Shown here: positions 1 to 64,000 of the stretch, piece after piece
Layout of the letters: each line of letters opens with the position of its first letter
How positions within the stretch are numbered: the stretch's first letter is position 1
From: Deltaproteobacteria bacterium
Lineage (GTDB): Bacteria > Desulfobacterota > Desulfomonilia > UBA1062
Assembly: GCA_018436855.1 (NCBI GenBank)
Contig: JAHDKO010000016.1
Span: 7,286-71,285, forward strand
Reading direction: 5' to 3'
DNA: 64,000 bases
The notes under the pieces: model-generated
What the model was told of the DNA's origin: nothing
Database searches by the model: none
The model's input: only the letters and a program-made list of their open reading frames with translations
Position numbers and translations under genes: made by a program

Positions 1-2281
1 CGCTTTTCCAATTAATGCACCCGAACCCCTTGCCGTTTTCGACAACCTCCCCTCCGCAGCCAGGGCAATATCCAACAACTTCCCCCTGATCTTTAGATCC
101 GCGATCACCACGATTTTCGTCAGAATTATCATTGAAAACAAATATCACTTTCCCGTCATTTTTCGGGTCTACCTTCAACCTTGCAGAAAATGGTTTTCCC
201 TTCACAGACATGAAATTCATCAGGTCGGATTCCTCGCCCTTGAGCAGTTTTTTTACAACAGCAATAGGTATTTTCGTCCCTGCAATGCTTTTCCAGACAA
301 CCATCCCACAGCCCTCTTTCCACCTGGAACAGCCATACCCTTTTTTCCCCTCAAAGATATCGCTCCCGCACAATGGACATTTTCCGACCGATTTTCTGGC
401 CTGCTTCTGTTTATCATCTCTTGGCTGCTTATTGCCTCCCATCTTGTTTTCTCCAGAAAAACTTATAGATTTAGAAGAGGGCATACTTTTAAGCTCCTTG
501 GTAATATGTTCCACAAACCGCTCTATTCCTTCCAGAAACTTTTTTGTGATATTCTCACCCTTGGAAATACGATCCAGGATCATTTCCCAACGAGCAGTCT
601 CAGTGGGGGAAGTCAATGTTGCGGCCACGGTTGATTTTCTCAGGGTATCTATGAGCTTGCATCCTTTGGGTGTGGCAATGATGGCCTTCTTGTCTCTTAT
701 CGCATATTCTCTTGCTAGAATAGTCTCAATAATTCCAGCTCTTGTAGCCTGCGTTCCCAACCCGCAAGCATTGCCCCTGAACACCTTCTTGTACTCATCC
801 TCGTCAACATATTTACCAGGATTCGCCATGTCTTTCAGAAGCAATGCCTCGGTATAATGTGGCGGTGGCGTTGTCATCTTCTTTATATTCTCGGCCTTGA
901 CTACCTGGGCGGGATCGTCCTTCGCCAAGGGAGGAAGAACAACATCCTGCTGGTCCTTTGCACCACCATAGACTGCTCTCCATCCAGGTATGAGAATAAT
1001 CCTTCCCCTGGTAATGAATTTTTCACCTTGGACTTCGGTCACAACCTCGGTCGATTCATACTTGCAGGCAGGATAAAAGGCGGCTGCAAACCGCTCCAAA
1101 ACAAGCTGAAATAGCTTCTCTTCGTCCTTGCTTGCGTTTGATGGAATCGGAGCCAGTGGTGTAAGTGCAGGATGATCGGTCAGCTTCGCATTATTAAAAA
1201 CTCGTTTATTTTTCAATGAAATCAGGCTATGATCAATTCCCCCGAAGAGCGAAGGATATATTGGCTGGAGGTCCTGAACGATCCTTTTCACCATGCCCAC
1301 GTTGCTTTCCCCCATGACCTGACTGTCTGTTCTCGGGTAGCTCAACACCTTGTGCGTATCATAAAGCTCCTGGGCAACATCAAGAGTATGCTGCGCTGAG
1401 AACCCGTATTTTACGTTAGCAGCTCTCTGTAGCTCTGTCAGGGAAAACAACAGAGGCGGGGCCTGCTCTCCCTTTTCCTTCTTGACAGACAGCACAACGC
1501 CCGTTTTGCCCTGGATTTTATTCAGAGCAGCAACAGCGTCGTTCTCCGAGATGAATTTTTCCTGATCATCACTGAACCAATGCCCTTCCCAGGTTCCCTT
1601 TGGATTCTCGAAAACCGCCTGCAAGATCCAGTATGGTTCGGCCTTGAAACCATCCCTTTCCCTGAGCCGATCAACCAGAAGAGCCACACATGCAGTTTGC
1701 ACTCTCCCCACGGAAAAAAACTCGCCCATTTTAAGCGTCATTGCTCTGGTTATATTCATGCCGATGAGCCAATCGGACACCTGTCTCGCACCTCCTGCGG
1801 CCCATAATCTATCATATTCGCTGGCTGGCTTGAGATTATTCATTCCGTCCTGGATGACTTTAGGAGTGAGGGCCTGCGAAGACCAAAAACGATAAACAGG
1901 TCCCTTATACTTGCCTTGTCCCAAAATTGTTCTAAAAATTACCTCCCCTTCCCTTCCCGCGTCCGTTGCCTCAATCACGGACGAAACATCCTTTCTTGCA
2001 AGAAGGGTTAAAATAACTTTGAGCTGATCCTTGACATTTTCAATTGGTTTCCTACGGTATTTTTCAGGGATCATAGGAAGAACATCGAGCTTCCAGGGTT
2101 TGCCCCATTGATCGTTATAGTCTCCCGGCTCATAAAGCTCGACAAGATGACCGACTGCCCAAGTAATAATATATGAACCATTCTCGATATATCCCTGGTT
2201 TTTCGTGGACGAGCTTGCTCCCAGGCCCTTGGCAAAATCAAAGGCCACCGATGGTTTCTCTGTGATTATCAATGCTTTCAT
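1..2281 (-). CDS. topB: DNA topoisomerase III (type IA), N-terminal ~760 aa; C-terminus continues beyond window start
   Basis: Manual reverse-strand translation from ATG at 2281-2279 gives MKALIITEKPSVAFDFAKGLG. This is the Toprim ITEKPSVA motif, followed by GREGE, the LSYPRTDS catalytic-Tyr motif and C-terminal Cys4 zinc ribbons (CPLCG...CSRW). The ORF track omits it only because it is unbounded at the window edge. Confidence 0.8.
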   Translation of the reverse strand, partial: MKALIITEKPSVAFDFAKGLGASSSTKNQGYIENGSYIITWAVGHLVELYEPGDYNDQWGKPWKLDVLPMIPEKYRRKPIENVKDQLKVILTLLARKDVSSVIEATDAGREGEVIFRTILGQGKYKGPVYRFWSSQALTPKVIQDGMNNLKPASEYDRLWAAGGARQVSDWLIGMNITRAMTLKMGEFFSVGRVQTACVALLVDRLRERDGFKAEPYWILQAVFENPKGTWEGHWFSDDQEKFISENDAVAALNKIQGKTGVVLSVKKEKGEQAPPLLFSLTELQRAANVKYGFSAQHTLDVAQELYDTHKVLSYPRTDSQVMGESNVGMVKRIVQDLQPIYPSLFGGIDHSLISLKNKRVFNNAKLTDHPALTPLAPIPSNASKDEEKLFQLVLERFAAAFYPACKYESTEVVTEVQGEKFITRGRIILIPGWRAVYGGAKDQQDVVLPPLAKDDPAQVVKAENIKKMTTPPPHYTEALLLKDMANPGKYVDEDEYKKVFRGNACGLGTQATRAGIIETILAREYAIRDKKAIIATPKGCKLIDTLRKSTVAATLTSPTETARWEMILDRISKGENITKKFLEGIERFVEHITKELKSMPSSKSISFSGENKMGGNKQPRDDKQKQARKSVGKCPLCGSDIFEGKKGYGCSRWKEGCGMVVWKSIAGTKIPIAVVKKLLKGEESDLMNFMSVKGKPFSARLKVDPKNDGKVIFVFNDNSDENRGDRGSKDQGEVVGYCPGCGGEVVENGKGFGCINWKS

Positions 2282-2293
2282 TGAATACCAAGT

Positions 2294-2875
2294 TTACACA
2301 GCCAGCCCTAAGCGACTCTGTGCCGCTACTGTGTCCTGGATGGATCGCGTTACCTCAAGTTTGGCCCAGGCAAGACGATTCTCTGCCCCAATCCTTGCAA
2401 CCGGCATGTCCCAATCTCGCAGAATGCCCCAGATCAGGCGATCAATCTCATACTGATACCACTTTCTCGGGGATCGAACGCCATCATCCTCGATGGGGAT
2501 TTCCCCCCACGGAAGAAACAGAATCAAGTCATATGTATCCTGAGCATGTTCCTTGGCTGTGCGAATAAAATCATCCAGCATGATATCTGAGAATTCTCTT
2601 GCACACCACCGGAGTACATAGGCCACATTATCTGCCACAGAACGATCCGCAACAAAGGAGCCCACACCGTTCTCCTGCTCGATCTTTTTATACAAAATGC
2701 ACCACTGCATTTTCATGTATTCCCCTGGTGACATTTCCCGCAAATTATCGATGCCGTGCTCTTTTATGTATGACCTCACCCCTTCCTCAACCCGAGGTAT
2801 TCCGAACTCCTGTTCCAAACCTCTCGACAAGATGCTTTTCCCGGTTCCTTCAGACCCACTAATGGCGATTCGCAT
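2294..2875 (-). CDS. P-loop NTPase, NadR/AAA_28-like (nucleoside kinase-like)
   Basis: Walker A is MRIAISGSEGTGKS, and a downstream FVADRSVADNVAY motif is present. The long ORF extends to 3028, but starting at the internal Met (2875) avoids a 170-nt out-of-frame overlap with the upstream Zn-ribbon gene. Confidence 0.5.
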   Translation of the reverse strand: MRIAISGSEGTGKSILSRGLEQEFGIPRVEEGVRSYIKEHGIDNLREMSPGEYMKMQWCILYKKIEQENGVGSFVADRSVADNVAYVLRWCAREFSDIMLDDFIRTAKEHAQDTYDLILFLPWGEIPIEDDGVRSPRKWYQYEIDRLIWGILRDWDMPVARIGAENRLAWAKLEVTRSIQDTVAAQSRLGLAV

Positions 2876-3074
2876 TCTTCTTCCTCCACTCTCTGAAAAT
2901 TTTTCTTTGAATATCTGCTGTCTGCTCGATGGTTGCAGACTCAAGTCCACAAGAGGGACACATAGAAATTTGCGACTGATACGACACCCTGACTCCCCGG
3001 AAAACCAATGAATCCTTTTTATTGACAAGCTGCATACTCGTTTTACATTCCGGGCATATTAACTGCTTGATCAT
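2859..3074 (-). CDS. YgiT-type zinc-ribbon protein
   Basis: CPECK...17aa...CPSCG arrangement in a 71-aa protein, consistent with the YgiT/MqsA-type zinc finger. Confidence 0.45.
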   Translation of the reverse strand: MIKQLICPECKTSMQLVNKKDSLVFRGVRVSYQSQISMCPSCGLESATIEQTADIQRKIFREWRKKNANRH

Positions 3075-3672
3075 AGCCTACCTCGTTTTTCCTGATCCAC
3101 TTCTTGATGAGTTTCTTCGACTGTCTTTTGTATACCTCGGCAATGGCATCCTCACGCGATTCAAAAAGGTTTTCTTGCCGATCCATCCCGTACATCTCAA
3201 GTAACCTGAGTTCAACCACTACAGTATCAGTAAGCCCCCCTTGAGCCTCTATATGAAGCATAGGAACACTTCTCCTGAGATATCTCCCGATCAGGATTGC
3301 CCGATGGCAATTCTGTGGTTCCTTCTCCGCGCACAAGAGACAACACCTATACATCTCCATTCCCTTTTTTACCCGGCCAATGCTTCCCCGGAATGCTTTT
3401 GATTGTGCGATAAGCTCCCAATCAGGTGTTCCATTTCTAAAAAAGTTTTCATTTGAAGGATGTACCCCCAGATCAGGCATTGGCACATAAAGAATTCCAG
3501 CGTCCTTGAGTTTTTTTCTTAAAACGTCCTGGTTATAATCAGGATACCGCGAAGAAAAGGGCTTGCTTCTCACATCAATTATGGAATTTATTTTGAAAAA
3601 CTTGAGAGGTTCCAAAAATTCCTCAAAGGAATCAAAAGCAGCATACCCTATGGTGTAAAGATTTCCGCTCAT
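3043..3672 (-). CDS. DUF488-family protein with C-terminal extension
   Basis: N-terminal LYTIGYAAF...DVR pattern typical of DUF488. Operonic with the neighbouring genes. Confidence 0.4.
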   Translation of the reverse strand: MSGNLYTIGYAAFDSFEEFLEPLKFFKINSIIDVRSKPFSSRYPDYNQDVLRKKLKDAGILYVPMPDLGVHPSNENFFRNGTPDWELIAQSKAFRGSIGRVKKGMEMYRCCLLCAEKEPQNCHRAILIGRYLRRSVPMLHIEAQGGLTDTVVVELRLLEMYGMDRQENLFESREDAIAEVYKRQSKKLIKKWIRKNEVGYDQAVNMPGM

Positions 3673-4190
3673 TTACCGCCCCCCTGTGACATCTCAGCTA
3701 TTTTAAGGGCAAGCGTCGCAACCTGGATTGATTCTTTGAATATATCCTCACGAGTGCCATTGCGATAAACAAACTCAGAAATAGCCTCGGCTACCTCTCC
3801 AACTTCCTCGGAAAGATATGTTTCCCACTCAAAAGGTGACCGCTCCTGAACACCCCATTTCTGGATCTGCCTTTCGTTTTCCCGAAATATATGATCAACA
3901 AGAAATGAAATCGATTTAAGTTTCTGATCTTTCCATATCGGCGGGATAAAACGAGACTGCCAAACATCAAAGGGAGCCGTACATCCACAGTCAAGACAAC
4001 GACACCAATACTCATTATCTCCACCATCCATGCATATCCGTGAACCATTCTCCTTTAGCGTTTTAGCAGTTGCCCGATAAATATCCCTCGCCAAATTTTT
4101 TGCTTCATCGACCGACATCCCATGCTCAACATTACCAAGAGATACAAATATATGATCTTCGCTATCAGCCCATGCTTTTTTCTTCTCCAT
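3669..4190 (-). CDS. Cys-rich N-terminal domain fused to a MazG-like nucleotide pyrophosphohydrolase domain
   Basis: The C-terminal QKWGVQERSPFEWETYLSEEVGEVAEAI resembles the MazG EExxE motif region. The N-terminal CMDGGDNEYWCRCLDCGC is a Cys cluster. RBS GGAGG precedes the ATG at 4190. Confidence 0.4.
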   Translation of the reverse strand: MEKKKAWADSEDHIFVSLGNVEHGMSVDEAKNLARDIYRATAKTLKENGSRICMDGGDNEYWCRCLDCGCTAPFDVWQSRFIPPIWKDQKLKSISFLVDHIFRENERQIQKWGVQERSPFEWETYLSEEVGEVAEAISEFVYRNGTREDIFKESIQVATLALKIAEMSQGGGK

Positions 4191-4212
4191 TACTCAACCT
4201 CCATTTATTCAT

Positions 4213-4256
4213 TATTATCTACATAACATAGATAGGCCATTTTGTCAAGTATTATT
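4213..4256 (-). promoter_or_regulatory. Sigma70-type promoter (family B): AATAATAC-TTGACA-N17-TATGTT
   Basis: On the minus strand: aggaaataatacTTGACAaaatggcctatctatgtTATGTA, about 25 nt upstream of the RBS/ATG of gene 3669..4190. Confidence 0.45.
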
Positions 4257-4300
4257 TCCTGTTGAATAAGTTTATGAGAAACTATCCAAGTATGCATACA

Positions 4301-4343
4301 GGTATTATTCTTTGAGCAGGAAATAAATTGAGCACAAAAAAAG
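4301..4343 (-). promoter_or_regulatory. Conserved element A, copy 1 (candidate activator-dependent promoter)
   Basis: +strand ggtattattctttgagcaggaaataaattgagcacaaaaaaag. Matches the consensus GTATTATTCTTTGAGnGGGAAATAAAACGnCnnCAAAAAAAA seen at 9 other loci. Confidence 0.5.
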
Positions 4344-4376
4344 AGCCAGTTCCCTTTTCAGGAAACCAGCTCTTTT
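4336..4376 (-). terminator. Candidate rho-independent terminator after gene 4390..4605
   Basis: Imperfect 13-bp stem (agagccagttccc / ggaaaccagctct) followed by a T-run on the minus strand. Confidence 0.35.
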
Positions 4377-4389
4377 GGTCTATAACTTT

Positions 4390-4605
4390 TTAATACATCA
4401 ACGGCATGAATAATCCATCTCCTCCTTTGAAAGTAAACCCTATCGGGCCAAGTCTTTCTCCAGGATAGAGTTTTAGATCACCAAAAACCGTCGCAAGGCG
4501 AAGTATAAGCGATGCATCAATATAGCCATCGTTCTTCCAGGGGTACTTGCACCGTTCGCTGTCTGGGTTACAGAATGGGGCCAATATTTCAGCCAATGTC
4601 TTCAT
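4390..4605 (-). CDS. hypothetical protein (71 aa)
   Basis: ORF with good coding-like composition in a same-strand array. No recognisable motif. Confidence 0.35.
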   Translation of the reverse strand: MKTLAEILAPFCNPDSERCKYPWKNDGYIDASLILRLATVFGDLKLYPGERLGPIGFTFKGGDGLFMPLMY

Positions 4606-4617
4606 AGTACACTCCTT

Positions 4618-5028
4618 TCATTCCCAATCGGTGCCTTTGGGCAGACCTTCGATATAGGGAGCATCACTATCGAACTTGATCCAGAAGCATCCCAGACAAT
4701 ATGCGAGTTTCATACAGTTGATAAAATTTTTGCTCAGTCTGATCTTGACAGCAACCCGGATACTTTCGTCATAATAATCTGGATCATCCGGTACATGAAT
4801 CCATGCTCCATGATCATGTAATATCCACATTAACAGACCCCATTCCCCATGATCAAAATGCGCTGAATTGCAAGTAAGCGAATTCGCCCTAAACGCATCT
4901 TTGTCAGTCAGATCGTTGAGGATATTGAAATCTTCCTTCATGGCATGACCTGTAGAAAGATCCAGATAGTTTCTCACGTTCTCTTTCTTCGCTGCCTTCG
5001 TTATTGTTTCCCATGAAATCTTTTCCAT
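4618..5028 (-). CDS. hypothetical protein
   Basis: Start chosen at Met (MEKISWETI) preceded by GGGAGA RBS. The long ORF extends to 5163. Confidence 0.4.
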   Translation of the reverse strand: MEKISWETITKAAKKENVRNYLDLSTGHAMKEDFNILNDLTDKDAFRANSLTCNSAHFDHGEWGLLMWILHDHGAWIHVPDDPDYYDESIRVAVKIRLSKNFINCMKLAYCLGCFWIKFDSDAPYIEGLPKGTDWE

Positions 5029-5165
5029 AATTTTCTCCCTGTTAAAAAACGGAGGGGGAGAAGGTGACCCCCCCGTCCTGGTGTTTGTGCAAAACAAGGT
5101 GACAACAACAGACGTTTGTGTAAAGTGATAAACCAATTTCTTTACACAAACGCTTGCCACCATAC

Positions 5166-7532
5166 TTACGCAGCCTTCAGCTCATAGAGAACAAACTGTT
5201 TTTTTCCCGGAACCTCGATCAGTCGGATTGGCTTTCCATTAAGCTCCCCATGTTTCTTGTCGTATGACCCCACCTTTTTCTTGCGATAGTAGATATCACC
5301 CTTAAAAAAGATGAACTCATGCTTTCCGTCAACATGGGCAACTCCGATAAACTCGCCACCAATGGTTCTCTGGGCATATACCATTCCTCTGACTACTTGC
5401 TGATATTGAACAGAAGCGGTATGATCGCCTTTTGTATAGGTGGTGGTTACTGTTTCAGTGGTTTCGGGATCATTAAGGTATGAGTCAGATTCAACTTCCT
5501 GCTTCTTATATCTGTTCCATACCTCCTGCAAAGAGGATTTGTTCTCATGCCGGTTACCCAACAATTCCCTGGCAAGAGCAAAGAGCATGCTGCTTTCGCT
5601 GTTTGCTATTGCCGCCAGTCCCTTATCGCTCAGATCGCCTTCAACAGCCATGGCCGTTTCGAGCTTGCTTGCAATGAGCGTAAGAGCCTTTTCCTGCACG
5701 GTTTCAGCGTATGACAGGTAATAAACTCTCACATCTTTATTCTGGCCTATTCTCCAGCTACGCCGGGATGTTTGACGCAGAGTATAGATGGAATACCCTG
5801 TCTGGAAAAACAAGATTGTGGGGAATTCGTAAAGATCGAGTCCTGTCTGAACCAAACGGGGATTTGTAATAAGCCCGTCATACTCACCAGTTGCGATCTT
5901 TTCTTTAACCCACGCTTCACGTTTTTCCGTGCTCACCGTGTTTGATCTGAGAACGAGTAACCTGATACCTTCTCTTTCGAATTTTTCCACGATTTCAGGT
6001 ATCAGATCCCTTGTACCTGTATGCTCCAAACACACCAGACATTTCCGGCCTTCAGCCAATTCCTGTTTTGCCAGCTCAATGATCTTTTCCTCTTTGGGCA
6101 AAACATCGATGTCTAATGCAGGAGCCTCGGCAATAACCTCATTCACACCATTGTCGTTCATGAGAGTGATCAACTCAGGTTTTCGGCATCCGTCAGGATA
6201 AGCCAGAAGGGAATTGATCATTTTGCCCAAAAGCCGCTTATCACCACGAGCCAAGGCTTCTTTAACCGCATTTGTCAGGGTTTCCTCGAAATCTTTGTAC
6301 TCAATCTTCTGGATCTCATCCATCGACACCGGAACGATAATTTCATCATAAGGTGGCAATGATTTTGAAACATCAGAAAGTCGTACAAACACACTGTTTT
6401 CGAGAAGCATGTCAGTTAATATCAGTGGGCTTATTCCGGGTTTCTCTCTGGAGCTTACCAGCTTCCGGTTTGTCCCACCAATACTTGCGACATTGTGTTT
6501 CCCGTCCTCGACATAAACATGTTCAAGAATTCCATACAGCTTTGCGAACTGCATGGTCTTCCCGTACTTCAAACCCTTGGCATTCATCTTTTGCGGATTG
6601 AGTCTCCACATGATGTAGTACAGGTTTGTGCTGTACCCTCCGAGCAAAGTACCGGTTAATGCAAGTGTACGTTTGCACGAAGAAGCAAGATCAGCGAAAG
6701 CCTGACCCTGGCCTGTACCGCCGCCTTTCAACTCATGAACTTCATCAGCCAGAAACAGATCAAACGCGCCTTTCAGATATCGTTTGATATATTCAGCTTT
6801 TGCGTAACGCCTGAATCGACCTCCAGGCTGATACAATGGCTCACCACACAGTACAGTGGTTCCGTCATCGTTGGTCCGAATTTCATTGATGCATTTTGTC
6901 TTTTTGTTCTTTCGAACACTCTCGATTAAATCAGGATCAATCTCTCTGCCACACCGAGGGCAATATCCGTTATGAGCAATATGTTTTTGCTCATAGAGAG
7001 CCTTGCTTTTACCCTGGCACGATATTACACCCTCGATCTGGTAATGCAGCTTTGCCCTCTCTTTCCCGATAACCCACACTTCCATGTTCTTGGGTTTGGT
7101 GCGGTTTTTTCGGAGATTTACAAGCTCTGCCATAGATTTTCCGTTAAGATTGATAACAGTGCATCCAGGTATGGTTTCCTCTGCTTCCCTGATCCATTTC
7201 TGAACCAGATGACCAGGACACATAACCAGGACGCGCTTGGCATCGAGCAAGTAGGCTACTGCTAAAGCCATGATAGTTTTGCCGGTTCCCATCTCGCCAC
7301 AAAGGGTTTCCCCTCTTGCAACCTGAAAACCTTTTGTCACAGCTAAAACGGCATCCTCCTGGGCGGGAAAGAGCTTGCGCTTGAGATTATCCAACCGACT
7401 AGCCCTTTTAATATCCAAAACATCTCGGTTCTTAGGATCGTACAAGGGCTTCAACTCACTCTTGACACGATCTTTTAATTCTTCCGAGAACTCGGATAGA
7501 AAATCCTTTAATGAAATAGTATCCGTTGACAT
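5166..7532 (-). CDS. SNF2-family helicase (DEAH-box) with zinc ribbon
   Basis: Walker A GEMGTGKT, DEAH box LFLADEVHELKG, CPRCG zinc ribbon and a C-terminal helicase domain. Start at ATG 7532 preceded by GGAGG. Confidence 0.8.
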   Translation of the reverse strand: MSTDTISLKDFLSEFSEELKDRVKSELKPLYDPKNRDVLDIKRASRLDNLKRKLFPAQEDAVLAVTKGFQVARGETLCGEMGTGKTIMALAVAYLLDAKRVLVMCPGHLVQKWIREAEETIPGCTVINLNGKSMAELVNLRKNRTKPKNMEVWVIGKERAKLHYQIEGVISCQGKSKALYEQKHIAHNGYCPRCGREIDPDLIESVRKNKKTKCINEIRTNDDGTTVLCGEPLYQPGGRFRRYAKAEYIKRYLKGAFDLFLADEVHELKGGGTGQGQAFADLASSCKRTLALTGTLLGGYSTNLYYIMWRLNPQKMNAKGLKYGKTMQFAKLYGILEHVYVEDGKHNVASIGGTNRKLVSSREKPGISPLILTDMLLENSVFVRLSDVSKSLPPYDEIIVPVSMDEIQKIEYKDFEETLTNAVKEALARGDKRLLGKMINSLLAYPDGCRKPELITLMNDNGVNEVIAEAPALDIDVLPKEEKIIELAKQELAEGRKCLVCLEHTGTRDLIPEIVEKFEREGIRLLVLRSNTVSTEKREAWVKEKIATGEYDGLITNPRLVQTGLDLYEFPTILFFQTGYSIYTLRQTSRRSWRIGQNKDVRVYYLSYAETVQEKALTLIASKLETAMAVEGDLSDKGLAAIANSESSMLFALARELLGNRHENKSSLQEVWNRYKKQEVESDSYLNDPETTETVTTTYTKGDHTASVQYQQVVRGMVYAQRTIGGEFIGVAHVDGKHEFIFFKGDIYYRKKKVGSYDKKHGELNGKPIRLIEVPGKKQFVLYELKAA

Positions 7533-7671
7533 GTTTCCTCCGAAGTTTGCCCACAAGACAACTATCCCCGCAGGGAAAAAGTTGTTCCCTGTAGGAATAA
7601 TGTTTGTTTGGAATAATTGAAAGGGAGTGTGCTACGAACTACATATTATGAAGAGTTGCCTTTTTATGACT

Positions 7672-8229
7672 TTATTTCCATAACTCTTCCTGAACGATCT
7701 GTGTAAGAATAAAGCCTTCCAACTGCGCTTCGTCAGGTGTTTGCATTACACAACCCTTCACGCCTTCGCCCAGGCCGATGCAACGAACCGTTTCTCCTTT
7801 TTCGGCCCATAGCCATCTGAAGATCATTTCTGACCATTCCTGTTTGAGTGGGGTGGATACGGTGGCATCCAGCCATTTATGAAACTGATCGAGAATATTT
7901 TCATCGGATGTACCGTACAAGATCCGGGATTCATTCGATTCCCCGAATAAATCCTTATTATACAAAATCCGGTGAAGTCCGTTCTCGATTCTCTTGCTGA
8001 TTACCCGGTAATTGCCGTAACTTGTTCTTGTCATAAAACAGGATGCTTCCTCGTGTTCCAGATCGATTTCCTGGTTCTGAAGAAACATTGCCGTCAAAGC
8101 AAGAACATCGCCCTCTCTACCGAATACGGACAGGAAATAGCACTCTGGCCTATATCCATGTTTTGATAGGATAACTTTATCGCAATAGCAGCGAATTCCA
8201 TTACCCATCACTGATATAACTCCATACAT
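7672..8229 (-). CDS. hypothetical protein (185 aa)
   Basis: ORF between the methyltransferase and the helicase. No recognisable motif. Confidence 0.4.
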   Translation of the reverse strand: MYGVISVMGNGIRCYCDKVILSKHGYRPECYFLSVFGREGDVLALTAMFLQNQEIDLEHEEASCFMTRTSYGNYRVISKRIENGLHRILYNKDLFGESNESRILYGTSDENILDQFHKWLDATVSTPLKQEWSEMIFRWLWAEKGETVRCIGLGEGVKGCVMQTPDEAQLEGFILTQIVQEELWK

Positions 8230-8239
8230 GGTAATTCTC

Positions 8240-9313
8240 CTATTTTATATCGATGAAGCTCTGGGTTTGGTAATCCAAAGCCCGGACAATGATTTCGAAC
8301 CGTTCAATGACGGTGATTTTTGTTTTTTCGTCACCATCATCAGCTTCGGTATCCTCATACCCGGTTTCTTCCTGGTATTTTCTGACCGATCCTTTGATGA
8401 GAAATTTTCGATCACCCTTACCGACCATTCCATTCATCATGCCGCTTGCCATCAACATAGCCATGTGACCGTTTCGCAAAGGGGTAAGCGGCTGAAGTGA
8501 TGACATGGTTTGAATCTTGGTTTCCAGTAGGAATGAGTCCGTAAGCCCATCATTCTGAACCTGAACATAAGCCTTATCAGGATCAAAACGGGTGCTTCTG
8601 AACATGAAAGTTTTCTCGTTTCGGTCGATTACCGGCACCGGGTATGAACAGCGATAAAACTCTTCGCTATTCACTTGTGGAATATGAACCTGAACGTCTT
8701 CCACAGGAACCGATGTTACAGCGTCCCAGAAATCTTTGTTGCTTTTGTAAACCTTTTCCGGGAACGGCCCAGTTGGCCTTTGTCCCATGATCACTACCTG
8801 TTTGAACCGATCAAATTCTTCACCAGGAAAGGCGAAGATTGCAGGGTTTTCCAGGCGCATGATCAGGAACTTTTTCACCTTTTTCACTGTGCTCCAGGGA
8901 ATGATATAGATGAGAACTCCTTTTGGCGCGAGGTACGTGAAATGTTGGTGTAAAAAACGGGCTTCTACTCGGATTTTGTTATCATCAACATCTCCTGTCT
9001 CATCGTCATAGGGAGGGTTCAGAAGCAGGGCTCCGAAAGCTGCACGAGAAATGTGTGTTTCGAAAATACTATCGCATTTCAGTACAGCATCGAGCCTCCC
9101 ATCTGCTACATCAGCCCGATTCTCATCAAGCTCAATCCCGTATGTGGAACACTCTTCGTAACCATCTGCGAGAAGGGACAATGGTTCACCATCCCCGCAG
9201 CATGTATCAAGATATCTGGTTTTCCCCTGAATCACTAGAATCTTCCTGAGTGCTTCAATCACGCACAAAGGAGTAGGGTAAAACCCCATTTTTGCTTGTC
9301 CTGCCAATCTCAT
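8240..9313 (-). CDS. N6-adenine (or N4-cytosine) DNA methyltransferase, orphan
   Basis: Motif I LDTCCGDGEPL and motif IV LLNPPYD. FYPTP near the N-terminus. Start ATG 9313 preceded by AAGGAG. No adjacent restriction endonuclease. Confidence 0.75.
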   Translation of the reverse strand: MRLAGQAKMGFYPTPLCVIEALRKILVIQGKTRYLDTCCGDGEPLSLLADGYEECSTYGIELDENRADVADGRLDAVLKCDSIFETHISRAAFGALLLNPPYDDETGDVDDNKIRVEARFLHQHFTYLAPKGVLIYIIPWSTVKKVKKFLIMRLENPAIFAFPGEEFDRFKQVVIMGQRPTGPFPEKVYKSNKDFWDAVTSVPVEDVQVHIPQVNSEEFYRCSYPVPVIDRNEKTFMFRSTRFDPDKAYVQVQNDGLTDSFLLETKIQTMSSLQPLTPLRNGHMAMLMASGMMNGMVGKGDRKFLIKGSVRKYQEETGYEDTEADDGDEKTKITVIERFEIIVRALDYQTQSFIDIK

Positions 9314-9356
9314 GTCAATCTCCTTTGGTTGGTTTATTTTTATCCTGGACCACGGC

Positions 9357-9674
9357 CTATGAGATCCTTTTGACAGCCGTGATATGTGAGAAGGAAATAC
9401 ATCTCGGACTTGTTGCCTCGAAACTGCCCGGTTTTTGGGTAATTTCAAAATCATCAGGCAGCAAGATATCGAGTATGATCAACTCATCTTCTTCAAGCTC
9501 ATCCAGCAACCAATTCATCAATGCGTCATGAACAGCTTCGGGAGAAGTGAACAGGTAAATTGCATCCTGTATTTCACCCGCTGCTCTACTCCGCTTTCCT
9601 TTTTGGGGAATAAGTCCTTGGTGCCGGATATTCTTGAGATATTTATCTGTGGTCACATGATAATATGTCTTCAT
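9357..9674 (-). CDS. hypothetical protein (105 aa)
   Basis: Start MKTYYHVTTDKYLKNIRHQGLIP preceded by GAGGAA RBS. Faint resemblance to ART-like or DarT-like N-termini, not confirmed. Confidence 0.35.
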   Translation of the reverse strand: MKTYYHVTTDKYLKNIRHQGLIPQKGKRSRAAGEIQDAIYLFTSPEAVHDALMNWLLDELEEDELIILDILLPDDFEITQKPGSFEATSPRCISFSHITAVKRIS

Positions 9675-9742
9675 GAGATTCCTCGAAAAAAAAGGGCCAC
9701 CCACGAATGGGTAGCCCTTTAGTCTTTTCAGGCATAGACTAA

Positions 9743-10069
9743 TCAGTGTTTGGGGACCGGAACAGTTTCTCCGTCTGCCTTCATCAACTGATTTTCAAGA
9801 TCCCGGATCATCTCCTTCAACAATCCTTTGCTGATCTTTCTGACTTCACCCAGATCACACTCAAGAGAAAAATCCACTCGCCAATCATTATTGGCTTTGT
9901 TCTTCTCCCGACAGGCTTTGAGGTGATTCACATGCCGCTCCAACGCCTCGATAAAAGCGTCATAGGAGATATCATCGTATCGATCCCACGGCCCTTTCAC
10001 CACGAAAGCTGCATTTACATAATAGGCACGGAGAACTGTCTCGCCTACTTTTCCAAGTAATTTTTTCAT
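9743..10069 (-). CDS. hypothetical protein (108 aa)
   Basis: ORF in a leftward array of small genes. Confidence 0.4.
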   Translation of the reverse strand: MKKLLGKVGETVLRAYYVNAAFVVKGPWDRYDDISYDAFIEALERHVNHLKACREKNKANNDWRVDFSLECDLGEVRKISKGLLKEMIRDLENQLMKADGETVPVPKH

Positions 10070-10079
10070 TTCTGCCTCC

Positions 10080-10436
10080 CTATATGGCTTTTTTCTTTTT
10101 CATTTCCCTGAAGTCGTGAATGGTTTCCATCTCGCACCACTCTTGCTGTGGTAGTGCAGGAATGACCCGAAAAATGGACGTTTCTCTCCGCAATTCGCCG
10201 ATTGTCACCTTGCTGTCAAGTATGTGATCATAGGCCAGCTTGATCCTTGCTGTATCCGGGACCGTGTGCATAAAGGGCAGATTGCCAAGAAGTTTTTCCA
10301 ACAGATCCACCTTGGCATTGATTTCATCCACGAGCGCACACATGATCTCGTTAATAACCCTTCTGTTCGAATTACAGCTCACATGCTCGACAATCATTTT
10401 TGTGAAGTCCTTTCCAGTTGGCCTTTCGATTTCCAT
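10080..10436 (-). CDS. hypothetical protein (118 aa)
   Basis: ORF in a leftward array of small genes. Confidence 0.4.
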   Translation of the reverse strand: MEIERPTGKDFTKMIVEHVSCNSNRRVINEIMCALVDEINAKVDLLEKLLGNLPFMHTVPDTARIKLAYDHILDSKVTIGELRRETSIFRVIPALPQQEWCEMETIHDFREMKKKKAI

Positions 10437-10467
10437 GCTCTTTCTCCTATATGGTTTTTATTATTCT

Positions 10468-10677
10468 TTACCTGGACACCATTGCCAATCCTACCGGGGT
10501 AAGGCGATAGCCATTCAATTTGCCTACCTGATCGAATTTCACCAACCCTTTCTGGATCAGCCTGTTCATATTTTTTCCCACCGAAGTTTCACGAGAAAAT
10601 GTTTTGCTCCTTAAACCTCTTTCTGTGTTAACGTAGATTGATATCATGATGTTTATCTGATCTTTTGACAGTCTCAT
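10468..10677 (-). CDS. small winged-helix DNA-binding protein (MarR-like fragment)
   Basis: MNRLIQKGLVKFDQVGKLNGYRLTPVGLAM resembles a wHTH recognition helix plus wing. Confidence 0.35.
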   Translation of the reverse strand: MRLSKDQINIMISIYVNTERGLRSKTFSRETSVGKNMNRLIQKGLVKFDQVGKLNGYRLTPVGLAMVSR

Positions 10678-10711
10678 TAAAACCTCCTGTTAAACATGTT
10701 TATCTGAAACT

Positions 10712-10960
10712 TCAGTAATCCACATGGAACAAAGTTCCGTCTGTTGCTTTGATGATATAATCATCAGCCACGTTCTTTATGCCGAGTTTGAATACCTGAG
10801 AAATCATACTCCTATGAAAATACGCAGTAATTTTTCTCGGTACTCTTTGCATGGGATTTGATCCGCAATCCGAAGGATCATACGAAGTTTTTGAAACACC
10901 AACAGGCATGTAACCGACATGTTTACCAGACTCTCTCCTTAAAATTTCCCTGATAGTCAT
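10712..10960 (-). CDS. hypothetical protein (82 aa)
   Basis: ORF. No recognisable motif. Confidence 0.35.
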   Translation of the reverse strand: MTIREILRRESGKHVGYMPVGVSKTSYDPSDCGSNPMQRVPRKITAYFHRSMISQVFKLGIKNVADDYIIKATDGTLFHVDY

Positions 10961-11064
10961 AAACTACCTCCTAATTAGTTGTTTTTATTATTTGTTGACC
11001 AAAAAAAGGACGCAAAAAGGGGAATATAACCCACATGTTATGCGCTTCTGGAGTGGTCGAAATT

Positions 11065-11176
11065 AATCTTTGATTGAATGTTTGTAGGAATTGCTTGAAC
11101 TACTTTTACCGTTCATCGACGGCTCAATGATCAAATAAATTGATCAAGGATATGTTATGAGTGAAGTATAAGCATA
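11065..11176. repeat. Left copy of ~110-bp imperfect inverted repeat (partner at 18925..19040)
   Basis: The core ggctcaatgatcaaataaattgatcaaggatatgttatgagtgaagtataagcata matches the reverse complement of 18925-18980 at 54/56 bp. Similarity extends about 55 bp further through ttgaatgtttg...gcttgaactacttttacc. It contains the palindrome TGATCAAataaaTTGATCA. Confidence 0.6.
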
Positions 11177-11208
11177 TTCAACACAAAAAGTCAAGCATAA
11201 AATGCTTA

Positions 11209-11243
11209 TTTTCCTTGACAAATTATTCCATCTATGTTATTTA
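11209..11243 (+). promoter_or_regulatory. Sigma70-type promoter (family B) for the nuclease gene: TTGACA-N17-TGtTATTTA
   Basis: ttattttccTTGACAaattattccatctatgtTATTTA with an extended -10 TGn. Shares the AATAATAC/ATTATTTT upstream box with the other family-B copies. Confidence 0.45.
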
Positions 11244-11295
11244 GATAACAAAATAGATCAGGAGGCACTTTCAAATAGCACATGGGGGGTGGGAA

Positions 11296-12063
11296 GTGAA
11301 TGTTAAGAGGGTAATATTTAGTGTTTGCTTGTTTCTGGCGTTTGGTTTTTCGGGCGTACATGCCGGTAATCCCGGCTTGCCGGTCTATGAGGATGTTCTA
11401 TTCAACAAGTTGGATCAGATCGTTCATCATACGGCCTACTCGCTTCAATACAAGGAAGACTGTGAACAAGCTGCCTGGGTTGCGTACAAGATCGAGTATG
11501 ATAAGCTGATTCATTCGATCAAACGCTCAGATAATTTTCGGGTAGACCCCAAGGTAATAACGAAGTCTGCCACACTAGCAGATTATCGGGGTTCCGGGTA
11601 TGATCGAGGTCATCTTGCCCCGGCTGCATCCATGAAATACTCGAAAATCACCATGAGCGAGTCGTTCTATATGTCGAACATGAGCCCACAGCATCCAGGC
11701 TTAAACCGGGGTATCTGGAAAAAACTTGAGGATAAGGTAAGGCGATGGTCAAACAAACATGGTGATCTGTATGTTGTGAGCGGTCCCGTATTAAGGGGCC
11801 AGCCGAACAAGGATACCAAGTTCATTGGACCGAACAATGTTTGTGTGCCGGAATACTATTACAAAGTGATCCTGGATTATAATGAACCCGAGATAAAGGC
11901 CATCGGCTTTTTCTTTCCCAATGTTCCCTGTGTTGACGATCTTGAACAATTCGCCCTATCTGTTGCTAGTATTGAGGTCATAACCGGCATTGATTTTTTC
12001 TCCGGGCTCCCGGATCATATCGAGGATGTAATTGAGAACGAGTGCAACTATCATGCTTGGTGA
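11296..12063 (+). CDS. Secreted DNA/RNA non-specific endonuclease (His-Me finger, NUC1/EndoG-like)
   Basis: N-terminal signal peptide and the SGYDRGHLAPAASM active-site motif (DRGH). GTG start after GGGTGGGAAG. Confidence 0.8.
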   Translation: MNVKRVIFSVCLFLAFGFSGVHAGNPGLPVYEDVLFNKLDQIVHHTAYSLQYKEDCEQAAWVAYKIEYDKLIHSIKRSDNFRVDPKVITKSATLADYRGSGYDRGHLAPAASMKYSKITMSESFYMSNMSPQHPGLNRGIWKKLEDKVRRWSNKHGDLYVVSGPVLRGQPNKDTKFIGPNNVCVPEYYYKVILDYNEPEIKAIGFFFPNVPCVDDLEQFALSVASIEVITGIDFFSGLPDHIEDVIENECNYHAW

Positions 12064-12075
12064 AAGGGTTAAACC

Positions 12076-12300
12076 ATGACGAACTTTTTGCTCAAAGACG
12101 TAGACGATTCCTTTTGGACCACGGTTAAGAAGAAGACGCAGCAAGAGGATATCCATTTGAAGCACTTGATCCTTGAGCTTCTTCGCCTTTGGCTCAAGGG
12201 GGATATCCGGGTTGACACAAAGAAGCTCAGGAAGATCCACGAAGAGGTTAAATCGAAGGGGTATGCACAGAGAACCAGAAGGGGGCAAGACGAACCTTGA
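12076..12300 (+). CDS. small protein, possible ribbon-helix-helix
   Basis: 74 aa with an N-terminal beta-strand-like segment followed by helices. Sits between the nuclease and VRR-NUC genes. Confidence 0.35.
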   Translation: MTNFLLKDVDDSFWTTVKKKTQQEDIHLKHLILELLRLWLKGDIRVDTKKLRKIHEEVKSKGYAQRTRRGQDEP

Positions 12301-12659
12301 TTATTCCCGAGGCAGATGTTCAAAAACAAATACTTGATTATCTTGCATGGAGACATGTCTTTGTTTGGCGGCAAAATTCCGGTGCTGTCGTATACGAGGA
12401 CGAAAACAGGAATAAGCGGTTCGTCCGGTTCGCTTCCGTCAACGGGATCTCCGACATTCTGGGAATACTGCCCGATGGAAGACTGCTGGCTATCGAGGTT
12501 AAAAAAAAAGGCAAAAAACCATCCGATGATCAAGAGAAATTTTTGGCTGCAATTAAAAGAAACAATGGTGTAGCAATTCTGGCATACTCGCTTGATGATG
12601 TAATCAAAGAACTAGACTGTGTTTCTTTTTCCCAAAAACATATTGCACGACCTTCTTGA
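12297..12659 (+). CDS. VRR-NUC domain protein (PD-(D/E)xK nuclease)
   Basis: QKQILDYL...RQNSG...GISDILGILPDGRLLAIEVKKKGKKPSDDQEKFLAAIKRNNGVAIL matches the VRR-NUC signature (D..E.K and Q..F). Confidence 0.75.
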   Translation: MIIPEADVQKQILDYLAWRHVFVWRQNSGAVVYEDENRNKRFVRFASVNGISDILGILPDGRLLAIEVKKKGKKPSDDQEKFLAAIKRNNGVAILAYSLDDVIKELDCVSFSQKHIARPS

Positions 12660-12913
12660 TAGGAGTTTCTTATATGAGTCAAAGAAATATTGCCCCTGTT
12701 CTGAATCAACTTTTGTCAGACGAACTTTCCGACAAACCTGAATGGCGCATAGATGCCGTTGACTTGGCAAAAAAGATTCCTGATATCGACTACAAATTTC
12801 CTTCGCACATCATTCCCTTGGTCAAGGCCGCAGTAAAGAAAGCCAACCGGGAATCGGGCATGAGAAAACAAAACTTGAGTCGCTATTTGATAAATTTGTG
12901 GACCAGGAAGTGA
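12656..12913 (+). CDS. hypothetical protein
   Basis: ORF overlapping the upstream stop by 4 nt. Confidence 0.3.
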   Translation: MIGVSYMSQRNIAPVLNQLLSDELSDKPEWRIDAVDLAKKIPDIDYKFPSHIIPLVKAAVKKANRESGMRKQNLSRYLINLWTRK

Positions 12914-13047
12914 TGGAGCCCACTTTTTATTAACAATAAACGTTCGTTTTTTGCTCATGGCAACAAGATACATAAACGGGTTGTTTATTTTAATCAAAAC
13001 CATTAAGAATAACTCGATTATGACGATTATATAAAGAGAGGATCAAG

Positions 13048-13662
13048 ATGAGCGTTTTATCCTATATCCGGGTGAGCACAAACACGCAGGACGTTAAGAA
13101 TCAGCGGTACGAAATCCTGGAGTATGCCCGAACGCATGATCTGCAGATTGATCGGTTCATCGAAATTGAGATATCATCTCGGAAGGACAGAAAGCAGAGA
13201 CGAATTGATGAGATCCTGCAGGAACTTTCTTCGGGAGATACCCTGATCGTATCCGAGTTGTCCCGTCTGGGCAGATCAACAGGCGAAGTGATCGAGCTTG
13301 TCAACGAGCTGGTCAAAAAGAAGATCCGATTCATCGCCATCAAGCAGAATCTCAGCATCAACAATGGTCACGATATGTCCAGTAAGATCATCGTGACGCT
13401 CTTCGGGCTCATGGCAGAGCTTGAGCGGGATCTGATCAGCATGAGAACCAAAGAGGCTCTTGCCGCGAAGAAGGCCCAGGGGAAGGTACTCGGCAGGCCG
13501 AAGGGCTCCCTGGGAAAGAGCAAGCTCGATGGAAAGGAGGGGGAGATTGCCCGATTGCTGGAATCGAAGGTGTCTAAAGCTGCCATTGCCAGGATCACCG
13601 GCGTGTCCTGGTTGACACTCGATAGGTTTATTAAGTCCCGTGGATTGAGCAAGCAATCTTGA
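13048..13662 (+). CDS. Serine recombinase (resolvase/invertase family) with C-terminal HTH
   Basis: Catalytic YIRVSTNTQD, GDTLIVSELSRLGRS and a C-terminal HTH (ARITGVSWLTLDRF). RBS GAGAGGA. Confidence 0.85.
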   Translation: MSVLSYIRVSTNTQDVKNQRYEILEYARTHDLQIDRFIEIEISSRKDRKQRRIDEILQELSSGDTLIVSELSRLGRSTGEVIELVNELVKKKIRFIAIKQNLSINNGHDMSSKIIVTLFGLMAELERDLISMRTKEALAAKKAQGKVLGRPKGSLGKSKLDGKEGEIARLLESKVSKAAIARITGVSWLTLDRFIKSRGLSKQS

Positions 13663-13803
13663 TTGATTTCTCGCTCGACGAATATTTATAGTTGACATAC
13701 ATGCATGACATGTATTACATGTGTTGCATGTATTATTCATACTGTTATTATCTTACTAGTGCATCAAGAATGAGGAAGAGAGACAGTAAGGAGGAATTGT
13801 CAA

Positions 13804-14013
13804 ATGTTATCAGTGAGGCTCCCAAAGGAGTTGGAGGATCGATTAACGGACCTAGCTGAAGTAACGAAAAGGAGTAAAACATTTTATATCCGTGAGGCTA
13901 TTGAAAAATATCTGGAAAACATGGAAGATATGTATATCGCCTTGTATCGGCTTGAGAATCCTGACGAACGGATATCAAACAAAGAAGTAGGAGAACGACT
14001 TGGATTAAAATGA
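13804..14013 (+). CDS. relB: RelB/DinJ-family antitoxin
   Basis: MLSVRLPKELEDRLTDLAEVTKRSKTFYIREAIEKYLE is a classic RelB RHH. An upstream promoter carries CATG-rich palindromes (13692-13750). Confidence 0.75.
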   Translation: MLSVRLPKELEDRLTDLAEVTKRSKTFYIREAIEKYLENMEDMYIALYRLENPDERISNKEVGERLGLK

Positions 14014-14030
14014 ATCTTGAAACTTATTGA

Positions 14031-14315
14031 CTGAACCTGGGGGAGGGGTATGGAAATCTTCAATGGGATAAAAGAGCATTCAGAGAATTTGAGAAAATCG
14101 ATAGGGTATGGCAAGAAAAGATCTACAGTTTCATTGTAGATCAGATCGAGACAGAAGATGATCCACGAAGGATCGGCAAACCCCTTCAAGGCAAGTTCAA
14201 GGGCTTTTGGAAATATCGCATAGGGGATTATCGTCTTGTTTGCCATATCCAGGACAAGATTCTCACCGTTCTGATTCTTAGAGCCAGACACCGAAGCAGC
14301 GTGTATAACCGTTAA
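14031..14315 (+). CDS. relE: RelE/ParE-family toxin, reading frame intact but no canonical in-frame start (possible -1 frameshift relative to ATG at 14050, or CTG start)
   Basis: Manual translation of the frame after stop 14028-30 gives ...GNLQWDKRAFREFEKIDRVWQEKIYSFIVDQIETEDDPRRIGKPLQGKFKGFWKYRIGDYRLVCHIQDKILTVLILRARHRSSVYNR, a clear RelE fold sequence. The only ATG (14050) is in the -1 frame. Confidence 0.55.
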   Translation: MNLGEGYGNLQWDKRAFREFEKIDRVWQEKIYSFIVDQIETEDDPRRIGKPLQGKFKGFWKYRIGDYRLVCHIQDKILTVLILRARHRSSVYNR

Positions 14316-14503
14316 TTGTTAATACATAAAAGCCCTGAACATCGGAGCTATTAGCCTGATCATGGAAGGATCTGAGGGTTTGCAATGTTGCGTAATCAAT
14401 TATTTTCTTTTTCTCATGCCTCATTTCTTAATTCCAATCATTCAGGATGCCCACCATTCCATGCTTGACGCACAGAACAGTGGGCATCACGCCAGCATCT
14501 TTC

Positions 14504-15049
14504 TTAACTTCCCGGTCCCGATCCCATTCCCCGATCCGGGCAAATCTCGTCATCCGAACCCTTATCTATCTCTTTGAATTTATCGATACCATCAAGGTCG
14601 AGTTCGCATTTTCTGCCGGCATACTCGCCTTTCATGATCGCATAGATATCTTCCCTTAGATCGTTGGGACTCAGAACACCCTTGAAAACCACTTCGATTC
14701 CGGCGCTTCCCGCTGATCCAAACTCGACATCTCCGGTTCCGAGCATGCGCTGAAGGATCGACTGCTTGACATTGACGCTTCTCAGATCGGCTATTCGAAT
14801 CGTGCTGGTGCTCTTGCTCAAAATTCCCTGGGTGCTTTGAATAAAATCATTCGTTACCAGATAGTGCCACATGCAACGCTGAAGAGCTATTGCCGCCCCA
14901 AGAATGACAAACAACCCGGCAACGTACTTGAATGCTACCGAGGTGTATATCAAAAGCAGAATGCAAACCACGATCAGCCCGATGATTCCCAATGACTGCT
15001 CTCTCCATGCCGGTCTGTCCTCAAAAACAACTTTATTTCCATCTCTCAT
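14504..15049 (-). CDS. Membrane protein with bacterial PH domain (bPH_2/YdbS-like)
   Basis: Two TM helices followed by a YLVTNDFIQSTQGIL...IRIADLRSVNVKQSILQRMLGTGDV pattern. Confidence 0.5.
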   Translation of the reverse strand: MRDGNKVVFEDRPAWREQSLGIIGLIVVCILLLIYTSVAFKYVAGLFVILGAAIALQRCMWHYLVTNDFIQSTQGILSKSTSTIRIADLRSVNVKQSILQRMLGTGDVEFGSAGSAGIEVVFKGVLSPNDLREDIYAIMKGEYAGRKCELDLDGIDKFKEIDKGSDDEICPDRGMGSGPGS

Positions 15050-15114
15050 ACTACACCCCCTGGTTTATCCTCTTAATCCCTGTTCTTGCTTGTCATATCA
15101 ACGTAGTGTTCTTC

Positions 15115-15846
15115 TTAGAAATTCCCGACTATCGTCTTGGAAATCTGCGCCTCAAGCACTGGCCGTGCTTCTTCGAAATCGAGATTCACCTTGTTTGCGG
15201 ACGCGAGAACCCTTAAATTGTATCTCATGAAGTCGCTCTTGGACGTTGCGGTCTGCTTGACCTGTGTCGATGTTCCCTGCTTGATGTCGCTCTCCACGGT
15301 CTGTTCTATAGCAACATCCGACCTCTCGGAAATTTGCAGATCAATCATCATGGAGTAGGTAACATTTTTCACAAGCGAGTCCGCGACAAATCCAGCTCCC
15401 GCACCTATTGCGCCCCCGATCCCTATGCCGGAAACACGCTGATTTATCAAACCGCCTATCGCCGCTCCAGCAACCAACCCCTCCATTGGAGCACCGTACC
15501 CGGCATTCACGACTTTCTGGAGCATTGCGGGATCGTCCTCTCCTATATAAAGAATTTTGACCTGGAGAACGTAATAGCTATCCCTTGGGGATGCCGTGAT
15601 CTCATACCCTTTGCTGATCAGCTCCTTTTCGATCAAGTCCTTGATCTGAAAATTGTGCTGCGTTGTATTTCGGACATCCACGAAAGCGGTTCTCTCGAAA
15701 TCGCCCATGATATTCAGAAAAATATTACCCTCCGTTTTTACATCAACATCGAGGTTCCTGTGCTCGATTGCCGTTCTGGTTGCCGAACATCCGCTCAGGA
15801 CAAATACCGCCAAAATAATTCCCAAAAACACGATCTTTCTATTCAT
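15115..15846 (-). CDS. traT: TraT-like outer-membrane lipoprotein (surface/entry exclusion, complement resistance)
   Basis: 243 aa with lipobox LSGC and a Gly-zipper segment. C-terminal ...ANKVNLDFEEARPVLEAQISK is highly similar to F-plasmid TraT as I recall it. Confidence 0.7.
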   Translation of the reverse strand: MNRKIVFLGIILAVFVLSGCSATRTAIEHRNLDVDVKTEGNIFLNIMGDFERTAFVDVRNTTQHNFQIKDLIEKELISKGYEITASPRDSYYVLQVKILYIGEDDPAMLQKVVNAGYGAPMEGLVAGAAIGGLINQRVSGIGIGGAIGAGAGFVADSLVKNVTYSMMIDLQISERSDVAIEQTVESDIKQGTSTQVKQTATSKSDFMRYNLRVLASANKVNLDFEEARPVLEAQISKTIVGNF

Positions 15847-15861
15847 ATTTCCTCCTTTTTT

Positions 15862-17019
15862 TTAACTCAGTCGTTTACCCAAAACTTCCTGGATAGCCCT
15901 TGACAGCTCTATCATCGCATACGGCTTTTGGAGCACCTTTTTCACGCCGAGCTTGTGTAATTTTCCCCTGGTAACCAGATTGCTGTAGCCGGTGCATAAG
16001 ATTATTGGGAAATCAGGTCTTTTTTGCAGAACCTTCACCGTGAGTTCTTCGCCGTCCATCTCGGGCATATTGATATCAGAGATCATGATGTCGAACCTGT
16101 CAGGCGTTTCCATGAAGAGGTTCAGGGCTTCCTTCCCGTTTGAGGCAACAGCTACTTCGTATCCATCCCGCTTCAGAACCTCCTTGGCGAGAAATGATAC
16201 ATTCTGCTCATCGTCCACAAAAAGAACCGTATGCCCGGTTGGTCTATGTTCCTGCACATTCTTGATTAACAAGTTTTTCTTTTGTTCTTGCTGTCTATCT
16301 CCCTCTTCACACATAGGGAGATAGACGGTGAACGTGGAGCCCTTTCCCTCATTGCTTTTACAGGTAATAAATCCCTTGTGAATCTTTACGATCTCGTCAA
16401 CGATCGCAAGCCCCAGGCCGTTTCCGTCTTCTTTTGTCGTAAAGTGCGGTTCAAAGATCCTGTCAACCAGCTTATCGGGAATGCCTATTCCTGTGTCGGA
16501 TATGGACATAATCATATAATTTTGCGGTGGCATGTTCCCTGTATCCAAGACCGTGTTCTTAACCTCGATCCCGATCTTTCCCCCTCCCGGCATGGCCTGG
16601 ATGGCATTAGTGCAGAGATTCATGAAAAGGCGATTCATCTGGCCTATACTGGTCATAATGTCGCCCGTTATATTGAGATTGCATTCAATGATAATATCTC
16701 TGGGTACGAATGCACGAACCATCTCAATGAATGTTCGCATGACAGGCTCAATAGTCACCCGCTCAAAGTTGGCATCCCCGTCTTCTTTCAGGGTAAATAT
16801 CTGCTGAATAAGGGTTCTCGCCTGTTCTGCAGCGTTTGCAGCATTACCAAGGCTGGCTTCCACCTCTCCAGGATTATCCAGGTGAGCCTTCGCCAGCTCG
16901 ATACAGTTTATCACTACGGTAAGAATATTATTAACATCATGCGCCACACCTCTCGTTCTGGTTCCGGGTTTCTGGTTTGTTCTCCCGTAAGAAAAACTTT
17001 CCTGTTGCTGAGTGATCAC
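15862..17019 (-). CDS. Hybrid histidine kinase (HisKA-HATPase-REC), no sensor domain
   Basis: H-box HDVNNILTVV, HATPase G-boxes (DTGIGIP, GLGL) and a C-terminal receiver VLFVDDEQNV...DINMPEMDG. Confidence 0.8.
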   Translation of the reverse strand: MITQQQESFSYGRTNQKPGTRTRGVAHDVNNILTVVINCIELAKAHLDNPGEVEASLGNAANAAEQARTLIQQIFTLKEDGDANFERVTIEPVMRTFIEMVRAFVPRDIIIECNLNITGDIMTSIGQMNRLFMNLCTNAIQAMPGGGKIGIEVKNTVLDTGNMPPQNYMIMSISDTGIGIPDKLVDRIFEPHFTTKEDGNGLGLAIVDEIVKIHKGFITCKSNEGKGSTFTVYLPMCEEGDRQQEQKKNLLIKNVQEHRPTGHTVLFVDDEQNVSFLAKEVLKRDGYEVAVASNGKEALNLFMETPDRFDIMISDINMPEMDGEELTVKVLQKRPDFPIILCTGYSNLVTRGKLHKLGVKKVLQKPYAMIELSRAIQEVLGKRLS

Positions 17020-17040
17020 ATTCCCTCCTGTTGTTTTAAA

Positions 17041-17634
17041 TTAACAAAGTTCTTTAAAGGCTTTACCGGAAGCCACCAGCTTGGTTCTTTCCCCTAAATG
17101 CCAGAGTATTTCGTCTACCTGATCCTCGATTTTTCGTGATCGGATCACATAGACCTTTTCCCTATATCTCTCAAGAATTTCGGATAACTCTCCGAAAGAG
17201 GCTATCTGCTCATTGCTCTCATTCCCATCCAGCAACATGAACGCGATCACATCATATATTTTCTCTGCATGGTGGAGCGCATACTTGGAAAATCGGGCTA
17301 CATCATTTTTAAGAGATGATTTTTGAGCGGGTTTTTTTGGGTTAATTTCGCAGGAGCATCTTGCTACAATTTCAATAGCACTCTCAATTGTGGTTCCATC
17401 TGCCACAAAATAAGGCAAGTTTGTTTCTTTCCAAATTTTATCGAAAAGAATATCCTCCTTCATCCGAAAAAACATATTTATCGGCATCTTGCCAGGGCAT
17501 ACATCCTTGAAAAAGTTTGATCGAATCCACTCATCTGCGCGATTTTCCAGAAACGGACACACCAGTTCCTCGCTCAACCTTCTTGCTAATTCCATTCTGG
17601 TTTTCAGCTCAACTCCACAAATAGCGATCCTCAC
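17041..17634 (-). CDS. Degenerate P-loop paralog of the 2294..2875 NTPase (Walker A lost)
   Basis: MRIAICGVELKTRM aligns with MRIAISGSEGTGKS. YFVADGTTIESAI aligns with FVADRSVADNVAY. GTG start with AGAGGGGGA RBS. Confidence 0.45.
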   Translation of the reverse strand: MRIAICGVELKTRMELARRLSEELVCPFLENRADEWIRSNFFKDVCPGKMPINMFFRMKEDILFDKIWKETNLPYFVADGTTIESAIEIVARCSCEINPKKPAQKSSLKNDVARFSKYALHHAEKIYDVIAFMLLDGNESNEQIASFGELSEILERYREKVYVIRSRKIEDQVDEILWHLGERTKLVASGKAFKELC

Positions 17635-17670
17635 GCGACAAATCCCCCTCTAAAATTTTGCGTTCATGTT

Positions 17671-17714
17671 GGTATTATTCTTTGAGGGGGAAATAAAACG
17701 CCGGGAAAAAAAAT
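17671..17714 (-). promoter_or_regulatory. Conserved element A, copy 2
   Basis: ggtattattctttgagggggaaataaaacgccgggaaaaaaaat, 36 nt upstream of the GTG of 17041..17634. Confidence 0.5.
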
Positions 17715-17780
17715 GGATATATTTCTTTGATACAGGATTACAAAAGCAGGTATGCTTTTGTGCAAAAAGGTGTATCTTAA

Positions 17781-18083
17781 TCAGGTTTTCTTGCGCGTCT
17801 GAATGAAATCCTTGATCTCTCCGATAAGATGATCAAGATCATCATCCCCGAGAATATACAAGTCCTTCTTGCTTGCCTCGATATTCTTAGCCCGATGTTC
17901 TCTAAGCATATACTGGACGATTCGCTCGATGGTAAGTGGAATCTTGAGATCGCCACGCAGATACCGGCTGGCAGTCGGTTGTCTCACGCCGATACGCTCA
18001 CCAAACTCCGTTACGCCCAACCCAAGCTCTTTCATGGCCTCGGCAAGATCGCCGGGTGTCATTGTGCCAACAATCACTTTCAT
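17781..18083 (-). CDS. HTH DNA-binding protein
   Basis: VTEFGERIGVRQPTASRYLRGD is a helix-turn-helix. Confidence 0.5.
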   Translation of the reverse strand: MKVIVGTMTPGDLAEAMKELGLGVTEFGERIGVRQPTASRYLRGDLKIPLTIERIVQYMLREHRAKNIEASKKDLYILGDDDLDHLIGEIKDFIQTRKKT

Positions 18084-18359
18084 AGTTTTTCGTGCTCAAA
18101 ATCGAATACTTCCAGACAGAAAGCACGTTCCTCCCTTATTATTTTCGCTTATTTATTTCTATTTACCAATCACCATCACCAATGGTTACATCTATCCCAC
18201 CAAGAGCTGTAAGTTCCTGTTGTTTACGCCCATCAACAGAATGAGAACAACCCAATAATAAGTGAAATCCTTTCCAATACTTCGGATTCAGTCATGCTCA
18301 TATCTTTTCCTTTTTTCAGTGAAAGATTATGCCCTCTGAACTAATGCCATCAGTTCAGA

Positions 18360-18800
18360 TTACTGGTTTCGTGTGTACTCGTCCCGCCCCACGATGAAGA
18401 ATGCCTCATATTCTGCACCAGGAGCGAAAAGAACCATCCCTTTACCCTTGCTCAGATCATGATTGATCAGTCTGTTCTCCAACTCGGTCACGTATTTTTT
18501 CTCATCCTGCTCTTCCCTGACAGCCCTCGCATATGCCTCTCCCTTGAAATGTGCATGAATGAGCATTACAATACTAGACCAGAGCATGACGGCTGCGATC
18601 CCTGCCATACCGACAAGGCCCCAATCTGTCTCGCACAACCCGCGAATCACGTTATGCACCATGATAAAAGACACGATCATCAGGACAAGGGCTCCGGGAA
18701 AAACCATCCTTGCCTCAAACACTCCATCAGCCCTGGCGTATTTCAGATACTCCCAAGCCGCCTTAATTACCATCCTTGCTTTCTCTGTTTTGTTACCCAT
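18360..18800 (-). CDS. membrane protein, hypothetical
   Basis: Start MGNKTEK at 18800 with GGGAGG RBS. The longer ORF to 18830 would overlap its own promoter. Two or three predicted TM helices. Confidence 0.5.
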   Translation of the reverse strand: MGNKTEKARMVIKAAWEYLKYARADGVFEARMVFPGALVLMIVSFIMVHNVIRGLCETDWGLVGMAGIAAVMLWSSIVMLIHAHFKGEAYARAVREEQDEKKYVTELENRLINHDLSKGKGMVLFAPGAEYEAFFIVGRDEYTRNQ

Positions 18801-18814
18801 TTTACGCCTCCCAT

Positions 18815-18857
18815 GATACTTGTATAACATACTTAGCGTATAATGTCAAGTATTATT
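18815..18857 (-). promoter_or_regulatory. Sigma70-type promoter (family B): AATAATAC-TTGACA-N17-TATACA
   Basis: Minus strand aaataatacTTGACAttatacgctaagtatgtTATACA. Confidence 0.45.
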
Positions 18858-18924
18858 TTAGCTTTCTTTAAATTCTCTAAAATTTTGCTTTAATCTCACA
18901 ATTTCCTTGACATTTTAACCAAAG

Positions 18925-19040
18925 TATGCTTATACTTCATTTATAACATATCCTTGATCAATTTATTTGATCATTGAGCCACCGAAGAGTGGTAAAAGTA
19001 GTTCCCAAGCAGTTTTCAGGTAATTTCTCCAAACATTCAA
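18925..19040. repeat. Right copy of ~110-bp imperfect inverted repeat (partner at 11065..11176)
   Basis: See the left copy for the alignment. Confidence 0.6.
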
Positions 19041-19150
19041 GTCAAGGTACATCATCCTTACCGTAAGCCGCATACTCTCTACGTATGTGTTGGTATGGGT
19101 GATCCCAGATATAAAAAGGTATTAAAAAAAAACTATATAGGAGGATTATT

Positions 19151-19669
19151 ATGCAAAGAAAGGTGAGTAGAATTGAAAGGCATGATACTATGTGGGATAT
19201 TATTGGCCCCACCGTCCTGGTCGCTTTCTTTGGGTTTTGCACATGGAGAAATGGCAACTTGTTCAGCATTACAATGGTTGTGGTTTTTACCATAATCATG
19301 ACCTATGTGGTACTGATCCACTTGTTAGCTCTTCATAAGCAGGCGAGGCAAAATAGCAAAAAGGATCATGCTCTCAAAAAAGAATCGAAAAGAAAAAATC
19401 CACACCAGAACCAGAGACTCGGAAGAGATTTCATCAGAAAAACCATACTTATTGGTTTTGATGGAATCTCGGTTGCCCAGGCGTGTTTGGAATTCCTCAA
19501 AAAACAAGGAATCAACACCCCTGAGCCGTATGACCGGCTGTATGCCGCCCTGGAAGATCCGTTCTGGGGAAAGGAAACAGCAGAGCGAATATTCGATTTC
19601 ATGAATCGAATTGCTCCAGAGGGAAGCGAATTCCGGGAAATCGATGAAAATGCCTGGGGATTCGCATAA
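19151..19669 (+). CDS. membrane protein, hypothetical
   Basis: AGGAGG RBS. Two TM segments followed by a soluble C-terminal domain. Confidence 0.5.
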   Translation: MQRKVSRIERHDTMWDIIGPTVLVAFFGFCTWRNGNLFSITMVVVFTIIMTYVVLIHLLALHKQARQNSKKDHALKKESKRKNPHQNQRLGRDFIRKTILIGFDGISVAQACLEFLKKQGINTPEPYDRLYAALEDPFWGKETAERIFDFMNRIAPEGSEFREIDENAWGFA

Positions 19670-19685
19670 AGTCTAACGAATTATA

Positions 19686-19727
19686 GGGAAAGTCCGAATA
19701 TGGTTTTAAAGCTGTATTCGGACTTTC
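19686..19727. terminator. Hairpin (13-bp stem) downstream of 19151..19669
   Basis: gaaagtccgaata-N14-tattcggactttc. No strong T-run. Confidence 0.35.
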
Positions 19728-19888
19728 TTAATCATGGAGGTAAGAGAGATGTCTAGGAGCTGCATGCAAACTGTAATTCATGCGAAAGCAGAGGAACCGG
19801 ACCTCCAGCTATTTCATGGATTGCCGCTTTAGCGGGAATTACTGCTCTCTTGATACGATTAGGTTTGCGTACAGCACCTAGAACAAAA

Positions 19889-19930
19889 AAACCCGGAAAC
19901 GGCTTTAAGGCTGTCTCCGGGTTTTTTATC
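19889..19930. terminator. Bidirectional rho-independent terminator
   Basis: aaaaaaacccggaaacggctttaaggctgtctccgggtttttt has a GC stem flanked by an A-run and a T-run. It sits between convergent genes. Confidence 0.5.
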
Positions 19931-20222
19931 AATCATCATGGGAACTATAATAAATATTCCCCGGTATATCCGAGTAGGCGGTATCATTCGTCCAATGTTC
20001 GGATTCACCATCAATCCAATCATCGGTGTCATGTCTTTTCCGCACTTCCCCACAGTAAAGCCTCTTCATGTCCCAACCAATAAGGAATATCACAATGGGA
20101 CAGATCAGGTACACAATCGGATATTCGCTACCGAGTGTGACTAGAATCACCGCAGCAATAAAAATGATGATAGTTGCAAAAATATAATTTACAATTCGCT
20201 TGATGCGATCAGCAACCTTCAT
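19929..20222 (-). CDS. small membrane protein, hypothetical
   Basis: 97 aa with two TM helices. ATGA overlap with the upstream gene. Confidence 0.4.
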   Translation of the reverse strand: MKVADRIKRIVNYIFATIIIFIAAVILVTLGSEYPIVYLICPIVIFLIGWDMKRLYCGEVRKRHDTDDWIDGESEHWTNDTAYSDIPGNIYYSSHDD

Positions 20223-20431
20223 TTGCTTGCCACCTCCTTTATCTGAGCCTCATCCGGGTAAAACTCTGCGATCAGATCACTTTTTCCAAGAACATGAAGC
20301 TCTGCAATGTGCTTCGCTTTCATATCGACCGGCTTGAAGTCATCCAGGGTGATACCATCCAGAGTAGCATGAGCCCAAGCCCACCCTCCAATTACCGCCA
20401 GAATGATGATCCACTCTTTAATCTTCTTCAT
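20219..20431 (-). CDS. small membrane-anchored protein, hypothetical
   Basis: Start MKKIKEW at 20431 with GAGGTAAGAG RBS. The longer ORF to 20479 would include its own promoter. Confidence 0.4.
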   Translation of the reverse strand: MKKIKEWIIILAVIGGWAWAHATLDGITLDDFKPVDMKAKHIAELHVLGKSDLIAEFYPDEAQIKEVASK

Positions 20432-20444
20432 TTCTCTTACCTCT

Positions 20445-20488
20445 ATATGACATATAGCATACTTGAAGTTATTTGTCAAGTATTATTT
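20445..20488 (-). promoter_or_regulatory. Sigma70-type promoter (family B): AATAATAC-TTGACA-N17-TATATG
   Basis: Minus strand gaaaataatacTTGACAaataacttcaagtatgcTATATG. Confidence 0.45.
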
Positions 20489-20494
20489 TCATTA

Positions 20495-23400
20495 TCAGTC
20501 ATCGGGGGTTATTTTTTTAAGATCTTCCCCTATTGCCAACTCATCCTTTTCCCGTGCTAGTTCTGCATGATCGAATGCAATTTTCTCTGCCATACTCTGA
20601 GATCTTGTGGCATCGATAACTTTATCCGCTGCCCTTCCAGCAACCAATGTCGAGTCCTCTCCAGGACGAGTAATGCCAGTACCCTCCCCTTCGCTTCGTT
20701 GCTGCTCAAGAATGCTGGCATGACTGTTTATAGATGCTTCAGCCAACTCTCCAGCTTTTCCTTCACTTCCCGCCTCATTTATCCAGTCCATCATAGTGTC
20801 GGATACCATCTTAATACCGTGAGCTTTTTCTGCGGAGGACAGATTGTCGTTTTCCATGATCGACATAGATGCCGTTTTATAAACGTCATGCCCTGTTCTT
20901 GCCTGATTTATTTTATCATCCGACCATTCTGTTCCAGCATGCCCTTCGGCTGCAAATAAGGAAAAAAACGATGCTTTCATACTTGCTTTTAAACCAGCAG
21001 TCTCTTGGAACTTTTCTGTATTCTTAGATGTTTGGTTGGCGTCTATAAGATGTTTAACATCATCTCCAAGAGCCCCCACATACTGCATCCTAAAAGCACT
21101 GTTATCCAGTTCATCCAAGATTTCTGTAGGAGCATCCCCCCTTCTCGCTGACGCAAAAGCAGAACCATTTGACTCAAATTTCATTCCAACAACTTCACCA
21201 CCAGTTTCATCCACAGTTACCATTCCACCGGCACTCCCATTTCCATTAACAAGTGTTCCTCGCGTAATGCGACGATTATCACCCTGTATTTCCTGATTTC
21301 CCACTATGGACCCTGTACCTATTTCAAATTCCTCGCCTCTATTCTTAACGGCAATCCCACGGGTTTGATCAACTCCACTATTGTCAGATACCATATCGGT
21401 TGTGTTCACGTTTGTCGCAAATACTCCAGATTTTTCATTGTATCCCAGACCCATAGATACATTTTTCCCTACCTCGATTCCTCTGGTATCTATACCTTGT
21501 GCTGCCAACCATCCCTTCATATTATCTCTTTCTTCGGGACTGCCAATAAAACTATTGATTTTGCCATTTCTAGCCCAGGCTTCCTGCCCTGGACCGCTAC
21601 TGTTGATTGCTCTGATCTCATTCATTGTTTCAGGTGAGATCGAACCCGTCTTTCTTATATCATTGTCGAGTCTCTGAGATCCTTGGACAGTCCGATCTAA
21701 ATTCTGAGTATATTCTTGCGATCTCTGGGTTGTCTCTCCACCCCTGCTATCCATGATAGCGGCTCTACCTATGTCTTTTTTCGCATTCTCTTCACCAAGA
21801 GGCTCATAGAGATTTCCAACGCTCCCCAATCCTTTGTCTTTTGCTCCATGTTGAGCTTCCCGTATATTTGCCTCACTCTGCCCCATCACCTTGCCGCCAA
21901 CATCTCCCCAATGGTTTCCAAAATTCAAATCACGTTTCTCGGCTTCAATATTATTTGCATCACTGCTAAAAGCCTGTTGCCGTCCTATGCCTCTCGATGC
22001 CTCAAAAACTCCGCTCCCCATAGCTCTTTCCATTCTGAACTCTTCATCTCTTGCACCGTACCGACCCAGGTTTTCTGCAGCGGTAAGACCTTTGGGCAGA
22101 TCCTTATTGAGCAATTCTCTTTGTGCCTCCAAGCCCTCTCGCGCTCCTGCGTTCTTAATCGGTCCCATTGCCCCACCAACAAAACTGCCAAGCATATAAC
22201 CGCCAAACTTAAAAAGAATTGCAGAAAAAGCCCCGGCAAGCATGACCGCGCTGGTTCTCATGTACCCAAACGCCGCCAATGTTTTCAACATAGAATGTGG
22301 GGCCATAAAGGCAACATTGTTCACCCCGAAGTTTTCACCATGCATTGCTTTACTGAACGTATGAATTCCGTATTCCATAAGATATGAGTTCACTACCGCA
22401 TCAGCCACACCCCACAAAGAAAGGAAGCAGAAACCACCACAAATCGCGCCCAACACCTTGCCAAACAGGGGAGTAGGGATCAACAACATCAAAACAGGAA
22501 GCATCCCCACAAAAATTGCAATGATTGCGGCTTTCATAATCGGGACATAATTATTCGCAGCAATTCCAACGCCCATGCCCCCTGCCGTCCAGGCTTGACT
22601 TACCTCTGCTGCTATCTTGGTTCCGGGTCGAGCATCGATATGATACTTCAATATTTCGTCCGATATTATCCTGGCAGAAAGAATATTGCCAAGCCCAGGC
22701 AACCCATCGCTCGATCCCATTTCACCGCCGCTACTCCCATGAACACTCCAAGACTGACCTGACGATAGAATGTTTATAGTGTTCAATAACCAGTTTCTGC
22801 ACATTATCATATGAGAACCATTTGTAATATCCCATCCCGCTCCACTGCAAACAGACCTCATCAGTAGAGATTCGTCATTGTTTGTAACTTCAAGATTTAC
22901 AAAATTATTTAATCTTCCATTCAGACCCAAATTATTGCTATCAGTGCCGTTCCATGCAGCATTACAGGTTACGGTTTCCCCCTGCGGCTCATTTTGCGAA
23001 TATAACGTAGTAAAAATTCCATCCCAATGAGATGCTTTCCCCAGGACGCATGCTAAATTATTTTCACAGTCTTCTTTTGGGTTCTCAAGATCATTTGGCA
23101 CTATCGTTGCCCCAGGTTGGTACATCTCCCAAATAACACAATTCTCATAATATTCTCGCAATGATATCCGATCATGCATGGTCCATTCTTCAAGGGGAAT
23201 TTCATCACCCATAAAAAGATTGAACAGGGCTCCTATGACAGCACCACCAGCCATATCTCTATATGTTATACCCGACATGGATGCAGTATCAAATAACTCG
23301 ATCATTCCGGTTTCTATCTTATTTGCCATCCCCGCAATGGTAATGATTCCATCCGGGACACCGCCAACGCTGGTAGTAGTATTCGTGGTTTCATCGTAAA

Positions 23401-23764
23401 TAAACATGGTGTCAGTCTGGTTTACGAACACAAGGTAAATGATCACACTGAAAATTATTGTCATGAACCATTTAATCCACTGCCCTGCGCCAATTTCCAG
23501 TTTATCCATCCCTCGGATGACAACACCAAACCCGCCGATCACAAAGCTCAAAACAATTATTCCAAAAAACAGCCCCTTGTATGCGTCCGAAGACACGATA
23601 AGGGCAACTTTCTGAAATGCGTCCGCGATAATATGCGCCGTCCCTCCATAGGTGTGGTATTCCTGGAAAATAGCCGCATTTCCGGCAATTACGGCATCAG
23701 GAGTAAGTAACACCAACAACCCTATTACACCGGCAAGTCCTATATGGATGTTTCTAACGCTCAT
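20495..23764 (-). CDS. traG: TraG (F-type), N-terminal pilus-assembly membrane domain plus C-terminal mating-pair-stabilisation domain
   Basis: 1089 aa with a multi-TM N-terminus typical of TraG_N and a long soluble C-terminal domain. Final gene of the tra operon. Confidence 0.8.
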   Translation of the reverse strand: MSVRNIHIGLAGVIGLLVLLTPDAVIAGNAAIFQEYHTYGGTAHIIADAFQKVALIVSSDAYKGLFFGIIVLSFVIGGFGVVIRGMDKLEIGAGQWIKWFMTIIFSVIIYLVFVNQTDTMFIYDETTNTTTSVGGVPDGIITIAGMANKIETGMIELFDTASMSGITYRDMAGGAVIGALFNLFMGDEIPLEEWTMHDRISLREYYENCVIWEMYQPGATIVPNDLENPKEDCENNLACVLGKASHWDGIFTTLYSQNEPQGETVTCNAAWNGTDSNNLGLNGRLNNFVNLEVTNNDESLLMRSVCSGAGWDITNGSHMIMCRNWLLNTINILSSGQSWSVHGSSGGEMGSSDGLPGLGNILSARIISDEILKYHIDARPGTKIAAEVSQAWTAGGMGVGIAANNYVPIMKAAIIAIFVGMLPVLMLLIPTPLFGKVLGAICGGFCFLSLWGVADAVVNSYLMEYGIHTFSKAMHGENFGVNNVAFMAPHSMLKTLAAFGYMRTSAVMLAGAFSAILFKFGGYMLGSFVGGAMGPIKNAGAREGLEAQRELLNKDLPKGLTAAENLGRYGARDEEFRMERAMGSGVFEASRGIGRQQAFSSDANNIEAEKRDLNFGNHWGDVGGKVMGQSEANIREAQHGAKDKGLGSVGNLYEPLGEENAKKDIGRAAIMDSRGGETTQRSQEYTQNLDRTVQGSQRLDNDIRKTGSISPETMNEIRAINSSGPGQEAWARNGKINSFIGSPEERDNMKGWLAAQGIDTRGIEVGKNVSMGLGYNEKSGVFATNVNTTDMVSDNSGVDQTRGIAVKNRGEEFEIGTGSIVGNQEIQGDNRRITRGTLVNGNGSAGGMVTVDETGGEVVGMKFESNGSAFASARRGDAPTEILDELDNSAFRMQYVGALGDDVKHLIDANQTSKNTEKFQETAGLKASMKASFFSLFAAEGHAGTEWSDDKINQARTGHDVYKTASMSIMENDNLSSAEKAHGIKMVSDTMMDWINEAGSEGKAGELAEASINSHASILEQQRSEGEGTGITRPGEDSTLVAGRAADKVIDATRSQSMAEKIAFDHAELAREKDELAIGEDLKKITPDD

Positions 23765-23780
23765 AATTTGTCTCCATCAA

Positions 23781-25235
23781 TTACATTGCTTTCAGCTTGT
23801 TTGGCATGAGTCTCTCCGACACCTTCTCAAGAACATCGCTATACATATCGAGTCGGTTCCTTGCGGCCTCGATTTCCCACTGCCTTTTCTCCAAATCCAA
23901 CCTGTGTGCAGCGTACATATAATTCCGGTATATTCTTATTTCATTGACTTTTTTATCAAGGGTAGCTTTGAGCTTTGAAGCCCACTGCGCGTTCTTTTCA
24001 TTTGCCTCGGCTTCCACCTGATTACCCTTCTCCCTGTATAATTTCTCAAGCAATCCAAGAACGTTGTCCAATATACCCATCGCGTATCGATTGGCTGCAA
24101 TCCATCTGATATCGTCCATAGTGGCGAACGCCATGTCGGCATCCTGAAAAATTATTGAATAAGTTTTTCCTGCCAAATAAATTGAATCATCAACATTGTT
24201 TATAAAATGTGTAACATCCGTATCAGGACTTCCCCCTCCCCCCGGAGTTACCATCGCTGTCAACATTGCCCGTGTATTTGTATCAACCCAATCCTTAATT
24301 GAGTCATAGGATATCCCGTTAATGCTGATCGAATTCATCGGAGAACATACGCCACTTTCATCCATCGCGTGTATCTCGCCATTAACAAACATTTCCAGCA
24401 ACCCTTCTCCCGCCACATTTTTCGCGCATCCAGGCTTATTTACTGGATCAATAAACCACTTCGATTCAGCATCAATATCCCCAAGAAGACCCTTCATGAG
24501 AGCCATGAGATCATCTTCATCAATCAGGTCGGATCTTTCACTAATCATTTCTTCTATCATTGATGGAGCATCGGTCCTGATCTGCTCTCCGTCTTTTGTT
24601 TTTCCCTCAATATCATCCTTAGCGTCGTTGAGCATTGCAGCCGCCCACGCAGTCGTATCGTCATAAGCCTTCTTCCCGGAATCCCATACATCATCAAGCC
24701 CGGTATCCGTCCTCCATTTCGTCAGAGTTTCCTTGGCTCCATCAGTATTGCCATGGAATGTTTCCGCACTCGCAGTCACCAGGGTTTTTGACGTAGAGCA
24801 ATCATCAAACTGAAGTTGGTTCAAGGCATCCAGCATGTGTTCCGTGTTTTCAATTGACGTTGCCAGGGGCTCGTTCAGCGTTTTCAATCCCACCTGGAGG
24901 GCAATCACCGCAGCACCCGAGGCAATGTTTTGCAGCTTGCTCACCAAATACTCGGGATCAACAAACGACATCGAACCCATGAACAGGTCAATTCCTCCGC
25001 ATCCGCTGCTGTTCATCCTGGGACCGGATATCGAGATAGGATAGTCCGTAGTTCCCTTCCACCTGACAGACATCCCGCCTCCCGTGGCATAGTTTCTCTG
25101 CTGCCCCTTGTATGCGCTCGGGTTCATGGTTGTGGACTGATCGAACCAATCGTCCATCCAGCCTGCTTGGGACGTTCCCGCAAATGCCAGGACAGAAAAG
25201 ACGGCGATAGTGATTGCTTTCAACGTATTATTCAT
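23781..25235 (-). CDS. traH: TraH (F-type pilus assembly)
   Basis: Signal peptide start MNNTLKAITIAVF with GGAGG RBS. GCGGIDLFMGSMSF region. Size and operon position match traH. Confidence 0.6.
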   Translation of the reverse strand: MNNTLKAITIAVFSVLAFAGTSQAGWMDDWFDQSTTMNPSAYKGQQRNYATGGGMSVRWKGTTDYPISISGPRMNSSGCGGIDLFMGSMSFVDPEYLVSKLQNIASGAAVIALQVGLKTLNEPLATSIENTEHMLDALNQLQFDDCSTSKTLVTASAETFHGNTDGAKETLTKWRTDTGLDDVWDSGKKAYDDTTAWAAAMLNDAKDDIEGKTKDGEQIRTDAPSMIEEMISERSDLIDEDDLMALMKGLLGDIDAESKWFIDPVNKPGCAKNVAGEGLLEMFVNGEIHAMDESGVCSPMNSISINGISYDSIKDWVDTNTRAMLTAMVTPGGGGSPDTDVTHFINNVDDSIYLAGKTYSIIFQDADMAFATMDDIRWIAANRYAMGILDNVLGLLEKLYREKGNQVEAEANEKNAQWASKLKATLDKKVNEIRIYRNYMYAAHRLDLEKRQWEIEAARNRLDMYSDVLEKVSERLMPNKLKAM

Positions 25236-26205
25236 GCTCCCTCCCAAAATTCCCGCCACCGGGAAATAAGTGTTTCTTCTCTCCCAATGACAGCGGATCG
25301 GCTCCGCTGCCGCTCTCGTAGTCGTACAAGAAATACTGTTCCGGTGCTCTCTCACCGTTCATGTAGTTGATAGTTCGGTAAAGCCGGTGAGACAGATCGG
25401 CCATTGAGACAACTCCTTGAGAAACCGGCATCGCTTCTCCGCTTTCCCGGTGAACAAGTAGAATAGAAGGCACCTGGGTAATGCCGTGCCTTGCAGCAAG
25501 ATTCGCGCTCTGTGTCCCGCCATCGATATCCGCGTATTTGACCGCCCAACCGTATTCTTTCTGGAAATACTCCAGGATCGATACCTGAGCATCACAGAAA
25601 CCACAGCCTTCTCCCGTGAACACGAACATTCCAAAATTATCCCGGTTATTAAACAAGGTCTGCTCAACGCTTTCTTTCTGCATAACGGTTCTGGCCTTCA
25701 ATCCCGGCCCGGTAATTGGGGAAACATCCCGGTTTCCCAGATACGGGTATTTCTGAGAAACAAGCATGTATGTTCCGGCAAACGCCGCCGCCTTCCGACG
25801 AGCAATATCCTGTAGAAAAGCGTACTCAAGAACATTTTTTTCGCTCGGTTCCCGAACCGCCTTTTTGCGAATATCATCAGACAGCTTATGGAAATCGTCC
25901 GTGTTCATGCTCCAGATTTCGTCATAAGTATAATCATCAAGAGATGCCTCCTTATCGGGTTCCGAGGCATTCACCTGTTCGCTCTCATCTTCTTCAACAG
26001 GAGGATCTTCGAACCAGTACCATCCCCTGTACTTGTCATTATAGAACTCGTTGGTCAGTCCCGGTGTTTGTCTTTCCGGTTCGACGGCGATCACCGTTGC
26101 CGGGAAAGCATACGTCATAACCAGCAAGCTACAAAACAGGGTGAACAATGGCCTTGATTGTGCTTTTGTTAATGAATCCATAATACCGCCCATCATAACT
26201 GTCAT
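25228..26205 (-). CDS. traF: TraF/TrbB-like thioredoxin-fold protein with CxxC
   Basis: FVFTGEGCGFCDAQ thioredoxin motif. N-terminal signal/TM. GGGGGA RBS before ATG 26205. Positioned before traH as in F-like systems. Confidence 0.55.
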   Translation of the reverse strand: MTVMMGGIMDSLTKAQSRPLFTLFCSLLVMTYAFPATVIAVEPERQTPGLTNEFYNDKYRGWYWFEDPPVEEDESEQVNASEPDKEASLDDYTYDEIWSMNTDDFHKLSDDIRKKAVREPSEKNVLEYAFLQDIARRKAAAFAGTYMLVSQKYPYLGNRDVSPITGPGLKARTVMQKESVEQTLFNNRDNFGMFVFTGEGCGFCDAQVSILEYFQKEYGWAVKYADIDGGTQSANLAARHGITQVPSILLVHRESGEAMPVSQGVVSMADLSHRLYRTINYMNGERAPEQYFLYDYESGSGADPLSLGEKKHLFPGGGNFGREHE

Positions 26206-26611
26206 AATGATCCCCCATGCAAAACACATGGTTTGCCGGCACCTTGCCTTTATGTATGAACAACGTATGCTCTCGACCATCGAGAGTGTGCGTCTTTGCC
26301 GTCCCGAGATACTTTCCATCGCAATAGAAATCCCTTCCCTCGTTGCAAAGCTCCTGGCCCTCATTACAAGCTACCCTTTTGGCAACCTGTACCGCGTCAG
26401 GTATGAACTCGGTCTTGAGATCGAACACGATATAAGATCCTTCGCCAATCTCATCAGCCTCAAAAGTCCGGTCATAAATAAATATCCGGTGATTCAGTGA
26501 AGGGGTCAGTGTCACCATGATATATTCGGGGATCTTAAACCCCACCAGTGCAGCAATGATGAGAATTCCACAAACAAAGAGCTTTTTAGGGGTTGATCTG
26601 TTCAACACCAT
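26129..26611 (-). CDS. trhF: Signal peptidase I (S26) family, pilin-processing TraF/TrhF-type
   Basis: N-terminal TM. C-terminal GDHYDSYDGRYYGFI matches the S26 GDNRxxSxDSRyxG box. Confidence 0.7.
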   Translation of the reverse strand: MVLNRSTPKKLFVCGILIIAALVGFKIPEYIMVTLTPSLNHRIFIYDRTFEADEIGEGSYIVFDLKTEFIPDAVQVAKRVACNEGQELCNEGRDFYCDGKYLGTAKTHTLDGREHTLFIHKGKVPANHVFCMGDHYDSYDGRYYGFINKSTIKAIVHPVL

Positions 26612-26906
26612 TCCCCCTTACCGCTCCGGTGAACAGGATCACGCTACCCCTTTCCGCGCCATATCTCTCAAGCATGGCATCCACTTTATCCAGAGCCTCG
26701 TTTGCCTGCTCTATGGTGAGTTTGTTCATGGCAACATTTTCTGCCAAGGTCTGACTGTATTCCGCGAGGTCGAATGAATACACCCTGGTTGCGTAGTGTT
26801 TTTCGTACAGCAATAGCCCTGCGGTCATAAAAACAGTGCTCACTATCATTGAAATCACCAAAGCCATAAACACGCTGCAACCGTTTCTCTTTTTTTCAGT
26901 TTCCAT
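26586..26906 (-). CDS. small membrane protein, hypothetical
   Basis: 106 aa with one TM helix. Lies within the tra operon. Confidence 0.35.
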   Translation of the reverse strand: METEKKRNGCSVFMALVISMIVSTVFMTAGLLLYEKHYATRVYSFDLAEYSQTLAENVAMNKLTIEQANEALDKVDAMLERYGAERGSVILFTGAVRGNGVEQINP

Positions 26907-27711
26907 AAAATCCCCTTCTCATTTTTTGAAGAATTTCAAGAACCCGCGAATTCCCGGTTTTCTGATAAATACTCTCCACAGCGTAATCCAATGACGCATC
27001 GCCGCGAACAATATACGCATCCTTCACCTTGGCATTCTCGCTCCAGCCTTCGCTTTGTTCGATATCCACCAACTTCAGGCCATCCGCATAAATAATTGCC
27101 GGGACCGCCTCGATGCTGTACGCCCGGAAAATAAGAGGATCGATCTGAATATTCGTGAAATCCAAATCCGAGATGCCCCACTGTTCAACAATCATGTTCC
27201 TGAACCCGGCAAGATTCTGATTTTTCACGCCACCAGGAACACCCCTGAGAACCATGATCACATTCGGATCACCAATTTTATTTATATCTGCAAGATATCT
27301 CTTGATTGTTCCCTTGGGCATCGAAGTGGAAACAAGTACATAAAGCCTCTCATCTGCGTTCAGTAAGGCACCCGCAACATCTTCTGCAACATCGCCCTCC
27401 TTGGCCTGGGCAGCGGGAACATAACGCTCGATGGCTTCCAGGGTTTTTTTCTGATACTTTTCCACTTGTTTATTAAATTCAGGCGATTTTGTTATTTCGA
27501 CGGTTTTTTTTGCCTTTTCGAGCATGGCGGGATCGATCTCGTAATTCTCCCAATCCTTAGCCATTTTCCTACCTACTTCTTCGGTTTTGTTTACCGCATC
27601 GTTATTTTTTAGATCGTTAATAAAATCATGCACATCCTCGTTATCCGCATAAACTGGACATGCCAAGGACGCAAAAATGGCGATCAGTATTATTTTTTTC
27701 TTCGCGTTCAT
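26896..27711 (-). CDS. trbC: TrbC (F-type) periplasmic pilus assembly protein
   Basis: Signal peptide. RLYVLVSTSMPKGTIKRYL...VIMVLRGVPGG resembles the TrbC_Ftype core (fvSfSMP...lRG). Follows traU. Confidence 0.55.
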   Translation of the reverse strand: MNAKKKIILIAIFASLACPVYADNEDVHDFINDLKNNDAVNKTEEVGRKMAKDWENYEIDPAMLEKAKKTVEITKSPEFNKQVEKYQKKTLEAIERYVPAAQAKEGDVAEDVAGALLNADERLYVLVSTSMPKGTIKRYLADINKIGDPNVIMVLRGVPGGVKNQNLAGFRNMIVEQWGISDLDFTNIQIDPLIFRAYSIEAVPAIIYADGLKLVDIEQSEGWSENAKVKDAYIVRGDASLDYAVESIYQKTGNSRVLEILQKMRRGFYGN

Positions 27712-27713
27712 GA

Positions 27714-27759
27714 GGGTATTATTCTTTGAGCGGGAAATAAAACGCCCTCAAAAAAAATA
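27714..27759 (-). promoter_or_regulatory. Conserved element A, copy 3 (abuts the trbC start codon, leaderless geometry)
   Basis: gggtattattctttgagcgggaaataaaacgccctcaaaaaaaat. In gene orientation AATAAT-N6-ATG. Confidence 0.5.
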
Positions 27760-27786
27760 TCCCTCAAAAAAGACGATCAGGTCTGC

Positions 27787-28779
27787 CTAAAACATGCAAC
27801 ATGCTCTTTTTTCAAAAACATTATAGAGAAAATTATCAGCCCTGTTTGGGAGATTTTTTCCAATACCCCAGATCATGCTTGTTCTTCCGATAGGAACACA
27901 CTGAGCCCCAATCCCAGGCCGTGCAATTTGATAACGGTACAATCTCTTATTCCAGATTGGTTGCGTAGTGGCAGCGCACAAGTTTTTCTGGTGATCCTTC
28001 AACAAGGTGGTTTTCGCTGTCTTTGCCAATACTTTCCCGGTCACTCCCGCGCTGCCGTTTAACAATCCCGATTGGAATGTGTGTCCCGAATTCGGATAGA
28101 TCGGACCCCATGCGCCCTGGCACCAGAATAAATGCTGGAGAGGATAACCCACAAGAGATGAAACCGATTCTGCCGTGCAAGCAAGCTGCGCGATAGGATT
28201 TGCAAAAAGGAGTGTTTCTGGAGCCCACATCAATGTGTTGATTTTATCATCCTGCCAAAGAGGGTCCACTTCGCTCAAATACATAACATCGAAAGGTTCT
28301 CCCCCGCCACCAGCACAAGCAGCTCCCACTATGGCGTTAATCACGGCAGTAGCAGGATTAAACAGCATATGGGCATGGAAAAACTCCCCTGTTGACCATG
28401 TTTTACTCGCCTGATCGCCTTTCCCTCTTCCTGGGAATGGATTCGGTAATTTCAGCCCGAGAGCCACAAAGCACATTGGATCTTTCACCACTTCCATCGT
28501 GTATGTGGGAGCCCAATATTCCATTGGGATGCCTACTCGTATAAATATTGGAGGTGGCGCAGGACATTGACAAATAGGCGTTTTCTGCTGATTATAATCA
28601 GGTAAACCGCTGCTATTCGGTATTATTGGAACCGATGCTATTCTTAGCGGAAATAAACAATTCCAGCATACATCGGTTACAGGATTCAATATTGTGACTC
28701 TGCAAACCCCCCATGATAATGTGGGGATCGTCATGCACAAAATAGCCGCAAGAAATATCGTTCTTATTCCTGATCGCAT
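27787..28779 (-). CDS. traU: TraU (F-type)
   Basis: 330 aa with a signal peptide, then CRVTILNPVTDVCWNCLFP, which matches the TraU Cys signature (NPxTDxCWxCxFP). Confidence 0.85.
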   Translation of the reverse strand: MRSGIRTIFLAAILCMTIPTLSWGVCRVTILNPVTDVCWNCLFPLRIASVPIIPNSSGLPDYNQQKTPICQCPAPPPIFIRVGIPMEYWAPTYTMEVVKDPMCFVALGLKLPNPFPGRGKGDQASKTWSTGEFFHAHMLFNPATAVINAIVGAACAGGGGEPFDVMYLSEVDPLWQDDKINTLMWAPETLLFANPIAQLACTAESVSSLVGYPLQHLFWCQGAWGPIYPNSGHTFQSGLLNGSAGVTGKVLAKTAKTTLLKDHQKNLCAATTQPIWNKRLYRYQIARPGIGAQCVPIGRTSMIWGIGKNLPNRADNFLYNVFEKRACCMF

Positions 28780-29420
28780 ATCAAAATCTCCCTTACTTCC
28801 ATGACCGAACCCACCTGACGCACTACTGCGGGAACATGTTTCACGTTCAACTTGTTAATCAAGAACTCATCCGCATAGAATACGGCTGTTTTGAGATCCT
28901 GTTCGATATCATACCATCCCCCTTGAGTGAGAAGCAGCTTGGTTCGGTAATCTTCCCTATGTTCAAATGTTTTGAACCATTTCACCTGATCCTCGTCTTC
29001 CCCGTTGAGGATGACCAGAATCCCGTCCCACTGAATATAATCCAGAGGATTGAACGTGTACCCTGCAGGATACAAAACACCAATAATATTTCCTGTCTGA
29101 TCCACTTGTGGAATGTCATAGGGGAGTGTGTATGTTAAATCTGGATGAAACACCCTTTCCTCTGTTGCTCTAGGTAGGTTTTTCAAGCCCCTTGGCCGAT
29201 AATTCAACAGAGCTTCCCTGCGCTCTTCAAGGCTCGGCATCTTTATTTGTGCGGCCATTTCCTGCATTTCATCGAGCATATCAGGCTCGATCACCGGATA
29301 TGTTGCGCCAACCACACCAAGATCGATCACCTTCCCCCAGGAAGTGCCATGAATCATGCAAGGAATGAAAAGCATGATCAGGACAGTAATATTAATTAGA
29401 ATATTGCTGATAAAATTCAT
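28764..29420 (-). CDS. traW: TraW (F-type)
   Basis: 218 aa with a signal peptide. Size and position (immediately upstream of traU) match traW. Confidence 0.5.
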   Translation of the reverse strand: MNFISNILINITVLIMLFIPCMIHGTSWGKVIDLGVVGATYPVIEPDMLDEMQEMAAQIKMPSLEERREALLNYRPRGLKNLPRATEERVFHPDLTYTLPYDIPQVDQTGNIIGVLYPAGYTFNPLDYIQWDGILVILNGEDEDQVKWFKTFEHREDYRTKLLLTQGGWYDIEQDLKTAVFYADEFLINKLNVKHVPAVVRQVGSVMEVREILICDQE

Positions 29421-31752
29421 TAATTTTACTCTCCCCCTCCTGTCTCAGATTATTCGTGTCAGGATATACTACGTCATCGAACATGCCCGAAAAATCTATA
29501 CTGTCGAAATCGAGCATTTCGAACTCGCTCGGCTTGAACCCAACACAATTCGGAGCTTTTGGTGAACCCCAAGGCAAGGGGCTTTTCATTAAATCCCGTC
29601 CCTGAGTTTGTACGATGTATCCGAATTCGGAATTATAACAACAGAAAGTCTTAACCCTCTGGAGACATCCACCCCCCAATTTTGCCTTCTTTGAGCAATA
29701 GCTGCCGACTTGGTGGCACTGGTTGTTGGATCTCATATTTGCCAATGTTTGTTCACGATCATTGCAAATGTCATTAAGATTAGACGAAGTGGAACAGCAA
29801 TTATGCCACGTAGTTTTATATCCTGCTTCTCTACAACGGTAGTCATATCCATTAAATAAGTAAATATCTCCGACACAAGAGCCGTCTTCCTCAAACCCTA
29901 TGTCGGTTTTATCAGTGATACCCTCTTCGGTATCATCATCCTCAGTTCCCTCGATAAATACAAAACATTCATTCGGACTACACTGTTTGGTTCCGGTTAT
30001 AGGATTATACATGCATGCGAATTGATCACCGTGAGGACACACGCTCACAACACCCTCGGCAAAACAAACACCCTTACAGCCATCATGCGTTATGGCAGCA
30101 TCAAATTCCCATTCCGGTCCTACAATCGAACAATCAGGGGTTTTCCGGCAAACAGTGCCGGATCGGGTGTAACCGGAGGGGCAAGTTGGTGTGGCTGTAG
30201 TATAACACTCATCACCGTCCAGGGTGTATCCTGAAAAGAAAGAACACGTATAATGTCTTAAATAATGGTTAAGTACTGAACATTTAACTCCACCTACTAT
30301 CGCTACAGACTGACCAACTAAGTTACCAGGACAACTTGACATATCTACTATACCAACTCCAGAATTAATCCCCCATGTGGAATAATTCGAACATTCAGCT
30401 ATCGGATACTCATGTTTTTCCCTACAAAGATAAGCCAGTGCATCCCGATAACAGCGATACGATCCACCCACATTTCTCAGAGTTGTTCCTGATGGACAGG
30501 TATACGATACTGCCCGTTCACAAGCTGCTGACGTACAATTATATGTGTCTCCACTGGCACACTGAGGGGTTCTTACGCATATATTCCGTTCGGCATCATA
30601 GATAGATCCAGGAGGGCAAGACGGATAGGATTCACACAGTTTTGCAATATCGTTGTATGTTGTGCCACTCGGACAATCCACTGATGTTGGTATGGCACAC
30701 TGGTTTATTTCAAGATTGTAAGATCCTAAAGAGCATGCCGGATCTTTAACACATTTTCCTGAAACATAAGCAAACCCCGATGAACATGCAGTTGAATTTA
30801 CATAACAAGCCCCACCACCAGTACACTGAGAACTTGGAATATTGGCGTTGTAGGTATACCCGGAATCACAGGTAGCAGCCCTGTAACAAACAGACCCGGA
30901 TCGAGTGTAACCTGAAGGGCAAGTTGCTGTTGCGGCTATATAACACTCAGTACCGTTTATAGTATATCCACTAGGACATGTTGTGTTTCCATAAACAATC
31001 ATTGTCCAAATCTTACCCTGGAATTCATTGCCGCAGCCATGTCCTATTACTGTTGTTCCTGCTGGTGGTATAGGTGGTGTACCTGGACATATAGTAATAC
31101 CGCTTTGTTGATATCCCCAAGCTGAACAAGTAAAGTCTAACAATAATGTGGCACATTGAGGATTTACAGTTGCATCTCTATAACAACGATACGAACCACC
31201 CACATTTCTCAGAGTTGTTCCTGATGGACAGGTATACGATACTGCCCGTTCACATCTTTTTGTCGAACAGTTGTATGTACTTCCAGAAGCGCAAATAGGC
31301 GATTTTTTACAAATATTTGTCCCGTTCCAGTTATATAAAACAGTTCCACTCGGACAGCTAAATACAGGATTAATCTCGCATTTATCGGTTATGGGATTCA
31401 AGACACTGCCATCACTGCACACTGCATTTGTAGCACAAAGATTGTGTTCCTCAATATAATCAAAACCCGAAGTGCAAGATATTCCGGGATTACTAACGCA
31501 CTTGTTACTGCCTGTATCCAGTACAGCCCCTTCAGGACATCCTATTTCAACCCCGCTACCAAAAGTACAATCCAGAGCATCGACAGGACAAAGATCGCCA
31601 TCCTCGGCCTCGATACAGTACCCGACCTGATCACTGGTTATATCCCCGTCTTCGTTCGGAGCACCAACGCATATGATCGAATCATCCTGAAACGCATACG
31701 TCTGACCAGAAAACAAAAACACCAATAGAATAAATAAACATCTTTTTCTCAT
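29392..31752 (-). CDS. traN: TraN (F-type mating-pair stabilisation adhesin), Cys-rich, with internal duplications
   Basis: Signal peptide (MRKRCLFILLVFLF). More than 60 Cys. Conserved C-terminal CCS...QCHQVGSYCS...CLQRVKTFCCYNS block. A 27-aa stretch CERAVSYTCPSGTTLRNVGGSYRCYRD occurs twice. Confidence 0.7.
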   Translation of the reverse strand: MRKRCLFILLVFLFSGQTYAFQDDSIICVGAPNEDGDITSDQVGYCIEAEDGDLCPVDALDCTFGSGVEIGCPEGAVLDTGSNKCVSNPGISCTSGFDYIEEHNLCATNAVCSDGSVLNPITDKCEINPVFSCPSGTVLYNWNGTNICKKSPICASGSTYNCSTKRCERAVSYTCPSGTTLRNVGGSYRCYRDATVNPQCATLLLDFTCSAWGYQQSGITICPGTPPIPPAGTTVIGHGCGNEFQGKIWTMIVYGNTTCPSGYTINGTECYIAATATCPSGYTRSGSVCYRAATCDSGYTYNANIPSSQCTGGGACYVNSTACSSGFAYVSGKCVKDPACSLGSYNLEINQCAIPTSVDCPSGTTYNDIAKLCESYPSCPPGSIYDAERNICVRTPQCASGDTYNCTSAACERAVSYTCPSGTTLRNVGGSYRCYRDALAYLCREKHEYPIAECSNYSTWGINSGVGIVDMSSCPGNLVGQSVAIVGGVKCSVLNHYLRHYTCSFFSGYTLDGDECYTTATPTCPSGYTRSGTVCRKTPDCSIVGPEWEFDAAITHDGCKGVCFAEGVVSVCPHGDQFACMYNPITGTKQCSPNECFVFIEGTEDDDTEEGITDKTDIGFEEDGSCVGDIYLFNGYDYRCREAGYKTTWHNCCSTSSNLNDICNDREQTLANMRSNNQCHQVGSYCSKKAKLGGGCLQRVKTFCCYNSEFGYIVQTQGRDLMKSPLPWGSPKAPNCVGFKPSEFEMLDFDSIDFSGMFDDVVYPDTNNLRQEGESKINEFYQQYSN

Positions 31753-31763
31753 ACCTGACGCTC

Positions 31764-32195
31764 CTATTTTTTTACCGGAATCATCCCGGCAACCAACTGG
31801 TTTACAAACTCCCTGCATTCAGGTGCGACCTTGCCGTTTCTGACGCACCTGTCCATTATTTCTGCAAGAATCACAGTCTCCGGGGTCTGTGAATATCCCC
31901 AGGCATCATCCTTGCGCTCGGCCAAATACTCCCTGATTTCCTTGGGTAATTCAGAAACATCCATTTCATTGAAATATTCATCCTTCAAATTGCCTGATAA
32001 ATCCTTGTAGTGATCAGCATAATCTTTTATTTTCCCGCCATAACGGGAAAGATTATCAATATGATCACTCGTGGCCGTTCGCACTTTGTCTACACTCCAA
32101 CCGTTGTGTACCGCCCATAAATAGGCTCCAATGCACAGAACGAGAACAATCAGAATGGTGATCGGATCGAAGAAACCTCTATTGTTTGCGCTCAT
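31764..32195 (-). CDS. small membrane-anchored protein, hypothetical (TrbI-like position)
   Basis: 143 aa with an N-terminal TM helix. Confidence 0.35.
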   Translation of the reverse strand: MSANNRGFFDPITILIVLVLCIGAYLWAVHNGWSVDKVRTATSDHIDNLSRYGGKIKDYADHYKDLSGNLKDEYFNEMDVSELPKEIREYLAERKDDAWGYSQTPETVILAEIMDRCVRNGKVAPECREFVNQLVAGMIPVKK

Positions 32196-32199
32196 ACAT

Positions 32200-32243
32200 G
32201 TATTATTCTTTGGGCGGGAAATAAAACGGGAACAAAAAAAATG
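32200..32243 (-). promoter_or_regulatory. Conserved element A, copy 4 (5 nt from the start codon)
   Basis: tgtattattctttgggcgggaaataaaacgggaacaaaaaaaatg. Confidence 0.5.
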
Positions 32244-32321
32244 CCCCCTTTTGGGGAGGGGGCAAAAAGAGAAGATACGTGGTACGTGGTGAAACTATCT
32301 ATCATTTATTCTTGTTAAAAA

Positions 32322-34517
32322 CTAATCATCCGAACAAATCATGTCCTGACTTACTTCTTTTGCAAGGCTCAATCCGGTTACTGCCTCGGCAAAATTCGTT
32401 GTGCAAACACAGCCGCTTATCTGTGATTCCCCCTCTTCCAGGGGACAGGAATAAGAGCCATCCTGCATAAGCCTGCAAGGTTTGGAATATTTCGATACGG
32501 AAGATGTCTCAGCAAGATACTCCCCCTGCTGAGTAACCGCATTCGCGTTTGTTTTGAGGGTTTCAGCCTGAACCCGGCACTGATACTCGCAATCGCCGTA
32601 GCTTTTGCCTAAAATAACGTCTATTGAAGATCCTCCCATAACTGTATCGCTGAAGGTGGCATAAGCCATATTACCACTTGCGGAAAAAGTATCTTCGATC
32701 AATGCGTCCCTGGAAAGCATACCGGAATAATCATACTCGTTTCCGGTATTACAAGAATAGGTGCGCTTGACTTGCCATGCATCGACATTATTTGCGAGTA
32801 TTTCCGTGTTCCCGGTCTGTTGGTTCCTTGAAGTAATACTTCCTGTCTGATCCCAACACACATCGTATGTAGTCATCTCGCTTGATACGGTCTTGCACGT
32901 TTCGAGAGGGCTCAGGCCGGTACGATGCCCGTTGATCATTGTCTTAACACAGTTCCCTTGAACATCGCACAATTCCTCGTAAGTCAGAGTACACCCGTCC
33001 TTGTCCATTGATTTACAGGTGTCCACCGAGGACACATGACTATGGTCGGTGCCGATCTGCTCCGCGCCCTCGTGTGCCAAGTTGCAGTAATAATTATCGA
33101 CATAACCGGCCCAGAATTCCTTCCAGGTACAAACCAACGCGCCTGTGTTTTTTCCAATCATTGTAACAAAAGGATACTGGTCAACTCCCACTATTGACGT
33201 TCCGTTAGGTTTTAATCCTTCGGGACATTGAGAGCCAGTTCTGATCCCATAACTATCCCTCGCATAACATGTAGGAGGTTCCAAGGAATATCCATATGTT
33301 CCAGCTAATGACCAAGTACCACTACAACTTTGCTGTGTTGCTCCATTTGGATTACATGCCGGTGGAAAATTATCTCTTCCACCACCATACCACTCTCCAT
33401 ATACTCCTGTGCTGCATTGGTCATAAGCCCTAGCGCACAAATAGCTCACTCTCGATGATGTTAATTTTGTTTCCTCATGATAGGTATAACAGGTAATATG
33501 ACAAGACCACATTGTCGAATAATTAACATCATACCTTACAGTGCATGTTTTCTGCTCACTCCCGGTATCAGCCTGTTGCGTCAATGCCCACAATGAGCTA
33601 GAATCCCCTGACTGCCCGGTAAGCTCGTTGTCTCCCGCTACCACAAGAAGATCCGGGGAGGAATAATACTGTTCCGGGTTATCAATGCCTGAGCGGAAAT
33701 CATAGTTCAATTCCGATGTATCAATGTTTTTCGCGCCTGCACCGTCCGTTTTAATGCCGTAATAGGTAATCCTCATATTAGCCGCATCAGTGTTTGCGCG
33801 TTTTATTACAAGTTGAGCATCCGCTTTCTGAATGGCGAGAGCTATACCATCCCCGATGGCCTTGAGGATGGCATCGGTATTATTCCAGACAAGCATGGTG
33901 CCACAGCTATTGTTGATGCAGTAGCATCCTCCGACCTGGGTAGACGCAACCGAGTTTGCAGACACATTCAAATTATTATCAGCCGACCAAGAATAATATA
34001 AACAATTATTCCAGGTTCCGGCATCACAGGAAATAAACCCGTCAGAGCAAATCCCGGATACGTTTGTGGAAAACTGCTTGTTTTTGTCAAAGGTTCCGTC
34101 GAGATCACTGTCTAACCTGACAAACAGGGGATAAATATCACCCCCACCAGAAGGAGCAATGGTTATCTCAAGAAATGCCTCGCCCTGGTTGCTACTATTG
34201 AATACTCCTGAAACACTAAAACCCTTGACACAGATTTCAGGGCAAACCTGATTACAGGTGTTGGGGTCTTTGAAGGATTTCCCGGTAGAAGGACATTGGT
34301 ATGTTGACTTGGCATCATCCAACGGCATCAGCATGGTTCCATTCATGATAGGGTCGGTGAGATTCATGGTAATCCCCCCCGGTGATCCCCACTTGTTCAC
34401 AGCCTTAAAACCAAGCTCGTTCGCAGCCTGTTCCCCGGCAGCGATTTTATCACTCGCGTAGCAAAACATGGGTAATGCCATACAAACCAGGACTATGATC
34501 AATGCTCTCACACGCAT
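32322..34517 (-). CDS. Large Cys-rich secreted protein (731 aa), possible second adhesin or TraN-like protein
   Basis: Signal peptide MRVRALIIVLVCMALPMFCYA. More than 40 Cys. Sits between traC and traN. Confidence 0.45.
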   Translation of the reverse strand: MRVRALIIVLVCMALPMFCYASDKIAAGEQAANELGFKAVNKWGSPGGITMNLTDPIMNGTMLMPLDDAKSTYQCPSTGKSFKDPNTCNQVCPEICVKGFSVSGVFNSSNQGEAFLEITIAPSGGGDIYPLFVRLDSDLDGTFDKNKQFSTNVSGICSDGFISCDAGTWNNCLYYSWSADNNLNVSANSVASTQVGGCYCINNSCGTMLVWNNTDAILKAIGDGIALAIQKADAQLVIKRANTDAANMRITYYGIKTDGAGAKNIDTSELNYDFRSGIDNPEQYYSSPDLLVVAGDNELTGQSGDSSSLWALTQQADTGSEQKTCTVRYDVNYSTMWSCHITCYTYHEETKLTSSRVSYLCARAYDQCSTGVYGEWYGGGRDNFPPACNPNGATQQSCSGTWSLAGTYGYSLEPPTCYARDSYGIRTGSQCPEGLKPNGTSIVGVDQYPFVTMIGKNTGALVCTWKEFWAGYVDNYYCNLAHEGAEQIGTDHSHVSSVDTCKSMDKDGCTLTYEELCDVQGNCVKTMINGHRTGLSPLETCKTVSSEMTTYDVCWDQTGSITSRNQQTGNTEILANNVDAWQVKRTYSCNTGNEYDYSGMLSRDALIEDTFSASGNMAYATFSDTVMGGSSIDVILGKSYGDCEYQCRVQAETLKTNANAVTQQGEYLAETSSVSKYSKPCRLMQDGSYSCPLEEGESQISGCVCTTNFAEAVTGLSLAKEVSQDMICSDD

Positions 34518-34540
34518 GAACTACCTCCATTAATGTGGTT

Positions 34541-37015
34541 CTAGGCTTTATGGGCCATTGCATCTTTGCGTTTCTTCGCAAGTATCCCTATTGCCTCGTC
34601 ATATGAATGGCCTTCATCAACAAGTTTATTCAATTTAGCGATATCGTTCGGATCGGACGTATAAAGGTAGTAACTATACGGGTCAACCACCAGCCTCGCC
34701 ACTCCGCTTCCTCCTGGAGTTTCCATAAAAATTTCCGAGTAATTGCCTTTCCGGGATCGAACGCTTTCCAGAATTTTTGTGACAAACTGGTTATATGCGA
34801 GAATCTTGTTTTCTACCGCCCATCCATAATCATGTGAAGCCAGAAGGAACTTGAATGCTGAGTTGCCAAGAATCGCATCCCCGACTCTTCCGAACCCCTG
34901 GAAGTCTTTGATTGACTGCGTAATCGTCACCACCGATCCGTTATATTTTCTAGCCCTGCGGTATGCTTCCTCAATAACTTTTCGCAACATTGCTCCCTGG
35001 GCTGTCTCGTCACCGTTCAAAAACTGCCAGGACTCATCGAAAACAACAACTTTTTTTATAGCGCGATCCGACAGATAGAGGTCCTGGGTCATATAGTTCA
35101 TGAGCTGCAAGATCACGACATTGAACAGTTCCTTGATAGGCTTCAGTTCTTCCAGTTCCAGAACAACAAGTTTATCCTGAGCGATATTGAGCGTTGCGGG
35201 ACCGGAGAACCAGCGGCCATAAACACCGTTCTTGGTAAAATCCTGCATATTGAACGCAAGCTGACGAGCCAGGACAATGGTTTCGTCATTCAGATTCTCG
35301 GTTATACTGGCAAGATACTGAAAAACATCGTCTATTTCAGCGTTCTGCCCGTTCTTATCCCATGCCGCACGACACGCGCTCTTGATCAGTGTCATTTCAG
35401 TTTCCGAGGGCTCAGTGTCCGTGGATGAGAAAATCATCTCCGAAACAATGGTGGACAGAACAGGAAGCTCGGAATCGATGTCTTCAATATGCGTAAACGG
35501 ATTCAGACAAATCCCGGAATCCTGCTTGAACGATATGTATCGCCCTCCAACCACTTTGCACAGTTTCTCATATGATCCACCAACGTCGATGATTCTGATC
35601 GCCGCGCCCGATGCCAGATAGTTCGTTACCAAGTAATTCATCAGAAACGATTTTCCCGATCCCGATTCAGCCGCAATCACGAGGTTCTGATTATTTGCGC
35701 TCTTGTCAAAAAGATCAACACCGACAATCTGCCCTTTTCTTCCCAAGAACATCAGCACCGGACTTGATGTACCCCTGAAATCACCCTGAACAGGCAGGAA
35801 CTTCACCGCTGAACTTGCGTCACAGATCATGTCCCGACCAATCATTTCGACATTATCGCCCACGTTATATAGTCCGAAGGGAAGACTAGCGAGAAACATA
35901 ACATCAAGAAGCCCTTTCTCTTCCTGCATCACGGCTCCCTTGGACTCCCAAAGTCTTCGCGTCCGCGCAAATGCCTGTCCTGCCTCGTCATCATCCTTCG
36001 ATATGATCCACATCGTAGGAATCACGCGCACAAAAGCTGTTCCCTTCTCGATCTCATCAACTGCCCACAGGTACTCGCTCTGTTTCCGCGCCAGTGTCGG
36101 AGCAAGAGATCCCGCAAACTCCTGCTGTAGCAAGAAGTTGCATTTTGCATGAAGTTTCGGCTTGATCTTTTTATCGATCACAATATTCACGCACAACAGA
36201 AATGGAACCTGAATCTGATTGGTGTCAGAGCGCATACCCCAGATATCTCCACAAACATAATTCATGAACAAAACATTCAATTCTGTGGGCATTTTTTTGG
36301 GAGACAGGCATTTTAATGTTTTTTCGCCAACCTTCAGGTTACTCCAATTGTTTGTTATGGGCGTATCTCCCAAAACGATCTGATCCTTGATCTCCCGAGA
36401 ATCATCATACATATCTGAAACCTCATGGAAATCACGGTCATTGATCAGCTCGGCCATTGTTCTGATAAGCTCTTCTGGCTCAACAAAAGACGGGAACAAC
36501 TGACATCCTTTTAAAATCTCGGCAACAGCATCCCGAAGATCCCTTGGATTGGTTTTGATGGCGTGTTTTCTGTCGAATTTCATTGTGACGAACAGCCGGA
36601 AATTGCGAACAGGTATTCCCTGACACTGAGGAAGACCATCATGAGCCTCCTGGTAAAACTCTGCAGTACCCTCGATAACACCTCTCAGTAACATGTTACG
36701 CCTTGTTGCTGCCTTATCCGTTTTATAAGCATCGAGCATGTGCTTATAGTGAGAATCCGCATAGAGGATAAACTGCAAACAAGTTCCCTCGGGAAGTCCC
36801 ATATTCAGCATCCCTTCAAGCATTTCAAAGGTATCGTTGCCGGCATAAATAAGGGGGGAACACTCCCACAAATACCCAACCGTATCGTCCTGGTTGAAAT
36901 ATAATTTGGTTTCAGGATCATATGCGACATACGGCAAAAACCGGCTGAACCGATGCCGTTTCACCATTGTCTTCATCCTGACCTTGGATAATCTGCTAAC
37001 GACATTGCCCAACAT
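34541..37015 (-). CDS. traC: TraC (VirB4-family ATPase)
   Basis: 824 aa. N-terminal SRFLPYVAYD is similar to F TraC. Walker A AAESGSGKSF and Walker B region VVVFDESW. Confidence 0.9.
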   Translation of the reverse strand: MLGNVVSRLSKVRMKTMVKRHRFSRFLPYVAYDPETKLYFNQDDTVGYLWECSPLIYAGNDTFEMLEGMLNMGLPEGTCLQFILYADSHYKHMLDAYKTDKAATRRNMLLRGVIEGTAEFYQEAHDGLPQCQGIPVRNFRLFVTMKFDRKHAIKTNPRDLRDAVAEILKGCQLFPSFVEPEELIRTMAELINDRDFHEVSDMYDDSREIKDQIVLGDTPITNNWSNLKVGEKTLKCLSPKKMPTELNVLFMNYVCGDIWGMRSDTNQIQVPFLLCVNIVIDKKIKPKLHAKCNFLLQQEFAGSLAPTLARKQSEYLWAVDEIEKGTAFVRVIPTMWIISKDDDEAGQAFARTRRLWESKGAVMQEEKGLLDVMFLASLPFGLYNVGDNVEMIGRDMICDASSAVKFLPVQGDFRGTSSPVLMFLGRKGQIVGVDLFDKSANNQNLVIAAESGSGKSFLMNYLVTNYLASGAAIRIIDVGGSYEKLCKVVGGRYISFKQDSGICLNPFTHIEDIDSELPVLSTIVSEMIFSSTDTEPSETEMTLIKSACRAAWDKNGQNAEIDDVFQYLASITENLNDETIVLARQLAFNMQDFTKNGVYGRWFSGPATLNIAQDKLVVLELEELKPIKELFNVVILQLMNYMTQDLYLSDRAIKKVVVFDESWQFLNGDETAQGAMLRKVIEEAYRRARKYNGSVVTITQSIKDFQGFGRVGDAILGNSAFKFLLASHDYGWAVENKILAYNQFVTKILESVRSRKGNYSEIFMETPGGSGVARLVVDPYSYYLYTSDPNDIAKLNKLVDEGHSYDEAIGILAKKRKDAMAHKA

Positions 37016-37510
37016 TTACATACCTCCAGGGTTTTTTCTACTTCTGTCAAAAGTCCCGTAAACCCACTTGGGCGATCCATCCATGAAATAAACATATCGC
37101 CAGCCATAAAACTGGTTATCCTCCCCGGTGTAACTCAGGAGTAATATTCTCACGACATTCGGAGGTGCAATTATCGGAGTTTCCGGCTCTTCGATCAGTG
37201 CGGTCAACTCCCTGAAAAGATTTTTCTGATACACGCTTTCCGGGGCTCCGCTCTGACCATTCATTCCCTCATGAACCTTGCCGTTCGCAGAGGACTTGTC
37301 CACCTTCTCACATTTGCCGTCCTTGCAAAGCTCCAGATTTGTTTCGTCCTCGCCCGACAGGCTCCGTTTGTACGCCTCGGTAGTGCTGACACACGCCCCC
37401 TTATTTGTCTCAGGGCAGCTAAACTCGCTGTTGTACGGATTGAAAATTGCCGCGCACCCGGAAATAGATACGCAAAAGCCAATAATTGCGATTAATTTAA
37501 TGTATTTCAT
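37016..37510 (-). CDS. traV: TraV-like outer-membrane lipoprotein
   Basis: Lipobox ISGCAA. 164 aa. Position between traB and traC. Confidence 0.55.
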   Translation of the reverse strand: MKYIKLIAIIGFCVSISGCAAIFNPYNSEFSCPETNKGACVSTTEAYKRSLSGEDETNLELCKDGKCEKVDKSSANGKVHEGMNGQSGAPESVYQKNLFRELTALIEEPETPIIAPPNVVRILLLSYTGEDNQFYGWRYVYFMDGSPKWVYGTFDRSRKNPGGM

Positions 37511-37521
37511 TTCTCCCCCTC

Positions 37522-38760
37522 CTAAATCTCACCGATTGTGTTGTCGAGATCCTTGATCGAAAGCTCCACTCCCTTGGAAATGATCATCTCAACCTTCTTA
37601 GCTGATCCAATCTCGATTCCCGGCACCGCCTGGGATGCCAACTCAAGATAAAATTTCCGAAGATCATCGGCCATCGTGGAGACACCCCCTCCGACACCAG
37701 CACGAATAAGATTGTTCGTATCAGTATCGGTCCATAACTCGGTCGTGCCATAAGCACCGCTGGAAACAGTTGTGGATGCTTCCTGAAATGCATCTCCAAC
37801 ACCGCCAAAGAATCCAGCCAAGGCCGATCTTGCCAGCGTAGAAGCCAAGTTGGGAGCGACAACATTACCCTTCAGCCCGACCTTGCCGTCCTCGTCCTGT
37901 AAGAATCCATTGATCGGCTGATCAATCACGGCTGTTCCGTTCGACGCTATGCAGGACAGTGTAGTCAGTCGTACATGAACCCGCTCATCCCCCAGATTCC
38001 CATGCCCTTCCGCAATAACGAAGCAGCCTTTGAGATTTGCCTTCACACTGTTTGGTAGAACAGCAAGGTCTTTGATTCTCAGAAGAAGAGGTACAGGATT
38101 ATTGGCACCCGAAGATGTCGTTGGAGCTATAGCCCCGGTCAAAAGAGTTGCCTTCATAAAAGAAGGGGGCAAATACACGCTCGGCTTTTTTTTTGAGGCA
38201 TCATCCTTGGGTTCATTGCTTACCGCAACGCTTACGATTCCAATTCCACCAACAACTTTCTTCTGTACCACCTCGGGAACAAAAGTCTTTTCACCCTGCA
38301 CACTGGAAAATCTCGGAGGATTCTTACCCTGCGCGTTCGCTTCTGCCAGCGGAATAGGAGGGGGAGGAAATGGCAAAGAAACAGTATCATCCTTTTTCTT
38401 TCCATCAGAACCATTCCCCTTGTCCTGATCCTTCGCCTGTGCCTTGGCCTGCGTTTCCTGGGCCTTAACGACCTTATTAAGCTCTGCCCGGAGTGCCGCA
38501 AGCTCGTCGTTCTGTTTTCCAATCTGCTCTCTGGTTTGCGCGAATAAGGTTTTCTCCGTATTCTTCGCGTCAAGGCTGATTTTGGAATATGTCTTTTCCC
38601 CATTCTTTTTGGAAGGAGTATTGCCATCGTGAGTAACTTTGTATCCCCACAATCCCAGAATGATTACCAGTGAGATCACACCTACCACAGCAATCTTGCG
38701 CTGGTTATCGGGGTCCATCTTGCTCCAGAATGTTTTTATCTTGTCCCAAAACGTACCCAT
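37522..38760 (-). CDS. traB: TraB (VirB10 homologue)
   Basis: N-terminal TM helix, Pro-rich linker (PFPPPPIPL) and a C-terminal beta-rich domain. 412 aa. Confidence 0.65.
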   Translation of the reverse strand: MGTFWDKIKTFWSKMDPDNQRKIAVVGVISLVIILGLWGYKVTHDGNTPSKKNGEKTYSKISLDAKNTEKTLFAQTREQIGKQNDELAALRAELNKVVKAQETQAKAQAKDQDKGNGSDGKKKDDTVSLPFPPPPIPLAEANAQGKNPPRFSSVQGEKTFVPEVVQKKVVGGIGIVSVAVSNEPKDDASKKKPSVYLPPSFMKATLLTGAIAPTTSSGANNPVPLLLRIKDLAVLPNSVKANLKGCFVIAEGHGNLGDERVHVRLTTLSCIASNGTAVIDQPINGFLQDEDGKVGLKGNVVAPNLASTLARSALAGFFGGVGDAFQEASTTVSSGAYGTTELWTDTDTNNLIRAGVGGGVSTMADDLRKFYLELASQAVPGIEIGSAKKVEMIISKGVELSIKDLDNTIGEI

Positions 38761-38761
38761 C

Positions 38762-39556
38762 TTAATTTTCCTCCCCTGCCACTTTTACAATGAATAACCG
38801 GGCAATCTGATTCTTGGTTATCATGTGTCTATCAAGTGAAATCGCAACAGGCTTGTTCACCAGAGATGTGATAAGAAAATCCTTCTCGGATAGCTCACGC
38901 TTACCATTGCCAACCAGGGTCACATGATATTCCATGAGCGTGATACCTTCTCCTGGAATGTAAATATCCCTGGTTGCAGTTACCCGATAAACACCATCGA
39001 TCTCATGAACCTTGCTGTCCTTGTGCTTCTTGACCTCATAACGATACGGTATATTATTCTGGTAAACGCTCTTGATCAGCGATGTCACCTTTTTTTCGAA
39101 CGGAACCCCGCTGAATATTTCCAGGTTTTCCTTGATCCGGTCCTTCTTTGATTCCAAATAAATTGTTTGTGCCGGAACCTTCAAAGGTACGGCGATTATC
39201 GTATAGACGGAATTATCAGCGCAGATAATATAAAACTCTGTCGGTATATTGGCATATTCCCGCTCCTGAGTAGTTGGGTCTTCCGCTGAATAAAACTTGA
39301 TAAATGCATTCTTTCCGTCAACCTTGACCATGACACCCTTTTCCTCGGAGTACACCACGTCCTTGATCTGCCCACCCGTGGATACAACACGATTCGTGTC
39401 CATGCTCGACATGGTGACTCTCGTCACTATTTCGGGTTTTACGGTCGTTGTATGATTGCCCTCAATCTCCTTTGCCCATACACCGTGATGGCAGGAGATC
39501 ATAAAGACAATGATGAACATTATAAGAGAAACAACCTTTACGATCCTATTCAACAT
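38762..39556 (-). CDS. traK: TraK (VirB9-like)
   Basis: Signal peptide. 264 aa. Position between traE and traB. Confidence 0.55.
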   Translation of the reverse strand: MLNRIVKVVSLIMFIIVFMISCHHGVWAKEIEGNHTTTVKPEIVTRVTMSSMDTNRVVSTGGQIKDVVYSEEKGVMVKVDGKNAFIKFYSAEDPTTQEREYANIPTEFYIICADNSVYTIIAVPLKVPAQTIYLESKKDRIKENLEIFSGVPFEKKVTSLIKSVYQNNIPYRYEVKKHKDSKVHEIDGVYRVTATRDIYIPGEGITLMEYHVTLVGNGKRELSEKDFLITSLVNKPVAISLDRHMITKNQIARLFIVKVAGEEN

Positions 39557-40100
39557 ATCCCACCCCCGTTACAAAAAACTTACCATTGATAATCCGATAC
39601 CCGATAACATATGACATGGCACCATCTTCTACCGTGGTATTGGATGCTGTTTTCTTCCCTATGCCTCTGACAAGTATTTCCTTTTTATCCCGCCGCACCT
39701 CAAACTCTCGGGGATAGAAAACACTCGTCATCTCCAGCCGAATGATTTCAGCCTTGATCTTCTCCAGATCACTACTCAATTCAGCATAGTATTCCGGTGC
39801 AGCCAGTTCCTTGATTGCCTCAAACTGTCCGTTCACCGTTCCTGGAGTATATGTGGTGAACAACGAGCATGCATACCGTGTGAAAAGTTTCAGATATCCA
39901 TCGTTCGCATCATTGTTCGTAATCTCGATACGTTCATCAACAACAGGGGGTAATATAACAACCCGCTGCGATGTCGTAGCCTTGTATGCACAAAACGATG
40001 AAATGCATACGGCTATGGACAATGCTATCACGGCTGTTTTCATGATAGTGTTTGCCATTCCCATGTTTGCCTTTTCCTCCATATACATATCGATTTTCAT
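39546..40100 (-). CDS. traE: TraE (VirB8-like)
   Basis: 184 aa with a single N-terminal TM helix. Position after traL. Confidence 0.55.
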   Translation of the reverse strand: MKIDMYMEEKANMGMANTIMKTAVIALSIAVCISSFCAYKATTSQRVVILPPVVDERIEITNNDANDGYLKLFTRYACSLFTTYTPGTVNGQFEAIKELAAPEYYAELSSDLEKIKAEIIRLEMTSVFYPREFEVRRDKKEILVRGIGKKTASNTTVEDGAMSYVIGYRIINGKFFVTGVGYVE

Positions 40101-40104
40101 ATCC

Positions 40105-40377
40105 CTATTCCTCGTACCTGTCTTGAAAAGCCCCTGGATAATTAGGGAGTTCCTTTAATCCGAGTAAATAAATAAGGTTATTTGCAAAACCTTTCGGATT
40201 CTTGCTCTTGAACACCCGGTATCCCCACGGCACAGCGATCACAGCAATCCACCAGAACCATCCACCAAAAATCAGGGCAAGGGAAAGGCAAGCAAATATA
40301 ATTCCTACTTCGTCAAGCTCAAACCACAGAACCTGCACAGGAGACGATAAATACTGCGGAAATCTGTTATTTGCCAT
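40105..40377 (-). CDS. traL: TraL (F-type)
   Basis: 90 aa with one central TM helix. Typical size and position between the pilin gene and traE. Confidence 0.5.
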   Translation of the reverse strand: MANNRFPQYLSSPVQVLWFELDEVGIIFACLSLALIFGGWFWWIAVIAVPWGYRVFKSKNPKGFANNLIYLLGLKELPNYPGAFQDRYEE

Positions 40378-40416
40378 GCCTTCCCCCCTCCTTTCTCTGA
40401 TTTAAAACAGCACGAT

Positions 40417-40809
40417 TTAAAACAGCATCCCAAGGGACTCAGTGATCGAGCTACTTTTGATAACAGCCGCGCCACCTAACACTGCCCCCACCGCCGGAAG
40501 AAACTGGTTCTTGACCGCCATCACGCCGCCCATGACCACTGCCGCAGTTCCACCGACAAAACCAATAGGCCCGTCCAGGATATCATTAACGGCAAGGTCG
40601 TAGATGTCATACCCGAATGTTCCATCGGCGGGGGGAGTTACAGCGAACACATTGCCGGCCATGAGAAGCAGGAAACCGACCGAGAGCAGAATTCCCGCAG
40701 GAATCGCCCTCACGGCCTTGCCCCTGTTCTCGTCACTCGCTCCATTGACCACCGCTGCCGCCATTGCCTTGTGCTGAAACTCCATGAACTTCTCCGAAAT
40801 CTTTTTCAT
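40417..40809 (-). CDS. traA: Conjugative pilin (TraA/TrhA-like propilin)
   Basis: 130 aa. Long leader followed by two hydrophobic helices (GILLSVGFLLLMAGNVFA...FVGGTAAVVMGGVMAV). Confidence 0.5.
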   Translation of the reverse strand: MKKISEKFMEFQHKAMAAAVVNGASDENRGKAVRAIPAGILLSVGFLLLMAGNVFAVTPPADGTFGYDIYDLAVNDILDGPIGFVGGTAAVVMGGVMAVKNQFLPAVGAVLGGAAVIKSSSITESLGMLF

Positions 40810-41373
40810 TTATCGCTCCTTCTTTGTTTGGTATATTTCCACACGGCGATTTGCCGCAGGATTAATGCGATCAATGATCACACTCTCTCCATAACCCCTA
40901 ACCGACACCACCTTTACCCCACCTTTTTCCAGGTATTTTGCTACGGTTCCCCCCCTGATATCCGATAAGGTCTTGTTATAGTCGTTATCCCCAATCCAGC
41001 ATGCATGCCCCTCCACAATAATATCTTCATTCTTGATCCCATCGATCAGGGAAAGAATCTTCTCAGACTCCTTAGCCTCCAGATCGCTCTTGGCCTTGCC
41101 GAAATAAACAACCCCGACAAGATCCCCTTTTTCGATTCCCTCACTGGTGTCGTTTTTCAAAACAAACGCATCATTGCCCCCCTTTTTGTTTCCTTGGGAA
41201 ACAGTCGTAACGAACGTCCATCCCGGCAACCATAACCCGCAACCATTCGCGTCTTTCATGGCCCGATGTTCCTGTCTGAACTCAAGTTCCGCAGCACACA
41301 CCATCGATGGCGTTGCAAACGCTGCAATGATTGCTAAAAAGATTTTTGCTTTTATTTTCATTTTTATCCCCAT
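40810..41373 (-). CDS. OmpA-family peptidoglycan-binding protein
   Basis: Signal peptide. C-terminal ...GHACWIGDNDYNKTLSDIRGGTVAKYL...NRRVEI is an OmpA_C motif. Confidence 0.75.
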   Translation of the reverse strand: MGIKMKIKAKIFLAIIAAFATPSMVCAAELEFRQEHRAMKDANGCGLWLPGWTFVTTVSQGNKKGGNDAFVLKNDTSEGIEKGDLVGVVYFGKAKSDLEAKESEKILSLIDGIKNEDIIVEGHACWIGDNDYNKTLSDIRGGTVAKYLEKGGVKVVSVRGYGESVIIDRINPAANRRVEIYQTKKER

Positions 41374-41377
41374 GCTG

Positions 41378-41420
41378 GTATTATTCTTTGTGCGGGAAAT
41401 AAAACGGCTTCAAAAAAAAT
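41378..41420 (-). promoter_or_regulatory. Conserved element A, copy 5 (fills the gap between dsbC-like and ompA-like genes, AATAAT-N6-ATG)
   Basis: ggtattattctttgtgcgggaaataaaacggcttcaaaaaaaatg. Confidence 0.5.
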
Positions 41421-41421
41421 G

Positions 41422-42201
41422 TTACTGAAGAATCGAGTAAATTTTCTCGATATCAGCTCCCACGATCTCATCCCCGTTGCCGGTAAACATGGTGGGCGTA
41501 CCCCTTACACCGAGACTGTTCCCTATCTCCAGGGCCTTTTTGATTTTTCCGAGCTGTTTACTGTTACCAGAAACCACTTCGTATTTTTCCCAGACATGAG
41601 AAACGTACTCGTCAAACGTAACCCCATTGCTCAGGATTTTTTTTGCGTTGTCATCTCCATGAATAGGGTACAGGATCATGTTGACCCGTGTGCCGGTATC
41701 ATCAGCGATCTTCTTCAGATTGGCTTCCAGCCTTTTGCAGTACCCACACTTGGTAGAGGTGAATACATAAAGATCATTCTTGATATTCTTACCCGCAGGC
41801 TCGTACTGTGTGAAAACAATCGCATCGAGATTTTCTTTCACGGCACCGAATGTTTTCTTTTTAATGTCCTGCAGCAGATCCATGCCCATCTGCGTCTTAT
41901 AGGAAAACATCGATCCTATAAAAACAAACTCATCCGATACCCACGCAGGCTGCATTCCCGCATACCCGTGCTCAGTTTTATTGAATCCAAGAATGATCTC
42001 GCAAAGACCGCTGGCTGGCCTTGATGCAATGATTTCGCAATTATCCGGCAATGCAACGTGAGTTTTGATATGGTCGATATCCACACCGTCGCATTCATTT
42101 GCATAACAATTTCCAAATGTCACCACGCCCACGATAAAAATAAACCCGATCAAAAAACCTGTTTTTTTCATGCTCTTTCTCCTTTTATTATTAATCATCA
42201 A
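41422..42201 (-). CDS. dsbC: DsbC/TrbB-like periplasmic disulfide isomerase
   Basis: Signal peptide. Thioredoxin fold with TKCGYCKRLE (CxxC). Confidence 0.7.
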   Translation of the reverse strand: MMINNKRRKSMKKTGFLIGFIFIVGVVTFGNCYANECDGVDIDHIKTHVALPDNCEIIASRPASGLCEIILGFNKTEHGYAGMQPAWVSDEFVFIGSMFSYKTQMGMDLLQDIKKKTFGAVKENLDAIVFTQYEPAGKNIKNDLYVFTSTKCGYCKRLEANLKKIADDTGTRVNMILYPIHGDDNAKKILSNGVTFDEYVSHVWEKYEVVSGNSKQLGKIKKALEIGNSLGVRGTPTMFTGNGDEIVGADIEKIYSILQ

Positions 42202-42463
42202 TATCTCCGACCATCTGACTGATTAATTCGCCCTGGTCGTTATTCCCTTCTTTATCAATGTCCTGATCAACTTCCCCGACTTCTCGCGCAGGGCCTAAAT
42301 CACTGTTCACCCCCTTGCAGCTCAGGTACGCTCTCCCTGCGTCACTCCTGAAAAATACCAACAAGGCAAGCTCCGCAACTTCCTTCCTTAATCCCCTGGG
42401 AAGGCTGTTCAGAATCCTTACAACCTCGTTCTGGGTAAAAACGACGTTCAGCCTGACTCTCAT
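42191..42463 (-). CDS. parR: ParR-like centromere-binding protein (partner of ParM)
   Basis: 90 aa immediately downstream of parM with an acidic C-terminal tail. Call rests on gene order and size. Confidence 0.4.
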   Translation of the reverse strand: MRVRLNVVFTQNEVVRILNSLPRGLRKEVAELALLVFFRSDAGRAYLSCKGVNSDLGPAREVGEVDQDIDKEGNNDQGELISQMVGDIDD

Positions 42464-43446
42464 CTCAGCATTCCCATGTTGAACTTGAGGAAACCCCGTG
42501 CGTTTGAGTATTCCGGTGCAGCCGGGACTACAACAAACCCGTCACGATAATTTGCCTTGAAGGCATCCGCTACAAAGTACGCACCGCCACCGGCAATAAT
42601 GAGATGGTCCGATTTTCCCAAGAATTTATTCCACCTGGAGGACCGGATAAACTGAACGAACCTTTCAGTATAAACCCGCGTCAACTCCTTGATTATTTTT
42701 GAAAGGTCATGAGTTTCACCGAAATGCCTGATCTGCCCGTCTTCAAGAATACGGCATATGACCTGATCAGATTCTTCTCTGTCGAATTCCTTCTTGATAT
42801 GAGTTTTAAGATCCTCGGCAATCCTCGATACCCCTTCCTTTGTGAACATGTCGGACCATTCCATAGTAGGCCGACCATTCACCAGACCGAGCACGTCAAC
42901 GGTGTTGAACCCGATATCAAGGATGAGTGCATTGATGTTCATCTTAGAGCGATCAGCTATTCCACTGTTCTCGAAGATATAGTCAAAATATACGCCCTGC
43001 CCCTGAGCCCTGACATCAACCGTTTTGGGAGTGATATTTTGATTGCAGACAGAAATGTTTCCCAGAACACGGGCTATGTTTTTTCGATGATCCCTGTAAT
43101 AACCAAGAGGAATCCCAACGCACAAAACTAAATCGTTGTGCCGATCCTGCGGACGAATATTCTCCAATGCTTTATAGGTAAGCAGCGGAGAAAACCTTTC
43201 CAGAAACTCTCTGTCCCGAGTATCGAAAATGTCCTGGCAAAAAAGAGCATCAGTCCCAAGATGATAGGTATCTTTGCCGACAATGTATGTCTTGCGTCCG
43301 CTTGATTCAAGATCGACAATACCGTGTTTCGCACGACCGATTGCCGTAGGAAACTTCAGTGTCCGAATTGATATTCTATCTCCACGGCGATAAGGTATTG
43401 CTACCTTCACATCACCAAATCCAATATCAAGTCCGATTTTTCCCAC
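42460..43446 (-). CDS. parM: ParM/StbA-family actin-like segregation ATPase
   Basis: Phosphate-1 IGLDIGFGDVKVA and phosphate-2 LILDIGFNTVDV motifs of the actin fold. AAGGAG RBS. Confidence 0.75.
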   Translation of the reverse strand: MGKIGLDIGFGDVKVAIPYRRGDRISIRTLKFPTAIGRAKHGIVDLESSGRKTYIVGKDTYHLGTDALFCQDIFDTRDREFLERFSPLLTYKALENIRPQDRHNDLVLCVGIPLGYYRDHRKNIARVLGNISVCNQNITPKTVDVRAQGQGVYFDYIFENSGIADRSKMNINALILDIGFNTVDVLGLVNGRPTMEWSDMFTKEGVSRIAEDLKTHIKKEFDREESDQVICRILEDGQIRHFGETHDLSKIIKELTRVYTERFVQFIRSSRWNKFLGKSDHLIIAGGGAYFVADAFKANYRDGFVVVPAAPEYSNARGFLKFNMGMLR

Positions 43447-43477
43447 GATTGCCTCCTTATTTTTTTTGATCTCCTTG

Positions 43478-43521
43478 TGCTTATTCTTTGAGAGGGAAAT
43501 AAAACGGCTTCAAAAAAAATG
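43478..43521 (-). promoter_or_regulatory. Conserved element A, copy 6 (upstream of parM)
   Basis: tgcttattctttgagagggaaataaaacggcttcaaaaaaaatg. Confidence 0.5.
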
Positions 43522-43676
43522 AAGGGGATTGACAACCATTAATAAAATAGGTATAAGCGAAAGTCCTATATGGTTTTTGCCCCCACTTGGATAACTGCCA
43601 TGCGGTTACCGGGTGGGGGCTACTCATTTATTCCCCGATTAAAACCGTTCTTATAATACAGTGTAATCGAGAAAGT

Positions 43677-43856
43677 CGTTACACCCCCTGAACGATCATA
43701 AAACGCCACCTTGGAGGGGGTTAAGTGCATGTTTGGGGCATTTTCTACACCCCCCACTTAAAAATCGCACTGAAATATTGTTACACCCCCTGAATGATCA
43801 TAAAAGGGCGACTTAGAGGGGGTAAAGTGCATGTTTGACGCATTTTGAACATGAAA
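43677..43856. repeat. Two 68-bp direct repeats (period 112 bp), each with an internal inverted repeat (ACCCCCT/AGGGGGT)
   Basis: gttacaccccctgaacgatcataaaacgccaccttggagggggttaagtgcatgtttggggcatttt versus gttacaccccctgaatgatcataaaagggcgacttagagggggtaaagtgcatgtttgacgcatttt. Confidence 0.6.
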
Positions 43857-44460
43857 ACTACACTATAATAACAACATAATAACAACATCAATCCCACGGC
43901 GATAGACCTAACCGCGAAAACTACCCTTGATTGCTCATATCGTTTAGCTAATATTCCCTATAGGTATGTTAGAAATAGCATATCAACGGCCATAATATTA
44001 AGAGATCACGCCCTAAAAACCTCCACAATTCATTAGTTGGATGAGAATATGATGCAACATTTAAATAAAATCATATAATCTTCTGTATATATTAAAGTTT
44101 TAAGCAATTTAACCGATAAGATCTTCAGTATGAAAATAGCAGAATATTCGAACCCATCTTTTAGTCCCTCGGAAAATAAAAACCGGACCCCTCTTTCTTA
44201 GAAACTTCGTTTCTAATCACATAGGTAAAAACCTGTAGCGAAATATCACCTTCTTTCACAATTCACCCGCCTTGCCTGTATTGCCAAAATGTGAATAATA
44301 ACAGTCACTTATAAAATTGTGCGTATTTTGGAACAAATCGAGTAATAATACCGTGTATTTCCTGGGCCGCATCTCCTGATGAAGCTGAAATATTTTCCAA
44401 GTGTGATCGCCATACTTACGGACCAAATATTTTCAAATTATTTCAAGTATAATTCAATTC

Positions 44461-44950
44461 AGAGAGATATCGTGGCGTTTATTGTTATGACATTTTTCAT
44501 CGCATGTTTATCGGATCAAGTGTTTCGGATTCATTTTTGAAATAGCATTGGAACATGAGAGTTGACTTGCGATTTGACTTCTTTTGAATCCCCCATGTTT
44601 TCCTCCTGTTTTATTATTGTCGATCAAGCTGATCCCTATGTGATCGCCATTCTTTCGGAATCTAATTTTATCCAAGCATATCCCTCATGTTTTCCGAGTA
44701 AGAGAGCAGTTATGGCAAAGAAAATATTTTCCAATAATCTTGCCATGTTTATCGGAACGAATGTTTCCTTTATAATTTCTTCATGATTTTCTTTTAAGAG
44801 AGCAGTTATGGCGTTTACGTGTTCCCAACATTTTGCCATGGATTATCGGACCCTGTTCTTTCGTGATATTTTTCTTTTAAGATCCCTATAAGAGAGCTGT
44901 TATGGCGTTTAAAATGATCGTATCGGAAATCGCCTGGACTGCGGAACGGG
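44461..44950. repeat. Iteron-like degenerate tandem repeats (~92-98 bp units, 4-5 copies), core AGAGAGCAGTTATGGCG plus TTTATCGGAAC
   Basis: Cores at about 44461, 44700, 44798 and 44890, plus an inverted partial copy at about 44641. An AT-rich stretch precedes them (43860-44460). Confidence 0.55.
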
Positions 44951-45459
44951 GGTTTGGCGATCTTTGGAATTGTTTTTTGGTGGCTTTTTGTTTTGTGCAT
45001 TATTTTGTTTTTTTTATTCGCCGTGTTTTTCGGGGTGGTTTTAGTTTTTCGGTGCATTTTGGTCTGATTTTTCGTCCAAAAATTTTCGCTGTGGAGCCGC
45101 TTCAATCCAACATTCGCCAGCCACGGACGGGCGAAGCCCGTCAAAATATTTTTAGACATTTGTAGATATTTTTCGAGATAAACCCTTAATATATGGTTTT
45201 TTCTTATCCGCGTCTGATCTCTCATCTCTCGCCCATCTTCCTTCGCCTTCTTGATACCCTCTTTATCTTCAGAGGTATTCATCTGATAGTCATAATGTTT
45301 CGGTATATTCTAAAAGCCTTCCTGGTCGTATTAGAGCAACAATTTTAATTTAGCTTGTTATTTTGGTATGTTACGTATTCACTTTTTATTTCGTTCTTTA
45401 TTGGATCGCAATATATCCAATAATTATGGTATGTTATCGTTTTTTTTGCCCTTATTTTC

Positions 45460-45495
45460 TTTTTTGTCGTTTTATTTCCCCTCCAAAGAATAGTG
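45460..45495 (+). promoter_or_regulatory. Conserved element A, copy 7 (plus orientation)
   Basis: ttttttgtcgttttatttcccctccaaagaatagtg, 20 nt upstream of GGAAGGAG and ATG 45515. Confidence 0.5.
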
Positions 45496-45514
45496 AACTT
45501 GGAAGGAGTTATCT

Positions 45515-46063
45515 ATGGACAATACTAAGTCGATCAAATCGAGTAATCCCACGTCACGCAAGAGAGAGGCATCGTCGCTGGACAAATGGATTGAGGCGCG
45601 TATTTGGAGCCATCTCAAGAGGAATTACTTAAACGGAACGCATTATCATATCTCTATTAAGCGTTTACTGACAGAGCTTCGAACCCTCTATGATATTTCT
45701 CCAACCGACAAGTGGATTATTTATAAGATTAAGGCGATCCGTAAGCGTGTATTGCGTAAATGGTATCACGAGAAAACCAAGGTTTTGGATTGGTCAATAG
45801 AGCTTGGTCTGCCTTTTGATTTTCTTTTTCCTCATTATCTCCGTGGACACTTAACCTCGCTGATTACCGCAAGGCTTTTTGCGAGTCTTTATATCGAGAT
45901 GTCGGGGCTTTCCCAGGGTCTTCCTGCCCACATTTTCATAGAGATGACAAGGAAGCGGGAGTTGGAGCGTCGGGAGAAGAACAGGGCTATAGCTCGGCTG
46001 GATGCTCGGGAGCGCAATGCGAAAAAGCAGGTCCATGATCAGGACCCTGACGCGAGTTCTTGA
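45515..46063 (+). CDS. basic hypothetical protein (candidate replication or relaxosome accessory protein)
   Basis: 182 aa, Lys/Arg-rich, directly downstream of the iteron region. No recognisable motif. Confidence 0.4.
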   Translation: MDNTKSIKSSNPTSRKREASSLDKWIEARIWSHLKRNYLNGTHYHISIKRLLTELRTLYDISPTDKWIIYKIKAIRKRVLRKWYHEKTKVLDWSIELGLPFDFLFPHYLRGHLTSLITARLFASLYIEMSGLSQGLPAHIFIEMTRKRELERREKNRAIARLDARERNAKKQVHDQDPDASS

Positions 46064-46086
46064 TCCATATGTTATTTCAGAACCAT

Positions 46087-46130
46087 TATTTTTTTTTCAG
46101 GCCGTTTTATTTCCCTCTCAAAGAATAAGT
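46087..46130 (+). promoter_or_regulatory. Conserved element A, copy 8
   Basis: tttttttttcaggccgttttatttccctctcaaagaataagtc. Confidence 0.5.
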
Positions 46131-46152
46131 CGGTAACAGGGGTAATTTTTTT

Positions 46153-46338
46153 ATGAACAAAAAGAAATATCTCATGGATCAATTTTTTGCGGCCTGTACG
46201 GGCAATGACCGTATCGACACGGGATACCGCCTTTCGGGCAATAGGATGCACAAGTTGAAAGTGCGAATTGTCGCGCAAGGTATTTCTCGCGCCCTGGCCG
46301 CGAAGGATGGCGATCAAGGGGGTGTTGGTCATGACTAA
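46153..46338 (+). CDS. small hypothetical protein (61 aa)
   Basis: ORF after element A with ATGA overlap to the next gene. Confidence 0.3.
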   Translation: MNKKKYLMDQFFAACTGNDRIDTGYRLSGNRMHKLKVRIVAQGISRALAAKDGDQGGVGHD

Positions 46339-46594
46339 CGATAAATCGCAGAAACCACGTTCGCGCAAGAAAGCCAAGGAGGCTGATTTCATCACGCTTC
46401 CTTCCTTTGACGTACACCCGTTTAAGGTTGAGTTGAAGAAGCTCGGTGTACGCAACTGGCAGATAGCGAAGATATGCGGGATATCGTATGGCTACATGAG
46501 TCATATCTTAAACGGTGTTGTTCCCATGCCTGATCGTGTAGCCGAGAAAATCAGCGTATTTCTCACTCAGCGGGGTGTTGACATCGATGCGTGA
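46331..46594 (+). CDS. HTH (XRE-like) transcriptional regulator
   Basis: LGVRNWQIAKICGISYGYMSHILNG is a helix-turn-helix. Confidence 0.55.
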   Translation: MTNDKSQKPRSRKKAKEADFITLPSFDVHPFKVELKKLGVRNWQIAKICGISYGYMSHILNGVVPMPDRVAEKISVFLTQRGVDIDA

Positions 46595-46921
46595 CAATTC
46601 CACCGCGATCAATTCCGGGAAGTCTGACGGCATAATTGTCGTATGGCTTCCGGTGGTGTTTTACCGCCACCTGATTGCTCGTGGATTTTCTTGTCGTGTT
46701 CGTCACATGCTCAAGACCATTGTCTTTATTGAGGTAAGCTGGTCTGATCTTGGAAAGCTCTATCAAGAAGCGGTTCGATGCATAGTTTCTTTTCCGTTGT
46801 TCAGCCCCTTGTCTTGCGAGGATATCGATCTTTCCAAGGCTGCGATACGGTCGGAATGGATTCTGGATCACTATATATTATCGCGTTATTACGATAGTTT
46901 ATCGTTTACCGGGAGAAAATC

Positions 46922-47425
46922 ATGATCAATCAATCAATATTACTCATGTCGAGAGATACCGGGACAGAGATATGTAATACTGATCCCGTTAAGGCAAGGT
47001 TTCACTATTACTCTCTCCTTGAGTACGGAGAGCCCGGTGAGAGCATCTGGGTAGACAACGGCAGGGTTGGGTACAATTTTGAGTACGCTGATATCCATGA
47101 GTTATATTATCGCTCTCACCCTCATGATGACCGTCCATCCCGGTATTTGGGCAAAAAGTTATATTATGAGCCCACCGCATCCGGGTTAAAGATCCTGATA
47201 GTATCCAAAAAGCATCGAACTGCTGTTCACGCTCATATCGATTTCGCAAGTAAGCAGATAAACTTCGCAAGCATATTTCGTTCGGACAACGACTTTGATT
47301 ACAGTCTGACATTTGCCGAAATCGGCATACTTCATCGTCTTATACTTGACGGGGAAACATTCGCGCAAGCTCCTGATTCACAAGTTTATATAGAACACCA
47401 GGATAAGATCAGGATGATCGGATAA
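46922..47425 (+). CDS. hypothetical protein (167 aa)
   Basis: ORF at the head of a six-gene plus-strand array. Confidence 0.4.
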   Translation: MINQSILLMSRDTGTEICNTDPVKARFHYYSLLEYGEPGESIWVDNGRVGYNFEYADIHELYYRSHPHDDRPSRYLGKKLYYEPTASGLKILIVSKKHRTAVHAHIDFASKQINFASIFRSDNDFDYSLTFAEIGILHRLILDGETFAQAPDSQVYIEHQDKIRMIG

Positions 47426-47442
47426 ATCAGGCAGGAGGTAAC

Positions 47443-47670
47443 ATGGGGTATAGCAGCAGATACGGTTGGGTTCGAATCGGCGTGTATATTTGGCCCTTTG
47501 CGGAATACCGGCAGATCACGAAGGGTCGCTACAAGGGCCTTTACGAGATACTTGTAAACAACAACAAGTACATTGTCACTGCTGACCGGATCAAGTCGTT
47601 CCCTTCTTTTGCGAAAATTGATCTCTCGGGAAATAATCATGTCTCAAGAGATTGCCACCATGATGCATAA
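47443..47670 (+). CDS. small protein, paralog A of a duplicated pair
   Basis: FAEYRQITKGRYKGLYEILVNNNKYIVTADRIKSFP is similar to FVEYREITKGRQKGYYEITALGRKYIVHPKHIVRFP in 48127..48363. Confidence 0.45.
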   Translation: MGYSSRYGWVRIGVYIWPFAEYRQITKGRYKGLYEILVNNNKYIVTADRIKSFPSFAKIDLSGNNHVSRDCHHDA

Positions 47671-48130
47671 CAAGGGGGTATGTATGAACGTCCGCATGAA
47701 CACATTGAGAAATTTTCGGGCGCACACTGTTCAGATCGCAAATATGTTTTGGCTTGCGGCGATAGATCCCGAGAACCCGCCACAGTCGTTCGTTGATTTT
47801 TTTGAAGGTCAGTCAACGGCTGATATGCAGCTCATTTTCGAGGATCTTGAATTACCGGACCTCGATAATTACGAGGATGATGAGTTTGCGCGAGTAGTGC
47901 TTGAGCACCTTGACCTTGCTGAGAAGAATGGCTTTATCGCTGTTCTCAATATCCCGTTAAAGACAGGCTTCACCGAACACGGATGCATGGCCCATCGGGC
48001 AATCACTCATTGCCCCATAATCTATGCGGACACCCTGGATGATCTCATGATCAAGGCTGTTGAGTTGGCCGAAAAGCTGAAAGAGTCAGATCGCCAGGAA
48101 TATGAAGCCGCGATGAGGGATCAGCTATGA
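47639..48130 (+). CDS. acidic hypothetical protein (start uncertain: 47639 or 47660)
   Basis: Asp/Glu-rich (FEDLELPDLDNYEDDEF). Could be a DNA-mimic-like protein, unconfirmed. Confidence 0.4.
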   Translation: MSQEIATMMHNKGVCMNVRMNTLRNFRAHTVQIANMFWLAAIDPENPPQSFVDFFEGQSTADMQLIFEDLELPDLDNYEDDEFARVVLEHLDLAEKNGFIAVLNIPLKTGFTEHGCMAHRAITHCPIIYADTLDDLMIKAVELAEKLKESDRQEYEAAMRDQL

Positions 48131-48363
48131 GTAGTGCGCCTGCCACGTTTGAATACGGTTTAGCTCATGTTCAGAGAGGCTTCCGTACTCAAGTTAAGCC
48201 ATTTGTCGAGTACCGCGAGATCACGAAAGGTCGGCAAAAAGGCTACTACGAGATTACAGCCCTGGGCCGGAAATACATTGTTCATCCAAAGCACATAGTC
48301 AGGTTTCCCGGTGAACTGGATAAACAAGTTAAAAAGAAAGTCAAAAAGGAGTGTTTGTCATGA
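48127..48363 (+). CDS. small protein, paralog B of a duplicated pair
   Basis: See 47443..47670. Confidence 0.45.
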   Translation: MSSAPATFEYGLAHVQRGFRTQVKPFVEYREITKGRQKGYYEITALGRKYIVHPKHIVRFPGELDKQVKKKVKKECLS

Positions 48364-48746
48364 TCGGCACTATACCGCTTATTTTCAGAGTTGCTTACCG
48401 CAACCGGGCTACTGCTGAGATCACATACAGGGTTATCGGCGTTGGGCAGTCGTTTCCAGACATCGGCCCAAAATGGGTTATCATCGGAATTGATCAGTAT
48501 GTCGGTCTCATTGATAAAGGTCGCAAAGTTTTCACAGGTGACATCTATACATTCCTGCACATGACGCATCCAATCACCGTATCATCGAAGCATGGACTGC
48601 GATTCATGCACGGTGATTTTCAACTCAGCGATCACGCTGTCGAATTCGGTCAATTTAAGGGAACCATTTATGAAGAAGATAATGAAGAAGGAGGTCGATA
48701 TGGCTACTCTGTCAACACCATCCCCGGAAAACACAAAGCTGTCTGA
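48360..48746 (+). CDS. hypothetical protein
   Basis: ATG 48360 preceded by AAGGAG. Confidence 0.4.
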   Translation: MIGTIPLIFRVAYRNRATAEITYRVIGVGQSFPDIGPKWVIIGIDQYVGLIDKGRKVFTGDIYTFLHMTHPITVSSKHGLRFMHGDFQLSDHAVEFGQFKGTIYEEDNEEGGRYGYSVNTIPGKHKAV

Positions 48747-49572
48747 TATAATTAAATATTGCAAACCCCTGTCTGATTTTCGTAAAAAGACGGGCTACGG
48801 TACTTTTCCTGATCCGGGATTCTTTGAAAAAAGTGATTCCCCGGCGAACCAATTATTCCGGTTTTGCATGTACCTTGAACTGGTTATGTACGAAGTGGAA
48901 GACGGTGTTATCACTCTTGATACCGCTCGTAAAAAGCTAGATGCAATCAACAACATACTGCGATTTTCAGCTCAGTCTCAATTTTTGATTGATCCTATTG
49001 CTTACTGCTTATCAGACACTAAATGCGATCAGAGCAACACCGCTGCAGCTTCCGAAGCGTTTGCAGAATGGCTCATAGAATCGGATCTTCCCGATTATGA
49101 ATGCGCCAATATGGGTAAACTTCTTTATTTACAAACTTGTTATGGCTTGCGGACGATAGATTGCTGCTCAATGGAATTTTCGGAAGACGATCTGGAAGCT
49201 GACACCCTTTCTCTTGTTAATCGTAAAATTTTGCCGCGAAAGCAAATACTGGCAAACCTGAACGCGATGTATGCAATATTATTCACGTTTATTCTCGATG
49301 AAGAGTTGCCATTTGTTTTTCACGGTGAGCGTCATTTTTACGCGCACAATCTGTATTACGAAATGTGGCGCAAGGAGTCGGGTGTTGGCCTTGATTGTCC
49401 TGTTGTTCTCGATCTCACTCCGAAAGATTGGCTGTCATACGCGAGTGAAACTGCTGTCATGGAGACAGACGAAGTGCTCAAGATAGATAAAAGAATACGC
49501 CACGACCTTCAGCTCTCTCTTCACATAAAGAATGCCTCGTGCGTTGCAAATTATCTTGGAAATTCGGCATAA
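48700..49572 (+). CDS. hypothetical protein (290 aa)
   Basis: ATG 48700 preceded by GAAGGAGG. Confidence 0.45.
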   Translation: MATLSTPSPENTKLSDIIKYCKPLSDFRKKTGYGTFPDPGFFEKSDSPANQLFRFCMYLELVMYEVEDGVITLDTARKKLDAINNILRFSAQSQFLIDPIAYCLSDTKCDQSNTAAASEAFAEWLIESDLPDYECANMGKLLYLQTCYGLRTIDCCSMEFSEDDLEADTLSLVNRKILPRKQILANLNAMYAILFTFILDEELPFVFHGERHFYAHNLYYEMWRKESGVGLDCPVVLDLTPKDWLSYASETAVMETDEVLKIDKRIRHDLQLSLHIKNASCVANYLGNSA

Positions 49573-49758
49573 ACAGATGATATTTATGGTGTTTTACTTA
49601 ACAAATCCATCCATCTATGATATAGTGATAACATAGATAGGGAGTTGATCGTGATAACTTTAGAAGAGGCGATTTTACTTGCTCTCAAGGCGCATGATGG
49701 GCAGATCGACGAAGCGAGAAATCTCTTTGTGAAAATCTATCAAGTCCTGTTGGATACA

Positions 49759-50130
49759 TCACACAACCCCTTCCATCTCTTCGGCGGCAATCCATTTCCC
49801 GTTCTCGTCCCGCACCTCGACCTTGATATTTTCGGGATTCATGCTCTCATCCACGAGCTGTTGAATACTCTTTCCCTTTCGCAACTCGTGGACTTTACGA
49901 GCATGCCAAACCTTGAACTTGGCCGACTGAACCAGCCGCTGCAGGGCGAGTTTCCTGTTCGCATGTTGACTCCGTTCCGACCGGGATTCTCCCACGGCCC
50001 CGGATTCCCGATGCACGATCCTCACCCCGGACTCGGTTTTGTTCTGATGTTGACCGCCAGGACCACCAGATCGAAACACCTGGATATCGAGATCCTTCCT
50101 GGTAATACTGAATAAAAACTCCTTACCCAT
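49759..50130 (-). CDS. GGQ-motif peptidyl-tRNA hydrolase / release-factor (RF-1) domain protein (ArfB or RF-H-like)
   Basis: [66 protein letters not shown] is the class-I RF catalytic domain with the universal GGQ. The antisense ORF 49645..50115 was rejected. Confidence 0.65.
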
Positions 50131-50191
50131 AATAGTCACCCTTCTTGAAAAACTTATCAGAATTAAGACCACATTCCATGAGAGTATCGTG

Positions 50192-50650
50192 TCAACACTC
50201 AGTCTTTCCGTAATATTTTTCATATTTATTATGTAATTCAACATCAAGTTTTTTATTTTGCACTGTTTCAGCCTTGTTGTACAACATATTGATTGCTCGT
50301 TTATAAGAATATTCATCACCCCATGATTTTATCAGTTTATCATGAGATCTCAGCACCATAATTTTAAGAAATGCACTATTCGAATAATGATCCCGGACAA
50401 ACTCTCCGAAATTTGCGAGATACCGAGTTTTCTCTAGTCTGTTTATCTTTACTTTCCGGGTCAGCGAAATCATTAAACAGACTCCAGCCATGATTACTGC
50501 CGCTACAATAGCGTATCCTGAAAATTCTAATATACACACAAATAAGGCAATAAAAACACAGATCAAACTTAAAAAAAATAACGAATCCAACATCTCGAAA
50601 AAATCCCGTGTTTTTTTCAATTCTATCATCTGATCATTACTTAGTTTCAT
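50192..50650 (-). CDS. membrane protein, hypothetical
   Basis: 152 aa with two TM helices near the N-terminus. Confidence 0.45.
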
Positions 50651-50688
50651 TATTATTACCTCCTGATAAATTTTGAGAAAACCATAGA

Positions 50689-50955
50689 TTATACCCTGTA
50701 TGTTTTCTGAGCCATTTTTCCCTCATCCAGTTCTTTGCATATCTCTCTTGCTTTTGCGAAAACATCCTCTGGCTTATTTGTGTATCCCTTTATTCGGCAC
50801 TTGACTTCGGATTTCCTGATTCCCTGTCCATTTAGTTTTGGAAGCCATTGAAACACCCCGACTGAGAACGTGGCACTTCTGAGTGAGTGAGGATTCCCAG
50901 GAGCCCATTCGCCGTAAAAATCGTGTTTCCATACTACTTTGTTTTCTAACATCAT
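50689..50955 (-). CDS. hypothetical protein (~88 aa)
   Basis: Start MMLENK. The long ORF would overlap the upstream gene end. Confidence 0.35.
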   Translation of the reverse strand: MMLENKVVWKHDFYGEWAPGNPHSLRSATFSVGVFQWLPKLNGQGIRKSEVKCRIKGYTNKPEDVFAKAREICKELDEGKMAQKTYRV

Positions 50956-50966
50956 AAACCCCCTTA

Positions 50967-51899
50967 TCACTTCCCGATCAACAAAGTTCCCAGAAAAGCC
51001 AGCCATCCAAGAACAGTAATCCAGATCAGTTTCCAGGATGTCTTCGTGATCCTCACGATCTCGACGTTACCCGTGTCCAGGTCCTCGACCTTCTGAGCGA
51101 GAAAATGCCCCAAAGCCGTTGGAGTAGTAAAACTCTTGTCGGACAACATCTGCGCCAGGGTTACATCGCTGGCATGTCCGAGAGCAGTTATTACCGGAGT
51201 TTTCATCGCCAACATCTGACGGGCAATTGCCGGATCATCGAATACTTCCAGATTGCTTCCCCCTCCCCTGACCAGGGCAATCAGATCGCATTTGCCGTCA
51301 GCCCGTGAGAGTACAGACACCACAGCGCGAGGATCAGAGAAATCCGTCCTGGTTTCCGTAATCGCGTATCGCTCAACAGCGTTACCAAGTGCGCTCATTA
51401 CGTCCTTATCCACGATCCCGCTTTTTCCGTAGATCATGTTGATCCTGGGCTTTTTCCCTTCTGCGATCATACCGATCAATACACCGCCAGCGTCCTTTTT
51501 CCCGATCCTGACTTTTCGCTCCAAAAGCTCGGCCCTCTCGATGATCCGAGTATCCACCTGACTGCCAGCGGCATCAACCTGGGTAGGAACGAAACTCACC
51601 TGAATGCCGGCAGCTCCCGAAGCCCTCACCATCTCCAGAACTCCCCGAAAGCTGTATGCATATCCCGGCTGCAGTTTCACCCGAATCAGTGCAGGCATCT
51701 TGAGCTTGAGCATTTCCCTGGTTTCCTGATCTACAAGTGAATCATAAAAGAAACCTCGGTAGGATTTGCCGTTACCGTGCTCGTACACTCCCCGAACGAA
51801 CCAGACAGTACCCGTGACAACCCTGGTTGCTTCACTCAGGATTATACGGCTCAATTCTCCCGGCGTGATGATCTTCGGTTCGTTCTTTTTCGCAGCCAT
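50967..51899 (-). CDS. Exonuclease VII large subunit (XseA)-like protein, truncated, with C-terminal TM anchor
   Basis: N-terminal OB-fold region (ITPGELSRIILSEATRVVTGTVWFVRGVYEHGNGKSYRGFFYDSLVDQE) and a core IALVRGGGSNLEVFDDPAIARQMLAMKTPVITALGHASDVTLAQ that matches the XseA RGGGS...GHExD region. C-terminal WKLIWITVLGWLAFLGTLLIG is hydrophobic. Confidence 0.6.
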   Translation of the reverse strand: MAAKKNEPKIITPGELSRIILSEATRVVTGTVWFVRGVYEHGNGKSYRGFFYDSLVDQETREMLKLKMPALIRVKLQPGYAYSFRGVLEMVRASGAAGIQVSFVPTQVDAAGSQVDTRIIERAELLERKVRIGKKDAGGVLIGMIAEGKKPRINMIYGKSGIVDKDVMSALGNAVERYAITETRTDFSDPRAVVSVLSRADGKCDLIALVRGGGSNLEVFDDPAIARQMLAMKTPVITALGHASDVTLAQMLSDKSFTTPTALGHFLAQKVEDLDTGNVEIVRITKTSWKLIWITVLGWLAFLGTLLIGK

Positions 51900-51925
51900 G
51901 CGCCCTCCTTTTTTTTCAACTCGCG

Positions 51926-52261
51926 TTATTCGATAACCACGAGTGCTCCCTGCTCTTCCAGCTTTTTCTTGGCGAGAAAAGCATTCTCGGAATCGACCAA
52001 TTCCAGAATCTTTGACGGTGTATTTTCGGAAAGATCCTTTGCCTCCTTGAGCCCGAGATTCGTTACCTCGCGAATCATCTTGATAACACAGATCTTAGCC
52101 TTTCCGGCATCCATCAACACAACATTCACCAGTTTTTTCCCGAACAGACGCACGATGACTCCAGGCTTTTCCGCTGCCAGCTTGTAAAACATTTCCTTGA
52201 ATTCCCCATCCTTAATGTTGCCCAGAATCTCGATTGCCTCTGCGTAATAGTTTCTGCCCAT
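51926..52261 (-). CDS. Ribosomal protein bL12 (L7/L12)-like protein
   Basis: C-terminal [59 protein letters not shown] matches the L7/L12 CTD ([27 protein letters not shown]...AEALKKALEEAGAEVEVK). AAGGAG RBS. Confidence 0.7.
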   Translation of the reverse strand: [111 protein letters not shown]

Positions 52262-52279
52262 GATTTCAATCTCCTTTCT

Positions 52280-52525
52280 TTAGCCTATCCAAATTCCGCG
52301 TTTTCTTGCGAAATCGTACAACTCATCGATAAAAGAGTTTGTAACGGCAACAGGATCACAGTCTCTATTTGCCATGATCTTGTATTTTCGAGTGTTAAAG
52401 TCCAGAAAATGAACATTAGCATCGAGTATGTCGGCAATTTGATGCATAAGTGATTGAATATTATTCAAATTCTCCTGTTTGGTCAGTAAATGATACACCT
52501 TAACTCTATGTTTCCAGCTCTTCAT
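52280..52525 (-). CDS. hypothetical protein (81 aa), first gene of the operon
   Basis: AGGAG RBS. Preceded by a family-B promoter. Confidence 0.4.
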   Translation of the reverse strand: MKSWKHRVKVYHLLTKQENLNNIQSLMHQIADILDANVHFLDFNTRKYKIMANRDCDPVAVTNSFIDELYDFARKRGIWIG

Positions 52526-52539
52526 TGTTTAACTCCTTC

Positions 52540-52580
52540 TATCTCTATAACATACATTAAGTATAATGTCAAGCATAAAT
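52540..52580 (-). promoter_or_regulatory. Sigma70-type promoter (family B): TTGACA-N17-TATAGA
   Basis: Minus strand tattatttatgcTTGACAttatacttaatgtatgtTATAGA. Confidence 0.45.
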
Positions 52581-52677
52581 AATACTATTTGTGATATTTT
52601 ATAATATCAAACTGGTTTGTTATTGTATTAGTAAAATTATAATTGACTTTTTTTATTTATTGTGATATGAGTCGCCC

Positions 52678-53694
52678 ATGATGATAAAAATGGCAAATGT
52701 CAACGACCTGATATTCGACCCCAATACGTACCTGAAAAAATATAACCAAACCGTGTTGGACAAGGCCATGTCATGCATCAGCTCGGGTATCCCCTGCCCT
52801 CCTGTTGATATAGATGCAAATATGCGTATCATAGGCGGTCACAAACAGTGGATTGCGTCAGTAAGAGCCCGGAAGAAAACTGTTCCGGTGCGTGTGCATA
52901 ATCTTATCAGGTCCGACACAGACGCACTCATGTTTGCCTGTAAGCAGTTATCGGACACGCTTACTAGCGACGAGCGCAATACTGCAATCGCGCTTACGCT
53001 CAATTCAATCGATGATCCGGCTCAACAGCCGATCATAAAAAACACCTTATCTGAAATCCTTAGAGTGTCGCTGCTCGATATAAACAAGGCAAAAATTGAA
53101 TACAACATGGACAGCAATGAAAATGAGAATTCCGCTATCGTGTCTCTGTACTTGAACAGTCACACAGTAGCTCAGATATCACGAAAGCTGTCTATATCCA
53201 AATACTTCGTTATCAAAACATTGACCGAAGAAGGGTTATATACATCTCAATACAAAATGCCCGATCTTGAACAGGCCGATATTGACGATTTCATAGGCAA
53301 CTCCCTTGATGATGCCATTTCCCGCAAAGACGATGAAATGGACATGCTGCTCGAAATGATGGAGGGAACCTGCGCGTCTTTGACGGAAGAGTTTAATCGT
53401 TACGGTATGACTCTCGACAATTTTAAGGAAAACGTCCGATCAACACGATCCCAGGCTGACAAGGCAACAAATTCGCTCGTTACGCTGCTTGAACGTTTGC
53501 GCTCAACGATCCCTGTCCTGAAAGATCCCAAAATGATAGATGAGTTACTGCTGGAGCTTCAGCCCCTTGTTGCTGTTTCCAAGGAATTTATCAAAATTGT
53601 AGAACAATACAAGGGAGATTTCGGCCAGCCTGATACACCGCTGTCCTTGATGAAGAAACATTACCTGAAGCTGATCGAGGCTGCAGAAAACTAA
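52678..53694 (+). CDS. ParB/Srx-fold N-terminal domain protein
   Basis: VNDLIFDPN...PPVDID...RIIGGHKQWIASVRARKKTVPVRV resembles the ParB N-terminal nuclease-like domain (GERRWRAA box). Confidence 0.5.
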   Translation: MMIKMANVNDLIFDPNTYLKKYNQTVLDKAMSCISSGIPCPPVDIDANMRIIGGHKQWIASVRARKKTVPVRVHNLIRSDTDALMFACKQLSDTLTSDERNTAIALTLNSIDDPAQQPIIKNTLSEILRVSLLDINKAKIEYNMDSNENENSAIVSLYLNSHTVAQISRKLSISKYFVIKTLTEEGLYTSQYKMPDLEQADIDDFIGNSLDDAISRKDDEMDMLLEMMEGTCASLTEEFNRYGMTLDNFKENVRSTRSQADKATNSLVTLLERLRSTIPVLKDPKMIDELLLELQPLVAVSKEFIKIVEQYKGDFGQPDTPLSLMKKHYLKLIEAAEN

Positions 53695-54950
53695 GCATCG
53701 ATGGGTCTGATCACTCCCCCGAACCCCTGGTAATCCCCTCCCCTTATATTCAGGGCAATCCCTATGTTCACATCGATCAGCTTTTCGTCCCAGGTTTTTA
53801 ATTTTCCTGTTATTTCCTCAGTCCACATTTTCTGGGGATTTTCCCGGTACGACAAGGCCCCGCGAACTAATGCATCCGCAAATAATTCCAGAGTATAAAT
53901 GTCAAACATTGATACACGGGCATCGTGAATTAATTGCTCGACACTCCATCCTAATAATTTTGTTGCATATGAAGAGATGTAAGTGAATTCCAGCTTGTCG
54001 TTCACCATCCACACAATACCCTCGATCTGTTCCGTAAAATACTCAATGAATTTAGGATTATAAAGAATACTATTCCCTATGACGGACTTCTCGGCATCAT
54101 TCCAGATCGGTGGATCAATTTTTAAAATTACGTTCCCGCTGCCATCGGAGATAACTCGTGTAGAACACATGCACACCCCTTTTGTCCGGGTAACGTACCG
54201 AATATTTTCAGTGATGATTTTCATCCCCCCGCTGCTTTTGCCGCTCATGTGTTTTTTCAAAAAAGCCACATCATCGGGATGCACGAATTTGGCTATATTA
54301 CGCGCCAACATTTCCCCGTATGCTCGGTAGCCAAAAATATCCTCGATACTGTAGGGCGCATAAAGAATAGTTCCATTCCCGTCAGTGAAGATGTTGTATG
54401 ACGATGTTTGGGTTATGGTTGCCGGGATGGAATTGATTTCCTCATCATGAATGATTTTTAAAAGATCATTGCATATGATTCCAAGCGATATTTTTTCACT
54501 GACCTTAATAATTTCAATTAAATCATTCTGTTTCCACCTTAAATCTTCATCCGACTCAACAACCAGGACACCCAAAAAATCATCAGACCCCAGGTGCGCC
54601 CGTGTGATGAAAACCGATTTGACAAGCAACGAGCGTATTTCCTGATCCACAAGTTTATCCTGATCACCGGAAGAGAACATGTCCAGTGTTCCGGGGAGTA
54701 GTATATCCATCTTGATTGCGCCAATAAATGTTTCCGGGTATTTCGCCGTCCAATCGAATTGAGCATTATCATTATTATCGTACCATATCTCCCCGGATTG
54801 TTTATCCGAATGCATCTGCACAATCGGCCTCATGGTCATTTTATTCAGATCAACAATCTCATAAAAGATCAGCCGCTTCCCAGGAGAATACTTGGACAGA
54901 GCTGTAACGAGAATTAGCCGCGAAACATCTGTAATACTCGACATTTGCAC
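53691..54950 (-). CDS. PAS/GAF-domain sensor protein without recognisable output domain
   Basis: Two PAS-like segments (NIFTDGNGTILYAPYSIEDIFGYRAYGEMLARNIAKFVHPDD and EGIVWMVNDKLEFTYISSYATKLLGWSVEQL). Confidence 0.55.
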   Translation of the reverse strand: MQMSSITDVSRLILVTALSKYSPGKRLIFYEIVDLNKMTMRPIVQMHSDKQSGEIWYDNNDNAQFDWTAKYPETFIGAIKMDILLPGTLDMFSSGDQDKLVDQEIRSLLVKSVFITRAHLGSDDFLGVLVVESDEDLRWKQNDLIEIIKVSEKISLGIICNDLLKIIHDEEINSIPATITQTSSYNIFTDGNGTILYAPYSIEDIFGYRAYGEMLARNIAKFVHPDDVAFLKKHMSGKSSGGMKIITENIRYVTRTKGVCMCSTRVISDGSGNVILKIDPPIWNDAEKSVIGNSILYNPKFIEYFTEQIEGIVWMVNDKLEFTYISSYATKLLGWSVEQLIHDARVSMFDIYTLELFADALVRGALSYRENPQKMWTEEITGKLKTWDEKLIDVNIGIALNIRGGDYQGFGGVIRPIDA

Positions 54951-55048
54951 CCCCTTTTGAAACTAGAAACCATATATTTTTTGTATATGTATAATTTCAC
55001 CAAAAGTCAAATATTATTTTTATAAACAGCCATCATTGTAATTAATAG

Positions 55049-55083
55049 TTGACAATTAGTGTAATTTCTGGTATAGAGACAGC
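55049..55083 (+). promoter_or_regulatory. Sigma70 promoter TTGACA-N17-TATAGA positioned for a leaderless transcript of the XRE gene
   Basis: TTGACA at 55049-54, TATAGA at 55072-77 and ATG at 55084, so the -10 ends 6 nt before the ATG. Confidence 0.45.
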
Positions 55084-55395
55084 ATGAAGCCAAAAGAGTA
55101 TATCAGAAAATACAAAATAAAGCAGAAACAAATGGCGAAAGACCTGGATATAACGCCGGGTTATCTGTCCGGGATCATCAATGGGACGCGAACGCCTTCT
55201 CTCGACCTCGCTTGTCAGATCGAGAAATACTTCAATTATGAGGTATCGCGCCTGGAGTTGTTGTATCCAAATGAAGATTGGAACATTCTCAAGAACCCGA
55301 TTCCTCTTCCTTCACCGTCATCCGCTCCCGCGACAATCATCTCCAGTGACACAAAGAAAAAAGTGCTGGACATCATCAGGGGATCTAAGGATTGA
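55084..55395 (+). CDS. XRE-family HTH transcriptional regulator
   Basis: QKQMAKDLDITPGYLSGIINGTRTPSLDLACQIEKYF is a canonical XRE HTH. Confidence 0.6.
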   Translation: MKPKEYIRKYKIKQKQMAKDLDITPGYLSGIINGTRTPSLDLACQIEKYFNYEVSRLELLYPNEDWNILKNPIPLPSPSSAPATIISSDTKKKVLDIIRGSKD

Positions 55396-55862
55396 AGCCC
55401 CTGCCCCTTCTCCCCATGTTCGCGTTTTGGCTTATATCCTCGGGGTTTTGCTTCGAGCAGGCAGGCAGCTATTATAATATTTCGCCCATCCTGCTCAGTG
55501 CAATATCCTGGGTGGAGAGCAACCATACGCCAGGGGCGATAAACCACAACCGCAACGGGTCCGTTGATTGTGGACACATGCAAGTCAACTCTTTCTGGGC
55601 AGATAAAATCGGCCCGGATTATCAGTATCTAAAAGGCAAAGAACCCGAGCACTCCTGTTATCAAACATATGTCGGGGCATGGATACTGCGTCAATGCATT
55701 GATCGATACGATCAGACATGGGATGCAGTAGCCTGCTATCATGCAGGGCATGGTCTGAACAGACTCAAGGGTGCATCAAAAATACGCGCAGAAAAATATA
55801 TCGGCAAGGTCAAGGAGGCTATCAGAAAAAACAAAATTATCACAACGCTCGTGAAGGAGTAG
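55392..55862 (+). CDS. Lytic transglycosylase (VirB1/P19/F-orf169-like)
   Basis: Signal peptide and an SLT catalytic region LLSAISWVESNHTPGAINHNRNGSVDCGHMQVN. Confidence 0.7.
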   Translation: MKPLPLLPMFAFWLISSGFCFEQAGSYYNISPILLSAISWVESNHTPGAINHNRNGSVDCGHMQVNSFWADKIGPDYQYLKGKEPEHSCYQTYVGAWILRQCIDRYDQTWDAVACYHAGHGLNRLKGASKIRAEKYIGKVKEAIRKNKIITTLVKE

Positions 55863-55865
55863 CAC

Positions 55866-56705
55866 ATGGCTGAAATTGACGGAATTGACAGCGAAGTTCG
55901 GTCATCAACTAGAAGATTATCACTACGGGCTCTCTCAAACATTATGCCCGAAGGCAATGTGAGGGTTGAGTCCGCACAGATTGCCGACCTCGCAATTCTT
56001 GAAGCCGCTGATATTTGTCGCCAGAACCCTGAGAAGAATATTAAGCGGGTAGCCCACCGCCTTGTGCAGCGTTATATCACACAGTTACACTCCGATCCTT
56101 ACCGTTTTCTGTCCCGCGCCACCATAGATTCGGCAGCGTGTATCGAAGACATACTCAAGATTATCGGTCACAAGCCTACACGGAATTTTACCAGCATCAA
56201 TATCACTTTGTATCAGCGAAAGGATCTCAACAGTACACTACGGCACTATCGATACAATGTATCGATTCTTGGCCGGAATATTAAAATCAAATCCTCTCCT
56301 TCGGGCCTTGACATCATGGGTAATTTGCGCTGCTATATCAGACCTGTCGATTTTCCCGGCAACTCAGCGGACGATTACTCGATTAATAATCTCATAGACC
56401 AGCACTCATACAATGAGTGGAGAGACAATCAGAGCGGAAACGAGGCTTCTGAATCTCCTAAAGTCGATCCCGATCTTTTGCTCCATCTTTCGCAATGCAT
56501 CATGTTCCTGAATTCCAACCGCCGTCACTTCCTTATTGAGTCGTTTGGATTATGGGGTTGCGAACAATCTTCCACCTTTGATCTGGCAAAAAAATACGGA
56601 CTGACACCCCGTAATATCAGATACGAAATCGATAAAGCCCTTGCTGAATTGAAAGAGATAATGTCTCGCAACGACGATAAGGCAACCAGTAAGCATAGTC
56701 TGTAA
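55866..56705 (+). CDS. Sigma-70 region-4-like HTH protein (candidate element-specific transcription factor)
   Basis: C-terminal LSQCIMFLNSNRRHFLIESFGLWGCEQSSTFDLAKKYGLTPRNIRYEIDKALAELKE matches the sigma70_r4 pattern (ReR.vl.lrfGL.g.e.tl.Eig..fgvTreRIRQIE.kAL.KL). Confidence 0.5.
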   Translation: MAEIDGIDSEVRSSTRRLSLRALSNIMPEGNVRVESAQIADLAILEAADICRQNPEKNIKRVAHRLVQRYITQLHSDPYRFLSRATIDSAACIEDILKIIGHKPTRNFTSINITLYQRKDLNSTLRHYRYNVSILGRNIKIKSSPSGLDIMGNLRCYIRPVDFPGNSADDYSINNLIDQHSYNEWRDNQSGNEASESPKVDPDLLLHLSQCIMFLNSNRRHFLIESFGLWGCEQSSTFDLAKKYGLTPRNIRYEIDKALAELKEIMSRNDDKATSKHSL

Positions 56706-56747
56706 TTAATTTGATCGCATTGTCGTACAAAGCAAGTGGAGGGTATC

Positions 56748-57035
56748 ATGCATAGCAAATCCGAGAGTGTGGTGGCATTCATCAAGGAGTTGACAGAAAA
56801 GCATCAGATGGAAAAAATTGTCCTTATGTCCCGTATTCAGGAATTAGAAAAAGAAAACCAGCAGCTCCGGGAACAATCCGAACCATCGCTGCTTTTAAAC
56901 AAGGGGGTTATTCCCTTTATCCAGTTCTCGTTCAAATTTATCGAGGATATCATGAATACTCTCGATGATGAATCCCGCGCCAAAATACAGGAGATATTAA
57001 ACAAAGAGGACGAACCGGATCATTCCTCTGTCTGA
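56748..57035 (+). CDS. coiled-coil hypothetical protein
   Basis: GGAGGGTATC RBS. Heptad-like QELEKENQQLREQ. Confidence 0.4.
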   Translation: MHSKSESVVAFIKELTEKHQMEKIVLMSRIQELEKENQQLREQSEPSLLLNKGVIPFIQFSFKFIEDIMNTLDDESRAKIQEILNKEDEPDHSSV

Positions 57036-57721
57036 TTATTTTTTTTGTTTTTTTTGAGAATTAATATTTCGCCCATTTCACGTGCTATTTCCCTGATATG
57101 TTCTTTTTTAACAAATGTATTTGTTTCAACGATACTTTTCACTCCGACAATTCTTTTAATGCATTTGAAATCGCCCCATGGATAATAATATCTCAATAAA
57201 GCGGGAGCCATACTGATTGTGTTCCTGCTGACAAATACCGAGCACGGCCTGAGCACTTTATCGACATAAAACATCATGGAGCTTCCGCAACTATATCCAT
57301 CCCGCGAGTTCCATCGATGTCTCATCATGATTGCTACCCATCCGTTCAAATCCACGTGTATTTCCTGGGCGGTAATGCGTACAACGGTTCCCCGCACGGC
57401 TTCATGGACCTTCTCCCTCCACCGCCTATAATTATAATCGTCCTCGATATACGTCAAACAATCCGGTAATCGCTGTCGCACCGCCTTTGTTACCTCCGCT
57501 GGCAACCTATCAAACTCTATGGGTATATAAGAGTGATTCCTATAAAACCATGCCTTGACAGTACCATTGTTAATTTCCGCATACGCCTCACCCTGGAAAT
57601 GTTCGGAAAGCACTGTTGCCAAAGTAAGTTCCAGACCGTCCTTGACAATTTGAGGGTTGGTGTTTCTCCATTTGCACACATCCGTTATGAATGATTCAAA
57701 TGTAGGTCCTGCGGCTTCCAT
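57020..57721 (-). CDS. hypothetical protein (233 aa)
   Basis: ORF divergent from 57792 with shared element A copies between them. Confidence 0.4.
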   Translation of the reverse strand: MEAAGPTFESFITDVCKWRNTNPQIVKDGLELTLATVLSEHFQGEAYAEINNGTVKAWFYRNHSYIPIEFDRLPAEVTKAVRQRLPDCLTYIEDDYNYRRWREKVHEAVRGTVVRITAQEIHVDLNGWVAIMMRHRWNSRDGYSCGSSMMFYVDKVLRPCSVFVSRNTISMAPALLRYYYPWGDFKCIKRIVGVKSIVETNTFVKKEHIREIAREMGEILILKKNKKNNQTEE

Positions 57722-57733
57722 CGTATTATTTCC

Positions 57734-57790
57734 TTTTTTGTCGTTTTATTTCCCGCACAAAGAATATGTTCTTTGAGGGGGAAATAAATT
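57734..57790. promoter_or_regulatory. Conserved element A, divergent pair (copy 9: one minus-oriented and one partial plus-oriented copy, back to back)
   Basis: ttttttgtcgttttatttcccgcacaaagaatatg followed by ttctttgagggggaaataaattg. Serves divergent genes 57020..57721 and 57792..58067. Confidence 0.5.
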
Positions 57791-57791
57791 G

Positions 57792-58067
57792 ATGAAAAAA
57801 CAAATCCTCGCAGTGTTGACACTATTGTTTCTCGTATCGATTATCGCAGCCATTGGGTGTGAGAACAGTATTCGTGAGTATTTTCCGAGGTTTGATGGTA
57901 ATCTTTATGCTTCGGGGAGTATTTTTCTTTTTGGGTTCACATATGCCATGGTCGTTCGGAACTTTATTATTTTTTTTATTTCAATGGCAGCGGCCATTGC
58001 TACACCGTGGGTTGCCGAGTGGTTTCACTCTCACTGGCCGTACATAATCCACATAATGACAAATTAG
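57792..58067 (+). CDS. small membrane protein
   Basis: Three hydrophobic helices. ATG 57792. Confidence 0.45.
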   Translation: MKKQILAVLTLLFLVSIIAAIGCENSIREYFPRFDGNLYASGSIFLFGFTYAMVVRNFIIFFISMAAAIATPWVAEWFHSHWPYIIHIMTN

Positions 58068-58077
58068 GAGGATTGAC

Positions 58078-58821
58078 ATGGGTAAGGGCTCTCTTTCATC
58101 GGCGGCAGTAATACCCATTGGTGACTCGAAAAAAACTACTCGACGGCTCCCGCATCTGATTGACGCGATGAGCGATATTCAACAGTATTATATTTTCGAA
58201 TCAACGGGTCAGGAAATACCTCATGAATTTCTCACCATAAGAGATTCTCTCGGATTTTTTAACACAGGTTTTGGAGCCGGTTTTTTTGAGGGGTTAATGT
58301 TTTCCATCCTGCTCACGATATGTATGCCACTCGTAATCGACACACATGCTATGAACGTCCTGACTACGGCGATCCCGTTTTTGGGCTCTCCCTGGTTTCT
58401 CATTTTCTTTTCCATAACCCCGGTTCTCTTCGCATGTGCGCTGTGCTGCTGGATGGGTAAATACTATGTTGGCAGCATAACCAAACGGGCAATCGATAAT
58501 TTATTGCTTGGCCGCGCCACTTCCCTGTTTCTCACAGGTTTTTTGCTGTTCACCATCCTTACAACAGTGGGTGCGTTGTTAACTCCTGCCAGGGCATACA
58601 GTGCCGGCATGTATCTGGCGGGAGTGTTTCCTGCTGGATCTATGATTCCGCAGACTGTGTATGATATTTTGCTGAACCTTCCTCCGATCATGGTGCGCCG
58701 GGCTATTCATCAGGGGATCATATTAATAACAGGTGTTGCGCTTCCCTACCTCACAATATGGGGAGTCGTTTATTTTCGAGATCGTTATATTTCGTACCAA
58801 AATTCCAAAATAGGTCACTAG
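58078..58821 (+). CDS. polytopic membrane protein (possible TM domain of a split type IV coupling protein)
   Basis: 247 aa with 5-6 predicted TM helices, immediately upstream of the ATPase. AGGAGG RBS. Confidence 0.45.
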   Translation: MGKGSLSSAAVIPIGDSKKTTRRLPHLIDAMSDIQQYYIFESTGQEIPHEFLTIRDSLGFFNTGFGAGFFEGLMFSILLTICMPLVIDTHAMNVLTTAIPFLGSPWFLIFFSITPVLFACALCCWMGKYYVGSITKRAIDNLLLGRATSLFLTGFLLFTILTTVGALLTPARAYSAGMYLAGVFPAGSMIPQTVYDILLNLPPIMVRRAIHQGIILITGVALPYLTIWGVVYFRDRYISYQNSKIGH

Positions 58822-58830
58822 GAGAATAAC

Positions 58831-60171
58831 ATGTTTAAAAGAAAATCTGATCGCATTCTTGTCGGGACCGGGAAGATGCTCAATAAATTTGGGAAAGAGC
58901 TTCCCAGGATTATGTCGTTGGGAATTCCTAATGCATATCGCAAATCGCACATGTTCTGCTTCGGAACCACCAGGGTAGGAAAGACAAAGCTGATTGAAAC
59001 CCTCATTGAACAAGATATACGCGCAGGCAGATCGGTACTGCTTCTCGACCCAAAGGGTGACATTGAAATATTCAGCAAGATCGTCCAGGTTGCATCAGAG
59101 GTTGGTCGTGAAAACGAGATCACGCTGGTCACTCCTATATTTCCGAATTATTCCGGGAAACTCTCGCCATTGACGTATTACTACATGCCCGAGGAAATTG
59201 TAGGTCATATCACGAGTGGTATTCAGGCCAAGGAAGAGTTTTTTGTCAATATTGCATACGAGACAACGCTTGTGATCGTGCTCTCGCTGTTGCTGTTTGC
59301 CGAGCACGAAGGTAAGCCCTACCGGATCAGCATACAGGAGATTAAGGATCGCGCATCATACCAGGGGTTGTGTGAGTTGCAGGACCGCTTAAACAATCTC
59401 CCCTACTCCGACAAGAAAGCGGACATTCTCTCTACTCTCGATCAGGTATTATCCTCTCCGCAGGACTATTTTTCCAAAGTATCATCTTCTCTGCGTACCA
59501 TGCTCACCACATTATCGACCGGCAGCATGAGGCAGATCATTGGTGGTACAACCCAGAACGAGTTTATTCATGCGCTTGAAGTCGGAAAAAGCGTGATCAT
59601 GGTTGTTCAGTCCGGTGCTCTTCTTACCGGGAAAACATCGCACACAGTATCCAGAATGCTCGTATCGATGATCCAAACATTTGCCGGCAGGCGGTTTGCC
59701 TCTGGCCGCACTGTCACCCCCCCATTGTGCGTGTACATGGATGAGGCCGCAAACCTCATGTATCATGGTGTCGAGGATTTGTTCTCTAAAGCAGGAGGCG
59801 CAGGGGTTTGGCTGCATGCGTTTTCACAGTCTCTTGCCGATCTTGATGATGCCATTGGCCCCGCTGCTGCCCGGAGAATTCTCGATAATACCAACACCAA
59901 AATTTTTATGCGTGTCAATGATCCCAATACCAGTAAGTACATCTCGGAGTACGCTGGAGACATCAATCGCTTTTCTCCAGTGCTTTCACTCGGCGGCGGG
60001 ATGAACATCAGAGAAGTTGATGAGCCCTTGATTCGCCCGGAAGAGGTCCAGAACCTAAAAGAAAGGGAGTTTTATCTTTTCTCGTTCGACGGCGCGTTCA
60101 AGGGGACAGTACGCACAGTCAAATCTCCCAAGCAAATAATCGAATTTCCACAGGTGGAGGTGAACCAATGA
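58831..60171 (+). CDS. traD: FtsK/HerA-superfamily ATPase, probable type IV coupling protein (TraD/VirD4-like) soluble domain
   Basis: Walker A FGTTRVGKTKL near the N-terminus and Walker B VYMDEAANL about 255 aa downstream. That spacing is typical of T4CPs. No N-terminal TM region. Confidence 0.5.
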   Translation: MFKRKSDRILVGTGKMLNKFGKELPRIMSLGIPNAYRKSHMFCFGTTRVGKTKLIETLIEQDIRAGRSVLLLDPKGDIEIFSKIVQVASEVGRENEITLVTPIFPNYSGKLSPLTYYYMPEEIVGHITSGIQAKEEFFVNIAYETTLVIVLSLLLFAEHEGKPYRISIQEIKDRASYQGLCELQDRLNNLPYSDKKADILSTLDQVLSSPQDYFSKVSSSLRTMLTTLSTGSMRQIIGGTTQNEFIHALEVGKSVIMVVQSGALLTGKTSHTVSRMLVSMIQTFAGRRFASGRTVTPPLCVYMDEAANLMYHGVEDLFSKAGGAGVWLHAFSQSLADLDDAIGPAAARRILDNTNTKIFMRVNDPNTSKYISEYAGDINRFSPVLSLGGGMNIREVDEPLIRPEEVQNLKEREFYLFSFDGAFKGTVRTVKSPKQIIEFPQVEVNQ

Positions 60172-61634
60172 TATTTTATATCCTTATGATTCCACTTATT
60201 ATATTGTTAATTTACCTCATCTTCTGGGGTGATAAATTATTCCCTGATAAGCGGGTACAGCAAGCCGAAACCGGGGCAGTGACACTTGAAGAATTGGCAA
60301 ACAAGCTCTGGCTGAAACGAGAACGGGAGCTTGAGGATGAGTTGGCATCAAAAACCAAAGAGTCTATAATCACGCTCGATCCTGTCGTTCCTGTCGAGGC
60401 TGTTCCTGAGCCCGAGCAGCCTACTCCCAAGGAATCACCTACCCCCGCAAAACCGAAACCGGATGTTCCTGCTCAACAAGTGGATCAGGAAGTGAGTTCT
60501 CTGGTTCCCGAGATTCCTCATGCAGAAAACAATAAATGGAATCATCAGGAGCTGATCGACTTTGAAAATAACTTCGTCAGTCAATACAGGAATATCATTG
60601 CACAGTCTCAGCACATCATTCCGCTGCAAAAAGTGATGGAGATTCTTGATACTTATGGAGATCAGCCTTCCATTGTCTCTATGAATGATGATGATGAGTA
60701 TAAAATTCTTGGAAGTCATTACGCCACTTTCACCCAGATAACATTACTGCAACACTCTCTCAATGTTGTCTATGAGCTTGGAAAAATAATCGAAGAATCC
60801 GGCTCTCGTGATGCGAAATATTCCATGGGAAAATATATTCTTATGTGTCTTGGACACGACATCGGCAAGATCACCGAATTTCTGTCCAGTGATTATATTA
60901 CTGGAAATCATCCCATTATTTCTGCGGGTAAAATGATGGGCATACTTCCCCCAGGCACTCCGGGCAGGGATGATATTATAAACGCGATCAGGAATCATCA
61001 TGTAAGGAGTGCCAAAAATAAATCCACAATTTTACTCAGACAGGCCGATTCCAGGGCAAGAGAATACGAAGCTGAGTCCGTATCCGTTGAAAAGGCCGTC
61101 CTGGTGCGAGATCTCCTGACAGACGACCCAAACCCTGAAGCAACGAAAATTAAAAAGAAGCCCAAAATCACTGAGGCCGTTGATTTGTCTTGGGTTGATT
61201 GGGACGATGTTATTTCAAAAATTGATGAAAATATAAATGTTCCTAATGAAAACAAGTGGGTAAACGCAATTTCGGTTAGCGACGGGTACATTTACATAAA
61301 GCCTGTTCTCATCAATAAAATTATATGGCAGCAGGCAAAAGAAAAAGAAATTACCGAGTTCACGGTTTATTCCATAAAGGACAGGGAGCGGTCGGACGCT
61401 GTATCAAATTCTGTCGCAAATTATTTTCGGGATCAGTACGCTATATCCGAAACCATAAATAGACCTTATTTCACCCGTAAATTCAAACTGGTAGACAAGG
61501 ATAATAATGTTGTAAGGTCAGGTTTTTATACAGCGATCAAGGCTGAAATGTTTAAAACCCCCCTCGATGAACTAGAAGAAAGAAAACTCAATCTCGAATG
61601 GCTCATGAAAATAAAAAACGTTATTCCTGGCTGA
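60168..61634 (+). CDS. HD-domain protein with N-terminal TM helix, candidate MOB_H-type relaxase
   Basis: HD motif LLQHSL...CLGHDIGK (H...HD.GK). An NHHV triad. N-terminal MIFYILMIPLIILLIYLIF is a TM helix. Pro-rich linker. Adjacent to the T4CP as traI-traD are in SXT-like elements. Confidence 0.45.
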   Translation: MIFYILMIPLIILLIYLIFWGDKLFPDKRVQQAETGAVTLEELANKLWLKRERELEDELASKTKESIITLDPVVPVEAVPEPEQPTPKESPTPAKPKPDVPAQQVDQEVSSLVPEIPHAENNKWNHQELIDFENNFVSQYRNIIAQSQHIIPLQKVMEILDTYGDQPSIVSMNDDDEYKILGSHYATFTQITLLQHSLNVVYELGKIIEESGSRDAKYSMGKYILMCLGHDIGKITEFLSSDYITGNHPIISAGKMMGILPPGTPGRDDIINAIRNHHVRSAKNKSTILLRQADSRAREYEAESVSVEKAVLVRDLLTDDPNPEATKIKKKPKITEAVDLSWVDWDDVISKIDENINVPNENKWVNAISVSDGYIYIKPVLINKIIWQQAKEKEITEFTVYSIKDRERSDAVSNSVANYFRDQYAISETINRPYFTRKFKLVDKDNNVVRSGFYTAIKAEMFKTPLDELEERKLNLEWLMKIKNVIPG

Positions 61635-61676
61635 TTTTTTTTGAGGGCGTTTTATTTCCCCCTCAAAGAATAAGTC
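61635..61676 (+). promoter_or_regulatory. Conserved element A, copy 10
   Basis: ttttttttgagggcgttttatttccccctcaaagaataagtc, directly after the stop of the HD-domain gene. Confidence 0.5.
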
Positions 61677-61746
61677 AATTACAGAGTGTTTTAAAAGGTG
61701 TGTTTTTAAAAAGGTGCTTCATAAAAAAAATTGGAAGGAGATTATC

Positions 61747-62244
61747 ATGGCAGAATACATTCAGTTGGTAGGGGTTCCAAAAAGCATTCCCAATGAGGTG
61801 GTGATTCCCATCCCGTCGAATGTCCCCCCTATTGTGCGGCGTATCGTTTACGGCAAATTGCAGTCGGCACTCAAGCGAAACACCAGGGTTGTGTATCAGG
61901 ACATGAACGAAACCAAGATCGCCCTGGACCTTGCCATTCAGATGGAGAAGGCTACTTCGCTGCTTTTGGGCCGTGTCGGCATGAACCCGGAGGCTGTGGT
62001 CCCATTCATTCGCCAGTATTTCACAACGCTCGAAAGCATGGGCGAAATGACCAAAGCCGCATGCAAAAAGGCTGGCATTGATTACAAGGAGCCCAAGGGC
62101 CTTGCAATTGCCAGAAAAATAAATACCGAGGGGCAGGCTCCCGCAGATGATACGGAATCTGTCGAGACAGAATCTGCCGAGAAATCTCAGCCTGCCGAAA
62201 CGGAGTCCAAAGTTAAGGAGAAGCAGACAAAGGCAGCGGGGTAG
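61747..62244 (+). CDS. hypothetical protein (165 aa), acidic C-terminus
   Basis: GGAAGGAG RBS and ATG 61747. Confidence 0.45.
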   Translation: MAEYIQLVGVPKSIPNEVVIPIPSNVPPIVRRIVYGKLQSALKRNTRVVYQDMNETKIALDLAIQMEKATSLLLGRVGMNPEAVVPFIRQYFTTLESMGEMTKAACKKAGIDYKEPKGLAIARKINTEGQAPADDTESVETESAEKSQPAETESKVKEKQTKAAG

Positions 62245-62248
62245 TACC

Positions 62249-63193
62249 ATGAGCCGTATCCTGCAACCAAGATCAAAACGCATGCGGCTCCATGTGAGTT
62301 TTGATAATGTGTGGGCCGCATGCCTTATTTTGACTCCCTTTATTGGCTTGATATTGTCCGTAGGTGCTTTTGCATCCCAGATGATTACAGATCAGCCTTG
62401 TCCTGCGGAAGGATGCAAGGTGGTCGGCTCGTTCGCAACCTATGGTGAGATCCCTATTCTCCTGGCAGGGATTGTCCTGTTCGCCCTGCTCGTTGTGAAC
62501 GGGATCTGGTGTTGTTTTCATGGCGAACGGATCGACCGTATAAACAAGTTTTTGAGTTGCTTCGACATCACTCCGCACCGGGTTGTTATTATCCTTCTCG
62601 CGTCATCGTTCGCGCTTGAGGGATATTTAGTTGCTGTTCAATACTTTGCAGCTCGTGCGTTTTGTCCTTTCTGCATGTCCGTGTTTGCCGTAATTGTTCT
62701 GACGGCAATATTCTACGAATTTTATACCCGGTCCATGGTCATTCCTCTTGTATCGGCAGTATTTATAGCAACTTTTTTAGGGAGTGTTTTTGTATCACCA
62801 ACAAGATCAGACATAATTTCTCTGCCTGATCTTGTTGAATCGCAGATTCGCAAAGGTTCTCCTTCGGGAACATTCTATCTCATTTATGGACAGGACTGTT
62901 CTCATTGCGAAGATATTATTGGTTACTGTAAAGAATTCAATGGAGACATTGATGTACGCTTATGCCCTGTTGAAAAATCAAAACCGCTGCTTGACGCTCT
63001 TGATATAGACAGTGTTCCGACAATGGTTATCAATACTCCTGATCATGTGGAGATAATTGTTGGAAGTAGCAAGATTATGGAGCGCATCAATTCATCGATA
63101 AATCGGTCTGTGTTGGATTACACACTTCATAATCAATCATTTCTTACGGAAGGTGACGGCATATGCAGCAAGACTTCTCCATGCATAAATTAG
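62249..63193 (+). CDS. VKOR (vitamin K epoxide reductase)-like membrane domain fused to a thioredoxin-like domain
   Basis: TM-embedded CPFC and a C-terminal CSHC motif in a Trx-like region. About five TM helices. Confidence 0.6.
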   Translation: MSRILQPRSKRMRLHVSFDNVWAACLILTPFIGLILSVGAFASQMITDQPCPAEGCKVVGSFATYGEIPILLAGIVLFALLVVNGIWCCFHGERIDRINKFLSCFDITPHRVVIILLASSFALEGYLVAVQYFAARAFCPFCMSVFAVIVLTAIFYEFYTRSMVIPLVSAVFIATFLGSVFVSPTRSDIISLPDLVESQIRKGSPSGTFYLIYGQDCSHCEDIIGYCKEFNGDIDVRLCPVEKSKPLLDALDIDSVPTMVINTPDHVEIIVGSSKIMERINSSINRSVLDYTLHNQSFLTEGDGICSKTSPCIN

Positions 63194-63780
63194 ACAACAA
63201 TCCTGTTGCTCATTGCAGCGGGTGTCCTCTCCAGGGCGAAACTATTGTTCCGTATCTACATTCCAGGGCATCAGGGGGGATTATGATCGTAGGCGAATCT
63301 CCAGGGCATACGGAAATAGAAATCGGTCAACCGTTTGTTGGACGAGCTGGTAAATTGCTTAGGGACAACATTCAGGCTGCTGGTATTCCGTTGGGCCATG
63401 TGTTTATTGCCAATTCAGCCCGGTGTATGATTGATAAAAATCGTCTTACGGCTCGTGATATCAAGGATGTTCTAAGGCATTGCCGCCCTGCCCTTGTCTC
63501 TGCCATTCATGAGTACAAGCCGTTCCTGGTTCTCGCCTTGGGCGATATTGCGATGTATCAAATATTGGGAATAAAAGGAATCACTCAACAACGAGGCAAG
63601 GTATTTTACTCCGAGGAATTCGACTGTGGGTGTATGCCTCTTTTTCATCCCGCTTATGTTCTTCGGGGCAAACCGTCAAGGGAACCGGTATTTCTCCGGG
63701 ATCTCAAATGGGCCAAAATGCATGTCTATGTGAAACCACTGACAATGCATCAAGTCATCCAGGAAAGGAATCTTTCATGA
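63163..63780 (+). CDS. Uracil-DNA glycosylase, family 4 (Fe-S)
   Basis: GESPGHTEIEIGQPFVGRAGKLL matches the family-4 GE(A/S)PG...PFVG.AG motif. FHPAYVL matches the HPS/A motif. N-terminal CSGCP contributes cluster Cys. Confidence 0.75.
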   Translation: MQQDFSMHKLDNNPVAHCSGCPLQGETIVPYLHSRASGGIMIVGESPGHTEIEIGQPFVGRAGKLLRDNIQAAGIPLGHVFIANSARCMIDKNRLTARDIKDVLRHCRPALVSAIHEYKPFLVLALGDIAMYQILGIKGITQQRGKVFYSEEFDCGCMPLFHPAYVLRGKPSREPVFLRDLKWAKMHVYVKPLTMHQVIQERNLS

Positions 63781-63980
63781 GCCGCAAAATCGTCAACATT
63801 GAAAAATTGGTTGAGTTGTTTAGCGATGCAGGCTGGACCAAATACAAGGTTTACCACTGGACAAAGCGTGAAGAGAACCCCTTGCCACATCGGAAGAACG
63901 GCAAATGCCTGGAATTTGATCTGGAACAGGTCTACAACTGGTGGGACGGTCTTCCATCCTCCAACTTTGATTGTTCTTGA
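63777..63980 (+). CDS. small hypothetical protein (67 aa)
   Basis: ATGA overlap with the UDG stop. Confidence 0.3.
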   Translation: MSRKIVNIEKLVELFSDAGWTKYKVYHWTKREENPLPHRKNGKCLEFDLEQVYNWWDGLPSSNFDCS

Positions 63981-64000
63981 TACTTTCTCATAAACAAGTT

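Follow-up and report, generated by a model that had tools for sequence, protein, structure and literature searches.

Judged from sequence, the 2.07-kb region at positions 43447–45514 of the window (the whole 64-kb stretch of DNA that was analysed) is conserved, gene-free, non-coding DNA of an integrative conjugative element (ICE), and an origin of transfer (oriT), rather than an origin of replication, is most likely its best-supported function. We favor reading the region as an oriT plus the sites for an accessory protein, together forming a control hub of the ICE, and we give this reading about equal chances of being right or wrong. On our reading of its relatives, the region is made of two separable modules that are found apart in other elements, namely module 1 (43447–43632) and module 2 (~43660–45514). 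Hairpin A of module 1 occurs together with parM, and the 72-nt repeats and the M1/M2 array of module 2 with the gene of a 182-aa protein. The features are collected in Table 1.

The window itself is, on its gene content, an ICE of sulfate-reducer-type (Desulfobacterales-type) bacteria. It encodes an F-type T4SS, a coupling protein with an overlapping HD-domain protein, TraT, and ParM. We read the element as integrative because an excisionase-like gene (so called by position and size) and a tyrosine integrase gene stand just past the window’s right edge, as seen in a contig (L024) that is 100% identical to the window’s right end. No Rep family matched any of the scanned ORFs in the 64-kb window; about 8 kb more of the source contig could hold a Rep protein or another relaxase. 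The region lies between the leftward parMR/tra genes and a rightward operon. The parM product matches Pfam ALP_N and MreB-like_C and has ParM/StbA homologues, and the ParR-like protein is 48% identical to its counterpart in L016. A promoter element of ~45 nt, ATTTTTTTTGA..CGTTTTATTTCCCNCNCAAAGAATA, recurs throughout the ICE in 11 copies (0 expected), which sit 20–60 nt upstream of operon starts. GC skew turns near 44–45 kb, where gene orientation changes. We also considered a second oriT-like region in the gap at 57721–58078, upstream of the operon of the candidate relaxase, and ruled it out, as promoters and a small ORF fill this gap.

Table 1. Coordinates of the features in and around the region, in window positions
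Feature	Position	Strand	Remarks
parM (328 aa) and parR-like gene (90 aa)	42191..43446	-	first genes of the leftward dsbC/tra operon
parMR promoter	43482..43527	-	one of the 11 copies of the ICE-wide ~45-nt element
Sigma-70-like promoter TTGACA-17-TATAAG	43529..43557	+	read from sequence; directed away from parM, toward the hairpin
Conserved box TCCTATATGGTT	43564..43575	+	identical in the window, L016, and L022
Hairpin A (42-nt GC hairpin, 43579–43620) with T-rich tail TACTCATTTATT	43579..43632	+	folding, covariation
Two 72-nt direct repeats (43678–43749, 43780–43851)	43678..43851	+	C5/G5 inverted arms, 102-bp period
AT-rich variable spacer	about 43865..44370		35% GC; begins with an 11-bp tandem repeat, ATAATAACAAC x2.2
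Array of about 5 bipartite M1/M2 units	44409..44945	+	motif search; 94–98-bp period
A-poor, T/G-rich tract	44950..45110	+	A 10–12%, T 50%, G 25%
GC mini-hairpin GACGGGC-GAA-GCCCGTC	45126..45171	+	followed by AAAATATTTTT and about three 10-bp repeats (ATTTGTAGA)
Promoter region of the 182-aa gene	45347..45514	+	two TTATGGTATGTTA-like boxes 63 bp apart, a copy of the ~45-nt element, RBS
Gene of the basic, all-helical 182-aa protein	45515..46063	+	candidate array binder; positional analogue of MobI

A first-pass annotation of this DNA had proposed a cis-acting hub between parMR/tra and the rightward operon, and that proposal is supported, as is the non-coding character of the region. All the features it described (repeats, a hairpin, AT-rich DNA, and ~95-bp units) are present, with small coordinate fixes. 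The pair of direct repeats, given as 68 bp long within 43677–43856, is real, but each copy extends over 72 nt; both carry the ACCCCCT/AGGGGGT inverted repeat, with arms 33 bp apart. A GC hairpin was likewise rightly seen at 43580–43615, except that its borders are those in Table 1. The AT-rich stretch holds for 43870–44370 as a modest bias (35% GC vs ~45% in the window), and the degenerate ~95-bp units do recur, their motif being spaced by 96 and 94 and present in degenerate form at 44461 as well. Among the three functions that had been offered (oriT, parC, and oriV), oriT is the best supported; the iteron-type oriV did not hold up, and no classic parC is visible.

It had also been stated that no credible ORF lies inside the region, and we concur: no ORF within it has a family match, and similarity to relatives changes frame and strand. 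One could still suspect decayed coding sequence or a functionless degenerate insertion, as short ORFs lie on both strands, including a lysine-rich one of 155 aa on the minus strand. This explanation is hardly credible, considering that the region is conserved as well as or better than the neighboring protein gene, that its spacing rules are kept in four lineages, and that the plasmid collection holds no DNA match to it. The 155-aa ORF was rejected as a gene, since it has no counterpart in L034 and its similarity jumps frames and strands. Broader searches added little. Neither Rfam, applied to the region and to the window as a whole, nor a tRNA scan gave any match, and consensus scans returned promoters and terminators at shuffle level. 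ParM relatives in the genome collection (24–42% identity) have no DNA in common with the region, a metagenome scan with a three-sequence query recovered only loci already known plus L030, and motif scans of the viral collection gave chance-level matches only.

Module 2 opens with the two 72-nt repeats, which are 85% identical, lie 102 bp apart, and have a third C-run between them (43750). In single-strand folding, the ACCCCCT/AGGGGGT arms of the window form weak hairpins (z about -0.4 to -0.9), whereas the homologous hairpins of L028 and L034 are strong, with z between -3.9 and -6.2. Over 211 nt, the pair shares 69% identity with that of L028, which has the same 102-bp period, and L034 carries an analogous pair with a 103-bp period and C6/G6 inverted repeats. 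Promoter-like sites within the repeats were rejected as chance matches, given their minus-strand location and their lack of conservation in relatives. Each of three independent L016-type contigs breaks off at a 72-nt repeat. The AT-rich spacer that follows is the least conserved part of the module, the matching distance being 717 bp in the window vs 961 bp in L028, whose counterpart contains a called ORF.

Beyond the spacer lies the array, built from the motifs M1 (RGAGAG-N6-7-TGGCG) and M2 (GCCNN-N5-CGGA), with 52–56 bp from M2 to M1 and 36–41 bp from M1 to M2, adding up to a period of 94–96 bp; the TGGCG of M1 and CGCCA form an inverted pair. M1 occurs as AGAGAGC[AT]GTTATGGC at 44701, 44797, and 44891, besides the degenerate copy mentioned above, and M2 at 44409, 44502, 44646, 44742, 44835, and 44932. 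Composition-preserving shuffles yielded 0.08 matches to M1 and 1.2 to M2, against 4 distinct and 6 sites in the array, respectively; two further loose matches to the M2 pattern lie outside it. Tandem Repeats Finder did not detect the array, whose units are too degenerate for it. As no excess of single-strand structure was found over the array, its units are probably double-stranded protein-binding sites. The same M2–M1 lattice is present in L028, L034, and L026, upstream of homologues that are 25–39% identical to the 182-aa protein.

Toward the rightward operon, the A-poor skew of the next tract recurs at the equivalent place in L028 (A 10%) and L034 (A 6%), and sequence similarity of the tract to L028 was found. 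The mini-hairpin region is 79% identical to L028 over 80 nt. In L034, manual reading reveals a mini-hairpin, CTGGCGGC-GAA-GCCGCCAG, plus a T run, with a different stem sequence that still pairs; by automatic alignment only one of its seven pairs is compensatory. The copy of the ~45-nt element in front of the 182-aa gene is diverged (45449–45492), and the element also precedes the 182-aa homologues in L025, L026, and L028. Overall, six blocks of 69–79% identity lie in the same order in module 2 and in L028/L030, although the adjacent protein there has just 39% identity and its gene can hardly be aligned as DNA. Even in L034 (protein 25–31% identical) the order of two 103-bp C6/G6 units, M2–M1 lattice, A-poor tract, GC-GAA hairpin, and promoter is kept. 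Each comparison between elements draws on only three or four independent lineages.

The 182-aa protein belongs to a small family (P0122–P0127) and has no match in Pfam, NCBIfam, or PHROG. Its structure model is confident (pLDDT 84) and all-helical, with no fold match in the PDB and none to winged-helix-like folds. In the window, L034, and L035, its gene is paired with that of a small HTH protein (46268–46594 in the window; HTH predicted by eye). A further arrangement is that of P0122, a 163-aa homologue in L025/L026 whose gene has array units and the promoter element directly upstream and overlaps a 477-aa HD-domain gene by 4 nt, after which come xis, int, and, as judged by eye, the 3' end of a tRNA. 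By analogy with the usual order of oriT, accessory gene, and relaxase gene, P0122 occupies the place of a relaxosome accessory gene. A cis site thus adjoins the putative accessory and relaxase genes in L025/L026, and the same array stands upstream of the window’s 182-aa gene. In L028, the homologue is directly followed by xis-int, with no relaxase in view.

In the window, the HD-domain protein (488 aa) is encoded next to the coupling protein, and we consider it a candidate relaxase. It matches the HD domain only, and TraI_2, the signature domain of MOBH relaxases, gave no match to it even at E=10. The protein has few homologues, none of them annotated, among which the HD and NHH motif are invariant. 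Its N-terminal consensus is hydrophobic, with a helix at residues 2–24 in a structure model that is poor and too weak for a fold search.

Iteron-type replication origins carry tandem iterons of 17–22 bp at ~22-bp spacing. The first-pass annotation had cast the ~95-bp units as iterons and the 182-aa protein as their initiator, and with the AT-rich stretch as the unwinding element these would add up to an oriV. Its appeal is that the repeated sites adjoin both an AT-rich stretch and the gene of a basic protein that always accompanies them, and that autonomous replication is known for some ICEs (PMC4489591). We nevertheless deem it distinctly unlikely. The units are bipartite sites on a 94–98-bp lattice instead of 17–22-bp tandem sites, the AT-rich part is precisely the non-conserved one, and the single DnaA-box-like site in the region is at chance level. 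Neither the absence of a Rep family match for the 182-aa protein nor its all-helical model without a PDB or winged-helix-like match speaks for an initiator. Moreover, a homologue is operonic with an HD-domain gene beside an integrase, the element is integrative, and the turn in GC skew matches the change in gene orientation.

Module 1 accompanies parM and has the parMR promoter back-to-back with a second promoter, followed by the TCCTATATGGTT box and hairpin A. Diverged copies of the ~45-nt element lie upstream of parM in L016 and L022 as well, and the second promoter is kept as TTGACA-17-TATATA (L016) and TTGACA-18-TAAAAG (L022), at an equal distance to the hairpin. Hairpin A consists of GCCCCCAC-26 nt-GTGGGGGC and extends to ~19 pairs. 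It folds better on the + strand (-16.2 kcal/mol, z -5.3) than on the - strand (-12.2 kcal/mol, z -3.1), has G:U pairs on the + strand only, and exhibits compensatory changes in 7 of 21 pairs over three sequences (window, L016, and L022). The GCCCC arms are conserved, the 26-nt interval is constant in length, and the 3' tail is similar in relatives; this tail is moderately U-rich, begins 3–5 nt past the stem, and, like the rest of the hairpin, has no Rfam match. The TCCTATATGGTT box is complementary to the RBS region at 10445–10459 (15/15), to an RBS at 19131 (14/15), and to traG codons 6–10 (13 nt).

On these features, module 1 resembles a small RNA unit; a MOBH-style nic hairpin is the alternative. 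In the former case, the conserved + strand promoter would give rise to a short RNA of ~65–70 nt composed of the TCCTATATGGTT box, the long GC hairpin, and the U-rich tail. The latter is suggested by the fact that hairpin A is a structure-conserved inverted repeat with conserved flanks, as in oriTs of the MOBH/GGI type. The TCCTATATGGTT box would accordingly serve the putative RNA as a single-stranded 5' seed or else be a nic-proximal sequence 5' of the inverted repeat.

The position of module 1 next to parM also brings a partition centromere to mind, in which the ParR-like protein would bind the three C5/G5 units (43579–43851) or the M1/M2 array, and ParM would segregate the excised circle. 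The candidate units lie directly upstream of parM (starting about 130 bp away, past the promoter element), their C5/G5 motifs recur every 33–35 bp with a 102-bp period, and the GCCCC arms of hairpin A are conserved along with the length of their interval; in SXT/R391, srpC is located at the equivalent place (PMC4489591). On the other hand, covariation in the inner part of hairpin A argues for a folded single strand and not for two protein half-sites. Dense parC-like arrays of ten or more short repeats abut parM in L001, L002, L021, and L023, whereas no short-repeat array was found upstream of parM in the window, L016, or L022. The 72-nt repeats and the M1/M2 array, in turn, stand beside the 182-aa gene in L028 and L034, with no ParM within the fetched 5–6 kb, so these repeats go with the 182-aa gene family and not with parM. 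A centromere is thus an unlikely explanation.

A purely regulatory role deserves somewhat more attention, even if we hold it to be rather improbable. Here, the repeats would be operators for the rightward operon, bound by the 182-aa and/or the small HTH protein, and the hairpins would be terminators or insulators, without any DNA processing. Such a role would suit the ICE-wide promoter element at both ends of the region, the M1-like boxes at the 182-aa promoter (also in L026), the T run after the GC-GAA hairpin, the conserved putative RNA unit in module 1, and hairpin A lying 55 nt past the stop of a Fic gene in L022. However, five phased sites over 550 bp, located ~570 bp to 1.1 kb upstream of the promoter, exceed what a simple operator needs, as does the A-poor tract, which counts here as conserved only in composition. 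The operon link to an HD-domain gene and an integrase in the minimal module points to mobilization instead. Finally, the element must have an oriT, and no comparable repeat- and hairpin-rich stretch was noticed in the window, though other gaps of 0.7–1.4 kb exist.

From the observed repeats and hairpins, their conservation, and their gene linkage, we infer how the favored oriT plus accessory sites may work. Module 2 would be the origin of transfer in a broad sense, with its five bipartite ~95-bp units serving as double-stranded binding sites for the 182-aa protein. The latter would be an oriT-recognition (relaxosome accessory) factor and bring in the candidate HD-domain relaxase, whose gene adjoins that of the coupling protein. 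The paired C5/G5 units or the GC mini-hairpin could provide structured DNA at or near the nick. The 182-aa gene, which has M1-like boxes in its promoter, would be subject to autoregulation. Several points weigh against this reading. With 1.8 kb, module 2 is several times longer than characterized oriTs (150–500 bp), and if the + strand were transferred, the rightward genes would enter as the sense strand, unlike the leading-region rule of F-type systems. In addition, the window's own C5/G5 hairpins are of low thermodynamic stability, the HD-domain protein has no match to TraI_2, and no relaxase is in view after the L028 homologue.

More tentatively, and as a possibility that we think is probably not correct, the region may represent an undescribed oriT architecture for a rare HD relaxase lineage without TraI_2. 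This architecture would comprise a new all-helical family of oriT-binding proteins, five phased 95-bp sites, C5/G5 units, an A-poor tract, and a GCGAAGC-type mini-hairpin. To these would be added a parM-linked RNA of ~70 nt with a 5' box antisense to the sites of translation initiation in traG and two or three more genes, by which it would put an anti-Shine-Dalgarno brake on transfer.

Few families of conjugative elements have a known transfer origin and recognition protein, and nearly all of these families come from medically relevant Proteobacteria and Firmicutes. The present analysis offers a testable map of the cis-acting region for an ICE family of Desulfobacterales-type bacteria, together with a candidate new family of oriT-binding proteins and a relaxase candidate that sequence profiles miss. 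The rules of the M1/M2 lattice and the 102-bp paired units can guide metagenome searches for related elements and small mobilizable islands. Should the small RNA prove real, it would add to the cases of RNA control beside a transfer origin.

Several known systems invite comparison. The parC sites of R1 and pSK41 consist of 10 x 11-bp and 4 x 20-bp repeats, respectively, at the parMR promoter. The region shares with them its position directly upstream of parM and differs in having no short tandem array, but inverted arms 33 bp apart and a 102-bp period. Next to the oriT of Salmonella genomic island 1, sgm-sRNA is encoded (PMC9299015), which resembles the predicted small RNA in lying beside the transfer origin of an integrative element, with no sequence or structural relationship between the two.

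The oriT of the gonococcal genetic island (GGI) is closer in its organization. Its MOBH relaxase TraI requires a hairpin, for which structure counts more than sequence, together with conserved flanks, i.e., ~6 conserved nt 5' of a ~32-nt hairpin and ~12 nt 3' of it (PMC6736028). The + strand of hairpin A is built similarly, with a conserved box of 12 nt 5' of the covarying hairpin and a conserved tail 3' of it, and in both cases the site lies between divergent operons of an element with an F-type T4SS. Furthermore, an N-terminal membrane helix, a feature of a minority of MOBH relaxases (PMC6736028), is apparently present in the 488-aa HD protein. Unlike the GGI oriT, hairpin A, a putative nic site at most, is linked to parM instead of the 182-aa or relaxase genes and is preceded by a conserved promoter; the HD protein is not demonstrably MOBH.

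The closest parallel is provided by SXT/R391, where the layout srpM-srpC-oriT-mobI combines a ParM-type centromere with oriT (PMC4489591), and by the IncC oriT, which directly precedes mobI (PMC5587640). The MobI protein binds to oriT and brings in the MOBH relaxase TraI (PMC13635750). There is no sequence relationship to SXT/R391, and the region is 2.07 kb long vs 0.6 kb, with phased ~95–102-bp units instead of 13–14-bp repeats, no visible short-repeat array of the srpC/parC type, and an HD protein without a TraI_2 match. No family match places the 182-aa protein among the MobI homologues of the SXT/R391–IncA/C module, and its all-helical model is unlike MobI, for which beta-sheets are described (PMC13635750), the two being set apart by profile searches and by that description. 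What is shared is the plan. As in the oriT-mobI loci of SXT/R391 and IncA/C, a single non-coding region stands between two divergent units, namely an actin-like partition operon and a small gene for a transfer factor. As in SXT/R391, an HD-domain relaxase (a candidate here) is encoded far off, beside the coupling protein, and an integrative element with an F-type T4SS carries element-specific promoters at both ends of the region and cis sites inside it.

We read the gene-free region at 43447-45514, at roughly even odds, as a composite hub. In it, the part beside the 182-aa gene (module 2, ~43660-45514) would be an oriT with sites for an accessory protein, and the part on the parM side (module 1, 43447-43632) would hold the parMR promoter together with either a small RNA unit built on a hairpin or, alternatively, a nic-type hairpin. 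The landmarks described in the first-pass annotation were recovered: direct repeats with ACCCCCT/AGGGGGT arms (33 bp between the arms of each), a GC hairpin, an AT-rich stretch (35% GC at 43870-44370 versus ~45% window-wide) and degenerate ~95-bp units. As also noted there, nothing inside looks like real coding sequence, and Rfam and tRNA scans gave no matches. To these we add an A-poor T/G tract, a mini-hairpin block and promoter elements at both region ends.

Coordinates of the features in the window and in relatives (L-numbers)
Feature	Position	Strand	Remark
Two direct repeats, 72 nt	43678-43749, 43780-43851		85% identity, 102 bp apart
GC hairpin	43579-43620		~19 pairs when extended
Alternating M1/M2 array, fixed spacing	44409-44945		~five units, 94-96 bp each
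A-poor T/G tract	44950-45110
Mini-hairpin GACGGGC-GAA-GCCCGTC and short 10-bp repeats	45126-45171
45-nt element, copies	4306, 17676, 27720, 32204, 41382, 43482, 45468, 46103, 57742, 57767, 61648
45-nt element assigned to parM	43482-43527	-
45-nt element assigned to 182-aa gene	45449-45492	+	diverged
45-nt element, third copy	46103		after 182-aa gene
CCATATAGG(A/G)	10446, 10079, 23739 (- strand), 19131		RBS/start regions
Fic-family gene	L022 3-635; L034 3-368		between parM-linked hairpin and paired repeats in relatives
247-aa protein, coupling protein, 488-aa protein	58078-61634		488-aa gene overlaps coupling protein gene
Excisionase-like 67-aa gene, 369-aa tyrosine integrase	L024 2057-3427		excisionase by position/size
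Hybrid histidine kinase/response regulator, TraT	15862-17019, 15115-15846	-	next to each other
Serine resolvase	13048-13662	+
SNF2-type helicase and DUF6094 methyltransferase block	5166-9454	-
L7/L12-domain protein, 111 aa	51926-52261	-
Exonuclease VII-like protein, 310 aa	50967-51899	-

The array alternates two motifs, M1 (RGAGAG-N6-7-TGGCG) and M2 (GCCNN-N5-CGGA), with 52-56 bp from M2 to M1 and 36-41 bp from M1 to M2; in shuffled sequence, 0.08 M1 and 1.2 M2 matches occur. Strong structure within the region occurs only at the GC hairpin, where the + strand folds at -16.2 kcal/mol (z -5.3) and the - strand at -12.2 kcal/mol (z -3.1). Because the array lacks excess single-strand folding, its units are more likely to be (putative) double-stranded protein-binding sites. 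The units could instead be iterons of an oriV, for which the 182-aa protein (45515..46063) had been put forward as initiator. However, nothing favors that role: family libraries do not recognize the protein, and its confident, all-helical structure model (pLDDT 84) has no fold match in the PDB. An iteron origin is quite improbable.

Six distant homologues of the 182-aa protein came out of an exhaustive HMMER search, with identities of 26-39% in the stretches that matched and 23-37% when aligned together. One of them (P0123, on L028/L030) is preceded by 2.8 kb of gene-poor DNA that is collinear with the window. There the paired 72-bp repeats show 69% identity over 211 nt and keep the 102-bp period; after them, in the same order, come array units, the T/G tract, a block with the mini-hairpin (79% identity over 80 nt) and the promoter. 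Upstream of another (P0127, on L034) the architecture recurs with little sequence identity: a pair of units on a 103-bp spacing whose C6/G6 inverted repeats reach z -6.2, the lattice of M2 and M1, an A-poor tract with 6% A, and CTGGCGGC-GAA-GCCGCCAG followed by a run of T. Since the non-coding DNA is better kept than the adjacent protein gene, module 2 is under selection. The view that the region is decayed DNA is scarcely credible. Three contigs of one relative from independent sequencing runs (L016, L018, L020) all start at one base inside the 72-bp repeat homologue (CCCCTCTAAGG...), as expected if this relative, too, has two or more repeat copies that break short-read assemblies.

With a third homologue (P0122, on L025/L026), array units and a 45-nt promoter element lie directly upstream of its gene, whose 3' end overlaps the 5' end of a 477-aa HD-domain gene (58% identity to the HD gene of the window), after which come xis, int and a tRNA-like 3' end (by eye). 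This locus is probably a minimal module of cis site, accessory protein, relaxase and integrase (candidate roles). A small predicted helix-turn-helix protein (by eye) is encoded next after the 182-aa gene in the window, L034 and L035. Farther along, two paralogous 75-78-aa ORFs (47443-47670 and 48127-48363, +) sharing the motif ...YREITKGR.KG.YEI... and a 131-aa ORF (48351-48746) are conserved in L034 (6275-6421), so that the rightward array headed by the 182-aa gene is a conserved operon.

The ~45-nt element (ATTTTTTTTGA..CGTTTTATTTCCCNCNCAAAGAATA) has 11 copies in the window versus 0 expected, each 20-60 nt upstream of a block's first gene and together preceding nearly every operon; related copies occur in L016, L022, L025 and L028. 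The element has the look of a promoter or activator site of its own kind, dedicated to these operons. That the region as a whole is purely regulatory is conceivable but unlikely. Two proteins could be readers of the element: a 279-aa protein (55866-56705, +) that weakly resembles sigma-factor region 4 (RpoS models, E 6e-6, well short of the cut-off) and a 233-aa protein (57020-57721, -) with a weak NusA-domain match.

In module 1, the window and its closest ParM relatives (69% identity in L016-L020, 65% in L022) have a common order: the 45-nt element, an opposite-facing promoter (TTGACA-17/18-TATAAG-like), the box TCCTATATGGTT (identical in 3/3), a hairpin of 42-45 nt and a T-rich tail. The inner hairpin sequence varies with pairing kept (compensatory change in 7 of 21 pairs), and G:U pairs occur on the window + strand only. 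These are the features to be expected of a short + strand RNA. Translation-start regions elsewhere in the element contain complements of the box (15/15 at 10445-10459, 13 nt in traG codons 6-10, 14/15 at 19131), and there are four copies of the 9-mer CCATATAGG, every one on the - strand, versus ~0.5 expected by our estimate. As CCATATAGG(A/G), the reverse complement of box 43564-43575 of the putative RNA, it is found at the RBS or start of ORF 10080-10436, the next ORF, traG (codons 6-9) and 19151-19669. This link to translation starts is suggestive, not proof.

A partition centromere is a further reading of the region, albeit a rather improbable one. Distant ParM relatives have dense short-repeat arrays directly upstream of parM (L001 9300-9890, L002 9400-9990, L021 1136-1546, L023 1-660; e.g., GACGCC..TGACGC in L001 and CAGAATAGAT in L023) that, unlike the window, look like classic parC centromeres. 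A Fic-family gene, absent from the window, ends 55 nt ahead of the hairpin in L022 and has its start adjoining the paired repeats in L034, so the two modules are separable.

Leftward lie parM, a parR-like gene, dsbC and an F-type T4SS (TraL/E/K/B/V/C/U/N/F/H/G, TrbC, TraT), with TraL, TraE and the pilin assigned by reading their sequences; HD is the sole detectable domain of the 488-aa protein. A Logan contig (L024), 100% identical to 61721-64000, runs on into an excisionase-like gene and a tyrosine integrase, so the element is integrative and the window part of an integrated copy. VKOR-like and uracil-DNA-glycosylase genes sit beside this right-end xis/int. No Rep family was matched among the ORFs scanned in the window, nothing similar was found in the plasmid collection, and the ParM relatives come from MAGs of Desulfobacterales and other Thermodesulfobacteriota. 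The left part carries a kinase/regulator, a resolvase and a helicase-methyltransferase block, the latter possibly defence cargo. Also among the cargo, unusually for a conjugative element, are the proteins with a C-terminal domain of ribosomal L7/L12 (E 4e-20) and with a segment of the exonuclease VII large subunit.

In SXT/R391 ICEs, a 615-bp region that holds srpC and oriT, with activator-dependent promoters at either end, separates the divergent srpMR operon and mobI (PMC4489591). The IncA/C oriT likewise lies immediately upstream of mobI (PMC5587640), and MobI, once bound to oriT, brings in the MOBH relaxase (PMC13635750). In position and gene logic, the window shares the SXT/R391 layout. 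Nonetheless, the region is not a member of this oriT-mobI family, because family libraries and predicted fold show no relation between the 182-aa protein and MobI, the HD protein has no TraI_2 match, and the cis sites consist of long, phased units and occupy three times as much DNA. For module 1, the layout of box, hairpin and 3' flank is like that of the gonococcal island MOBH origin, with conserved nucleotides 5' of a hairpin in which structure outweighs sequence, and ~12 nt 3' (PMC6736028).

Follow-up and report, generated by a model that had tools for sequence, protein, structure and literature searches.

Stand-alone GGQ domains that lack codon-recognition domains are found in ArfB (YaeJ)/ICT1 and C12orf65 (mtRF-R), which release peptides from ribosomes in a codon-independent manner. 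Further relatives of release factors are PrfH, in which a reduced domain 2/4 accompanies the GGQ domain and which, encoded next to rtcB, forms a PrfH-RtcB module for rescuing and repairing ribosomes, and a phage and mobile-element family of ~115-135 aa proteins annotated as 'RF-1 domain peptide chain release factor' (PHROG 3122, e.g. mycobacteriophage Catera gp202). XseA, the large subunit of exonuclease VII (8txr in the PDB for E. coli), is a DNA nuclease in which an OB fold and a catalytic domain with RGGGS and GHxxD motifs and an upstream Asp are joined to XseB-binding helices and a C-terminal domain. Finally, phage capture of bL12 domains has been documented (PMC6375957). Here we describe a locus at which relatives of all three kinds of protein are encoded close together, within a window of 64,000 nucleotides (the whole stretch of DNA that was analysed).

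The window includes genes for TraG/H/F/N/U/C, TrbI, a T4CP and an HD-domain relaxase-like protein, which mark the element as conjugative with an F-type T4SS; its TraC is nearest to that of a Desulfosarcina plasmid (47% identity). Six co-directional ORFs follow one another on the minus strand with gaps of 14-61 nt, as the first-pass annotation had described, and the same six were called by an independent gene caller in an identical metagenome contig. Good Shine-Dalgarno sequences and intact reading frames are found across the cluster. A truncated HD-domain gene remnant adjoins it. The features discussed below are:

52678-53694, plus strand: ParB-like gene, 338 aa, divergent, context outside the cluster (phrog_620, E 0.0029, weak)
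52541-52623, minus strand: AT-rich intergenic region, 23% GC, with overlapping sigma-70-like sites (consensus matches only)
52623-52596, minus strand: weaker sigma-70-like site ATAACA-16-TAAAAT (consensus match)
52610-52582, minus strand: weaker sigma-70-like site TTGATA-17-TAGTAT (consensus match)
52572-52544, minus strand: sigma-70-like site TTGACA-17-TATAGA (consensus match)
52280-52525, minus strand: 81-aa gene (ORF)
51926-52261, minus strand: L12-like gene, 111 aa (ORF, Pfam)
50967-51899, minus strand: XseA-like gene, 310 aa (ORF, Pfam, AF2)
50689-50952, minus strand: 87-aa gene (ORF)
50192-50650, minus strand: 152-aa gene, two predicted TM helices (ORF, hydrophobicity)
50158-50846, no strand: 689-bp AT-rich segment, 35% GC (blastn breakpoints, composition)
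49759-50130, minus strand: RF-1-like (GGQ) gene, 123 aa (ORF, Pfam, AF2)

The six genes may be co-transcribed, and a sigma70-type promoter had been proposed ahead of them. The TTGACA-17-TATAGA site was indeed found, but its predicted transcription start falls within the Shine-Dalgarno sequence and promoter-like sites are not in excess in the region (8 vs 7.3 in shuffles). An Rfam scan of positions 49000-53000 gave no match, tRNA and tmRNA genes were not found in the window, and a near-identity DNA search with the 3.2-kb region had no match among plasmids, phages and E. coli genomes.

With a probability of roughly 0.6, we read this cluster as a mosaic of accessory genes, each acquired on its own, in a variable part of the conjugative element situated between the regulator / ParB-like genes and a run of orphan genes. 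The family available for comparison comprises five elements, namely this one and four MOBH / F-type-T4SS relatives (L002, L006, L007 and L008). In the relatives the gene order is ParB-like, XseA-like, RF-1-like; their XseA-like proteins are 77-88% identical to the one studied here, and in each of them the ParB-like gene adjoins the XseA-like gene on the left (43-47% identity, syntenic in L002, L006 and L007). All four relatives lack the 81-aa, L12-like and 2-TM genes. Indeed, the 81-aa gene lies within an insertion unique to this element, while the 689-bp segment, in which the 152-aa gene lies complete, together with all but the proximal third of the 87-aa gene, is absent from L006 and L007 as a clean indel with 3 bp between the flanking homologies. 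No meaningful repeats were found flanking the inserts. This AT-rich indel, together with differences in GC content (52% and 53% for the XseA-like and RF-1-like genes vs 37% and 33% for the 81-aa and 152-aa genes), points to a mosaic. The two co-directional XseA-like and RF-1-like genes would then form an inherited core, to which the 81-aa gene and the L12-like gene would have been added as one lineage-specific insert and the 689-bp piece encoding the 2-TM protein as another. In fact, the XseA-like and RF-1-like genes are the only pair that travels together, and they do so in close relatives only: outside this element family, no examined locus had members of both families less than 8-10 kb apart.

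It is worth noting that co-directionality, short spacing and good Shine-Dalgarno sequences are also expected of a functional operon, which speaks against a mosaic. The first-pass annotation viewed the six genes as one system of translation-factor look-alikes, and a dedicated system for manipulating the ribosomes of a recipient or host can be imagined in which the L12 CTD engages translational GTPases (trGTPases) and the GGQ protein frees nascent chains. The operon-like layout, the conserved trGTPase-binding helices of the former and the intact GGQ motif of the latter would suit such a system. Its conservation is lacking, however, which weakens the proposal: three of the genes are missing from all four relatives, the L12-like protein is a singleton without a stalk-anchoring domain, the composition is mosaic, and the combination was not seen at the other loci examined. 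We therefore consider a dedicated ribosome-directed system highly unlikely, and the six-gene view could not be upheld.

The lineage-specific genes themselves offer few relatives. The 81-aa protein is basic and its gene has a strong Shine-Dalgarno sequence (AAGGAG); it has no match in Pfam, NCBIfam or PADLOC and no relative in viral contigs, and its sole hit is a weak one to phrog_6318 (E 0.0035). Neither the 87-aa protein, which is basic, nor the 152-aa protein has a family match in Pfam, NCBIfam, PHROG or PADLOC (above threshold in the case of the latter). Only the first 31 codons of the 87-aa gene are common to the relatives, and its counterpart in L006 is 37 aa long. The hydrophobic stretch at ~16-67 of the 152-aa protein is consistent with two TM helices, in agreement with its earlier description as a two-TM membrane protein. 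One might suppose that the 87-aa and 81-aa ORFs, and possibly the L12-CTD fusion as well, are decaying fragments of captured DNA, given the shortened ORF in L006, the lack of homologues for the 81-aa protein and for the N-terminus of the L12-like protein, and the neighbouring HD-domain remnant. Against this, all frames are intact and preceded by good Shine-Dalgarno sequences, and the L12 CTD keeps its conserved surface residues and 62% identity to the consensus, which leaves decay a quite improbable account.

The L12-like protein had been described as a full-length L7/L12 homologue. Its CTD assignment is sound, with a match to Pfam Ribosomal_L12 (PF00542) at residues 46-110 that exceeds the curated cut-off (72.5 bits vs 25.9, E 3.7e-20), and hhalign against a bL12 alignment likewise covers residues 42-110 (62% identity, probability 99.5%). 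The likeness ends there: residues 1-41 are unaligned to bL12 by hhalign, the uL10-binding/dimerisation domain PF16320 has no match at E<0.1, and TIGR00855 scores below its cut-off (62.2 bits < 84.4) over profile positions 59-124 only, such that both the N-terminal domain and the hinge are absent. The N-terminal ~41 residues had no match among 1.84 billion representative proteins, and the whole protein remained a singleton in searches of 5.8e9 clusters and 1.84e9 representatives. A divergent bL12 N-terminal domain, although plausible on visual inspection, is ruled out by hhalign and the exhaustive search. Judged from its sequence, the protein is a fusion of an orphan N-terminus with a captured bL12 CTD, without a hinge. 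Every conserved surface residue of the CTD is retained, including the trGTPase-binding helices (22 residues), and the CTD is up to 67% identical to cellular bL12; a tblastn search of PLSDB found the cellular rplL CTD as its sole match. Lacking a uL10-binding domain, the protein probably lies outside the ribosomal stalk, and its incorporation into the 50S stalk is unlikely. At most it would present translational GTPases with a surface to bind, either free or tethered in some other way. Its gene has a GC3 of 0.58, near the 0.59-0.62 of the core pair, and thus does not stand out as recently acquired. As in the bL12-domain proteins encoded by viruses (Mizuno et al. 2019, PMC6375957), a captured bL12 CTD thus appears in a mobile-element protein, those known being small (~100 aa) or larger, found in varied contexts and acquired independently. 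In contrast to the phage versions, for which ~30-40% is reported (PMC6375957), the CTD described here is much nearer to cellular bL12, and it resides in a conjugative element with a unique N-terminus.

The XseA-like protein is a homologue of a DNA nuclease and not, as first supposed, a translation-factor look-alike. Its other assigned properties were borne out. It matches Pfam Exonuc_VII_L (PF02601) at 68.2 bits (cut-off 35.9), and an AF2 model has an OB fold (~32-108), a catalytic domain (~150-275) and a C-terminal TM helix (286-309), with E. coli XseA 8txr as the best PDB match in Foldseek (E 2.4e-15). The motifs D166, R211-GGGS and G241-H242-x-x-D245 are present, and alignments with genuine XseA show no variation at D166, R211-S215, G241 and H242. 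Unlike XseA, the protein lacks the XseB-binding coiled coil and C-terminal domain, in place of which it has a short linker and the TM helix; accordingly, the xseA equivalog model TIGR00237 scores 70 bits (cut-off 180) over positions 175-262 only, and tblastn found no XseB in the window. In alignment, the 310-aa protein falls within a tail-anchored short XseA-like family of ~300-480 aa with an OB fold and catalytic core, a variable coiled coil and a C-terminal hydrophobic helix. This form occurs on plasmids of Thermus, Meiothermus, Prevotella and Bacteroides, where it is annotated XseA, and in about 30 metagenome loci with varied conflict or plasmid contexts. Nearly all members of the family carry the TM tail: it is present in P0002-P0010, in the proteins from Thermaceae plasmids and, among 39 metagenome loci, in most. 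We found no study of tail-anchored XseA-like proteins in the literature. The nuclease would be XseB-independent and act on ssDNA ends, with its tail tethering it to the inner membrane on the cytoplasmic side.

The neighbours of these nucleases raise the question of defence. For example, relatives lie beside genes for CHAT-TPR proteins (L099, L116), a NACHT NTPase (L097) and a large MZB-domain helicase (L118), and on a Prevotella plasmid beside WYL / GIY-YIG / AAA / methyltransferase genes; moreover, conjugative elements frequently bear defence cargo. The cluster might accordingly form a defence, exclusion or toxin-immunity module, in which the membrane-anchored nuclease degrades incoming ssDNA (of a phage, or of competing DNA arriving by conjugation or transformation) or is itself a toxin, with at least one of the small proteins as a regulator or immunity factor. 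We regard this as rather unlikely. The six proteins and two flanking ones had no match in PADLOC-DB 2.0 at E<=0.01, the partner genes of the XseA-like relatives vary with every context, and some of these contexts amount to an ordinary plasmid backbone (ParA in pHB5002c, Rep in L109). In addition, the RF-1-like family is mostly phage-encoded, which is a better fit to counter-defence.

The RF-1-like protein was correctly recognised as a GGQ protein. It matches Pfam RF-1 beyond the curated cut-off (76.9 bits, E 1.5e-21), and its AF2 model matches RF1/RF2 domain 3, PrfH and C12orf65 in Foldseek (for the last, C12orf65 2rsm and mtRF-R 7a5h). Beyond the GGQ domain lie two helices, spanning 70-96, and at 105-115 a short beta-hairpin, and GGQ and the flanking invariant residues are intact in a family alignment with 65% mean column identity. 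Only the GGQ domain resembles RF1/RF2; the PCRF / codon-recognition domains 1, 2 and 4 are absent, and models for class I release factors score far below their cut-offs (prfB 70 bits vs 370; prfA 60-67 bits vs 400-423). The protein also differs from ArfB, whose model NF006718 reaches 35.5 bits (cut-off 100) at residues 7-39 only, and in place of the ArfB linker and basic tail it has the two helices, the beta-hairpin and an acidic end. Although PrfH gives the best NCBIfam match (TIGR03072), the score of 72 bits is well below the cut-off of 166.65 and covers profile positions 103-179 of 200 only, the N-terminal half being missing. A PrfH/RtcB-type locus is ruled out by this sub-cut-off score and by the lack of RtcB in the window (tblastn). 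The cluster thus corresponds neither to a prfH/rtcB locus nor to a PADLOC defence system, and the first-pass annotation was right not to assign it to a described module.

Instead, the closest match is the PHROG 3122 family, whose size, GGQ core and C-terminal extension the protein shares. The phrog_3122 match is full length (E 3.2e-30; residues 2-119 to profile positions 20-133 of 136), and identity to annotated phage proteins is 42-51% over 93-98% of the length. Clusters related to the protein at 60-86% identity number more than 1000, and more than 200 mycobacteriophage annotations belong to the small RF-1 family. A tblastn search of PLSDB retrieved only the GGQ cores of RF1/RF2/PrfH, so the small family is not present there at full length. 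Unlike the phage members, the gene studied here lies in a conjugative element and adjoins an XseA-like gene. No experimental study of PHROG 3122 or the small phage RF-1 family was found in the literature, and the main text of the paper on leading-region anti-defence makes no mention of the small RF-1 or tail-anchored XseA-like families. By analogy with ArfB/ICT1/C12orf65, codon-independent rescue is its likely mode of action: as a peptidyl-tRNA hydrolase it would free peptides from stalled ribosomes and might keep the translation of the element running, for instance where ribosomes are jammed by host RNA-targeting defences or toxins. RtcB/RlaP genes lie near RF-1-like relatives in two independent contexts, the distance to RtcB being 1-5 kb for two other small-RF members, and this is in keeping with a role in rescue.

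Other neighbours of this family belong to DNA metabolism. In phage Catera the gene is flanked by DNA polymerase and a UvsX-like recombinase, in EniyanLRS its neighbours are DprA-like and DNA pol III subunit genes, and in a widespread element it sits between DEAD and RecD2-like helicases, overlapping the RecD2-like gene. These recurrent replication, recombination and helicase neighbourhoods, and the adjacency to the XseA-like gene that is kept in 77-88%-identical relatives, count to some extent against a mosaic and make it possible that the two core genes are functionally linked. The two products might cooperate in DNA processing, for example by clearing ribosome/transcript complexes or covalent protein adducts from DNA of the element that is single-stranded or being replicated; this would explain why the small GGQ gene recurs among DNA-metabolism genes. 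That the two genes have stayed adjacent in five related elements also speaks for it. Yet such neighbourhoods may simply be early-gene/replication modules hosting many unrelated genes, and elsewhere the gene has unrelated neighbours (aminotransferase, NUDIX, cell-wall enzymes, dUTPase/RNR). Neither an XseA-like nor an L12-like gene was found near any of the other RF-1-like loci examined, and all GGQ domains known to us act in the ribosomal peptidyl-transferase centre. Joint DNA processing thus strikes us as very improbable.

We are similarly sceptical that, in this one element, the L12-CTD and GGQ proteins are produced under one promoter and act jointly on the ribosomes of a newly entered cell. 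Were this so, the free L12 CTD would draw trGTPases to itself or divert them while the GGQ protein frees stalled peptidyl-tRNAs, making up a plasmid-borne module for translation takeover or rescue. A related and speculative possibility is that the small GGQ family is functionally coupled to the DNA-processing enzymes of mobile elements. Returning to the mosaic that we favour, the genes most likely supply accessory functions independent of one another, namely ribosome rescue, an ssDNA nuclease and a GTPase-binding domain in free form. Any of these may serve establishment of the element or counter-defence. The earlier description of the locus was thus confirmed in part, and its interpretation received partial support, for the domain assignments but not for a single translation-directed system.

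The six-gene combination is probably a one-off and, as a system, of little importance; its components reach further. The tail-anchored ExoVII-like nuclease without XseB turns up repeatedly, both on plasmids of hosts ranging from Thermaceae to Bacteroidota and beside CHAT/NACHT conflict genes, and the L12-CTD fusion adds a conjugative-element case to the known phage capture of bL12 domains. The ~120-aa GGQ family, which appears to lack experimental characterisation in the literature, is very large and well conserved, and is found in phages, prophages and conjugative elements, with some members near RNA-repair genes. It is a good candidate for a ribosome-rescue or counter-defence factor of mobile elements.

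The window is a conjugative element, carrying F-type T4SS genes (TraG, TraH, TraF, TraN, TraU and TraC) and a TrbI-like gene at 20-39 kb, a ParM-like gene and, at 58.8-61.6 kb, genes for a coupling protein and an HD-domain protein. Its nearest TraC in PLSDB, from a Desulfosarcina plasmid, is only 47% identical, and no DNA closely similar to the region was found in plasmid, phage or E. coli collections. A VKOR-domain protein (62147-63193, plus strand) is encoded downstream of the HD-domain relaxase-like gene. At 5166-9454 (minus strand), a 185-aa ORF (7672-8229) stands between the genes of a 404-aa DUF6094 methyltransferase-family protein and a 796-aa SNF2/ResIII helicase, the latter 10 nt downstream of the ORF; this region could be anti-restriction or defence cargo. 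At 49759-52525 ORF calling gave six minus-strand ORFs, as the first-pass annotation had described, with spacers of 14-61 nt, and a second, independent gene caller identified the same six on an identical 6.5-kb metagenome contig:

52280-52525, minus strand: 81-aa protein, 37% GC
51926-52261, minus strand: L12-like protein, 111 aa, 46% GC
50967-51899, minus strand: XseA-like protein, 310 aa, 52% GC
50689-50952, minus strand: 87-aa protein
50192-50650, minus strand: 152-aa protein with two putative TM helices, 33% GC
49759-50130, minus strand: RF-1-like protein, 123 aa, 53% GC

Strong Shine-Dalgarno sequences precede at least the first three ORFs. The 152-bp upstream spacer (23% GC) holds several sigma-70-like hexamer pairs, including TTGACA-17-TATAGA; a promoter of this type had been proposed, but such sites are no commoner here than in shuffled sequence. 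The 81-, 87- and 152-aa proteins matched no Pfam, NCBIfam or PADLOC model, and the hydrophobic stretch of the 152-aa protein fits the two TM helices initially assigned to it.

Four related elements (L002, L006, L007 and L008) share a backbone order of relaxase-like gene, T4CP, SLT, HTH, PAS protein and ParB-like gene; the PAS-domain protein of the window (53691-54950, minus strand), adjoining the ParB-like gene, is conserved in relatives at 52-59% identity. Each of the four has the XseA-like gene (products 77-88% identical) directly after the ParB-like gene, and the RF-1-like gene next. Neighbourhood conservation, suggested earlier as a check on the cluster, thus extends to this pair only, the 81-aa, L12-like and 152-aa genes being absent from all four. 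DNA homology begins at the XseA-like start codon, and a clean 689-bp indel (50158-50846; 35% GC) comprises most of the 87-aa gene and the whole two-TM gene. Taken together, synteny, indel and base composition resolve the string into a conserved XseA-like/RF-1-like pair and two lineage-specific additions. That it is instead partial gene debris, as the reduction of the 87-aa ORF to 37 aa in L006 might suggest, is very unlikely.

On the far side of the RF-1-like gene, a 22-codon remnant (49645-49720, plus strand) matches, at 64% identity, the N-terminal end of an HD-domain protein (164 aa) whose gene is intact in L002 (12138-12632; Pfam HD, E 8.5e-5). The rest of this gene and the 123-aa gene that follows it are missing from the window, which indicates a deletion adjoining the RF-1-like gene. 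Two paralogous small ORFs (47443-47670 and 48127-48363, plus strand) share the motif '(E)YR(E/Q)ITKGxxKG(Y/L)YEI' with a 123-aa protein of L002 (11760-12131; tblastn E 5e-16 and 6e-8) and belong to no Pfam family.

All three Pfam searches advised at the outset scored above curated thresholds. Exonuc_VII_L matched residues 192-275 of the XseA-like protein, whose AF2 model (mean pLDDT 81.8) combines an OB fold with an alpha/beta catalytic domain and ends in a helix (286-309), and for which E. coli XseA is by far the best PDB match (8txr, E 2e-15) and also a sequence match. Alignments that include genuine XseA show no variation at Asp166, RGGGS 211-215 or Gly-His 241-242. In contrast to XseA, the protein scores 70 bits against the xseA equivalog model, short of the cut-off of 180, and lacks the long XseB-binding helices; no XseB-like sequence occurs in the window, so that the initial description of a TM-tailed ExoVII large-subunit-like protein without its partner holds. 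Instead it is a member of a family that can be recognised by its short, tail-anchored XseA-like proteins: P0002-P0010 each terminate in a hydrophobic helix, as do the proteins of Thermus pHB5002c (beside ParA) and Meiothermus pMESIL02 and those of most of 39 metagenome loci. Its most likely role, we predict, is that of an ssDNA nuclease close to the membrane, which may serve in plasmid DNA processing, exclusion or defence. Family neighbours are diverse, including CHAT-TPR, NACHT, Sel1/TPR, plasmid Rep, ComM-like ATPases, a large MZB-domain helicase and WYL/GIY-YIG/AAA genes, and at the loci compared neither an RF-1-like nor an L12-like gene lies within 8 kb. On two unrelated metagenome contigs the gene is directly beside a large CHAT-domain (TPR) protein (L099, 4827-9395; L116, 7971-13233), and on a third it is near a NACHT NTPase (L097, 7887-13344); this adjacency may reflect a conflict-system association. 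A module for defence or exclusion, built around the nuclease, would accommodate these neighbours, but given their diversity we regard it as rather unlikely.

Pfam RF-1 matched residues 7-88 of the 123-aa protein, which aligns end to end with PHROG 3122, "RF-1 domain peptide chain release factor" (E 3e-30). Structural matches to its AF2 model (pLDDT 85.7) are the GGQ domains of RF1/RF2, PrfH, C12orf65 and mtRF-R, bearing out its initial identification. It has more than 1000 homologous clusters (115-130 aa, 60-86% identity); in the family alignment the core GGxGGQ.QN...GVRI.H is invariant and a C-terminal extension is conserved, and annotated homologues occur in more than 200 mycobacteriophages. 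The protein nonetheless fails each equivalog model for ArfB, PrfH, RF1 and RF2. A prfH/rtcB-type locus was ruled out by the failed PrfH model and the absence of RtcB from the window.

Elsewhere, RF-1-like genes occupy varied settings. In one widespread element the gene lies between DEAD-box and RecD2-like helicases, its stop codon overlapping the RecD2-like start (L132-L136, 4325-8579; the identical protein appears in 115 collection blocks). It accompanies RtcB, RlaP and bS21 on a phage-like contig (L137, 1056-8596) and adjoins RtcB in Mycolicibacterium palauense (L021, 9992-12218); the 1-5 kb separating RtcB from these small genes echoes the PrfH-RtcB pairing. Further examples stand beside NAD-salvage genes, between DNA polymerase and a UvsX-like recombinase (phage Catera), after a tRNA array (phage EniyanLRS) and in assorted prophage-like or chromosomal contexts. 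An orphan N6/N4 DNA methyltransferase follows the gene in L006 (10852-11730), and a similar methylase is near it in Saccharibacteria contig L024. A functional link between the GGQ protein and DNA processing would suit the helicase and polymerase neighbours but not the remaining settings, and seems very doubtful. By analogy with ArfB, ICT1 or mtRF-R, the protein would most likely hydrolyse peptidyl-tRNA on stalled ribosomes in a codon-independent manner. Its intact catalytic motifs, abundance in phages and occasional RtcB/RlaP linkage fit a role in keeping translation running under RNA-targeting attack, the same logic put forward for PrfH-RtcB (PMC6514570).

The L12-like protein is not the full-length L7/L12 homologue first supposed. 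Pfam Ribosomal_L12 matched residues 46-110, the bL12 equivalog model fell under its cut-off and aligned to the C-terminal domain (CTD) only, and profile alignment to 18 authentic bL12 sequences covered residues 42-110 (62% identity), leaving out 1-41. In a search of 5.8 billion clusters its sole full-length match was itself, the remainder being cellular bL12 covering 55-63% of the query; exhaustive phmmer against 1.84 billion representatives gave 4960 hits, all to the CTD part. The protein is therefore an orphan fusion of a novel N-terminus of about 41 residues to a captured L12 CTD. The top phmmer hits were non-ribosomal proteins in which the L12 CTD is repeated in 2-7 tandem copies (P0361-P0370 and many others, 130-1056 aa), and this domain is employed far outside the ribosome; phages, too, capture bL12 domains independently and in varied contexts (PMC6375957). 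Judging from bL12 architecture, the protein should be unable to enter the ribosomal stalk because the uL10-binding domain is absent. Conserved CTD helix residues are retained, and it may bind translational GTPases, with no evident route onto the ribosome.

The first-pass annotation was largely correct in what it observed, but its interpretation as a translation-factor system is largely unsupported. A single translation-manipulating system would unite the L12 CTD and GGQ domains, but we give it very little credence: within 10 kb of 80 RF-1-like genome loci there was no XseA-like or dedicated L12-like gene, the single L12 match (CTD-only, 59% identity, about 7.5 kb away on Planctomycetota MAG contig L076) being presumably cellular rplL. 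Our literature search found no experimental characterisation of the tail-anchored XseA-like or small RF-1-like families. Both are already annotated in public records, and only the particular gene combination and the orphan L12-CTD fusion are new here. We consider the six genes to be independent accessory functions within one transcription unit.

Follow-up and report, generated by a model that had tools for sequence, protein, structure and literature searches.

MOBH/F-type conjugative elements such as SXT/R391 and IncA/C are switched on by FlhDC-like activators. In F-like plasmids, the main tra promoter is activated by TraJ, in which an alpha/beta (PAS-like) domain at the N-terminus precedes a helix-turn-helix (HTH) at the C-terminus. 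The middle promoters of phage T4 (MotA/AsiA, sigma appropriation) have a good -10, no -35 and another box just downstream of the -35 position, which an additional DNA-binding protein, encoded by the element, reads in concert with the host polymerase. In SXT/R391 (MOBH, F-type), the tra promoters have at their -35 a 19-bp box that is bound by SetCD; these boxes include a back-to-back pair in a divergent region, and SetCD is itself under an XRE-type repressor (PMC4344509). In Tn916, the XRE-type repressor Orf9 stands before the sigma-like Orf7 and Orf8, which switch on the transfer genes (PMC5812530, PMC12229494).

We analysed a stretch of 64,000 nucleotides (the window) that represents a conjugative element, either a plasmid or an ICE, with the F-type pilus genes TraC, TraB, TraN, TraF, TraH and TraG. 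The element also encodes an SXT-type coupling protein, and an HD-domain protein at the position of the MOBH relaxase. The following features surround the gene under study.

53691..54950, - strand: PAS-domain protein, divergent from the operon (PAS, E 1.9e-10)
55049..55077, + strand: promoter of the operon xre-slt-279-aa gene-partner, TTGACA-17-TATAGA, 6 nt before the xre ATG
55084..55395, + strand: XRE-family HTH gene, first in the operon, presumed repressor (HTH_3, E 4.4e-11)
55392..55862, + strand: SLT/IagB-like lytic transglycosylase, directly 5' of the gene under study (SLT, E 9.3e-15; IagB, E 4e-22)
55866..56705, + strand: gene under study, with a novel N-terminal region and a C-terminal sigma-70 region-4 HTH (ORF, ribosome-binding site, five-member family)
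56748..57035, + strand: leucine-zipper/coiled-coil partner gene, 95 aa, with its own GGAGG ribosome-binding site and a weak bZIP_2 match
57020..57721, - strand: NusA-S1-like 233-aa protein under a copy of the promoter motif element A (TIGR01953, E 8.6e-10)

One parallel is with the SXT/R391 ICEs and IncA/C plasmids governed by SetCD/AcaCD, which are the same type of element, with a MOBH relaxase, an SXT-type TraD and an F-type pilus. The distribution of element A would also fit the box that recurs at the -35 of their tra promoters, with paired copies in a divergent intergenic region, although the box of element A lies closer to the -10. By analogy, a two-subunit factor behind an XRE-type repressor would be a further likeness. 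SetCD/AcaCD, however, belong to the FlhDC family, to which the 279-aa protein and its partner have no sequence or domain relation, the DNA-binding domain here being sigma-4-like; Pfam and NCBIfam scans of both proteins found neither the FlhC nor the FlhD family. Tn916 is likewise conjugative and places an XRE-type repressor upstream of a small sigma-related protein and a second protein, but it differs in host phylum and type of T4SS, and its Orf7 is a short sigma-like protein.

The T4 middle promoters have the same promoter anatomy as that predicted for element A. MotA, on the other hand, reads its box with a double-wing DNA-binding domain and not with a sigma-4 domain, and no counterpart of AsiA was identified in the present element. 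TraJ resembles the 279-aa protein in its alpha/beta N-terminal part, its C-terminal HTH and its association with an F-type transfer system. The N-terminal part of our protein has no Pfam or fold match to TraJ or PAS, and TraJ acts at one promoter, in contrast to the dispersed regulon that we propose below.

The xre-slt operon and its conservation

The 279-aa ORF opens with an ATG placed 4 nt past the stop codon of the SLT gene, closes with a TAA, and has an AAGGAG Shine-Dalgarno sequence 7 nt 5' of the ATG. The original prediction had placed it at 55866-56705 on the + strand, and these coordinates are correct; the gene is a real one, having homologues in the same gene order in four other elements (35-44% identity). 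We observed that the order xre, SLT lytic transglycosylase, 279-aa gene and small coiled-coil gene is invariant in five elements, as judged wherever the contigs reach the flanking genes. This block faces a conserved 233-244-aa gene, as well as the ~91-92aa-247aa-TraD-relaxase operon.

An exhaustive HMMER search of 1.84 billion cluster representatives yielded four full-length members (the query, P0002, P0003 and P0004), together with weak C-terminal matches to true sigma factors. A fifth member, on L012, is clipped by the contig end. No further relatives emerged from peptide-pattern scans of genome, metagenome and viral contigs; a word-indexed protein search returned two family members only, and tblastn of plasmids gave only weak matches to rpoS and sigma genes and no homologue. 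The family is very rare, with 4 clusters among the 1.84 billion representatives and one further member. As the few homologues all occur in one conserved gene order, the gene is real, under selection and specific to a single narrow lineage of these elements.

The operon has a canonical sigma-70-type promoter and carries no element A. Its TATAGA lies only 6 nt before the xre ATG, which points to a leaderless mRNA, and this layout is repeated in L007 and probably in L002. The divergent PAS gene is also kept in L002 and L007. Domain matches and inspection of the promoter thus agree with the regulatory neighbourhood that had been claimed for the gene, namely a PAS protein, a leaderless XRE gene and an SLT transglycosylase. 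The NusA-S1-like protein on the opposite strand is 60-76% identical among the elements, its profile matches NusA in the PDB at E 0.02, and it is possibly a second transcription factor of the element.

The closest TraC (47% identity) is found on a Desulfosarcina plasmid, so that the element's host is probably one of the Desulfobacterota. This BuS5 plasmid has a distant NusA-like gene as well, but neither a homologue of the 279-aa gene nor the core of element A was found on it. A neighbour annotated there as "sigma-70 family" is unrelated to our protein and has no Pfam match.

The partner gene adjoins or overlaps the 279-aa gene in every element, and its product is 46-47% identical across all of them. 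In two diverged relatives, P0004 and the L012 protein, the partner is fused in frame to the C-terminus of the larger protein. An assembly error is an unlikely source of these fusions, because P0004 and the L012 protein are mutually diverged and the P0004 cluster includes a 365-aa member assembled from Logan sequencing-run data. The fusions argue that the two proteins act as one unit, and imply that in the present element they may form a two-part factor. The presence of the partner also favours an activator complex over a sigma-like subunit. This coiled-coil protein had not been mentioned in the original prediction.

Domain organization of the 279-aa protein

We combined profile searches, pairwise profile alignments and AlphaFold models to divide the protein into four parts.

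55890..56090, + strand, residues 9-75: three-helix unit (AF2 models; mean family identity 39%)
56112..56333, + strand, residues 83-156: beta-alpha-beta-alpha-beta-beta domain (AF2 models; pLDDT 79-94)
56334..56465, + strand, residues 157-200: linker (low pLDDT; 27% identity)
56466..56669, + strand, residues 201-268: sigma-70 region 4 (4.1 and 4.2) of four helices (profile, hhalign and Pfam matches)

The C-terminal part matched the NCBIfam RpoS model TIGR02394 at E 5.9e-6 (residues 199-270 of the protein against 207-278 of the 285 profile positions). RpoS in the PDB was matched by the single sequence at E 4.9e-4 (phmmer), and its regions 4.1 and 4.2 by the family profile at E 6.6e-8. In hhalign, the comparison with a 289-aa sigma factor (P0007) reached a probability of 96.7%, with an alignment that covers region 4 only. 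Pfam Sigma70_r4 was found in three of the four family members (best E 1.8e-4), while the member encoded in the window gave no match to it even at E<=10. Region 4 is the best-conserved domain of the protein, with a mean family identity of 53% as against 27-39% elsewhere. Residues ~200-270 are therefore a genuine, diverged sigma-70 region 4 of the RpoS/RpoD type. The similarity seen in the original prediction is statistically real, but its description as a close match was overstated, given an identity to RpoS region 4 of ~30% and the failure of the window's own member to match the Pfam model.

The protein shares with group 1/2 sigma-70 factors, of which RpoS is the closest, the four-helix domain, the FGL.G of region 4.1 and the T..R..IR...AL..L pattern of region 4.2. 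It contains FGLWGCE and a recognition helix T-x-R-N-I-R-Y, of which RNIRY is among the most conserved segments of the whole protein. The FGL motif of region 4.1 is kept but the recognition helix is altered: the equivalents of sigma-70 R584, E585, R586 and Q589 are changed to P/S/N/Q, R/Q, N/A and Y, respectively. Since these residues differ, recognition of TTGACA is not expected. In group 1/2 sigma factors region 4 is preceded by regions 1.2-3.2; the present protein has instead 200 aa of no known fold.

Other HTH assignments fitted less well. An output domain of the LuxR/GerE type, which the original prediction had named as the outcome that would count against it, does not apply: no GerE match was found in the family members at E<=10, and hhalign against the NarL C-terminal domain gave a probability of about 2.1% compared to 96.7% for the sigma factor. 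A MerR-family activator was also rejected. Weak MerR_1 matches occur in only two of the four members (best E 1.1e-3), the HTH of our protein is C-terminal and not N-terminal as in MerR, and its coiled coil comes from the downstream gene, whether separate or fused. MerR operators lie in an over-long spacer of 19-20 bp; in element A, a TTG at a 19-nt spacing does not recur consistently, being present in only 7 of 10 window copies of element A and missing in L002 and L007.

The N-terminal 200 aa match no Pfam family. Residues 9-75 show neither a conserved aromatic cluster nor a sigma-2 signature in the family alignment. Residues 83-156 are the best-predicted part of the protein and contain the invariant motif QRK(D/E)(I/L)N, and the linker holds an invariant SYxxW helix (S181, Y182 and W185). 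The AlphaFold models were built from four sequences only; their pLDDT is 71 when the whole protein is modelled and 77 when the N-terminal 200 aa are modelled alone.

The full-length model at first sight resembles a sigma factor, as all its 48 fold matches at E<=0.001 are sigma factors, aligned over ~280 columns with TM-scores of ~0.2. This likeness disappeared when the N-terminal 200-aa model was searched alone, and so had been driven by region 4. The N-terminal model gave no significant fold match in the PDB or among viral structures; a possible sigma chain of a holoenzyme appeared only at rank 44 (E 1.7). Sigma70_r2 and Sigma70_r3 did not match any of the four members at E<=10, and hhalign of the N-terminal half against sigma factors gave no match (probability 0.4% against RpoE). 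A sigma factor proper was rejected on the basis of these Pfam, hhalign and fold searches, which also bear out the earlier statement that the protein has no obvious region 2. Having neither region 2 nor region 3, it is not a sigma factor on its own but a sigma tail on a body that matches no known fold.

Element A, a repeated promoter motif

The pattern TTCTTTGNGNGGGAAATAAA, referred to as element A, occurs 11 times in the window against 0.15 occurrences expected. All the copies are intergenic, 5' of an operon and in gene orientation, and most operons other than xre-slt-279-aa gene-partner carry one.

4308..4327, - strand: copy with a TTTCCT variant
17678..17697, - strand: copy before the operon 197aa-hybrid histidine kinase/receiver-TraT
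27722..27741, - strand: copy with an ATG 10 nt past AGAATA, of a signal-peptide protein without a Shine-Dalgarno sequence
32206..32225, - strand: copy with an ATG 10 nt past AGAATA (gene 31764-32195, then TraN)
41384..41403, - strand: copy heading the traL/E/K/B/V/C-type pilus operon
43484..43503, - strand: copy 5' of the 328-aa gene 42460-43446
45471..45490, + strand: copy 5' of the 182-aa gene at 45515
46106..46125, + strand: copy 5' of a small + strand gene
57745..57764, + strand: copy toward the ~92aa-247aa-TraD-MOBH relaxase operon, one half of a head-to-head pair
57769..57788, - strand: copy toward the NusA-S1-like gene, the other half of the pair
61651..61670, + strand: copy after the relaxase gene, with an orthologous copy at L002 14410

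In gene orientation element A reads T8-N5-CGTTTTATTTCCC-N3-CAAAGAATAA. The absence of a Shine-Dalgarno sequence before the signal-peptide gene at the 27722..27741 copy suggests a leaderless start. Five copies have an ATG 6 nt past AATAAT and no Shine-Dalgarno sequence, a spacing equal to that at the leaderless xre promoter, and as one such ATG starts a signal peptide, the transcript would begin at or just before the ATG. This spacing would make AAGAAT/AATAAT the -10 and place the conserved box at roughly -21 to -33, the distance from box to hexamer being 6-8 bp. The -35 window is variable, and farther upstream there is only the T8 tract. Element A thus has the appearance of a sigma-70-type promoter in which AATAAT/AAGAAT serves as the -10 and a TTGACA-like hexamer is missing from the position 16-18 bp upstream. 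The aligned copies therefore support the earlier view that these promoters lack a -35 hexamer. The factor had further been thought to contact the region upstream of -35, and this part did not hold, as the specific block CGTTTTATTTCCC lies between the -10-like hexamer and the -35 position.

We next consider the related elements. The full 20-nt pattern had no match in L002. In all the related elements the core TTTC[C/A]C-N6-AGAATA persists at orthologous sites, its spacing unchanged. Between the NusA-like gene and the TraD operon it forms the head-to-head pair in L002, L007, L012 and L014 and gives a single strict match in L013; in L002 a further copy follows the relaxase gene. Protein identity among these elements is 35-76%, and retention of the motif in spite of this divergence marks it as a functional site under selection that evolves with the element. 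There are only two variants of the box, TTTCCC and TTTCAC, each in one clade, so that covariation between recognition helix and box is uninformative. Every related element with a long enough contig has both the 279-aa gene and the core of the motif.

Several other readings of the motif were set aside. Bacteroidetes-type (TAnnTTTG), ECF-type, sigma-54-type and T7-type promoters were dropped by eye, either because spacing or sequence did not fit or because the matching polymerase or sigma gene was absent. A role as an RNA element was rejected, as Rfam gave no match and the motif abuts start codons. Among GTDB representative genomes, element A had three single-copy matches, in unrelated MAGs, that look like chance.

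Candidate roles of the protein and its partner

The 279-aa protein is very probably a sigma-4-type DNA-binding transcription regulator of the element. It carries a sigma-type region 4 without a region 2 and sits within the regulatory module of the element, as had been predicted and as the domain scans and gene order confirm. Its architecture is new, within a known functional kind, the element-encoded two-part transcription regulator. A fuller proposal, to which we give even chances, is that it is the DNA-binding subunit of a two-part master activator, itself under XRE control, that governs the element A regulon and is in function like SetCD/AcaCD.

According to this proposal, the 279-aa protein and its 95-aa partner would be produced from their operon by an ordinary host-type promoter, which the XRE protein presumably holds off and to which the divergent PAS protein is a possible input. 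Their complex would most likely bind the box conserved among the element A copies, here CGTTTTATTTCCC, the shared core TTTC[C/A]C, six bases 5' of AGAATA, standing in for the missing -35 hexamer. Binding would let the host RNA polymerase fire the 11 element A promoters, which in the model head the pilus, TraN/TraF, TraD-relaxase, TraT and NusA-like operons. That the operon itself belongs to the other promoter class is as expected for the top of a cascade. The link between protein and motif is circumstantial, resting on their co-occurrence and on the lack of other candidates: the ORFs scanned yielded no other activator-like HTH or DNA-binding protein. From this arrangement we infer that the complex binds element A, that it activates transcription and that XRE represses the operon.

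Several observations argue against the master-activator model. Co-occurrence of gene and motif is confounded by the shared ancestry of the whole element, with two box variants only. The box is nearer to the -10 than a normal -35, and a flap-anchored sigma-4 would not reach it without other anchoring. A leucine zipper in the partner points to a dimer, whereas element A shows no clear palindrome. Only 4 sequences underlie the structural models (pLDDT 71-77), and many small conserved ORFs (e.g. 45515-46063 and 46922-49572) could encode the real factor. Alternatively, the protein would be an ordinary local regulator with another target, be it its own operon, the PAS gene, the promoters of the canonical TTGACA family or a gene for excision or entry exclusion, while element A is read by another protein of the element or by a host alternative sigma. 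We consider this doubtful, though of some weight. Sigma-4-type HTH domains occur in many unrelated regulators, the window has a second, canonical promoter family with conserved flanks (D7, D14 and D17), several conserved ORFs in the element have no assigned role, and a host alternative sigma could be what recognizes the -10-like GAAT of element A. However, xre already supplies a local repressor, the ORF scan gave no other DNA-binding candidate, and a position behind a repressor and beside the tra genes is typical of the master activator in MOBH/F-type elements (PMC4344509).

It is improbable that the protein is a sigma factor in extremely degenerate form, or one half (sigma-4) of a split sigma, that replaces the host sigma at element A, its N-terminal helices binding the beta-prime clamp and reading AGAATA while region 4 on the beta flap reads TTTCCC. 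The 4.1 segment with its FGL motif is typical of sigma proteins, the full-length model matched sigma factors exclusively, and element A, with 11 copies and a bipartite core, resembles a dedicated promoter class; moreover, sequence comparison does not reveal phage sigma factors such as T4 gp55. Against these stand the missing regions 2 and 3 in all four members, the lack of conserved aromatics in residues 9-75, a middle domain that is alpha/beta and not all-helical as in sigma-3, the low TM-scores and the insignificant rank of the only possible sigma chain in the N-terminal search. In addition, the 6-8 bp between box and hexamer fall short of the 16-18 bp spanned by a sigma-2/sigma-4 pair, and a coiled-coil partner is not a sigma feature. 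The location of the gene, 1-2 kb from the TraD/MOBH relaxase operon, would also suit a DNA-processing accessory protein that binds oriT or a centromere near this operon and is not a transcription factor, and MOBH systems do need auxiliary oriT-binding factors. We regard this as very improbable: the gene is co-transcribed with xre and not with the relaxase, no repeat or nick-site-like structure is associated with it, and relaxosome accessory proteins are typically ribbon-helix-helix and not sigma-4 proteins. Conservation of region 4.1 and its hydrophobic FGL core could also reflect a polymerase-binding decoy, whose sigma-4-like domain sits on the beta-flap tip or on an anti-sigma-like host protein and modulates host transcription while making no sequence-specific contact with DNA. 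A conserved neighbour of the gene is NusA-like, and NusA occupies that flap-tip site with its N-terminal domain, but the highly conserved recognition helix RNIRY points to DNA contact and leaves this reading with the faintest probability.

Returning to the master activator, the slot filled by FlhDC-like proteins in other MOBH/F-type elements appears to be taken here by an unrelated factor, composed of a captured sigma region 4, two domains that match no known fold and a coiled-coil partner, and paired with a sharply defined class of -35-less promoters. If the link holds, the system would be compact, consisting of one operon and an 18-bp core, and could reveal a sigma-4 domain that works outside a sigma factor as well as the activation of promoters whose box lies between -10 and -35. 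The practical reach is limited because the protein family is very rare.

A more speculative version, which we think unlikely, is that the 279-aa protein and the NusA-S1-like protein jointly form a take-over kit aimed at the beta-flap tip of the host RNA polymerase. The sigma-4 module, tethered by the novel domains and the coiled-coil partner, would displace or substitute the host sigma region 4 and redirect the holoenzyme to -35-less promoters with a box at about -21 to -33. The NusA-S1-like paralogue, made from element A promoters, would then act on the same polymerase in elongation. If true, this would be a plasmid-borne case of sigma appropriation carried out with a piece captured from sigma itself.

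The NusA-like gene and the promoter pair beside it

Within the module, the highest conservation was observed for a NusA-like protein (60-76% identity between elements), and a copy of element A, the repeated promoter motif without a -35, is located upstream of its gene.

57020-57721, (-), NusA-S1-like protein, 233 aa (TIGR01953, E 8.6e-10)

Similarity of this product covers the end of the NusA N-terminal domain and the S1 domain, and a profile search against NusA in the PDB gave E 0.02. Between this gene and the TraD-relaxase operon, two element A copies stand head to head, in the window and in related conjugative elements.

Window, 57745-57788, head-to-head pair
L002, 10484-10537, head-to-head pair
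L007, 13327-13362, head-to-head pair

For each box of the pair, the complement of TTTCCC (GGGAAA/GAGGGGGA) lies 6-10 nt ahead of the opposite gene's start codon, where it would also serve as the Shine-Dalgarno sequence of that gene. As the -10 regions of the two promoters overlap, the use of one probably excludes the other.

The gap between the NusA-like gene and the 95-aa coiled-coil gene is an insertion hotspot in the related elements: two of them have IS605-family TnpB genes there, and another has an AcrVA2-like gene.

L007, 11228-12460, insertion
L014, 4472-5476, insertion
L012, 1622-2653, insertion

A distant NusA-like homologue (28% identity) is encoded on the Desulfosarcina sp. BuS5 plasmid NZ_CP087953.1 (L010), which has repeated AAAAAATTCCCC motifs of its own (14374-14616). 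Two genes away from this homologue, and adjoining a 557-aa multi-HTH protein, RefSeq annotates a 'sigma-70 family' protein.

L010, 10781-11341, (-), 'sigma-70 family' protein, 186 aa

A Pfam search at E<=0.01 gave no match for this protein, and we rejected it as a relative of the 279-aa sigma-70 region-4 protein; the two are unrelated.

Other promoter-like sequences and repeats

Exact matches to GTTTTATTTCCCNNNCAAAGAAT were found in three unrelated MAGs (Heimdallarchaeota, Woesebacteria and Marinifilaceae), one in each, against a roughly estimated chance expectation of ~1; no multi-copy set was found. An ATG lies just downstream in two of the three.

L003, 3074-3096, GTTTTATTTCCCNNNCAAAGAAT match
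L004, 6984-7006, GTTTTATTTCCCNNNCAAAGAAT match
L005, 2801-2823, GTTTTATTTCCCNNNCAAAGAAT match

A family separate from element A is formed by canonical sigma-70-type promoter repeats, with conserved flanks and a conserved TTGACA followed, on the same strand, by a -10-like A/T-rich hexamer. These may represent an early or repressor-controlled promoter set.

4222-4258, 18823-18859, 20453-20489, 52546-52582, canonical promoter repeats
11209-11250, 18902-18928, 49592-49633, further canonical promoter repeats

Two short tandem-like repeat sets, which may be iterons or a centromere, lie within the GC minimum of the window (0.38), directly upstream of the element A promoter heading a 328-aa gene (42460-43446). 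They comprise 72 nt x2 (85% identical) and 32 nt x3 (~95 nt spacing).

43678-43851 and 44685-44906, repeat sets

Other genes of the element

Translation- and DNA-repair-type paralogues are also carried by the element (49759-52261, (-)), and L002 and L007 likewise have the RF-1 and ExoVII homologues.

49759-50319, (-), RF-1-domain protein
50967-51899, (-), ExoVII-large-subunit-like protein
51926-52261, (-), ribosomal L7/L12 C-terminal-domain protein

An operon headed by element A encodes TraT (15115-15846), a bacterial PH-domain protein and a hybrid histidine kinase without DNA-binding output.

15862-17019, (-), hybrid histidine kinase with receiver domain

The coupling protein appears to be split into two genes: one encodes a 247-aa membrane protein and the next a 446-aa ATPase, which aligns to the SXT TraD model from profile position 168 onwards. 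The two-piece arrangement is also present in L002 and L007.

58078-60171, (+), coupling protein, apparently in two pieces
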